From Metalysinibacillus jejuensis (lineage in GTDB: Bacteria > Bacillota > Bacilli > Bacillales_A > Planococcaceae): a stretch of 32,000 bases of DNA. Numbering within the stretch: the first letter of the stretch is position 1; each line of letters opens with the position of its first letter. The stretch lies in the NCBI RefSeq assembly GCF_003057615.1, contig NZ_QAFW01000008.1, forward strand, positions 19,122 through 51,121, given 5' to 3'. Under the pieces are notes generated by a model that searched no databases, had not been told where the DNA came from, and saw only the letters and a list, made by a program, of their open reading frames with translations. A program made the translations under genes and the position numbers. This document shows positions 1 to 32,000 of this stretch, piece after piece.

Positions 1-492
1 GAATTTGCGAAAGCCAACTACCGCTTCAAAACAATTCGTCTTGAACAAGACGGCAGTATGAAAGAACATATGTCTTTTCCGCAAATTGATTTTGACGAAT
101 GGTACAATACACCTTTTGAAGACAGTAGCCTATATGAAATGTTTACAGCGACAACTTGGGTATTTGTCATTTTTGCCACGAATGAGCAACAGCAGCTTTA
201 TTTTAAAGACATCGTGATTTGGCATATGCCTGAAACTATGATTACTACTACCCTTCGTGAGTTTTACCTTGCGACACAAGCTATTTTACAGCAAGGCGTT
301 GTTGTGACACCTATTAAGCGCGGCAACCGCAACAATCTACCTAACGCTAAATTTAATGGCGTGTGCCATATTCGCCCCAAAGCTCGTGATGGTAAAGACA
401 CCGTAACATTACCTTGTGGAGCAGTCATAACAAAGCAGGCGTTTTGGTTAAATAAGGAGTTTATTATAAATTTACTGAATAACAGAAATTAA
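1..492 (+). CDS. Type II restriction endonuclease, MutH/Sau3AI-like, C-terminal part (5' end lies outside the window)
   Basis: Frame 1 is open from base 1 (EFAKANYRFKTIRLEQDGS...), so the ORF is truncated by the window edge. The C-terminal stretch NGVCHIRPKARDGKDTVTLPCGAVITKQAFWLNKEFI resembles the conserved C-terminus of MutH/Sau3AI-family endonucleases. A C5 methyltransferase follows 45-54 bp downstream on the same strand. Confidence 0.55.
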   Translation, partial: EFAKANYRFKTIRLEQDGSMKEHMSFPQIDFDEWYNTPFEDSSLYEMFTATTWVFVIFATNEQQQLYFKDIVIWHMPETMITTTLREFYLATQAILQQGVVVTPIKRGNRNNLPNAKFNGVCHIRPKARDGKDTVTLPCGAVITKQAFWLNKEFIINLLNNRN

Positions 493-499
493 TTGTAAC

Positions 500-527
500 T
501 TGTTTATTTTTACTAACCTGGTATACT
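500..527 (+). promoter_or_regulatory. Putative sigma-A promoter for the methyltransferase gene
   Basis: TTGTTT (500-505), 16-nt spacer, TATACT (522-527), preceded by TG at 519-520 (extended -10). It lies in the R-M intergenic gap. Confidence 0.3.
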
Positions 528-545
528 TTTTTTGAGGTGTTATCA

Positions 546-1766
546 ATGAATGTTTTAGATTTATTTGCAGGTGCAGGAGGGTTATCTGAGGGCTTTAAAC
601 AAGCTGGTTTTAATATATCTGCTCATGTTGAGATTGACTCAAATGCATGCGATACATTACGCACTAGAGAAGCTTTTCACTATTTAAAGAGTGTTAACAA
701 GTTGTCTTTATATGAAGATTACTTGCTGAAAAAAATAAATAGAAGTGAATTATATTCGCAAGTGCCTAAATCCATACTTGATAAGGTTATTGAGGAAGAA
801 ATATCTGCTGAATCAATTCCAACAATTTTCAAAAGAATCGATACTATTCTAGGGACTGATACTATAGATATAGTAATAGGTGGACCACCCTGCCAAGCCT
901 ACTCAACAGCGGGTATTTCTAGATGTCCTAATAGGATGCAGAATGACCCACGAAACTATATGTATCTATTTTATAAGCAATTTTTAGTAGAATACCAACC
1001 AAGAATGTTCTTATTTGAGAATGTCAAAGGAATTCTTACTGCGAAAAAAGGAGAAGTTTTTAAAGATTTATTAAACGTTATTGATGAAGCAGGTTACAAT
1101 ATGGAATATAAATTATTAAATGCTAAAGAATTCGGTGTTCCTCAGAATAGAGAGCGTGTTATAATAATAGGTTGGAAAAAAGAGTATAATTTTTCATACC
1201 CTGATTTCAGTAGTAGTTCATTATTAACCGTAGAAGAAGCTCTACAAAATCTTCCAAAAGTTAAAGCGGGTGAGTCACTTACACCTACTAAAATTAAAAA
1301 AATGGGGGCTTCTAATCATCCTTCATTACAATGGATTATGAAAGATAACGTTTTTCTTACACAACACATTGCTAGACCTAACAATTCTATTGATTTAGAA
1401 ATTTACCGCCTAGTTGTTAACGCTTGGAACAACAGGAAGGAAATCCTGATGTATAATGAGATTCCTAAAAGTTTACAGAAACACAAGAATACAAAATCAT
1501 TCTTAGATAGATATAAATCGTTAAAGCCAAAACAAGTGTCTCATACAGTAGTTGCTCATATAGCCAAAGATGGTCATTATTACATACATTATGATATTCA
1601 ACAAAACCGATCTATTACAGTTAGAGAAGCAGCTAGAATACAATCTTTCCCAGATAATTTTTATTTTGAACGCTCTAGAACAGCAGCTTTTACTCAAATA
1701 GGAAATGCAGTGCCTCCGCTGATGGCCTATAAAATTGCAAAAGAGCTCACTCCACTTCTAAAATAG
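546..1766 (+). CDS. DNA (cytosine-5)-methyltransferase
   Basis: Canonical C5-MTase motifs: DLFAGAGGLSEGF (I), GGPPCQAYS (IV), ENVKGIL (VI), QNRERVIIIG (VIII), TVREAARIQSFPD, GNAVPP (X). The ORF track starts at GTG 537, but ATG 546 sits 8 nt after GAGG (534-537) and is the likelier start. Confidence 0.95.
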   Translation: MNVLDLFAGAGGLSEGFKQAGFNISAHVEIDSNACDTLRTREAFHYLKSVNKLSLYEDYLLKKINRSELYSQVPKSILDKVIEEEISAESIPTIFKRIDTILGTDTIDIVIGGPPCQAYSTAGISRCPNRMQNDPRNYMYLFYKQFLVEYQPRMFLFENVKGILTAKKGEVFKDLLNVIDEAGYNMEYKLLNAKEFGVPQNRERVIIIGWKKEYNFSYPDFSSSSLLTVEEALQNLPKVKAGESLTPTKIKKMGASNHPSLQWIMKDNVFLTQHIARPNNSIDLEIYRLVVNAWNNRKEILMYNEIPKSLQKHKNTKSFLDRYKSLKPKQVSHTVVAHIAKDGHYYIHYDIQQNRSITVREAARIQSFPDNFYFERSRTAAFTQIGNAVPPLMAYKIAKELTPLLK

Positions 1767-1783
1767 TGGAATGGGCTCTATAT

Positions 1784-3682
1784 TTATTTAGTCTTTACAT
1801 ATTCAAAAAAGCTCTTATATTCTTGGTCTTGCTCATAAATTGAAATCATACCTCTATCCAAGTATTTGTTAAATTCCTCACATGAAATTTCAGAGATATA
1901 GGCGCAGTTATGACAAGCAGCTCCATTTAAGTAGTCTCGGCCTTGCCCTCTCGACATACCCGCTTCATTACAAACTGGATCTGATGAGCACCACATGGCT
2001 GATTGAATAATTTTGTTCAAAATTCTATCTATATTTTCTTTTTTACCTAACCTTACTAGCCCCCCCATAGTGCCTTCAGAATCTCCAGCTGCAGTATAAA
2101 TTAAAAATCCACTCATTTGCTTCCCGTTGTTTTCACCACAATAGATTCTTTCTTTTAGAGAACTTGAACTATAACCCGAAGATATTACCACTTCTTGAAT
2201 AAACAAATGAGCCAAAGTATGAATCAATATGAATTTAATGTCAACTTTCTCAGACACTTCTATACCATTTGCTTTAGCATTGTTTAAACGTTTCTCTGCT
2301 TGCTGAAATCTCTTAGAATGTCTATATTTTTCTATCCACTCTAATATCAAATCTTCTCTTAATTCAATAAATATGCCTTCACCATATACTTGATAAGCTG
2401 GTAGCCAACTATGTTGCTCAGGGTTGATAAATAAATTTCTTTTACCTTCTTTAATCATTTTTTCTGGATTGTGAGCTAGATTTACAGGTGCTACTAATCT
2501 ATTAAATCCATATAAAACTCTAGTTTCAATTAGCTTGGGTATAAGGTTAACCTTAGATAACCCATACTTCCTTAAACTTTCATCGCCATTAAAATAATTA
2601 TATTCAGGTACAACCTTTAAATCTTTTTCATCTAATAATTCATTTCTCGAAAGATAAACATACTCTTCCAGTTTCAAATTGTATACTTTTTTTCTTTTCA
2701 AAACTTGATTCTCTTTGTAGATAGACAATGCTTTTAACATGAGTTCATCACTATATTTAGATAATTGCGATGAATGTCGCCTTTTTACCTCTGTTACTAT
2801 AATTTCATCTGACATCTTATATTCAGTGAAACTTTCGATGATTTCTCTAATATGTTTACTGTTGAAAAACGCCAATATTCTTTCTATATCTTGAAAGGCT
2901 ATGATAGGTAAATAAATTGCATTTAAAACTTGAGGATAATATGCATTATTTGAATTCTTTAGAATCGGCTGCGGCTTACAATTACATTCTTCTTTTTCAA
3001 TTGCCTCACCGAACCATGGCTTTCTACCACTACATGTATAGATGCTTTCCTTACCTAATGTTTGGCTTAATATCTCAGCTCCATTTGTAGTCAAACCTCG
3101 TAAACTTTTTTCTTTATGGCATTTATTGCACGCAACCTTCATTGTACTTAGAGTTGCTCCCCCAGTAGACTTCAATACTAAGTCTCCTTCACACTCACAC
3201 TCTAATTCTCCGTGTAACCACTCTCTCCAAGGAAAATCGTCTATATGACCATTTTCACAAGCTACCACTAAGGGCACTTGAATCAGCTTAGCAAACTTAT
3301 TATTACACGAAGTACATGTAATTTTACTATCCTTCTCAAAACCATTTTTTCTAGTTAAAACTCGACAACTTGAACAGTAATAATAATTAGGAAACCTTAC
3401 AAATGGTATTGTTAATTTTTCATTAGCATTTTTATTATACTTATCGTAATTTTCTCTATAGTCAGGAGGTAACCTTAATTCTTGCACATTTAATAAATGC
3501 CGTAACCTCTCTTCTTCTATCACAAACTCTGAAATATCGTCCACTTGCTTGAACCATATATCTAAAGCACCTGTCATCATATTAATTCCATCAATATTTG
3601 TATTAAGTGCTCCTACACCGTTAGGGGTAATCAATTCAGACCTTCTCAAAGGTATCACGGCTTCTTTACTTTTATAATTCAT
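1784..3682 (-). CDS. drmB: DrmB-like DUF1998 (MrfA-type zinc-binding) protein
   Basis: C-terminal cysteine cluster WCSSDPVCNE...GAACHNCAYISEISCEEFNKYLDR is typical of DUF1998. Further zinc-ribbon pairs: CSSCRV..(17)..CTSCNN and CNKCHK. The N-terminus PLRRSELITPNGVGA is DrmB-like. Preferred start is ATG 3682 (M20 of the track ORF), preceded by GAGGAGG at 9-nt spacing; it overlaps the drmA-like stop by 11 nt. Confidence 0.8.
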   Translation of the reverse strand: MNYKSKEAVIPLRRSELITPNGVGALNTNIDGINMMTGALDIWFKQVDDISEFVIEEERLRHLLNVQELRLPPDYRENYDKYNKNANEKLTIPFVRFPNYYYCSSCRVLTRKNGFEKDSKITCTSCNNKFAKLIQVPLVVACENGHIDDFPWREWLHGELECECEGDLVLKSTGGATLSTMKVACNKCHKEKSLRGLTTNGAEILSQTLGKESIYTCSGRKPWFGEAIEKEECNCKPQPILKNSNNAYYPQVLNAIYLPIIAFQDIERILAFFNSKHIREIIESFTEYKMSDEIIVTEVKRRHSSQLSKYSDELMLKALSIYKENQVLKRKKVYNLKLEEYVYLSRNELLDEKDLKVVPEYNYFNGDESLRKYGLSKVNLIPKLIETRVLYGFNRLVAPVNLAHNPEKMIKEGKRNLFINPEQHSWLPAYQVYGEGIFIELREDLILEWIEKYRHSKRFQQAEKRLNNAKANGIEVSEKVDIKFILIHTLAHLFIQEVVISSGYSSSSLKERIYCGENNGKQMSGFLIYTAAGDSEGTMGGLVRLGKKENIDRILNKIIQSAMWCSSDPVCNEAGMSRGQGRDYLNGAACHNCAYISEISCEEFNKYLDRGMISIYEQDQEYKSFFEYVKTK

Positions 3683-6600
3683 AGCTTTCTTCCTCCTCTC
3701 TTTCAAAGCTGTTCGTGATAACTCCCTTACATGTAGCATCTACATTTCTCATAGAAGTTAGTACTGGATAAGCAGTTGTTTTTAAATCTTCTGATACATA
3801 GCTTCCATATGGATACATATAGAAGTAATTGTGACTCTTCTTATTCTCTTTCCATAAACTACATTTATCACTAAGTAAGTGTTCAATAATCTCTCTAATT
3901 TTTTGAGCTGCATAGATTTTTATTTCTTCATTTTCATTAACTCTATTCACTCTAGCCATAATCTTTTTAAATATTTCTTCTGTTTCATATTTATATTTAG
4001 AAAGATATTCAGGAGATTCAGCTATGTTCATAGGAAACATTTGTCTTATCCATGCAATAATGACTCCCGGTAAAGAACGATCTATTGATGGCTCCGAAAA
4101 TGGCGTTACACTAGTAGCCTCAACTTGTCTATACAAACTTTGATGATATTCTCTAAAGTGTTCGTAATGAGACTTGTCTCGTGACATCGTAGTTTTATAT
4201 AACGTAAGAACTAAACCAGGTCTCTCATACCAAGAACGACCTACTCGACCACTTACCTGAATATATTGGGCGGTATTTTTAGGCTGACCTATTATGGTCA
4301 TAAGTGATAGCCTCTCAACATCTACCCCGACTTCTATAATATTAGAAGCTAAGCATACATCTACTACCTTTTTATCTGCAGTATGAGACACTTTTAAATC
4401 TTCTAAAGCTTTAGTAACTTCCCTGTTTTGTAATCGAGAAGTTAGTTCTTTTATAGAGTTAATATATCTATAATTTTTGATTAAAGGATGCTTTATCTTA
4501 AATTGTATGCTGTAGTTAGGCATATCGGTTTGGAATAGTGTTAAACTCCCCCCAAGCTCTCTTATACTGTTATAAAAGGCTAAAAGTGTCCAGTAGGGAT
4601 CAGGATTTTCCAAATTGGCAGCAGTTTGTAATAAAGTCGTATTGACTTTAACTTGAAGTTGCTGTGTGCCTATTACATTGCTAGCAATTCCTAAATATTT
4701 CTTACCTGGAGAAGGTCTAAACTCATCACCTTGTTTTATATAATCGACTTGAGCAAAAAAAGAATCTTTATGGGAGAGTCCGGGACTTGGGAAAATACAA
4801 ATACTTTCATTTTTTCTAGCAAATAAAGATTTTATTTGTTGCTTATATCCTGATACTGTAGCAGTAGCACAAATAATTTTTGGAAGAACTGCTTTCTGCA
4901 TTCTGTAATCTGTACACAACTCTTCTACTAGTGCTTCGTAGATGCCTACAGTAGATCCTAAAGGTCCAGATATCAAATGTAATTCATCTTGAATTATTAA
5001 ATTAGGTGGAGCAATAGAGCGTTCTCCATCTAGACCTATTCCAAAAATGTTTCGAGCTTTAGGTTCCCATGCTAACATTGCAAACTTATCTACTGTACCG
5101 ATTAAAAATGTAGGAGGATTTTCATAAATTTGTTCATCAACAATATAAAGTGGTAGCTTTTCATGAAAAGAACACTTTTTGTTAGGACAATGGATAATTA
5201 ACCCTTTATTATTTCTATTTCTCCTATTTGAATCAATTTTATAACCTGCAATTTCCCACTGCTTATTACCCTTCACTACTTTATTAGTAGGGTATCGTTT
5301 CATCTCGCAGCGGCATAGCGGACAATGATTAACAACAAATTCATTTTTAGAATCGCCTGATTTTTTCCAGTCTTTATACTGTTGAATTGCTCTTTCATTT
5401 TTATTAGGTGTATTCTGAGCGCCGACCCATAAACCTATAGAAATTTCATTATTCCCAAAGATTGTTATATTTGCTCTTCTAATTAGTTCTAAGGCACAAA
5501 TAAGTCTTGCAGAACGCTGGAACTGATCAGCAGTGAGTAACCTTAAAGTGTATCTCATAATAATATCTGTTCCATTGTCCTCTTTATCTTTTATCCTTCT
5601 ATATAAAATAGAGAATGCCGCCACACCTAAATATGCTTCGGTTTTTCCTCCTCCGGTAGGGAACCATATTAAATCCACTATTTCTCGCTCGTTAAAATCT
5701 TTAGTAACATCTACCGTAAGTGCAGGTAAACTAATTAGTATAAAAGCAATTTGGAAGGCTCTCCAATTTCCTTTTCCACTACTTAAATATAAATCCCTCA
5801 TTTTTTCTATACTAGGCAAATCTAGAAGTGTTTTACTATCTAAATCAAAATCAATATTTCCGTTAACTTCTTTCATTGCTTGAGGTTCTCCACCTGTTAA
5901 TTGTTGCAAGAACATAGCAGTATTTGTATATTTAAAAGCATTAAAAATATCTTCATTATGCAATAAATCTATACCTTTTTTCATCCTAGTAAGAGAGTAT
6001 TGACATGCTTTTAGGTGTTTTTCAGCAATTGTATGTAAAGCGATGGGGTAGGTTTTTATTTTCTTATTTCTCTCTTGTATCCAGCTAGAATAACTGTCTA
6101 CAATCTTCTCTAGTTCCGCCCTCACCTCATGCTTATTTCCACTAGATAAATTAACCATAGATATTTTTAATAGTTCACCATTTATATCTTTTATATCAGG
6201 TGTTAAATTAGTTGTTTCATGTTCAGGAAGGTATGTTGTTTCTATGATACTAGCATTTTCATTCCAATTAACCGAACAACCATGTCCTAACGCGTAGGTT
6301 TTCGCATCATAATATAAAAGCTCATCACTAAGCTCTTCTTCAGTTTTAGATGAAAAATTCATAAGTACATTCGGGTACGGTTCAAATATACTTTGATCAT
6401 GATAGCTAACTTGTAATTTTGTTTGAAACAAAGTATTTTTGAAGTAAATTTCTTCTCCAGTGGATTGGTTAGTTAAACTTGCCGTTATAAAGTACCCATT
6501 ATTATCAATCTTATCAATCTGTCGGATATTAATTAATAAGGCCAAAGTTAATGTTTTATGTTTAAAAGTTTTAACATAAACACATTTTTCAGGGTTAGTA

Positions 6601-7232
6601 ATTATATTTTCGGCAACAAACTCTATATTTTCTCTTGCCCACCATTTTGTTTTAAAAGGAGGTTGTTTCTCTTCCCCGTTTCGCTTTAGACTAACATCAA
6701 AACCCCTATATACCCCTCCACTAATTTTAAAATTCAAACTCTTTAGTCTATCTTTATTTTGAACAAAAAAAGTGAAAGCTAAACTAGAAGAAACTTTATC
6801 ACTCATCGGATATTCTAAAGGCTCTTCTTCTCTACTGTTGCGCTTTTCGATTTCTTCGATATCTTTATTAGCTGTAAACAGTCTTTCTGCTTCGTCATTT
6901 AGAAGTTGCATATCCTCTTCTATAGCTTCAGTACCATCTACACTTTGGTTTGTCGCATAAGTCTTATCGTTAGGAAAAATCATACCTACAGAGTATTGAG
7001 TAATTGGTGTATTATTGTTACTTATTATTTCCTCTTTGGTTGCTGCATTATAGTAAAACGTGTTGCTTCTTAATTCTTTAGCATCGTAAATAATCTCATT
7101 ATTATCTTTATAGTTGATATTAATAGGAATCATGGTTTCAGTATCTGTTTTAATAGGACCTACTAACTCTTGCTTTAACATATCTATAATTAATTCACGA
7201 TTTAAAAGGTTTTCCTCTAACTTCTTATTCAC
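3672..7232 (-). CDS. drmA: DrmA-like superfamily-2 DExH helicase (1186 aa)
   Basis: Helicase motifs FPTGGGKTEAYLG (Walker A), IIQDELHLISGPLG (DExH), CATAT (III) and QVSGRVGRS (VI). A Cys-rich insertion HCPLCRC...HCPNKKC is present. A roughly 500-aa N-terminal region has no recognisable motif. It lies immediately upstream of, and overlaps, the DUF1998 gene, as in DISARM drmA-drmB. GTG start overlaps the upstream stop by 8 nt. Confidence 0.8.
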   Translation of the reverse strand: MNKKLEENLLNRELIIDMLKQELVGPIKTDTETMIPININYKDNNEIIYDAKELRSNTFYYNAATKEEIISNNNTPITQYSVGMIFPNDKTYATNQSVDGTEAIEEDMQLLNDEAERLFTANKDIEEIEKRNSREEEPLEYPMSDKVSSSLAFTFFVQNKDRLKSLNFKISGGVYRGFDVSLKRNGEEKQPPFKTKWWARENIEFVAENIITNPEKCVYVKTFKHKTLTLALLINIRQIDKIDNNGYFITASLTNQSTGEEIYFKNTLFQTKLQVSYHDQSIFEPYPNVLMNFSSKTEEELSDELLYYDAKTYALGHGCSVNWNENASIIETTYLPEHETTNLTPDIKDINGELLKISMVNLSSGNKHEVRAELEKIVDSYSSWIQERNKKIKTYPIALHTIAEKHLKACQYSLTRMKKGIDLLHNEDIFNAFKYTNTAMFLQQLTGGEPQAMKEVNGNIDFDLDSKTLLDLPSIEKMRDLYLSSGKGNWRAFQIAFILISLPALTVDVTKDFNEREIVDLIWFPTGGGKTEAYLGVAAFSILYRRIKDKEDNGTDIIMRYTLRLLTADQFQRSARLICALELIRRANITIFGNNEISIGLWVGAQNTPNKNERAIQQYKDWKKSGDSKNEFVVNHCPLCRCEMKRYPTNKVVKGNKQWEIAGYKIDSNRRNRNNKGLIIHCPNKKCSFHEKLPLYIVDEQIYENPPTFLIGTVDKFAMLAWEPKARNIFGIGLDGERSIAPPNLIIQDELHLISGPLGSTVGIYEALVEELCTDYRMQKAVLPKIICATATVSGYKQQIKSLFARKNESICIFPSPGLSHKDSFFAQVDYIKQGDEFRPSPGKKYLGIASNVIGTQQLQVKVNTTLLQTAANLENPDPYWTLLAFYNSIRELGGSLTLFQTDMPNYSIQFKIKHPLIKNYRYINSIKELTSRLQNREVTKALEDLKVSHTADKKVVDVCLASNIIEVGVDVERLSLMTIIGQPKNTAQYIQVSGRVGRSWYERPGLVLTLYKTTMSRDKSHYEHFREYHQSLYRQVEATSVTPFSEPSIDRSLPGVIIAWIRQMFPMNIAESPEYLSKYKYETEEIFKKIMARVNRVNENEEIKIYAAQKIREIIEHLLSDKCSLWKENKKSHNYFYMYPYGSYVSEDLKTTAYPVLTSMRNVDATCKGVITNSFEREEEESYEL

Positions 7233-8784
7233 AGTCTCCTTCTACCTCTTCTCTATTAAAATAAATTAACGTCCCTACCCTACTAAGAGGAACTTGATAA
7301 ACTTTGCTGGATATTCTTTTAACTTTGTAAATATTTACTTTAAACATTTCTAGTTGCGGAATATACATATATCCTTTGCTTTCTAACTGCTCAGTTATTT
7401 CAGGATTATTTTTTAATTCTTTTCTAAGCTCTGACCTCACTTGCCGTCCTAGTTGATTGTGATACTTTGTAAGATTATCACTAACCTTTTTAAACTTAAG
7501 AGCCTCACTTTTACTTTTAGTAAAAAATTCTAATAGCTTTAAAAAATCATTGTTATTTTGCAGTTTAAAAGTCTCTTTTTTAGTCAATCCTACTAATTGA
7601 TAAGTTTTCAAATTTAGATTAAGTCTTTTATTGATGTAATTCGTATACTCATCAGGTCCATATTTCATCAATAATTGTGATAAGTATTTTTTAAATTTTT
7701 CAAGACGCTTTCTATCATCCTTTATTCCTTTATCCTCAAAATATTGATCTGCTAGTCTTTTTCTATCTTCCCATCTATTGAAATCCATAGAGATAATAAA
7801 ATCATTAGTATTAATTTCATTAATATGCTTTCTTGCATAGATATATTCTGAATTTAATACATCACACTTGGCTTTTTCACCTACATCTTCAAAAATAAAA
7901 CCACCCTCTTCTAATTCAATTAATCTGCAAGGAAGCATACTTTGTTGCAAGTCTCTCTCTCTTCCAATTAATAGAGGCACAAGTAGTTCAGGAAACTCAT
8001 CTTCTACTAAAAAAGTTTTTTCCGTAGAGGATGTTTCAATAGGTAATTTTTTAATACTTGGAATTTTAACAGTTTGGATATTCCATATGAAATCCTTGTC
8101 GATATTTTTGACTCTAGGGCTCTCAATCCAAGGAACATATTCTAATCTTCCATAAAAACAATTAAAGTAAATGAAATAAAAATTATCAGCATTTAGATAT
8201 TGGAACGAGTCTATAGAAAAGAGCGATGGAGTGCCGAGAAAAATTACATTATCATACATTTTTATATCTCGGGTAAAATCTCTAAATGTTATAAACTCTA
8301 ACAGATGATGTGGATAAAAATCTGCAATTTTACTTTCCACTTTTTCTTGAAGTGGTTTTTTTGTAACAATTACATATTTACGTGATGTATATTTAATGAT
8401 TTCTTTTAGAGCTTTATTATAAGGATGATAGGATAGCTTTAATATATAGTTTATATATTGTTCTATATTGCTATAGGTATTCCAAGTACCTAAATATTTT
8501 TCACAAATGCCCTTTAACTTTTGGATATAGTGACTCAATTCTTGTTCATGTTCCAAGGAAAACACAAGAGGCTCGGTTCCATAGGAAAAAAGAAATTTCT
8601 TAATTTCGTAATCTAATAATAGGATGTTTTCATGATTAATATTCTCTCCTAAATCTTTTCTTATAGTTGCAGCAATGTTCATTAAGTTCTTATAAGGAGA
8701 AAATTCGATTTCCACACCTGTATAGGTTGGCTTCCTAAGCTTAATAACTTTATAAATTTGATTAAATTCATCGATTGCAATCAT
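7225..8784 (-). CDS. Hypothetical protein (about 519 aa), third gene of the DrmAB-containing operon; possible DrmE-like C-terminal part
   Basis: Long uninterrupted ORF. ATG 8784 is preceded by GGGAGGTGG and forms an ATGA start/stop overlap with the upstream gene. No catalytic motif recognised by eye. Confidence 0.7.
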   Translation of the reverse strand: MIAIDEFNQIYKVIKLRKPTYTGVEIEFSPYKNLMNIAATIRKDLGENINHENILLLDYEIKKFLFSYGTEPLVFSLEHEQELSHYIQKLKGICEKYLGTWNTYSNIEQYINYILKLSYHPYNKALKEIIKYTSRKYVIVTKKPLQEKVESKIADFYPHHLLEFITFRDFTRDIKMYDNVIFLGTPSLFSIDSFQYLNADNFYFIYFNCFYGRLEYVPWIESPRVKNIDKDFIWNIQTVKIPSIKKLPIETSSTEKTFLVEDEFPELLVPLLIGRERDLQQSMLPCRLIELEEGGFIFEDVGEKAKCDVLNSEYIYARKHINEINTNDFIISMDFNRWEDRKRLADQYFEDKGIKDDRKRLEKFKKYLSQLLMKYGPDEYTNYINKRLNLNLKTYQLVGLTKKETFKLQNNNDFLKLLEFFTKSKSEALKFKKVSDNLTKYHNQLGRQVRSELRKELKNNPEITEQLESKGYMYIPQLEMFKVNIYKVKRISSKVYQVPLSRVGTLIYFNREEVEGDCE

Positions 8785-9695
8785 CTTTCCACCTCCCAAG
8801 TTGCATAACTTATGTATTTCGGTATTGTTATATTAATGAGATTTGAAGTTAATATAGAGCTTTCTACATTACTATCTAAGTAATCTACTATATCTACTAG
8901 ACTCTCTGTTTCATTTATATTTGACATATTAGGACTGTATAAAATAACAGAAGAATAATTAGCTAACTCCGGATAAAAGTAATAGTAAGCGTCTAAGTCT
9001 GCGTAAATGATTATAGTATTATGAGGTAATTCATTTAACTCTAGTTGACTTTGAGAGGAATAAATATCTGTAAGATAGTAAGATTGTTTTGGAAGAAAAG
9101 AGTGCAAAAGTAACCACGAGCTTAACTCTAAATTATCTATTTTTAAGTTGGCTTCTCTTTCAATCCTTTTTTTATTTCCTATAATAACTATTTTGTGGCT
9201 ATTTAGCCTTGCTATTTTATCTACTTCTTCACTATAAAATTTTTTAATTAATTCTAGTTCTTTGTTTTGAAGAGCTCTAGCTTTAGTATAATTAATATTT
9301 TCATTTGCTATTCTTATTTTTTCTCTCCATAGTTTTCCTACTGTAATCTTTGTAGGATTTTTTTTCATATCTTCAATTTGAATTTTATCTCCAATTTGTT
9401 GAAGAAATTTATAAGGTTGCTCTTTTTCATTTTTTAACGATTTATAGTAAACTACTGTTTCATTTGGTACTAATTTGTCTAAAATATCTTCACTCTCAAT
9501 TTTATTACTATATATCTCATCTGCTATACCTAACGCAATAAAATAATAAAGATAGTTTGAATAGGGCACATGTAATATTATATTATGGACTTTTTCATCG
9601 TTAATTACTTCTTTGCCATAGATTCTTCCCAACTGTAAATAAAAACTTCCCCAATTCATAGAGGACGAAATATTTTCAATATCTTTAAAATACAT
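8781..9695 (-). CDS. Hypothetical protein (about 304 aa), first gene of the DrmAB-containing operon
   Basis: Long ORF. ATG 9695 lies downstream of an AGAAAGAAGTGGGTG SD-like stretch; the ORF track starts at GTG 9707. No recognisable motif. Its stop overlaps the next start (ATGA). Confidence 0.65.
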   Translation of the reverse strand: MYFKDIENISSSMNWGSFYLQLGRIYGKEVINDEKVHNIILHVPYSNYLYYFIALGIADEIYSNKIESEDILDKLVPNETVVYYKSLKNEKEQPYKFLQQIGDKIQIEDMKKNPTKITVGKLWREKIRIANENINYTKARALQNKELELIKKFYSEEVDKIARLNSHKIVIIGNKKRIEREANLKIDNLELSSWLLLHSFLPKQSYYLTDIYSSQSQLELNELPHNTIIIYADLDAYYYFYPELANYSSVILYSPNMSNINETESLVDIVDYLDSNVESSILTSNLINITIPKYISYATWEVER

Positions 9696-9736
9696 ACTTT
9701 CACCCACTTCTTTCTTAAAATGAATACGCTACCAGA

Positions 9737-9767
9737 ATTATACTGTACCACGTTAATTTGTTTTCAA
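9737..9767 (-). promoter_or_regulatory. Putative promoter of the four-gene DrmAB-containing operon
   Basis: On the minus strand: TTGAAA (9767-9762), 19-nt spacer (long), TATAAT (9742-9737), about 40 nt upstream of the first gene. Confidence 0.25.
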
Positions 9768-9908
9768 CTATAAATGTAGGCACTCGTAAATACAGTATAG
9801 ATTTCCATTTATTAAACTCTTGGTCACAAAGATTTACTTTTTATTAGCTTAAAGATAGGTTTAGATTCTATCACCACTCATTATATTGCATCCACAAAGT
9901 GTTTTTAA

Positions 9909-10865
9909 TTATGAGTCTTGAATGATTTCTTGCAATTTTTGAATGCTCAAAACATTATCATATCTTCGATGAACCATGCGATGACAGTTAGCACATAGTG
10001 GTACTAGGTCTGTTACGGGATCAATAGCTTCTGGCTCTTCTAGCGTATGAAGTGGTTGAACGTGGTGAATTTCAATATAGTTTTTGCCATGTTCGCCGTA
10101 CTTTTCTTCAAATAAAAATCCACAGCCTACACAACGCACACCATGAACAGCAATTGCTTTTTTACGATTAGCAAAACTTCTTTCGTAGCGACTACCGTAA
10201 TAGTATGTGACCGCACCTTCTTTAATAATACCTTCTTCAACATCCTTACTTTCTTCGTCTGCTAATAATTCATCATCTGAAATAGCAATATCTTCTTCAG
10301 CTAGTTTCAAATAACTCACGTAGGTTTTCACCATCTTATTTGCATCCGCATACGCCTCACCTGCTTCTTCTAGTAGCTCAATGAGTTGTTCATGCGTTTC
10401 TCCTTCAAATAAACCTCTGTAATCTGCCTTCATTCCAAAGTAATAAAGCAAATTAGCGGAAACGCGCCCTTTTGTGTTGCCATTATGTCCAAGCACATTA
10501 ATATCTAACCAGCGATGAGGACGATTGTGCACAAGGTGCTCTACAATAACTCTACCTTTTAACAAATTAGGGTGTTGCAAATATTCACGCTTTCTTCCTG
10601 AAGGCTTTAGCAATGGCAATGTATATGTATTTCCTACTGTGATAGGATGACCACCTAAATAAGAGTAGTAGTAATGCATAGCTTGTTGCTGCTCTTTACT
10701 TACTTTTTGCTCAATTATTTGGGCTAATTGTTCAAGCTTATTAATATTCAATAAATTATCTTGAGTAGCTCCCCAGCTCTCTAAGTGATTTAAGCATGTC
10801 TCAATATCATTCGCTGTTAATGAAGTATGGCCCATTAACCATTCGCTAAAGGCTTGTCTATTCAT
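9909..10865 (-). CDS. HNH endonuclease with an uncharacterised N-terminal domain of about 220 aa
   Basis: C-terminal McrA-like HNH module: CVGCGFLFEEKYGEHGKNYIEIHHVQPL...DLVPLCANCHRMVHRR. The N-terminal two thirds have no recognisable motif. ATG is preceded by AAGGGGA. Confidence 0.85.
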   Translation of the reverse strand: MNRQAFSEWLMGHTSLTANDIETCLNHLESWGATQDNLLNINKLEQLAQIIEQKVSKEQQQAMHYYYSYLGGHPITVGNTYTLPLLKPSGRKREYLQHPNLLKGRVIVEHLVHNRPHRWLDINVLGHNGNTKGRVSANLLYYFGMKADYRGLFEGETHEQLIELLEEAGEAYADANKMVKTYVSYLKLAEEDIAISDDELLADEESKDVEEGIIKEGAVTYYYGSRYERSFANRKKAIAVHGVRCVGCGFLFEEKYGEHGKNYIEIHHVQPLHTLEEPEAIDPVTDLVPLCANCHRMVHRRYDNVLSIQKLQEIIQDS

Positions 10866-10897
10866 AATAACATCCCCTTAATTTCCTAATTATACCG

Positions 10898-10926
10898 ATT
10901 GTAGCAGCTTAAACTTTCGTTTTCAA
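10898..10926 (-). promoter_or_regulatory. Putative sigma-A promoter of the HNH gene
   Basis: On the minus strand: TTGAAA (10926-10921), 17-nt spacer, TACAAT (10903-10898), about 30 nt upstream of the start codon. Confidence 0.5.
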
Positions 10927-10931
10927 TAAAC

Positions 10932-10958
10932 AAAAAGCCGCTTCACTAAGAAGCAGCT
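10932..10958 (-). terminator. Probable rho-independent terminator (minus strand), downstream of the XRE gene / IS element
   Basis: Minus strand reads GAGCTGCTTC-TTAGT-GAAGCGGC followed by TTTTTG. The 8-bp stem has one mismatch. Confidence 0.4.
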
Positions 10959-10964
10959 CATGGA

Positions 10965-11140
10965 TATTAAGATTGGTTCATCGGTAACTGACTAAGGTCT
11001 TGACTTCTCCCACCCCTAAAGGAGTGGGATTCCAAAGGAGATTGATTCTAACGAACCCTTATCCGAAAGCACACATTAAACAATGCGTACTCTTTGAGGG
11101 TGAGCCAAGCACCCTTTAGCTTGTAAGATACGTGTATCTA
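10965..11140 (-). ncRNA. Predicted TnpB-associated omega (right-end) RNA scaffold; extent approximate
   Basis: By established TnpB biology, the guide RNA scaffold overlaps the 3' end of tnpB and the RE. This interval contains the strong hairpin TCCCACTCC-TTTA-GGGGTGGGA on the minus strand. No covariance check was possible. Confidence 0.35.
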
Positions 11141-12338
11141 TCAAGTTACTTTTGCGTAAAATATTTAACGCTCCGTTTATATCGGCATTGACAAGTATGC
11201 CTTTAGCGGTTTGATATAAGCCTCGCTTGATACGCTTCCCTGAAAATGACATGTTTTGTTTTTCCGCTGTCCACACTGGTAAAGCATCATTATCAAAGAA
11301 ACTCGCCTTACTTGTATAACTTTCCTCTTGCTCTACATAGTTAATGCCGTAATGCTCACATAGGTTATACAAATATTCACGCAATAAACCGAACGGAATT
11401 TGTGTGAATTGTTGGTTGTTCTTCTTCCCTAAATTCAGTCCACGCTTAAAGTCCTTGTTATAGCCAATGACAAGCGTTCCAATCTGTTGCCCTTTACATA
11501 GTTCAATAATGGAACGAGCAACTTTCCTCATGTAGTCCTTCACACGATTATTTCGCTTTATATCCATACTCGCTAACCTATTTGTATATTTCATGCCTTG
11601 CTTTATGGCGATTGATTGATACTTTGCCTTTTGTTTGTTGTAGTAATGGTTGATTGATTTTAAAGGTTTTCCATCGTACAAATACGATAGCCCATCACTT
11701 GTAACACAAGTAGCTACATTGTTTAAGCCAATATCAATGCTCATAGCCTTTTCTTTGTCCAGCATTACTGTTTCAAATGGTTGTTCGTATACATAGTGAA
11801 TGTCAAAGCGTTTGCCTTTCGCCTTTGGAATAATGCGTACTTCCTTTAATGTTTTCCCAACTAATTGTGGTGGGAATTTTATCTTAATTTCTTTTAATCC
11901 ACTTTTCTTTTTGTAGGCATTTGAAAGTGGTATGAAAAAATAACCATCTTTCACACGAATCGCATTTGTGCTTAAAATTAAAGGGAATAGTCCGTCTTTC
12001 GCTAAATACTTAGGTATTTTTACATCTTGAAAACGGTATTCACCTTGTTTTGCCTTCTTCATAAGATTGAAAAAGGATTTGAAACTACGGTCTACAACCT
12101 TTAAAATTTGTTGGGAAATACCCGCTTGCAATAGCTTATAGTTTTCATTATGTTTAGCAACATGATAATTTGACTCATACGTTAAAAACGACTTTTCTGT
12201 GAAGTAATGTTGCCTTATATTATACAAACTGACATTATACAAATTTTTACTAATACTACAAAGCTCTCGTAATACTCGATACTCTTGTTTTGTTAAACCT
12301 TTCATTCGATTTACTTGTGTTTTAAATGTTTTGTCCAT
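11076..12338 (-). CDS. tnpB: RNA-guided endonuclease TnpB (IS605 OrfB family)
   Basis: RuvC-like triad in the expected order: MSIDIGLNNVA (D), EQEESYTSKASF (E), VNADINGALNILRK (D). The N-terminal LTKQEYRVLRELCSISKNLYNVSLY helix region is typical of OrfB. Strong RBS AAGGAGGTG. Confidence 0.9.
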   Translation of the reverse strand: MDKTFKTQVNRMKGLTKQEYRVLRELCSISKNLYNVSLYNIRQHYFTEKSFLTYESNYHVAKHNENYKLLQAGISQQILKVVDRSFKSFFNLMKKAKQGEYRFQDVKIPKYLAKDGLFPLILSTNAIRVKDGYFFIPLSNAYKKKSGLKEIKIKFPPQLVGKTLKEVRIIPKAKGKRFDIHYVYEQPFETVMLDKEKAMSIDIGLNNVATCVTSDGLSYLYDGKPLKSINHYYNKQKAKYQSIAIKQGMKYTNRLASMDIKRNNRVKDYMRKVARSIIELCKGQQIGTLVIGYNKDFKRGLNLGKKNNQQFTQIPFGLLREYLYNLCEHYGINYVEQEESYTSKASFFDNDALPVWTAEKQNMSFSGKRIKRGLYQTAKGILVNADINGALNILRKSNLIDTRILQAKGCLAHPQRVRIV

Positions 12339-12438
12339 CTTTTCACCTCCTTGCTATATAAATATTATATAGTAAAATCACGAAAAAGAAAAGAGAAAGC
12401 ATCGAACAATTTGCTCGATACTCGCTATCATCCCACAG

Positions 12439-12786
12439 CTAAAGCAGTGGGTTTTCTCGCTCGTTCAAAGTATAATACAGCTTACCTTCTTGGACGACCG
12501 CTTCATACACCACCTCAAATGGCTCGGTAGCAAAACGTTCGGCAAACTCGTGATAACGCGCGCGGATAGCATCGCGGCTTAGCGTGCGCTTCGCCTGCAA
12601 CAGCTCATCAATGGTCATTTCAAACAAAGCCGCGAGCTGTGGCAACATCGTAATGTCAGGGTAGCTGACTCCCTTCTCCCATTTGGAAACGGATGCTTTT
12701 GTGACATTGCAAAACTGTGCCACTTGCTCCTGCGTCCAGCCACGTGCTTTACGTGCTGCGGCTAAGGTTTTATCAATTTGGATCAT
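12439..12786 (-). CDS. XRE-family helix-turn-helix transcriptional regulator (3' end replaced by IS sequence)
   Basis: HTH_3 signature RKARGWTQEQVAQFCNVTKASVSKWEKGVSYPDITMLPQLAALFEMTIDELL. The last ~12 codons or so (...YYTLNERENPLL*) read through the IS605 LE hairpin. Confidence 0.8.
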   Translation of the reverse strand: MIQIDKTLAAARKARGWTQEQVAQFCNVTKASVSKWEKGVSYPDITMLPQLAALFEMTIDELLQAKRTLSRDAIRARYHEFAERFATEPFEVVYEAVVQEGKLYYTLNERENPLL

Positions 12787-13617
12787 GCGCTCACTCCCTC
12801 TCTACCTCCATTGTAAAGTAGCGCACTACGAAATACTATCGCGCCATACGCTACTTTGAGTGGCAAAAATCAACTGCTAGGCAATAAAAAATAGCTAGAG
12901 GAAAACACTTGGAGATGATGTATGGGCAACAACAATTTTAGATTGTCTTTTATATCATTCCGTAACCTTTAGCTTTAAAGAGGATTCCTATCGTATGGCG
13001 GAAAAAAGAAAGTTGCCTTCAGCGGCTGAACCGGTGAAATGAGGATTTTCAGTTCTGCGTTTTTGGGGATTTTCAACCTGATACCGTAGCTTTTAACGGA
13101 GAGATAATTTAGAATGGGAGTATGGATAGGACAAGGCAACTTTTAGTGGCTCACATTTTAACGACTTTCCGAAAGAAGTCTCCCATCCTCAAGGAGTGTG
13201 AAGGTGTGAATAGCACCAATGAGTAGGTGGGAGATAAATTTCGGTTGGCTTTAGCCAAAGAATTTGGTAAAATATAGACATAATGTTCTTTGACAACTGG
13301 ATATATGGAGTTGCATACGGAAATAAGAGCGAAAACCAAGCCCCTCGTATGCGTAAAATATCCAAGGTACTAAAAACATTGCGTATCAGTAGGGTTGGAA
13401 TGCCCCGAATTCACGCTCGTGGAGAACACATAAGACTTGCTTGCAAGCTATGTTCGTGGAAGCGAGAAGCCCCCACTTCAAACGAAGTTAAGTGGTGGGT
13501 AGTTCACATAACAAAATACAGTAGGTTTAGCTAGTATTGAGGAACAAACCACCTCTATGATTTTTTTGAAATAGTATACTTTTTAGTAAGCTTAACTTGG
13601 CAAAGGAGAAGAACTAA

Positions 13618-13818
13618 ATGTCATTTATACAGCTTATCATTCTCTACATCGGATTTTTACCTTTGCCCATTTGGTGCATTGTATTTTGTGTAAATTTGGT
13701 CGAAATATTAAAAAAGGTAAAAAACGAAGAAAAAACTACAGCTAATACCTTTTGGCTTAGTCTATCATTTACTATTATCATGTGTAGCATGGCATCTCTA
13801 ATAATAAGTTCTCATTAA
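13618..13818 (+). CDS. Small hydrophobic membrane protein (66 aa, two predicted TM segments)
   Basis: ATG is preceded by AAAGGAGAAG. Two hydrophobic stretches (LIILYIGFLPLPIWCIVFCV and WLSLSFTIIMCSMASLII). A terminator follows. Confidence 0.5.
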   Translation: MSFIQLIILYIGFLPLPIWCIVFCVNLVEILKKVKNEEKTTANTFWLSLSFTIIMCSMASLIISSH

Positions 13819-13843
13819 ATGCGCTCTTTAATGGGGAATTTAA

Positions 13844-13992
13844 GAGGCTGGGACAAAAGAAAAAATGTGAGACGATTTTCAGAATCGCCTCACATTTTTT
13901 TACTTTCAAGCGCATTAAATGATTTGTTTAGCTAAGAAAATTACCACTCAAATTTTATATCTCTCCTAAAAATCGAGTTATGTCCCAGCCTC
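13844..13992. repeat. 149-bp segment bounded by perfect 12-bp inverted repeats GAGGCTGGGACA / TGTCCCAGCCTC (MITE-like)
   Basis: Inverted repeats at 13844-13855 and 13981-13992 enclose the terminator hairpin. Confidence 0.3.
13857..13901. terminator. Bidirectional rho-independent terminator
   Basis: 14-bp stem AATGTGAGACGATT (13864-13877) / AATCGCCTCACATT (13883-13896) with one mismatch and a 5-nt loop. An A-run lies upstream and a T7 run downstream. Confidence 0.7.
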
Positions 13993-14005
13993 AAACACTA
14001 AAACT

Positions 14006-14464
14006 TTATTTAGTATGAACTCTAGTAATAGTATATCTTTGCGTCCAACCGGTTAGACTGCCTTCTCCAACTTGAACCTGTATTTTAATCCACTTACCTT
14101 TGCTTCCTACCACTTCAACCTGTTGATCTTTAAGTATTTTGTCTGGATGGATTAATGGAGCGGACTTTGTTTTTCCCGCTCGTAAAAAGAAATCTTGTTT
14201 CGTAGTAGCGATGTAGGTTTTTTTCTTTTCACTTTTGGTTTTCTCAGATAGTAGCCCTTTCCATTCATTTATTAATTCTAAGATATCAAGCCCTTCTAAG
14301 TTCTCAGCAGCAAGTGAAAAATTTAGAATAATAAAAACGCTAATGCAGAAAAACACTACAGATAATATACTTTTCCCATAACGTTTAATCAGTATTTCTA
14401 AATTGCCTCTTAATACCCCTGTATCCTTTTCTTTTATATCACTTACAGTTATTGTGGCGGGCAC
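14006..14464 (-). CDS. Membrane-anchored protein with SH3b-like C-terminus; start uncertain, possibly N-terminally truncated
   Basis: TM segment ILSVVFFCISVFIILNF. C-terminus VEVVGSKGKWIKIQVQVGEGSLTGWTQRY resembles bacterial SH3. The frame stays open upstream to 14614 with no ATG, GTG or TTG. GTG 14464 has no convincing SD. Confidence 0.45.
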   Translation of the reverse strand: MPATITVSDIKEKDTGVLRGNLEILIKRYGKSILSVVFFCISVFIILNFSLAAENLEGLDILELINEWKGLLSEKTKSEKKKTYIATTKQDFFLRAGKTKSAPLIHPDKILKDQQVEVVGSKGKWIKIQVQVGEGSLTGWTQRYTITRVHTK

Positions 14465-14657
14465 TCCACTGAGTTCATTATTAACCTCAATATCTTTTAC
14501 CTCTCGGAGAATCTCATCTATAGTAAAGCCTTCAAGAGTTAATGTTAAATCTTGGCTGTTTTCGTAAACTTTGTTGCTTTTAAGATGAAAAATAAATATT
14601 GTGATACAATAAGGTTATAGGTTTGAATGCGATAAATTAAGAACAGGAGGGAATGTC

Positions 14658-14999
14658 TTGGACAGAAAATATATTCTTTTGTTTGCAATTATAATAATCG
14701 GATTACTATCTGCGTGTTCTCCCAACGGTGATAAAACTGACAATGGCAATACAGGTGAAATTAATGGCATAGAAAAAACTGTTTCTAATTTTATAGGAAC
14801 AATCAAGGATATTAACGGTCATAGGGCAATCGTTAATGCTAAAATTGGCGGGGGAGAAGGGGATGTGTTTGTTGACCTTTCTGTGAATAAAGATGAAACA
14901 TTCCAAGTCGGGGACAAGATAAAAGTAGAATACGATGGCACTATTTTAGAATCGAGTCCTGCCAAGATAAATACACTTTCTGTTGAATTGGTTGAATAA
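14658..14999 (+). CDS. Lipoprotein (DUF3221/YobA-like small beta protein)
   Basis: TTG start 7 nt after AGGAGG. Signal peptide with lipobox LLSAC. A terminator follows. Confidence 0.7.
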   Translation: MDRKYILLFAIIIIGLLSACSPNGDKTDNGNTGEINGIEKTVSNFIGTIKDINGHRAIVNAKIGGGEGDVFVDLSVNKDETFQVGDKIKVEYDGTILESSPAKINTLSVELVE

Positions 15000-15058
15000 A
15001 TACTTTTTCGTTTAACTCCCCTAAGTTCAATACGGACAATACAATATTACAAATAAGA

Positions 15059-15088
15059 ACGTTCAGATAGTCTGAGCGTTTTTATTTG
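15059..15088 (+). terminator. Rho-independent terminator of the lipoprotein gene
   Basis: Stem ACGTTCAGA (15059-15067) / TCTGAGCGT (15071-15079) with one G-U pair and loop TAG, followed by TTTTATTTG. Confidence 0.65.
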
Positions 15089-15107
15089 CTGATTGTAATG
15101 CAAATTT

Positions 15108-16306
15108 GCCGTTTAAATGTATGTTAATTGTGTTGTAATTTGTATTGTTTTTAGCGTTTTCTCCCCGTCATCCGAACCTGTATAGCAGAGTAATGTGCTA
15201 TTCTTTTTAATTCTTTACGAAACAGTCCTTAAATTATTGACTGTGGTGTTGTTCGATTTTTGACACGCTGAAATAAGCATTTGCTCAACTCGTTTTTCAA
15301 ATGCTAAATTCTTCCCTAATTCAAGCCAACGAAACCAGTAAAGGTAATTATCCAAGTATTTCGTTGCAACCCCTTAAAACCTTTCCATCCAAGTCTTCAA
15401 GCGGTTATGAAAGTTATTGACGTGTTGAATATGGTATATGCCTTTCTTTACACGCTGTTTCTGTCGTTCATTGACCGTTTCGTGCTGTAATCCCTTTATT
15501 TTGGCGAATTTTTTATAATTTGTTGCTGTATCCGTACATAACAAAGCAGACGGGTGAATATACTCACCTATCACTGTGTCAATTTCTTCGGCTTTAACAC
15601 GACCTGTTCCAGCTTTTCGAGCAATCACACTACCGTTGCGGTCTTGGGCTACAACAACAGCAATTTTAAGGTTTGAAATACCTCTTTTCTCGTCTTTCTC
15701 ACCACGCTTCTTGGGTTTTCTGTGGATGATTTCGCTACCTTTCATAGACTCACGAAAGAAGGTTTCGTCACTTTCAACGATACCTTGCAATTGATTAAAC
15801 CCAAGACTGCCTAATGCGTTCAAGATTTTATGCCTCCAATAGAAAGCGGTAGAGATATGAATTTCTAAACGTTCAGCGATTTTTGGCAGAGTATATCCTT
15901 CAACCATTAGTTCAATGTACTTTACCCACTTTTCAGGGTAGCGAGAGCCTGAAAATGGGGTGTTCGTCATATCATTGAAAGATTTCCCGCAATCATTACA
16001 TAGATAGCGTTGTCTCGAACGATATTTACCGTTCCGCTTAACCGATGTGCTTCCGCAATGAACACAGCCTAAACCAGAGGCAAATCGGGCTTCACGAATG
16101 CTTTTGAGTAGTTTAGTAATTTTATCTGGTTCATCTGGAAACAAGTCTTGTTTCATCGCATTAAATAACGCCATTTGCTCTGATTTGGTCAATTCACTGA
16201 AATCTTCATAAACATCTTCCCACATACTTGAACGCCTCCTTAAACCCCATTATATCAACCTTTTAACAGTATGGTCAAGAAAGCCACAATCTATACGAAA
16301 ACAGCC
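15108..16306 (-). mobile_element. IS1595-family insertion sequence (ends approximate)
   Basis: Contains an IS1595-type transposase. The termini are imperfectly inverted: GGCTGTTTTCGTATAGATTGTG (revcomp of ~16285-16306) versus GCCGTTTAAATGTATGTTAATTGTG (~15108-15132). No clear direct repeats seen. Confidence 0.55.
15215..16225 (-). pseudogene. IS1595-family transposase interrupted by an in-frame TAA (track ORF 15374..16225; the frame continues to 15215)
   Basis: N-terminal zinc ribbon CVHCGSTSVKRNGKYRSRQRYLCNDCGKSF. DDE-type core VESDETFF ... LCTDTATNY ... HVNNFHNRLK. After ...WMERF comes TAA (15376-15374). The same frame then reads GVATKYLDNYLYWFRWLELGKNLAFEKRVEQMLISACQKSNNTTVNNLRTVS*, the usual conserved C-terminus. 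Confidence 0.8.
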
Positions 16307-16669
16307 TAAATCTTTCATCGCGCCTTTGCTATTTACTAATTGTGTAAAATTTACAGAGTCAAATAAACTCACTTGTTTTTTTAAGTCTTCAAACATACCC
16401 TCTTGTTGCCTCATAATATCAGTAAAACTATTATTAGACGTAATGGCTGCCGCAGTTTCTTTTAACGTTTTCCACTGATTGTTGTTCAGCCCCATATCTT
16501 GTGCAGTGTTAGCAAATTCAGTAACATACTTAAACGCTCCGCTATCTAAAATTGATTGAATGGAGCTCTGTTGTTCCGCTATTTTTCTTAATGAACTCGG
16601 CATACTAGATTCAAATAGCTCCTGTTGCTTTATTATTGCTTTTAACGCCTCATTGTCATAAATACTCAA
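16250..16669 (-). CDS. Hypothetical protein (139 aa); its 3' end runs into the IS1595 terminus
   Basis: TTG start 6 nt after AGGAGGG. The last ~19 codons (16250-16306) lie inside the putative IS inverted repeat, so the native C-terminus has probably been replaced. Confidence 0.5.
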   Translation of the reverse strand: MSIYDNEALKAIIKQQELFESSMPSSLRKIAEQQSSIQSILDSGAFKYVTEFANTAQDMGLNNNQWKTLKETAAAITSNNSFTDIMRQQEGMFEDLKKQVSLFDSVNFTQLVNSKGAMKDLGCFRIDCGFLDHTVKRLI

Positions 16670-16740
16670 TCTGTTCCCTCCTAAGTAAATTTTTAATAGA
16701 ATCCCTTAAATCGCAATATTTACCACCAATTAAGTATAGC

Positions 16741-16768
16741 ATCATATTTATTCAATTTCTCAGTTCAA
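16741..16768 (-). promoter_or_regulatory. Putative promoter of the 139-aa ORF
   Basis: On the minus strand: TTGAAC (16768-16763), 16-nt spacer, TATGAT (16746-16741). Confidence 0.3.
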
Positions 16769-16827
16769 TATGTCTAATTATTATGCAGGCTGTATTTATT
16801 GTGGTAGCAAAAACATTAATCAACTAT

Positions 16828-16862
16828 AAAAAAAGCAGAGAGAAATGTACATTTCTCTCTGC
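16828..16862 (-). terminator. Rho-independent terminator of argGH
   Basis: Perfect 13-bp stem GCAGAGAGAAATG (16835-16847) / CATTTCTCTCTGC (16850-16862) with a 2-nt loop, followed on the minus strand by T7 (16834-16828). It begins 6 nt after the argH stop. Confidence 0.85.
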
Positions 16863-16868
16863 TCTGTG

Positions 16869-18242
16869 TTATCCAAGTAATTGTTTCGCTTGTGCGAGTT
16901 GGGCGGCAACTTGTGTAAAGCCTGTGCCACCCAGTGAGTTGCGTCGGCTAACGGCTGCAGTTGGCGCTAGCACGTCGTATACGTCGGCTTCGATTAAGGC
17001 GCTCTCCTTTTGCATATCCGCAAGTGGTAAGTCGAGTAAATAGTAGCCGCGCTGAATGCACGTAAATACAAGTTTACCTGTTACCTCATGTGCCTCACGG
17101 AATGGCATGCCTTTTGTTGCAAGATAATCGGCAAGTTCCGTCGCATTCGAGAAGTCACTATGCACCGCTTCGTGCAGGCGCTTCGTATTTACCGTCATCG
17201 TACGCACCATGCCCTCAAAGATTTTAAGCGAGCCAACCAGTGTATGCACCGTATCAAACATGCCCTCTTTATCTTCCTGCATATCTTTGTTATACGTTAG
17301 CGGTGTGCCTTTTAGGACCGTTAGTAAGCCCATTAGATTACCGTACACGCGCCCTGTTTTACCACGGATTAACTCTGCCATATCAGGGTTTTTCTTTTGT
17401 GGCATGATCGATGAGCCTGTCGAAAAGGCATCGTCTAGCTCGATAAATTTAAACTCATCCGTTGACCATAAAATGATTTCTTCGGCAAAGCGTGATAAGT
17501 GTGCCATAACGAGTGAGCTATTGCTTAAAAACTCTACGATAAAGTCGCGGTCACTTACCGCATCCATGGAGTTAGCGTACACACTGCTAAAGCCGAGTAG
17601 CTCCGCGCTTAGTTCGCGGTCAATGGGGAAAGTTGTACCTGCCATTGCCCCTGCGCCAAGCGGCGAAATATCAATACGTTTTAGTGACTCCGTAAAGCGT
17701 GCTTTGTCACGCTCAAGCATCCAAAAGTACGTCAGTAAGTGATGTGCAAATGAAATGGGCTGCGCACGTTGCAAGTGTGTATAGCCTGGCGCAATCGTTT
17801 CGACATGTTGTTCAGCCTGCGCTACAATCGTTTGTTGGAAGGCTGTCAGTAGCTCGATAATTTCGGTTACGCGATTTTTTAAAAATAAATGCATATCTGT
17901 TGCGACCTGATCATTACGGCTACGCCCTGTGTGGAGCTTGCCGCCGACTGGTCCGATTTCGTCAATCAGCATTTTTTCGAGATTTAAATGAATGTCTTCA
18001 TTCGCTACCTCAAATACAAGCTCACCTTTTACTGCCTTATCCTGTAATGTCGCAAGTCCTGCTAAAATCGCAGTTACGTCAGCCTGCGGTAAAATACCGC
18101 ACTTGCCAAGCATTGTGACATGCGCCACGCTGCCTGTAATATCCTCTAGTACGAGTTGTTGGTCAAAGCCGATAGATGCCCCAAACTCGTCGACCCAGCT
18201 TTCGGCTGATTTTTGAAAACGACCGCCCCATAATTTTGTCAT
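16869..18242 (-). CDS. argH: Argininosuccinate lyase
   Basis: N-terminus [11 protein letters not shown]. Fumarate-lyase signature [12 protein letters not shown]. Length 457 aa. Directly downstream of argG. Confidence 0.97.
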
Positions 18243-18255
18243 TGCACGTCTCTCC

Positions 18256-19443
18256 TTACTTATTTACTGATGAGTTTACTACTGTTGGTAAGCCCCATAG
18301 CTCAATGAAGCCAACCGCCGAATCATGGTTAAACATATCTTCACGTGAGTACGTAGCGAGTTTTTCGTTGTAAAGTGAATTTGGTGATTTACGTCCTTCT
18401 ACAATGGCATGCCCTTTAAATAATTTAACGCGCACTGTACCGTTCACGTACTGCTGTGTATCTTTTAAGAACGCTTGTAGTGATTCACGCAGTGGTGAGA
18501 ACCATAAACCATCATAAATTAATTCCGTTAGTTTTTTCTCGATTACTGGTTTAAAGTGTGCCAGCTCTTTTACTAATGTAATGTCTTCAAGCTCTTTATG
18601 CGCCGTTAACAATACTTTTGCGCCTGGGATTTCGTATACTTCACGCGATTTAATACCAACTAAACGGTTTTCGACGTGATCGATACGACCAATGCCGTGC
18701 TTACCTGCAACTTCGTTTAAGGTTTGGATTAAGTCAGCGAGTTTCATTGCCTCGCCGTTTAACATAATTGGCGTACCATTTTTAAACTCGATTTCTACGA
18801 CTTCTGCCGTATCTGGTGTTTTTTCTAATGGGTTTGTTAGGCCGTATGCTTCTTCAGGTGGTGCTACCCAAGGGTCTTCCATAATACCCGCTTCGTTGGC
18901 ACGTCCCCATAAGTTTTGGTCAATTGAGAATGGTGAGTCTTTTGTTGCTGGCACTGGCACGTTATGTTCGAGCGCGTATTCGATTTCTTCGTCGCGGCTC
19001 CATGCCCAGTCACGTACGGGTGCAAGCACCTCTAAGTCAGGGTTTAATGCTTTAATCGAAACCTCAAAACGCACTTGGTCATTACCTTTACCTGTGCAGC
19101 CATGTGCGACAGCTTGTGCGCCTGTTTGATTGGCAATCTCTACTAATTTTTTAGAAATCAGTGGACGAGATAGCGCTGATACTAATGGGTACTTTTGCTC
19201 GTACCATGTATGTGCTTGTAATGAAATGAGTGCGTAGTTTTCGGCAAACTCATCTTTTGCATCTACCATATATGATTCAATTGCACCAACTTGCAGTGCT
19301 TTGTTTTTAATAAACTCAAGGTCTTTACCTTCACCAACGTCAAGGCATACTGCAATTACGTCCCAACCTTGTCCTTTTAAATAAGGAATTGCTACTGATG
19401 TGTCTAATCCGCCTGAATAGGCAAGTACTACTTTTTTTGTCAT
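18256..19443 (-). CDS. argG: Argininosuccinate synthase
   Basis: [12 protein letters not shown]-pyrophosphatase motif, [13 protein letters not shown], length 395 aa. Confidence 0.97.
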
Positions 19444-19477
19444 AATGTTTCCGCCTCCGTTGTTTTATGATGTTGGT

Positions 19478-19506
19478 ATCTTATCATGGTATAAAAATGA
19501 GCGCAA
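19478..19506 (-). promoter_or_regulatory. Putative sigma-A promoter of argGH
   Basis: On the minus strand: TTGCGC (19506-19501), 17-nt spacer, TAAGAT (19483-19478), with TG at the extended -10 position. Confidence 0.35.
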
Positions 19507-19725
19507 GTGTATTTTTATAAATTCTTATCCTTTCTTTTAGCCAAACGCTTATTTTGGCTAATTTGCCGCATTTGCTAACTAATTTACGTAGCTTTTATCT
19601 TTTTTCACATCTAGCGTTTATACTTTAAGGTAAGGAGATTCCTTATATATAAACTGCTCGAAATGTTGGCGAAATCGAGCGATGCATATATAAATTTGAA
19701 AGCTTAATCACAATTCAAACTATAA

Positions 19726-21777
19726 TTAGTCAACAAAAATCACTTTTTGCATAAGCATTTGATTATTCTGATAAAATGGTACATCTGTATTTCCAAGAAC
19801 TGTTGGAGGAACATTTGAGAGTTCATTAAGGTTATCCATCGGGACAACAACGCTCCTTGCACCGTTCTCGGACAACATTGTCACTTTGTCAGCAAAATTA
19901 GTTACTCGTTCAATCGCTCCACCTATAGAAATATTTCCTAGTACTGCAAGGCCGGGCTTTAGATTCTTTTTATAAAGTGCTGAAATAATCGCAACATAGA
20001 CTGCTGAACCTATACCTGATGAGATACCAGCTCCTAATAAGTTCGTGACTTGAATAGTGATGTCGTAATTTTTTAACGAATGTTTATCACTCAAGATCGT
20101 CGTCTCGTTAGCTTTTATATACTGGTATGTATTTTTAATATTTTCTTTTACACCTATATTATTTACACCAGTTATATTTAATTTCCCTGATCCGACTACT
20201 ATTGCTGTTTCAATTCTCACTAAAGCAACATTTTCACCATCACTTGTACTTGTATAACAAACACCTGGTGACAAAGGGGTACTTTCGATAAGATTTGATC
20301 CTTTTTCTTCAGGTAAGCCAACAAAAAATTCTTCTTGTGTTTCCTTGTCAATATAAGAAAAATTCGTATCCCAAAACTCCATACCGCCGATACGCTTCAA
20401 TTGCTCTTTCACTCGACGACGCATCTCTAACGCTATTTCTAAATATTCTTTAACATCGTCTTTTGTATATTCTCCATCAGGATGCATTAATTTTATAAAA
20501 CCTGACACTGTCTTTTTAACAGGTTTAGTATCACGTTGTTTCAAATGTGATCCAAGAGAATAAAATTTTTCAACTACATCCGTGTATGTTACACGTCTTA
20601 ATGATTTTAACGACTCAGAAAAATAGTCTGTACTAAAACCAAAACTTGATGTGAAATGTTGTGGAGCAAATTTTATCATCTCCCAACCTGGAAGATAGAA
20701 ATGGATCCTGTCAAGAAACGCTGTATCATTTTTCACTTCATCTGAAAGCGGACTAAACAGATGTGATGTTTGCAAGACTGTTTCAACAGGTTGATTGATA
20801 TTACCATTTAAGATGATAGAAGCAACTCCCGTTATTTCACCGCCAGCACCGGCTCGTGAGAAAGAACCAGATTCCATATAATCTTTCATTAATGGAACAG
20901 CATCTCTATCTTTAAAAATCTTATCCGTTGCCTCGTCAAAACAAATCGCATCCCATTGTCCTACTGCTCCAACTTTACCAGTTGATCCATGGACGAATAA
21001 CTTTGCAACAGTTCCTTGACCACCAGAAATCAATACTGCATAAGGTGTCAATTCTTTAAACACAAAAGATTTACCAGTAGAACGTGGTCCAAGTTCGATA
21101 AAATTGAAATTTGATTCTACCATAGGAAGTAATCTTGATAATAGAAGCATTTTAGTTCTATAATTCATGCCCTCAGCATTCGGCTCATAACCACAACTTC
21201 TTAATATAATGTCGAGCCATTCACTCTTTGTAAATTCTTTACGTTTATTAATAATCTTAGTATTATCAAAGCTAGACAACTGAATAGGCTTTATTTCTGT
21301 AATTACAAAAGGGAAAATATTTTGACCAACTTTTATATTAGGGTCATATTCTACATCGACTATTGCCCAAATCCCCCCCATTAATAACTTCTCATGTTGT
21401 TTCACAAGAGCATCACTAATATTTCCGTCTTTAATATTTATATTTTGTAACTTTGCCCAGTAAACATCCTTTTTTGAATCTAATTCAACCGATATTTTAT
21501 CAATAATTTTAAAGCGACCTCTCTCACGAATCCTAGATTGGATTAAAGTGCTTTCTTCTGGGTTAACGTAATGTTCACTTAGTACCTTTTTAACATTTTC
21601 CATACCGATTCTAATTTTTTCATCATCATCTGTTGAACAAGAATTCGCTATTAAAAACTCTAATACAAACACAGGAACATTCGCTCCAACTTTTACAGAA
21701 CGAACGAGATCCTTCTTTACAACAAATCCTCGGAAATGATCTAGTAACTTTTTATCTAAGTCATCCAATATAACCAT
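19726..21777 (-). CDS. brxL: BREX Lon-like protease BrxL
   Basis: AAA-type Walker A IELGPRSTGKSFVF. C-terminal Lon-protease-like domain. About 683 aa. Last gene after pglZ. ATG 21777, 8 nt after GGAGG, is preferred over track GTG 21792. Confidence 0.9.
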   Translation of the reverse strand: MVILDDLDKKLLDHFRGFVVKKDLVRSVKVGANVPVFVLEFLIANSCSTDDDEKIRIGMENVKKVLSEHYVNPEESTLIQSRIRERGRFKIIDKISVELDSKKDVYWAKLQNINIKDGNISDALVKQHEKLLMGGIWAIVDVEYDPNIKVGQNIFPFVITEIKPIQLSSFDNTKIINKRKEFTKSEWLDIILRSCGYEPNAEGMNYRTKMLLLSRLLPMVESNFNFIELGPRSTGKSFVFKELTPYAVLISGGQGTVAKLFVHGSTGKVGAVGQWDAICFDEATDKIFKDRDAVPLMKDYMESGSFSRAGAGGEITGVASIILNGNINQPVETVLQTSHLFSPLSDEVKNDTAFLDRIHFYLPGWEMIKFAPQHFTSSFGFSTDYFSESLKSLRRVTYTDVVEKFYSLGSHLKQRDTKPVKKTVSGFIKLMHPDGEYTKDDVKEYLEIALEMRRRVKEQLKRIGGMEFWDTNFSYIDKETQEEFFVGLPEEKGSNLIESTPLSPGVCYTSTSDGENVALVRIETAIVVGSGKLNITGVNNIGVKENIKNTYQYIKANETTILSDKHSLKNYDITIQVTNLLGAGISSGIGSAVYVAIISALYKKNLKPGLAVLGNISIGGAIERVTNFADKVTMLSENGARSVVVPMDNLNELSNVPPTVLGNTDVPFYQNNQMLMQKVIFVD

Positions 21778-21840
21778 AACTACCGCCTCCACTCACCACA
21801 AATACATACTCTTTAGAAATTTCATTTGATTCGTAAATCC

Positions 21841-24078
21841 TTAGAATAGCCCACCTAAATCTCTAGCATTATTTTGTTTAACAACTGCAAAATCTAGCTG
21901 CTTTTTTGTGGTAGCATCTAAAAGTTGAATTTCAATTTCAGAATTGCCATCAAATGAATACTCTTTAATAATTAGCTCATTTCGTTGAATCGTGAATATA
22001 TCACTCTTGTTAAATTGCTGTTTGTTTGCAAAGAAAGCTAAGTAAACTTTTCTATCTAAAGAAAATAAATCTCCTTCACCATTCTCAGCCTGTATCTTTA
22101 CTGAGAACAGCTCACCAGTAACATCTTTCAACTCTACTTTATTTGCAATTTTAACCAATAGTGACACTGTGGAAGTTGCAGAACGTTCCCAACAGAAATA
22201 AGGCGTAACTAACTCTTGTGGTGATAATCCCCCATGCGAATATCCATATAGACCGGGAGTTTTGAAAGGATTAATATTCTTCGCAAAGTATAGATACTCA
22301 TATTGCTTATAACTCCTTTTAGCTTCAATTAGCGATGGTAAATGGTCCGATAGTTTACTTTCTGTCCTAATATATCGTTCCGACTTTTCAAATACAACAC
22401 TTGGAGAAATTGAAATCTTGTCTGCTTCAGTTAATAATCCTGTTAATACAAACCCATGGTCTGAAATTAGATAAACTTTTTCATAACTGCTAGATAATAG
22501 CAGTGAAATCTTTGCAGCAAAAAATTCGACTGTTTCGGGTAAATATTTAAGAGCTTTTTGCTGAAGCTTTTCACCCATATCATCGATGTCTTTGTACGTA
22601 CAAATTAAAAATTGTTCAGCTTTTACTTCTTCACTTACCTCATCAAGACGAAGAAACGCAATTGATACACCTAGATTTTGAGATACAAGGTACTTTTCTC
22701 TATTGCTTTGAACCGATTCTATTACACCATTATCCATATAGATACGGCTCATGTTATTTTCAGTCTCACTAGGAAAATCCGCAAGAATTACAGCCTTTGT
22801 GAGATTTTCCGAGCCTCTAACTTTACTAGCCACTTGCTCAGCTAATTCGTAAGTAACACCATCTCCAACAATTATAGCCGTCTTTATACCGTCATTTTCA
22901 GCAATGATTCGCTGTAACGTTCCAGTCTGATTTTCTTTATAATCACTCCAATATTCGAACCATTTTTCAAGAAAAATCGATAAATATTCCTTATAAAGGT
23001 CCTGAAATGGCTCAAGGAGGTCTTGATTATTAAGAAATTCTGTATACAAGTTACGTATTGCTGTATCTAATTTGAAAAAATAATTTCGATAGTAATCCAT
23101 ACATTCATTGAATGAACTTAAATAATTAATATTTTTCGAATCAAATTCAAGTAAAGTAATGATGTCAGACCAAAATAGAATATTTAGAGCTTTTGCTTGT
23201 TTACTTTGGTGACGTTGACGTATTTTAGAAAGAATATTAGAAATATAATCTTTATCCATAATTCTTTCTCCAATTTCCGCAAGCCATTTCTCGTCTATTT
23301 GTCGAAATGGATGATTTATATTTACATCCCAAGTTCCTATATTAGAAATTAATACGTACTTATCAAGATAGTCGTTAAATGATTGTTTGTAGGTAACCGA
23401 ATCCAGCCAGTTTTCATATACTTCATAAAGTATTTTGTTACAATCGTCTTTGGCTAAGCCATCAAACATAGATTCAACTACTTCACTTGCGAGTGTCGTA
23501 GCAGGCTTGGGGATGTAATCTATATCAAGTAATTCGTTCACTTCTCGATAAAATGTTTCAAGAAGTTGAGCATCGAAACTTTTTTTAGAATAAGTAGTTG
23601 GATCATGAACAAACGGTAGAAGCTCTTTTTCTAGGTTAAAGATTTCAGCAGACCCTTTATGACTTAAATCCATCCAGTATGTCTGATCTTTTCCGATACT
23701 AACTTTTGCTGCAGTAATCAGTCTTTCCTTGGAAAGATTGATATTTATATTAAGAGACTGATGTACCTTGTCCTTAATATAATTCTGCAAATAGCGAATT
23801 TCTAAGCTTCCACACGTCTCACAATACTCCCGGATGAACTTAAGTTCATCTTTTTTTAATTGAGTATAGATTAAAAATTTCTCATTACTTGGTTGAGCCT
23901 TTTCAATCAGATACTTCACTCGCAACTCTTCTACTTCATCCTCTGGTCGATATATGATGTATTCACTTTTTACGGTTTGTAATAAAAACTCCGCTTCACC
24001 AGATTCATCGATAAAAACAGCTATTGGATGGTTGTCAAAAATGTCTGTTAAATCTTTTTTGAACCAAATATCAATCAT
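21841..24078 (-). CDS. pglZ: BREX alkaline-phosphatase-superfamily protein PglZ
   Basis: PglZ-domain motifs AIIVGDGVTYELAE, LISDHGF, GYSHGGLSPQELVTPY. Positioned between pglX and brxL. Confidence 0.9.
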   Translation of the reverse strand: MIDIWFKKDLTDIFDNHPIAVFIDESGEAEFLLQTVKSEYIIYRPEDEVEELRVKYLIEKAQPSNEKFLIYTQLKKDELKFIREYCETCGSLEIRYLQNYIKDKVHQSLNININLSKERLITAAKVSIGKDQTYWMDLSHKGSAEIFNLEKELLPFVHDPTTYSKKSFDAQLLETFYREVNELLDIDYIPKPATTLASEVVESMFDGLAKDDCNKILYEVYENWLDSVTYKQSFNDYLDKYVLISNIGTWDVNINHPFRQIDEKWLAEIGERIMDKDYISNILSKIRQRHQSKQAKALNILFWSDIITLLEFDSKNINYLSSFNECMDYYRNYFFKLDTAIRNLYTEFLNNQDLLEPFQDLYKEYLSIFLEKWFEYWSDYKENQTGTLQRIIAENDGIKTAIIVGDGVTYELAEQVASKVRGSENLTKAVILADFPSETENNMSRIYMDNGVIESVQSNREKYLVSQNLGVSIAFLRLDEVSEEVKAEQFLICTYKDIDDMGEKLQQKALKYLPETVEFFAAKISLLLSSSYEKVYLISDHGFVLTGLLTEADKISISPSVVFEKSERYIRTESKLSDHLPSLIEAKRSYKQYEYLYFAKNINPFKTPGLYGYSHGGLSPQELVTPYFCWERSATSTVSLLVKIANKVELKDVTGELFSVKIQAENGEGDLFSLDRKVYLAFFANKQQFNKSDIFTIQRNELIIKEYSFDGNSEIEIQLLDATTKKQLDFAVVKQNNARDLGGLF

Positions 24079-24091
24079 AACTCAGACCCCC

Positions 24092-27000
24092 CTACCAATC
24101 CGCATTAAGATACTTTTTAAGTTGACCAGCATTAAGTACAGCATAAGGAATCATGCCTTTTTTCTGCAATGGTGCAATATTTTTACCAACCCCATCGTCA
24201 AGGATTGGATTATATCCTTCGGAAAGAAGTTCATCAATCTTTTCTTTAAATGCTTCAATCTCTTTTAATTGTTTAAAAATCCGATCTTTTTCATTCTGCG
24301 CCTCCGCACTTTCATTCCCAGCAAGATCACTTTGACGATTAACCAAGGAACGCTCACGGTGCTCGATATAGACAGAACGCAGACGCATTAGTTTATCTCG
24401 GCTCCATTTGTAGATAATGATGTAACAATCAAAGCCCTGTTCTGGACCGCTGGAAAGATGCCAGATGAATGGAGTAGCAGGTAGCTGCTTAAATAACTTT
24501 AAGTGATCGGATAATTCTGCAAACAAATATTTATTAAGATAATCATGGATAGAGTAGCCTAGGACCGTATAAAAACTGGTGTATTGGGCTGAGCTAAAGC
24601 CTTTCTCTCGGAATTTTTCTTCAATACGATTTTGCATTTCCTTTTCACCTGCATTAGGCACTAATGGGATTATGCCGTCTTCATCCTCCATGAGAATTTC
24701 CCTAATCATATTAACCAAAAATTCCATTGCTAGTGAATGCATCCGCTGCTGTGGAATCACATTACTCTGCTTAAACCAGTACCACACATTGATGGGATTG
24801 ACATGATGATGAATACAGAACTCTTCAAGATTATTATTGCCATTATAAAGATTTGGAAAACTACTTGTAACCTTTTCACGCTCTTCAAAGGTAAATTCTC
24901 TAGTTGGAAGTGAATCGATAAAATAACGAATTTCATGCAATGGGAACCCTTTGGTCGCTTCAGTTTCAGCAAGATAGGAAGTACGTGCATCAGGCAGAAC
25001 TGGCAGACTTCCAATGCTCTCTCCTTCTCCTTCTAAAACCATAGCCTTGTCCTTTTCAGTTAGGTCGTATATCTCAAAGATTTTTTCATTAATGATGGCT
25101 TCGTTTATTAGAACCTGAGTGAGTAGATGATTTTCATAATTTAGATATCTCTTTAAATTATCCTTAGCAGAAAACTTTCCTTCTCTTGATTCAAGAGGAC
25201 TTCGTTTATAAGTTTTTTCAACTAAGCTATTTGTAAAAATTTTATCTTGTATTTCAATATTCTTTTTAGATAGAGAAGTTATAAATTTTTCCGAATCTTG
25301 AGTAGGAATAATTACTGGGATACGTTTAATGTCTCCAACCTGAATATTTACAGTAGGATTTAGGCAGTTCGCTATAAAGTAAATTATTTTGGAGTTCAGA
25401 AATGCTAAAAAATAGTATACATTGTCAAAATCACCCTCAATGAATATACTTGATCCTCCTACGTCGAAAATACATCCTTCAGGTAAATAACGAAACGAAA
25501 CTCCCTTTGATCCAGAAGCAGAATAAGTAATACCTTCACGGAAATAGTACTTTCTATTAACTGCGATTCCACCTGGAGTATTTATCGTATTAAGATATTT
25601 GCACCACTCAATAATCTCTTCACCATCGTTTTTCCAGTTTACTACAGCCCATAAGTTACCAGACCATTTTTGGTAAGAGCCACCTTTTGAATATGGAAAC
25701 CATTTATCATTTTTCGAAGTTTCCCCATCACTGGAAACCTCCCACCAGAAGCGAAGAAATCTATTATTATTACCAGTTTTTAAACCTACTCGAACACCGA
25801 GATAATCATCCACAGTTTTTTCTGTAAACTTCTCCCGGAAGTCATCAGAAATCCAGTAAATAAACGGCCAGGATTTGATAATCTTTAGTTTGGTTTGTGA
25901 AATGGTGTATGAATGCGCTTCTAGTAATCCTGAAACGAAGTTATCATAAATTTCGCTAAATATTTCTGGTTTGTTTGTATGATTTTTATATTTTTTTAAG
26001 TCGAAGTAAGTTCCCTCTGTTTCAGTTTTCCCTTTCTCAAGAACGTACATTACTACATCTACTTGGACGTCAGAATTTGAGAATACGCCACCAAGACCTA
26101 GTTCAACCAATAAATTGATGTTTGTCTCTGTCAGAATAAACTTACGTACATCTTCAAATGTTTTGATATACATGAATGTTAACGGGTGAAGCATCGCTAC
26201 AAAACCATTTTCTCCAACAAGGTCAAAGCAACGTTTAATAAATGTAGCATATAAATTTGTGTGGAACTTGTATGGCTTTTTGTAATTGTCTTCTACAAAT
26301 TTCTTTAACTCCGTTCCAAAGTCTGCACTGTCAGTATATGGTGGGTTGGCAGTGGCTACGTCGTATTCTGTAGTTAGCAATTCAAGGAAAGTGATGGCAT
26401 CTTTTGTTTTGCTAGTTAGGAAGCTACTCCCCTTAGTTTGTGCATATAGCTCAACAGCTGTTTTTAAATTTTTAAAAAATGTTGTTGAAAAATTTTCTTC
26501 TTCTGTCAAAAAGGCTGATGTAAATAGTGTAAACTCTCCTGCATCAATCTTCCCCTGAACTTCACTTAGTCTCGATTTAAGTTTTTCGTCTAACCGAATC
26601 AGCGAGCCAAATTTATAGGCATGTTGTAAATCTGACCATACTTCTTCAATCAGATCTTGCTGTTTACTATCTAAGTTATTTCCTTCAGTGAAAATGTGTT
26701 TTACTGAGGAATAATCTGGTAAATAAAAATCAGAAGAAACGACATTATAAGAAAGTTCACCAATGGTTCTTCGTTTTTTCTTCGCTTTAATAAACAGTCC
26801 TAGTTGAGCTAATTGTACGGCTCGATCGTCCAAATCAATGCCATGCAGGTTGTTCTCGATAATTAATTTAGGAATATCCTTTTTATCATACTCCCCATCA
26901 TGGTTGTCGATTTGATCAATATAAAGTTCATAGAAAAAGTCAAACGCATACAACATGAAGTTTCCAGACCCACAAGCTGGATCAATCAATTTTATTTCGT

Positions 27001-27811
27001 GTAATGGTTTGATTGCTCTTTCCTTTGCTTGAGGAGGATTGGCGATTTTGTAACGGTTTTTAATTTCGGAATCTGGGTACATTTCTAGATAAATTTTCCC
27101 AAGTGAATTTTCTACTAAAAACTTCACTACCCACTGCGGTGTATATACTTGTGATTGTAGTGATACCTTGTTAAATTCTGTTTTATCACCACTATCCTTA
27201 TGCATTTTTTTCTTGTTATTGTTATAGCTTTCATATAGCCAACCAAGAACATCATCACTTGACCAAATGGCCGCATCTACTTGAGCATCTTTTTCTACTT
27301 CGTTAAATGCGTCGATGATTTCATTTAAACTAATCGCATCAGGTAACAAGCCGTATGGATAAGTATTACTGTAAAGCAGAAGATTGCTTCCTAGCTCATT
27401 AAATGCATATTCAATATACTCTCGAATTCCTTCTAGTTCCTCTGAACGCATATGTGGGTTAATCTCAAGCCACGCTTTATGTCCAAAAGAACGATCACCA
27501 TGCTCCGATAGTTTTGTTAACACAGGTGCAAATAGTGACGAAGCCTCCATTACTTTTACAGCTGCTAAACGATTAAATAATGTAAAAGTTAACTCATCTA
27601 TTAATTTTTCTCGTGCGCCTTCATAATTTCCTATCTCACTTAGATGAGATTCGAGCAACTCTTCAAAACGCACTCGATTCGTTCTATGTTCTAACGGTAG
27701 TTTCTCAATTTCAATTTGTTTCTTTTTCCCAATACCTAAACGAGATAAATTTTTATCGTAAGCTGCTTCAATCAGATTTCTAATTGAATCTACATGTTCC
27801 GAAAGCTTCAT
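24092..27811 (-). CDS. pglX: BREX type 1 N6-adenine DNA methyltransferase PglX
   Basis: SAM-binding LIDPACGSGNF and catalytic ATANPPYTD (NPPY). 1239 aa, the typical PglX size. Flanked by brxC and pglZ. Confidence 0.92.
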   Translation of the reverse strand: MKLSEHVDSIRNLIEAAYDKNLSRLGIGKKKQIEIEKLPLEHRTNRVRFEELLESHLSEIGNYEGAREKLIDELTFTLFNRLAAVKVMEASSLFAPVLTKLSEHGDRSFGHKAWLEINPHMRSEELEGIREYIEYAFNELGSNLLLYSNTYPYGLLPDAISLNEIIDAFNEVEKDAQVDAAIWSSDDVLGWLYESYNNNKKKMHKDSGDKTEFNKVSLQSQVYTPQWVVKFLVENSLGKIYLEMYPDSEIKNRYKIANPPQAKERAIKPLHEIKLIDPACGSGNFMLYAFDFFYELYIDQIDNHDGEYDKKDIPKLIIENNLHGIDLDDRAVQLAQLGLFIKAKKKRRTIGELSYNVVSSDFYLPDYSSVKHIFTEGNNLDSKQQDLIEEVWSDLQHAYKFGSLIRLDEKLKSRLSEVQGKIDAGEFTLFTSAFLTEEENFSTTFFKNLKTAVELYAQTKGSSFLTSKTKDAITFLELLTTEYDVATANPPYTDSADFGTELKKFVEDNYKKPYKFHTNLYATFIKRCFDLVGENGFVAMLHPLTFMYIKTFEDVRKFILTETNINLLVELGLGGVFSNSDVQVDVVMYVLEKGKTETEGTYFDLKKYKNHTNKPEIFSEIYDNFVSGLLEAHSYTISQTKLKIIKSWPFIYWISDDFREKFTEKTVDDYLGVRVGLKTGNNNRFLRFWWEVSSDGETSKNDKWFPYSKGGSYQKWSGNLWAVVNWKNDGEEIIEWCKYLNTINTPGGIAVNRKYYFREGITYSASGSKGVSFRYLPEGCIFDVGGSSIFIEGDFDNVYYFLAFLNSKIIYFIANCLNPTVNIQVGDIKRIPVIIPTQDSEKFITSLSKKNIEIQDKIFTNSLVEKTYKRSPLESREGKFSAKDNLKRYLNYENHLLTQVLINEAIINEKIFEIYDLTEKDKAMVLEGEGESIGSLPVLPDARTSYLAETEATKGFPLHEIRYFIDSLPTREFTFEEREKVTSSFPNLYNGNNNLEEFCIHHHVNPINVWYWFKQSNVIPQQRMHSLAMEFLVNMIREILMEDEDGIIPLVPNAGEKEMQNRIEEKFREKGFSSAQYTSFYTVLGYSIHDYLNKYLFAELSDHLKLFKQLPATPFIWHLSSGPEQGFDCYIIIYKWSRDKLMRLRSVYIEHRERSLVNRQSDLAGNESAEAQNEKDRIFKQLKEIEAFKEKIDELLSEGYNPILDDGVGKNIAPLQKKGMIPYAVLNAGQLKKYLNADW

Positions 27812-27826
27812 TAGTTACCATCCTAT

Positions 27827-30800
27827 TCATAAAGTATCAATTTCTAACTCGATTTCTTCTTCTGGCCTTGCTGCGCCAAGTATTGCCAATTGATTTGTAA
27901 GAAGTGCTTTATATTCTTGAACAGTCATTACTTTGTTTTTAATTTGAAAATTTATTTTTCGAGGTTTCTTAGGAACTGGTTGTCCTTCATCCTCACCTTC
28001 TTGCTCTCGCTGAGGTGCTTCTGAAACAAAACTATTTTCAATACCAAACAGATCCTGTTCCTTCAATCGAACTAATTGAATATAGTTAAGTATATCTGAT
28101 AAGGAATATCCACTTTTTTCACAGCTTATCGTTTGATTTAAAATAGGATCATTAATAATTCGTTCCATACAGTAACGCTTAAGCTCATTTAATTTTTTCT
28201 GATTACTATGATTCAATTCAGCTGGGTGACTTTCTAATTTTTTTAATGCAGCATCAACTTTTCCATTTAACATTTGATACTCGAAAGTCATATTAGTTGT
28301 CGCTTTTTTCATCATTTTATAATAGTTATCTTTAACAATTTGAACTTGTTCTTGCATACTACTGAAGTTTTTAACCATGTTTTGGTTGTATAGTCTATTA
28401 AATTCTTCTGTTGCATCCTCAATAAGGACTTCTGATTGATTCGCTTTTTTAAGTTCATTTGTAACATCTTCTACAAACCTTTTAAATGCTTGCACCTTCG
28501 AAAAGTTCTTTTTAATAAATTTTTGAGCCTTTTCTATTGTTTTGATTGCTTCTGAGAATTCATCTCTATTAGCAAGAAAATACTCCGCTCGATCAATGTA
28601 ATTGTTTTCTGTCATTTTCCCAGTGAAACCCTGTAAAACTATTCTTTGCTGAGCCACGATAGGGAATAGAGTCCCGAATTCATTCACTGTATTTTCTAAT
28701 TCAGATATCTTACCTAAAAATTTATCAGCAAACTTCCCAATACTTTCTGCCAACTGAAAATCATTCGTATTCCAATCAATTTTTTCGTTAAGATAAGTAT
28801 CAATTTCAAGATCCAGTAGCTCTTGAACAATTTCATTTTTTTGATTAGAAGAAAGTGTAGCTGTAAGAGATTTAAATGATGCTGATCTGAACCTTGTAGC
28901 ATTTGTAAATGCTTCATGTACTGCCAAATGTTCATGAGAAAGCCATGTTTCACCATTATATTTAACAGATAGACGTCCCGATCTAAATAATACTGCTAAT
29001 GTAGATACAATCGTTCCAAATGAATAACCCCATGGTGCGCCTGAAAAATCTGTATCAAGAGTACGACCATCCACGTATCGACTTTTTATTTGATTATTAA
29101 TTTCTTCAACAACCTTTAAATTTTCACCAATAAAATTCCCATGAGTGTCGAAAAACTTAAAATCGTTAGTTGAAAATAATTTACTAAGTTCTTCTTTTTG
29201 ACTCTTGAAAATTTTAGGAACTAAAGCTTCAGCAAGTCCAGAAGATAATTTTTTTGTGAAGATATTTTTTATCATCTTATTTTGGTTTTCATTCACAATA
29301 GATTTAAAATTGGTCTCATTTAACGTGTAATCATCAAACATATAAACCAAAGTAGCATGATTATAAGCATGTTCAATTTTTAACAATAAATCTTTTTCTT
29401 TTTCTTCACGAATTATTGAAAAATCACGAATAATCTTACGTATATTAGCATCTGAATCATTAGCATATTTATCTTCTATAAATGTATATTTACTAATCTC
29501 ATCAATTAATTTATCAATCTTTTTAAACTCAACATTTTCCGGGATTAGTGTAATACAATCTTTTTGATATTGAGTGTCCATCTTAATGTTCTCAATAAAA
29601 TCCTGTCTGTCTTCGTTAATATTATACAAACTATAAACTTTTAATTTTAAATCCTTGTTATTAACACTCACTAATTCATCATCTTGGTCTGAATTTATGC
29701 TGAATTTAAAATTATCCGAGCTTACATTCAATGAAGAAATAGAAGTAAATAATTTTTCCTTTTTTAAATAGTTAATTAGTGCTTGTTTTTTATTATGTAG
29801 TGGCACATCAAAGCCATTCATTTCTTCAAGGAGTTTTGTTTCAAGTTCAGATGTGATTTTGTAATTATTGTTTGATAATAACAACACTTTAGAATCCACT
29901 AAACATGTAAGCGCTTCTTCAATAATAGGTTTCGTCTCATAGTACATGTTAATATCAGAAATATAACTTTTTGTTATACTTTCTACTGTAGGAAAAATGA
30001 TAGCTGAATTATCTAAAAGGTGGATTGTCTTCAGTAATTCCCCTCCGTCTATTGGGCTGCTTTGCAATATTTTCTTTGCAGAATCATATTTATTTACTAA
30101 TCCAGAGTCTGGAGATGTTTGTGCCTCATTACATATCGAGTAACCTGTAGCAAAATTAAAAAGACTTTCATCTCTTATTTGTCTTTTAAGAATGTCAAAT
30201 GTTGTTATAATCATTCCGCGTGCTGCACTTTGTGTAGCAACTAATGCATTAGAACTGAATAAAAACTTTTGTAAAATATCAAATTGATACTTGTGAAAAG
30301 GATAATAGATTGAAAATTCTTCTGCATTTTCTGTTTTAGTTGGAAAATTCGATTTTAAATTAGTCGCATCTGATATTAACCCTTCATTATTACTATAGTA
30401 TTCTAGTAATTGTTGCTCACCTATTTCTGTTTTTTGAAGAAGACGATGGCGAATAATAACATCAACTTCTGTTGCTTCTAAATGAATTTTTGTCTTAAAG
30501 CGATCTGTTACTTTTGTCAGCTGGTTCTTACTTACATTTGCACTATTTATAACATCATCCAATTTTTCCTGTGCGATAGCGATTGTCCAAACCTTTTTCT
30601 CAATACTAGAAAGCATTTCACTTATTCCTTCCAAATCAAGTAAAGTAAACTTTCTCTGACTAATCGCTTCACTAGCTTCATCAAATATAAATACAAGCGT
30701 TTCATCCTGTTGGAAATTCAAGTATCTTTCCAAAACATTTTTAAATTTACTAGCTGAAAAATCTTTTATAGCATTTTCGTAAACTTTACGTGTTTCTTCA

Positions 30801-31441
30801 TACTCAATTTCACTGTAACCCATTTCAATAAAAACTTTTCTCATAACTTTTGCTACTGTACGGTTGCTTGTTTTTAACTGATCCCATTCTTGTCCCTCAA
30901 GAGACTTCGTTTTTATTTTAAATTCATCAAGCTTTCCATCAACAAAAAGGTCATATTCCATATATCCATAGATATCATCACGGAATCCGAGGTTTTTCAA
31001 CAAGTTCGCAAAAAGAGTAAATGCTAAGCCATTGTCTGTATTCTGTTTGGCAATATCGAGAAAAACAACTCTGCAATTAATCGAGTCCAAATTTCGAATA
31101 GAGTTTTCAATAAGGCTTTCATCCTTTATACCTTTAAGTCGTGGAATAAATCGATCTCTTGCACTCGTTCCGTTAATCATAGGATTACCGATGATATAAC
31201 CAATTATTTTACCAAAATACGACTTACCGGAACCATAAAACCCGGACAACCAAACACCTGTTTCTTTTATATTTGAAGTAAATTGATTCGTAAAATTATA
31301 GAGATGTTCACCAATCCCTTCTGTAACAATGTAGGATTCAATTTCTGTTTGAATTTCTGTTTCTGATCGGTCTTCAAGATCAATTACACTTTTTATATCT
31401 TCTTGAAAATTAATCGTTAATATTTCGTTTATTTTTTTCAT
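27827..31441 (-). CDS. brxC: BREX P-loop ATPase BrxC
   Basis: Walker A GFYGSGKSYFGK near the N-terminus. 1204 aa. Positioned between brxB and pglX. Confidence 0.88.
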   Translation of the reverse strand: MKKINEILTINFQEDIKSVIDLEDRSETEIQTEIESYIVTEGIGEHLYNFTNQFTSNIKETGVWLSGFYGSGKSYFGKIIGYIIGNPMINGTSARDRFIPRLKGIKDESLIENSIRNLDSINCRVVFLDIAKQNTDNGLAFTLFANLLKNLGFRDDIYGYMEYDLFVDGKLDEFKIKTKSLEGQEWDQLKTSNRTVAKVMRKVFIEMGYSEIEYEETRKVYENAIKDFSASKFKNVLERYLNFQQDETLVFIFDEASEAISQRKFTLLDLEGISEMLSSIEKKVWTIAIAQEKLDDVINSANVSKNQLTKVTDRFKTKIHLEATEVDVIIRHRLLQKTEIGEQQLLEYYSNNEGLISDATNLKSNFPTKTENAEEFSIYYPFHKYQFDILQKFLFSSNALVATQSAARGMIITTFDILKRQIRDESLFNFATGYSICNEAQTSPDSGLVNKYDSAKKILQSSPIDGGELLKTIHLLDNSAIIFPTVESITKSYISDINMYYETKPIIEEALTCLVDSKVLLLSNNNYKITSELETKLLEEMNGFDVPLHNKKQALINYLKKEKLFTSISSLNVSSDNFKFSINSDQDDELVSVNNKDLKLKVYSLYNINEDRQDFIENIKMDTQYQKDCITLIPENVEFKKIDKLIDEISKYTFIEDKYANDSDANIRKIIRDFSIIREEKEKDLLLKIEHAYNHATLVYMFDDYTLNETNFKSIVNENQNKMIKNIFTKKLSSGLAEALVPKIFKSQKEELSKLFSTNDFKFFDTHGNFIGENLKVVEEINNQIKSRYVDGRTLDTDFSGAPWGYSFGTIVSTLAVLFRSGRLSVKYNGETWLSHEHLAVHEAFTNATRFRSASFKSLTATLSSNQKNEIVQELLDLEIDTYLNEKIDWNTNDFQLAESIGKFADKFLGKISELENTVNEFGTLFPIVAQQRIVLQGFTGKMTENNYIDRAEYFLANRDEFSEAIKTIEKAQKFIKKNFSKVQAFKRFVEDVTNELKKANQSEVLIEDATEEFNRLYNQNMVKNFSSMQEQVQIVKDNYYKMMKKATTNMTFEYQMLNGKVDAALKKLESHPAELNHSNQKKLNELKRYCMERIINDPILNQTISCEKSGYSLSDILNYIQLVRLKEQDLFGIENSFVSEAPQREQEGEDEGQPVPKKPRKINFQIKNKVMTVQEYKALLTNQLAILGAARPEEEIELEIDTL

Positions 31442-31451
31442 ATAGCTTCCC

Positions 31452-32000
31452 TCATTTCACTAATACGCAACGATATTTCGAAGCAGGTTTATAATTTAAA
31501 AAATACATATTATCATTTTCAATTTTTGATGGGTAAAATATCACAAGAGGACGTTCCATTTTCATTATGCTTTTGTGCTCCATAATATTTACATTTTCAA
31601 TTCCAGTCCCTAACAAACAACCTGTCCTAATTAAAATAGGAACTTTATTTTTGTTATTAACTCTATCGATTTCACTTATAATTAGGTCGAATAAATCCGT
31701 TTCAGGATCATCTGAGTGAAAAACTAAGTGCGGTGTACTCTTGAAGTCATTATATAAAGCTTCAAATGATTCCCAGCCTTCTTGATCTATATATTGAACG
31801 AACAACTTACTGATGTCGATGAATTCTGCTTTCTCAGCAAATAACTCCTTTGCTTTTTGAATGTACAATTCCTCATCAATAGGCGAGTAGGAAAATAAAA
31901 TGCTATTTCCTCCGTTTGCTTCACGAAGAAGGTGATCCTGACTATCAATATGATGTTTCAAATCGGTAAACTTCTTCTTATGATTAATTATATAAGTCAT
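31452..32000 (-). CDS. brxB: BREX protein BrxB (DUF1788-like); the start codon coincides with the window edge
   Basis: 182-aa ORF immediately upstream of brxC, with the size and position of BrxB. ATG occupies 32000-31998, so it cannot be excluded that the ORF extends beyond the window. Confidence 0.75.
   Translation of the reverse strand: MTYIINHKKKFTDLKHHIDSQDHLLREANGGNSILFSYSPIDEELYIQKAKELFAEKAEFIDISKLFVQYIDQEGWESFEALYNDFKSTPHLVFHSDDPETDLFDLIISEIDRVNNKNKVPILIRTGCLLGTGIENVNIMEHKSIMKMERPLVIFYPSKIENDNMYFLNYKPASKYRCVLVK

Follow-up and report, generated by a model that had tools for sequence, protein, structure and literature searches.

A class 2-type DISARM locus of Metalysinibacillus jejuensis with DrmE probably made as two translationally coupled chains

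Introduction

Is an operon that joins a DISARM-like helicase pair to two genes of no recognisable kind a new defence system, or a known one in unfamiliar form? The question is raised by a locus in a 32,000-nucleotide stretch of the Metalysinibacillus jejuensis genome (hereafter the window). A preliminary description, made from the sequence without database searches, took this locus for either a class 2 DISARM in reduced or rewired form or an undescribed DrmAB-based system with new accessory subunits.

A four-gene operon ending in DrmA and DrmB

The operon occupies positions 1784-9695 of the minus strand and comprises four translationally coupled genes, with drmA and drmB last; every reading frame is intact and spans the full length of its family. 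The first gene, drmE-N (8781..9695), lies in an open reading frame at 8781-9707 that would encode 308 aa if translation began at its GTG and 304 aa if it began at the ATG at 9695, and the second, drmE-C (7225..8784; open reading frame 7225-8799), starts with an ATG at 8784 and encodes 519 aa. They are followed by drmA (3672..7232), whose 1186-aa product is a short-type DrmA, a DExH (SF2) helicase, and by drmB (1784..3682; open reading frame 1784-3739), which starts with an ATG at 3682 and encodes a 632-aa DUF1998/MZB zinc-cluster partner of DrmA. Read directly, all three junctions overlap as originally described: drmE-N and drmE-C share an ATGA at 8784-8781 with GGGAGGTG in front, drmE-C and drmA overlap by 8 nt (7225-7232) with GAAGGAG ahead of the GTG, and drmA and drmB overlap by 11 nt (3672-3682), the drmB start being preceded by the Shine-Dalgarno sequence AGGAGGA. 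A consensus scan placed a promoter-like site (TTAAAA-17-TATAAT, 9880..9908, minus strand) 5' of drmE-N and a terminator-like hairpin (1748..1773, minus strand) just past the drmB stop codon. GC content was 0.275-0.35 over the DISARM block versus 0.44-0.46 over argG/argH, in agreement with the earlier remark on its AT-richness. AT-richness is just as high in the BREX genes (19.7-32 kb) as in the DISARM block.

By sequence comparison, the last two genes were securely identified as drmA and drmB, so that the initial reading of the distal pair as the DISARM core holds. DrmA, which carries the GGGKT, DELH and QVSGRVGR motifs and the Helicase_C and DExH signature of the class 2 helicase, aligned with NCBIfam DISARM_DrmAS (E = 1.5e-264; 881 bits, just short of the equivalog cut-off of 950), with the PADLOC DrmA model (5e-205) and with chain A of PDB 7S9V (3e-128). 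DrmB, encoded directly 3' of drmA as in class 2 DISARM, scored 426.6 bits against NCBIfam DrmB_fam (cut-off 240) and matched the PADLOC DrmB model (4.6e-74) and chain B of 7S9V (4e-66), with cysteine clusters matching Pfam MZB/DUF1998. The structures 7S9V and 7S9W represent class 1 DISARM of Serratia sp. SCBI, and the homology of the DrmA-DrmB core to this system therefore supports a shared mechanism, i.e., loading on unmodified DNA with 5' single-stranded ends.

The two upstream proteins correspond to the two parts of DrmE

Neither upstream protein had a direct match in Pfam, PADLOC or NCBIfam, and neither, taken singly, attained any curated DrmE threshold. This could be expected if the two were new subunits, unrelated to DrmE, of an undescribed DrmAB-based system, and DrmAB does pair with many other partners (AAA ATPases, UvrD/NERD helicases, a sigma-factor-like protein). 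Comparisons at the level of protein families argue against that reading. For the 519-aa protein, an exhaustive profile search of a library of 1.8 billion proteins yielded 32 representatives, 30 of which were 494-537 aa long. One family member (P0014) matched the window-family profile at 3e-30 in this library and NCBIfam DrmE_fam at 4.7e-19, over profile positions 336-832 of 838. DrmE_fam was matched by 15 of 35 family members (best 3.6e-27, profile positions ~331-838) and the DISARM_DrmE equivalog by three of the 35; the window proteins are likewise nearer to DrmE_fam (NF038316) than to this equivalog (NF038323). Conversely, the DrmE-C family HMM matched bona fide DrmE proteins of 851-885 aa at residues ~338-861, and hhalign aligned the family with the C-terminal ~520 residues of full-length DrmE with a probability of 99.9% (E = 2.9e-33); the full-length references themselves matched the entire DrmE_fam model with E-values as low as 2e-208. 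Overall, this places the drmE-C product as a homologue of residues ~340-860 of full-length DrmE.

The 304-aa protein appears homologous to the N-terminal ~245 residues. Jackhmmer searches led from it to open reading frames of ~304-355 aa that, in DrmA loci, lie directly 5' of the gene for split DrmE-C, and the resulting family aligned with 25 full-length DrmE proteins in N-to-N register (hhalign probability 95.3%, E = 2e-8; family columns 17-233 to DrmE columns 36-244), with reversed and shuffled controls at ≤0.5%; its last ~70 residues had no confident alignment to DrmE. When the single window sequences were compared with the DrmE profile, probabilities were only 18% for DrmE-N and 82% for DrmE-C, and the DrmE assignment thus depends on family-level profiles. 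The summed length of the two proteins is 823 aa (304 + 519), against 838 positions in the DrmE_fam model. Structure models had a pLDDT of 86 for DrmE-C (AF2) and 38 for DrmE-N, the latter too low to lend structural support.

On these profile comparisons, the 304-aa and 519-aa proteins are the N-terminal and C-terminal parts of DrmE, in order, and the DrmE component of class 2 DISARM is present in split form, as recognised at the family-profile level. The two genes had been described as lacking any recognisable motif; they indeed had no direct database matches, but profile-profile comparison ties both to DrmE. With transitive HMM and profile-profile links in the right order and register and with clean controls, the proposal of new accessory subunits is largely refuted, and we regard it as very improbable.

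The split is recurrent and stable

The arrangement is not peculiar to M. jejuensis: a drmE-N/drmE-C pair (~320 + 515 aa) adjoins DrmA and DrmB in 25 non-redundant loci, which argues for a stable gene arrangement rather than a frameshift. A decaying and no longer functional DISARM, its DrmE disrupted by a nonsense or frameshift mutation, would fit some metagenome contigs in which DrmE is cut elsewhere (267/600, 477/397 and 553/303), although these could be pseudogenes or assembly errors, and one Lysinibacillus-like contig (L003) in which drmA is broken. For the window locus we consider such decay highly unlikely, since the 25 loci span different phyla and keep the split at ~335, with neither half disrupted and both under constraint, and since the DrmE junction combines a strong Shine-Dalgarno sequence with a stop-start overlap in an operon whose four frames are all intact. 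The Lysinibacillus orthologues of the two halves are just 39-46% identical to those of the window, and both are intact.

The neighbouring methylase and restriction enzyme

A C5 cytosine methyltransferase gene (537..1766, plus strand, 409 aa) converges on drmB, with 17 nt from stop to stop. The best PADLOC match of its product was the DrmMII model PDLC02649 (full length, 6e-160), compared to 1e-106 for the best generic type II methyltransferase model; Pfam DNA_methylase matched at 4e-72. Full-length alignments gave 47-52% identity with the methylases heading full-length-DrmE operons (L044-L046, L049, L053, L029), and identity with that of an L. plantarum plasmid DISARM was 45%; own orthologues aside, the fetched loci contained no closer relatives than in-operon methylases ahead of full-length DrmE. 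Judged by these similarities, it is a member of the DISARM methylase clade, and the locus includes the DrmMII-type methylase of class 2 DISARM, albeit on the opposite strand.

On the same strand, a restriction enzyme gene ends 44 nt ahead of the methylase start. Only its C-terminal 163 codons lie in the window (1..492, plus strand, off the left edge), with a frame that is stop-free over 1-57. The fragment matched NCBIfam restrict_Sau3AI (4e-37, profile positions 317-473 of 475), and a full-length 449-aa orthologue in two related loci (L004/L005) matched Pfam MutH at 2.8e-37. An endonuclease gene of the Sau3AI/MutH family followed by a C5 methylase gene (~410 aa) is also the layout of Sau3AI-type type II restriction-modification, to which the pair would be assigned; unlike in that type, the nearest relatives of the window methylase in the gathered data belong to DISARM operons without such an endonuclease. 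As first described, the methylase does adjoin a different nuclease, of the Sau3AI/MutH family; its best PADLOC model is nevertheless DrmMII.

The DrmE/DrmA/DrmB cassette might need no dedicated methylase at all, the methylase serving the Sau3AI-family enzyme alone and the defence island being merely common to both. The methylase's strand and its position 3' of the restriction enzyme gene are in keeping with this, as are four plasmid relatives (L006, L007, L009, L012) with no C5 methylase within ~7-8 kb of the cassette in the fetched flanks, and a nearby Lysinibacillus methylase that belongs to a different, LlaJI-type restriction system. A methylase was seen in only 16 of the 25 split-DrmE loci within the fetched DNA, but this count is a lower bound because many flanks were short. 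We nevertheless find methylase independence rather unlikely, given that the in-operon relatives of the methylase come from loci without a Sau3AI-like gene, that DrmMII is its best PADLOC model, that an HNH-drmE-drmA-drmB-methylase-restriction enzyme block aligns collinearly with Metalysinibacillus (80% nucleotide identity), and that published class 2 DISARM is toxic without its methylase (bioRxiv 10.1101/2021.12.28.474362).

Relation to known DISARM systems

Class 2 DISARM of the Bacillus paralicheniformis 9945a type consists of DrmE, DrmA, DrmB, DrmC and DrmMII (Ofir et al. 2018, as relayed in bioRxiv 10.1101/2021.12.28.474362 and PMC9252829). The window locus resembles it in its short-type DrmA, its DUF1998 DrmB, a DrmE homologue 5' of drmA, a DrmMII-type C5 methylase and its setting in a defence island, and differs in having DrmE as two genes, in lacking the PLD-domain nuclease DrmC, and in a methylase that is convergent rather than in-operon and paired with a Sau3AI/MutH-family enzyme. 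As had been noted, neither a PLD nor an SNF2 domain occurs nearby, i.e., in any window open reading frame of ≥139 aa. Ofir et al. count DrmC as core, and the PADLOC type II DISARM definition requires it. Its absence is nonetheless no genuine departure from DISARM, as DrmC is reported to be dispensable for defence and often missing from DISARM operons (PMC9142583; bioRxiv 10.1101/2021.12.28.474362).

Class 1 DISARM, with an SNF2 protein (DrmD) and an N6-adenine methylase (DrmMI) beside DrmABC, fits less well: the window has neither, its sole N6 methylase being PglX of BREX, 14 kb off, and it has DrmE, which the PADLOC class 1 definition prohibits. The defence setting initially proposed was recovered, with type 1 BREX (BrxL, PglZ, PglX), an HNH endonuclease and the Sau3AI-family restriction-modification pair as neighbours.

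Full-length DrmE_fam proteins occur in metagenomic DISARM loci (e.g., L044, L053) with the order MTase-DrmE-NERD/UvrD helicase-DrmA-DrmB; these loci share with the window a DrmA/DrmB clade (33-37% identity), the methylase clade and a homologous DrmE. Unlike in the window, their DrmE is a single protein of 851-885 aa, most of them add a ~580-aa NERD + UvrD-like helicase gene, some have an AIPR gene, and none has a Sau3AI-like enzyme.

The locus is thus a variant of a known system, not a new one: with a probability of roughly 0.8, it is a class 2-type DISARM (DrmE, DrmA, DrmB and DrmMII, without DrmC) whose DrmE is made as two translationally coupled chains. DrmE homology together with the DrmMII-clade methylase favours the reduced or rewired class 2 reading of the preliminary description, which had also held that this combination would make the locus an ordinary class 2 DISARM; both were essentially found, with the twist that DrmE is two genes. 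The basic picture of DISARM is unchanged by this variant.

Proposed mode of action and implications

Following published DISARM work, the C5 methylase would mark host DNA as self, while the DrmA-DrmB helicase complex would load on unmodified invader DNA, especially at 5' single-stranded ends, and block replication; DrmE, presumably rebuilt from its two chains, would be an essential accessory. From its position, the methylase may also shield the host from the adjoining Sau3AI-family enzyme, so that one methylase would serve two restriction arms.

More speculatively, and in our judgement improbably, the DISARM cassette and the adjoining type II pair could form one composite system. A single methylase would mark self for both arms, restriction cuts in unmethylated invader DNA would make the ends on which DrmAB loads, and the restriction enzyme would replace the "missing" nuclease in loci with neither DrmC nor the NERD-helicase. 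Sau3AI and EcoRII cuts leave 5' overhangs, and those of MvaI and BcnI leave 1-nt 5' overhangs. In such a composite system DrmE, whose C-terminal half bears a weak resemblance to the RecA-like domain 2 of helicases, might be a degenerate helicase-like adaptor, able to work as two chains. The idea draws support from the restriction-enzyme types that adjoin the methylase in other DrmE loci: MvaI/BcnI, EcoRII, AspBHI/Mrr, LlaJI and NaeI-type, the last two from annotated relatives. A restriction-endonuclease family match lay beside the DISARM-locus methylase in four of six related loci sampled, and an AAA_5 (McrB-like) ATPase in a fifth. These restriction-family neighbours and the NERD/UvrD-like helicase genes, found in most related loci, suggest possible sources of DISARM nuclease activity.

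Since split DrmE is not seen by PADLOC, NCBIfam or Pfam, such loci are probably labelled incomplete or "other" DISARM, in which case class 2 DISARM would be more widespread than annotation suggests; a new profile for each of DrmE-N and DrmE-C would mend this gap. Occurring naturally at about residue 335, the split marks a DrmE domain boundary and defines two pieces that can be expressed separately.

Operon organization and the DrmA–DrmB pair

Sequence comparisons identify the locus as a probable class 2-type DISARM system with a split DrmE, without DrmC, and with a methylase from, or shared with, a Sau3AI-type restriction-modification pair. Its core consists of four minus-strand genes: drmE-N (8781–9707; 304 aa, start ATG at 9695), drmE-C (7225–8799; 519 aa, start ATG at 8784), drmA (3672–7232; 1186 aa, start GTG at 7232), and drmB (1784–3739; 632 aa, start ATG at 3682). 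Reading of the sequence confirmed the overlaps claimed in the preliminary description at all three junctions, and a Shine-Dalgarno sequence lies ahead of every downstream start (3/3), i.e., GGGAGGTG before the ATGA at 8784–8781 (drmE-N/drmE-C junction), GAAGGAG before the drmA GTG at 7232, and AGGAGGA before the drmB ATG at 3682. A consensus scan further placed a promoter-like site at 9908–9880 and a terminator-like hairpin at 1773–1748, both on the minus strand and both pattern matches only. The block is also AT-rich, as had been described, with a GC content of 0.275–0.35 vs 0.44–0.46 over argG/argH.

The distal pair, earlier called DrmA-like and DrmB-like, can be assigned to DrmA and DrmB from database matches. 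The 1186-aa protein matched NCBIfam DISARM_DrmAS (1.5e-264; 881 bits, narrowly missing the equivalog cut-off of 950 bits), PADLOC DrmA (5e-205), and the solved Serratia DrmA structure 7S9V_A (3e-128). The 632-aa protein passed the 240-bit cut-off of NCBIfam DrmB_fam (426.6 bits), contains Pfam MZB/DUF1998, and matched 7S9V_B (4e-66).

The two upstream proteins as a split DrmE

Searched directly, the 304-aa and 519-aa proteins matched nothing in Pfam, PADLOC, or NCBIfam, even at E-values of 1 to 10, nor in a PDB sequence scan. The PADLOC null carries no weight for either protein; the DrmE-position protein of L. plantarum was missed too. Word-indexed searches returned 3–4 close relatives only, to which a profile search with one alignment (A2) added nothing further, and a genome-collection scan with DrmA returned one locus. 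By BLASTP, the L. plantarum 801-aa protein, a divergent DrmE (hhalign, 95.9%), showed no similarity to the window proteins. No paper on a split DrmE was found in a literature search.

Family-level comparisons were more informative. For the 519-aa protein, an exhaustive HMM search seeded with the three closest sequences yielded 32 representative proteins, 30 of which were 494–537 aa long. NCBIfam DrmE_fam (NF038316) was matched by 15 of 35 family members (best 3.6e-27), always over profile positions ~331–838 of 838, and the separate DISARM_DrmE equivalog by 3 of the 35. A clean two-step link is provided by one member, P0014, which matches the window-family profile at 3e-30 and DrmE_fam at 4.7e-19. 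Across 80 fetched metagenomic DrmA loci, the family HMM matched two populations: stand-alone proteins of ~505–540 aa, and proteins of 851–885 aa matched over residues ~338–861, the latter being genuine DrmE_fam over the entire model (scores up to 2e-208). In hhalign, the 519-aa family aligned to full-length DrmE with 99.9% probability (E 2.9e-33), family columns 16–514 corresponding to DrmE columns 348–870. We thus predict the 519-aa protein to be the C-terminal two-thirds of DrmE. In its AF2 model (pLDDT 86), an N-terminal bundle and the C-terminal region are helical; between them lie an alpha/beta domain and then a beta-rich middle. Foldseek matches of this model in PDB and BFVD were weak (E ≥ 4e-4, query TM ≤ 0.22), and almost all involved RecA-like domain 2 of helicases; they suggest a degenerate helicase-like scaffold, a lead rather than a finding.

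Of the 30 stand-alone C-terminal-type ORFs, 29 have another ORF, mostly ~304–355 aa long, directly upstream in the same orientation and usually with a small overlap, and jackhmmer from the window 304-aa protein recovered these upstream ORFs as a single family. Searches by jackhmmer from the 304-aa protein and from full-length DrmE yielded no bridge between this family and the DrmE N-terminus; the sole bridge is a profile–profile comparison. This gave 93% at first and 95.3% (E 2e-8, 204 columns) once improved, i.e., using an alignment of 30 sequences against 25 full-length DrmE, with family columns 17–233 corresponding to DrmE columns 36–244. Controls scored 0.5% for a reversed DrmE alignment, 0.4% or less for five column-shuffled queries, and 0.1% for the N-terminal against the C-terminal family. 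Together the two proteins total 304 + 519 = 823 residues vs 838 positions in the DrmE model, and the last ~70 residues of the 304-aa protein are unaligned to DrmE. The AlphaFold model of this protein had a pLDDT of 38, from four aligned sequences only. From the profile–profile comparison, the 304-aa protein is predicted to be the N-terminal third of DrmE. Because the window proteins by themselves gave 18% (304 aa) and 82% (519 aa) against the DrmE profile in hhalign, the DrmE assignment rests on family profiles. On these hhalign and family HMM links, what had been described as two unknown proteins without recognizable motif would instead be one split DrmE.

Recurrence of the split arrangement

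The 304-aa and 519-aa proteins are rare and always accompany DrmAB. The four-gene architecture, whose recurrence had been left to be checked, was found again in a Lysinibacillus genome (39–46% identity) and Metalysinibacillus (74–82% identity). Remote homologues of both proteins occur beside DrmAB on plasmids of four genera: in Bacillus toyonensis their position is downstream of drmB, not upstream, and further cases come from Bacillus sp. FDAARGOS_235, Priestia megaterium, and Nostoc. Overall, split N-type and C-type ORFs were next to DrmA/DrmB in 25 non-redundant loci vs 27 with full-length DrmE, and both halves are intact across lineages as distant as Bacillales, Nostoc, and Rhodococcus. DrmE is thus stably split in these loci rather than damaged.

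Single metagenome contigs carried DrmE cut elsewhere (L067, L094, L077, and L058: 267|600, 477|397, 553|303, and 424|383 aa). These may be pseudogenes or assembly errors, or real alternative splits.

The C5 methylase and its neighboring restriction enzyme

A 409-aa C5 methylase is encoded on the plus strand (537–1766), convergent with drmB, the two stop codons lying 17 nt apart. Its start is 44 nt beyond a Sau3AI/MutH-family endonuclease gene that extends past the window's left edge, so the preliminary description was right on the apparent pairing with a different nuclease. Even so, its best PADLOC model was DrmMII (full length, 6e-160), ahead of the generic type II methylase models (best 1e-106). 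Orthologues aside, the C5 methylases of the fetched loci that are closest to it (47–52% identity, full length) head methylase-(AIPR)-DrmE-NERD helicase-DrmA-DrmB operons, and no Sau3AI-like gene is present in those loci. Its identity to the L. plantarum plasmid DISARM methylase is 45%. A Sau3AI-type restriction-modification pair probably shares this methylase or is the source from which it was borrowed. It is 96.8% identical to its Metalysinibacillus counterpart (L005:13452–14681), and the other genes in this collinear 10.6-kb block are at 62–82%. Either unusually strong constraint, which would fit a self-protecting methylase, or a recent exchange confined to the methylase gene would account for this difference.

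For six other DrmE loci, we examined which gene adjoins the methylase; a full-length orthologue of the window's restriction enzyme (in L004), included alongside, matched Pfam MutH. Restriction-endonuclease families were matched in four of the six loci (MvaI/BcnI twice, EcoRII-C, and AspBHI + Mrr), with one AAA_5 (McrB-like) ATPase and one gene without match; annotated relatives carry LlaJI and NaeI/Vsr enzymes beside the methylase. A Sau3AI-like enzyme as general partner was tested and rejected, and the ~410-aa genes beside methylases do not form a single family. Within this clade, DISARM and a type II enzyme may commonly share one methylase. That cuts by the type II enzyme supply DrmAB is speculation, and we consider it improbable. 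Restriction-type genes flank the C5 methylase in L038, L047, L043, L034, L028, L001, and L011, including MvaI/BcnI, EcoRII-C, AspBHI_N + Mrr_cat, AAA_5 McrB-like, LlaJI, and NaeI with Vsr types.

Additional and missing genes

An extra ~580-aa NERD + UvrD-like helicase gene is found in 17 of 25 split loci and most full-length-DrmE loci, placed between drmE and drmA or after drmB; it is absent from the window and its closest kin. Its products form a single family of ~560–600-aa proteins (NERD nuclease-related, SF1 ATPase, and UvrD_C domains), which accompanies DrmE/DrmA/DrmB in ~50 fetched loci of L016–L095 (e.g., L017:6256–7998). The family is not known to be among the published class 2 genes and is a candidate effector. 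In L045, L046, L049, L055, and L043, a ~680-aa AIPR (abortive infection phage resistance) protein lies between the methylase and full-length DrmE (e.g., L046:1588–3633). DrmA–DrmB pairs on plasmids L013, L014, L015, and L008 lack DrmE and have quite different partners, including an AAA ATPase with an unknown protein, a very large sigma-70-like protein, UvrD and NERD helicases with DarT, and an SNF2-like class 1 set.

The absence of PLD and SNF2 domains noted earlier was borne out for all window ORFs of ≥139 aa. DrmC, the PLD nuclease, is described as dispensable for defense, and DISARM operons often lack it (PMC9142583; bioRxiv 10.1101/2021.12.28.474362).

These comparisons show what the genes are, how the operon is built, and that its arrangement is conserved. 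By analogy with published DISARM work (PMC9142583; bioRxiv 10.1101/2021.12.28.474362), the C5 methylase would mark self DNA, DrmAB would be autoinhibited until loaded on unmodified DNA with 5' single-stranded ends, and its ATPase and translocase activity would then block phage replication, with DrmE presumably essential as in class 2 systems. The main value of the locus lies in annotation and in the handle it offers on DrmE.

Defense-island context

A 318-aa HNH endonuclease gene (9909–10865, minus strand) lies ~200 nt upstream of drmE-N, has a separate promoter-like site, and is syntenic in Metalysinibacillus (62% identity). It is absent from the other DrmE loci and was rejected as a general partner; it may be either a nuclease acting independently or an accessory specific to this lineage. 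Between the DISARM block and argH/argG, a TnpB/IS605 OrfB-type gene (11076–12338; OrfB_IS605 5e-25, Cas12f1-like TNB) and an IS1595-family transposase (15374–16225), both on the minus strand, fit a mobile or recombination-prone island. On the same strand, 19726–32000 is taken up by a type 1 BREX system, with BrxL (19726–21792; Pfam BrxL_ATPase 4e-129), PglZ (21841–24078), and the PglX N6 methylase (24092–27811); the 1204-aa and 182-aa ORFs in the BrxC and BrxB positions gave no match in a Pfam scan. With BREX, DISARM, and type II restriction-modification genes all in the window, the region is therefore a defense island.
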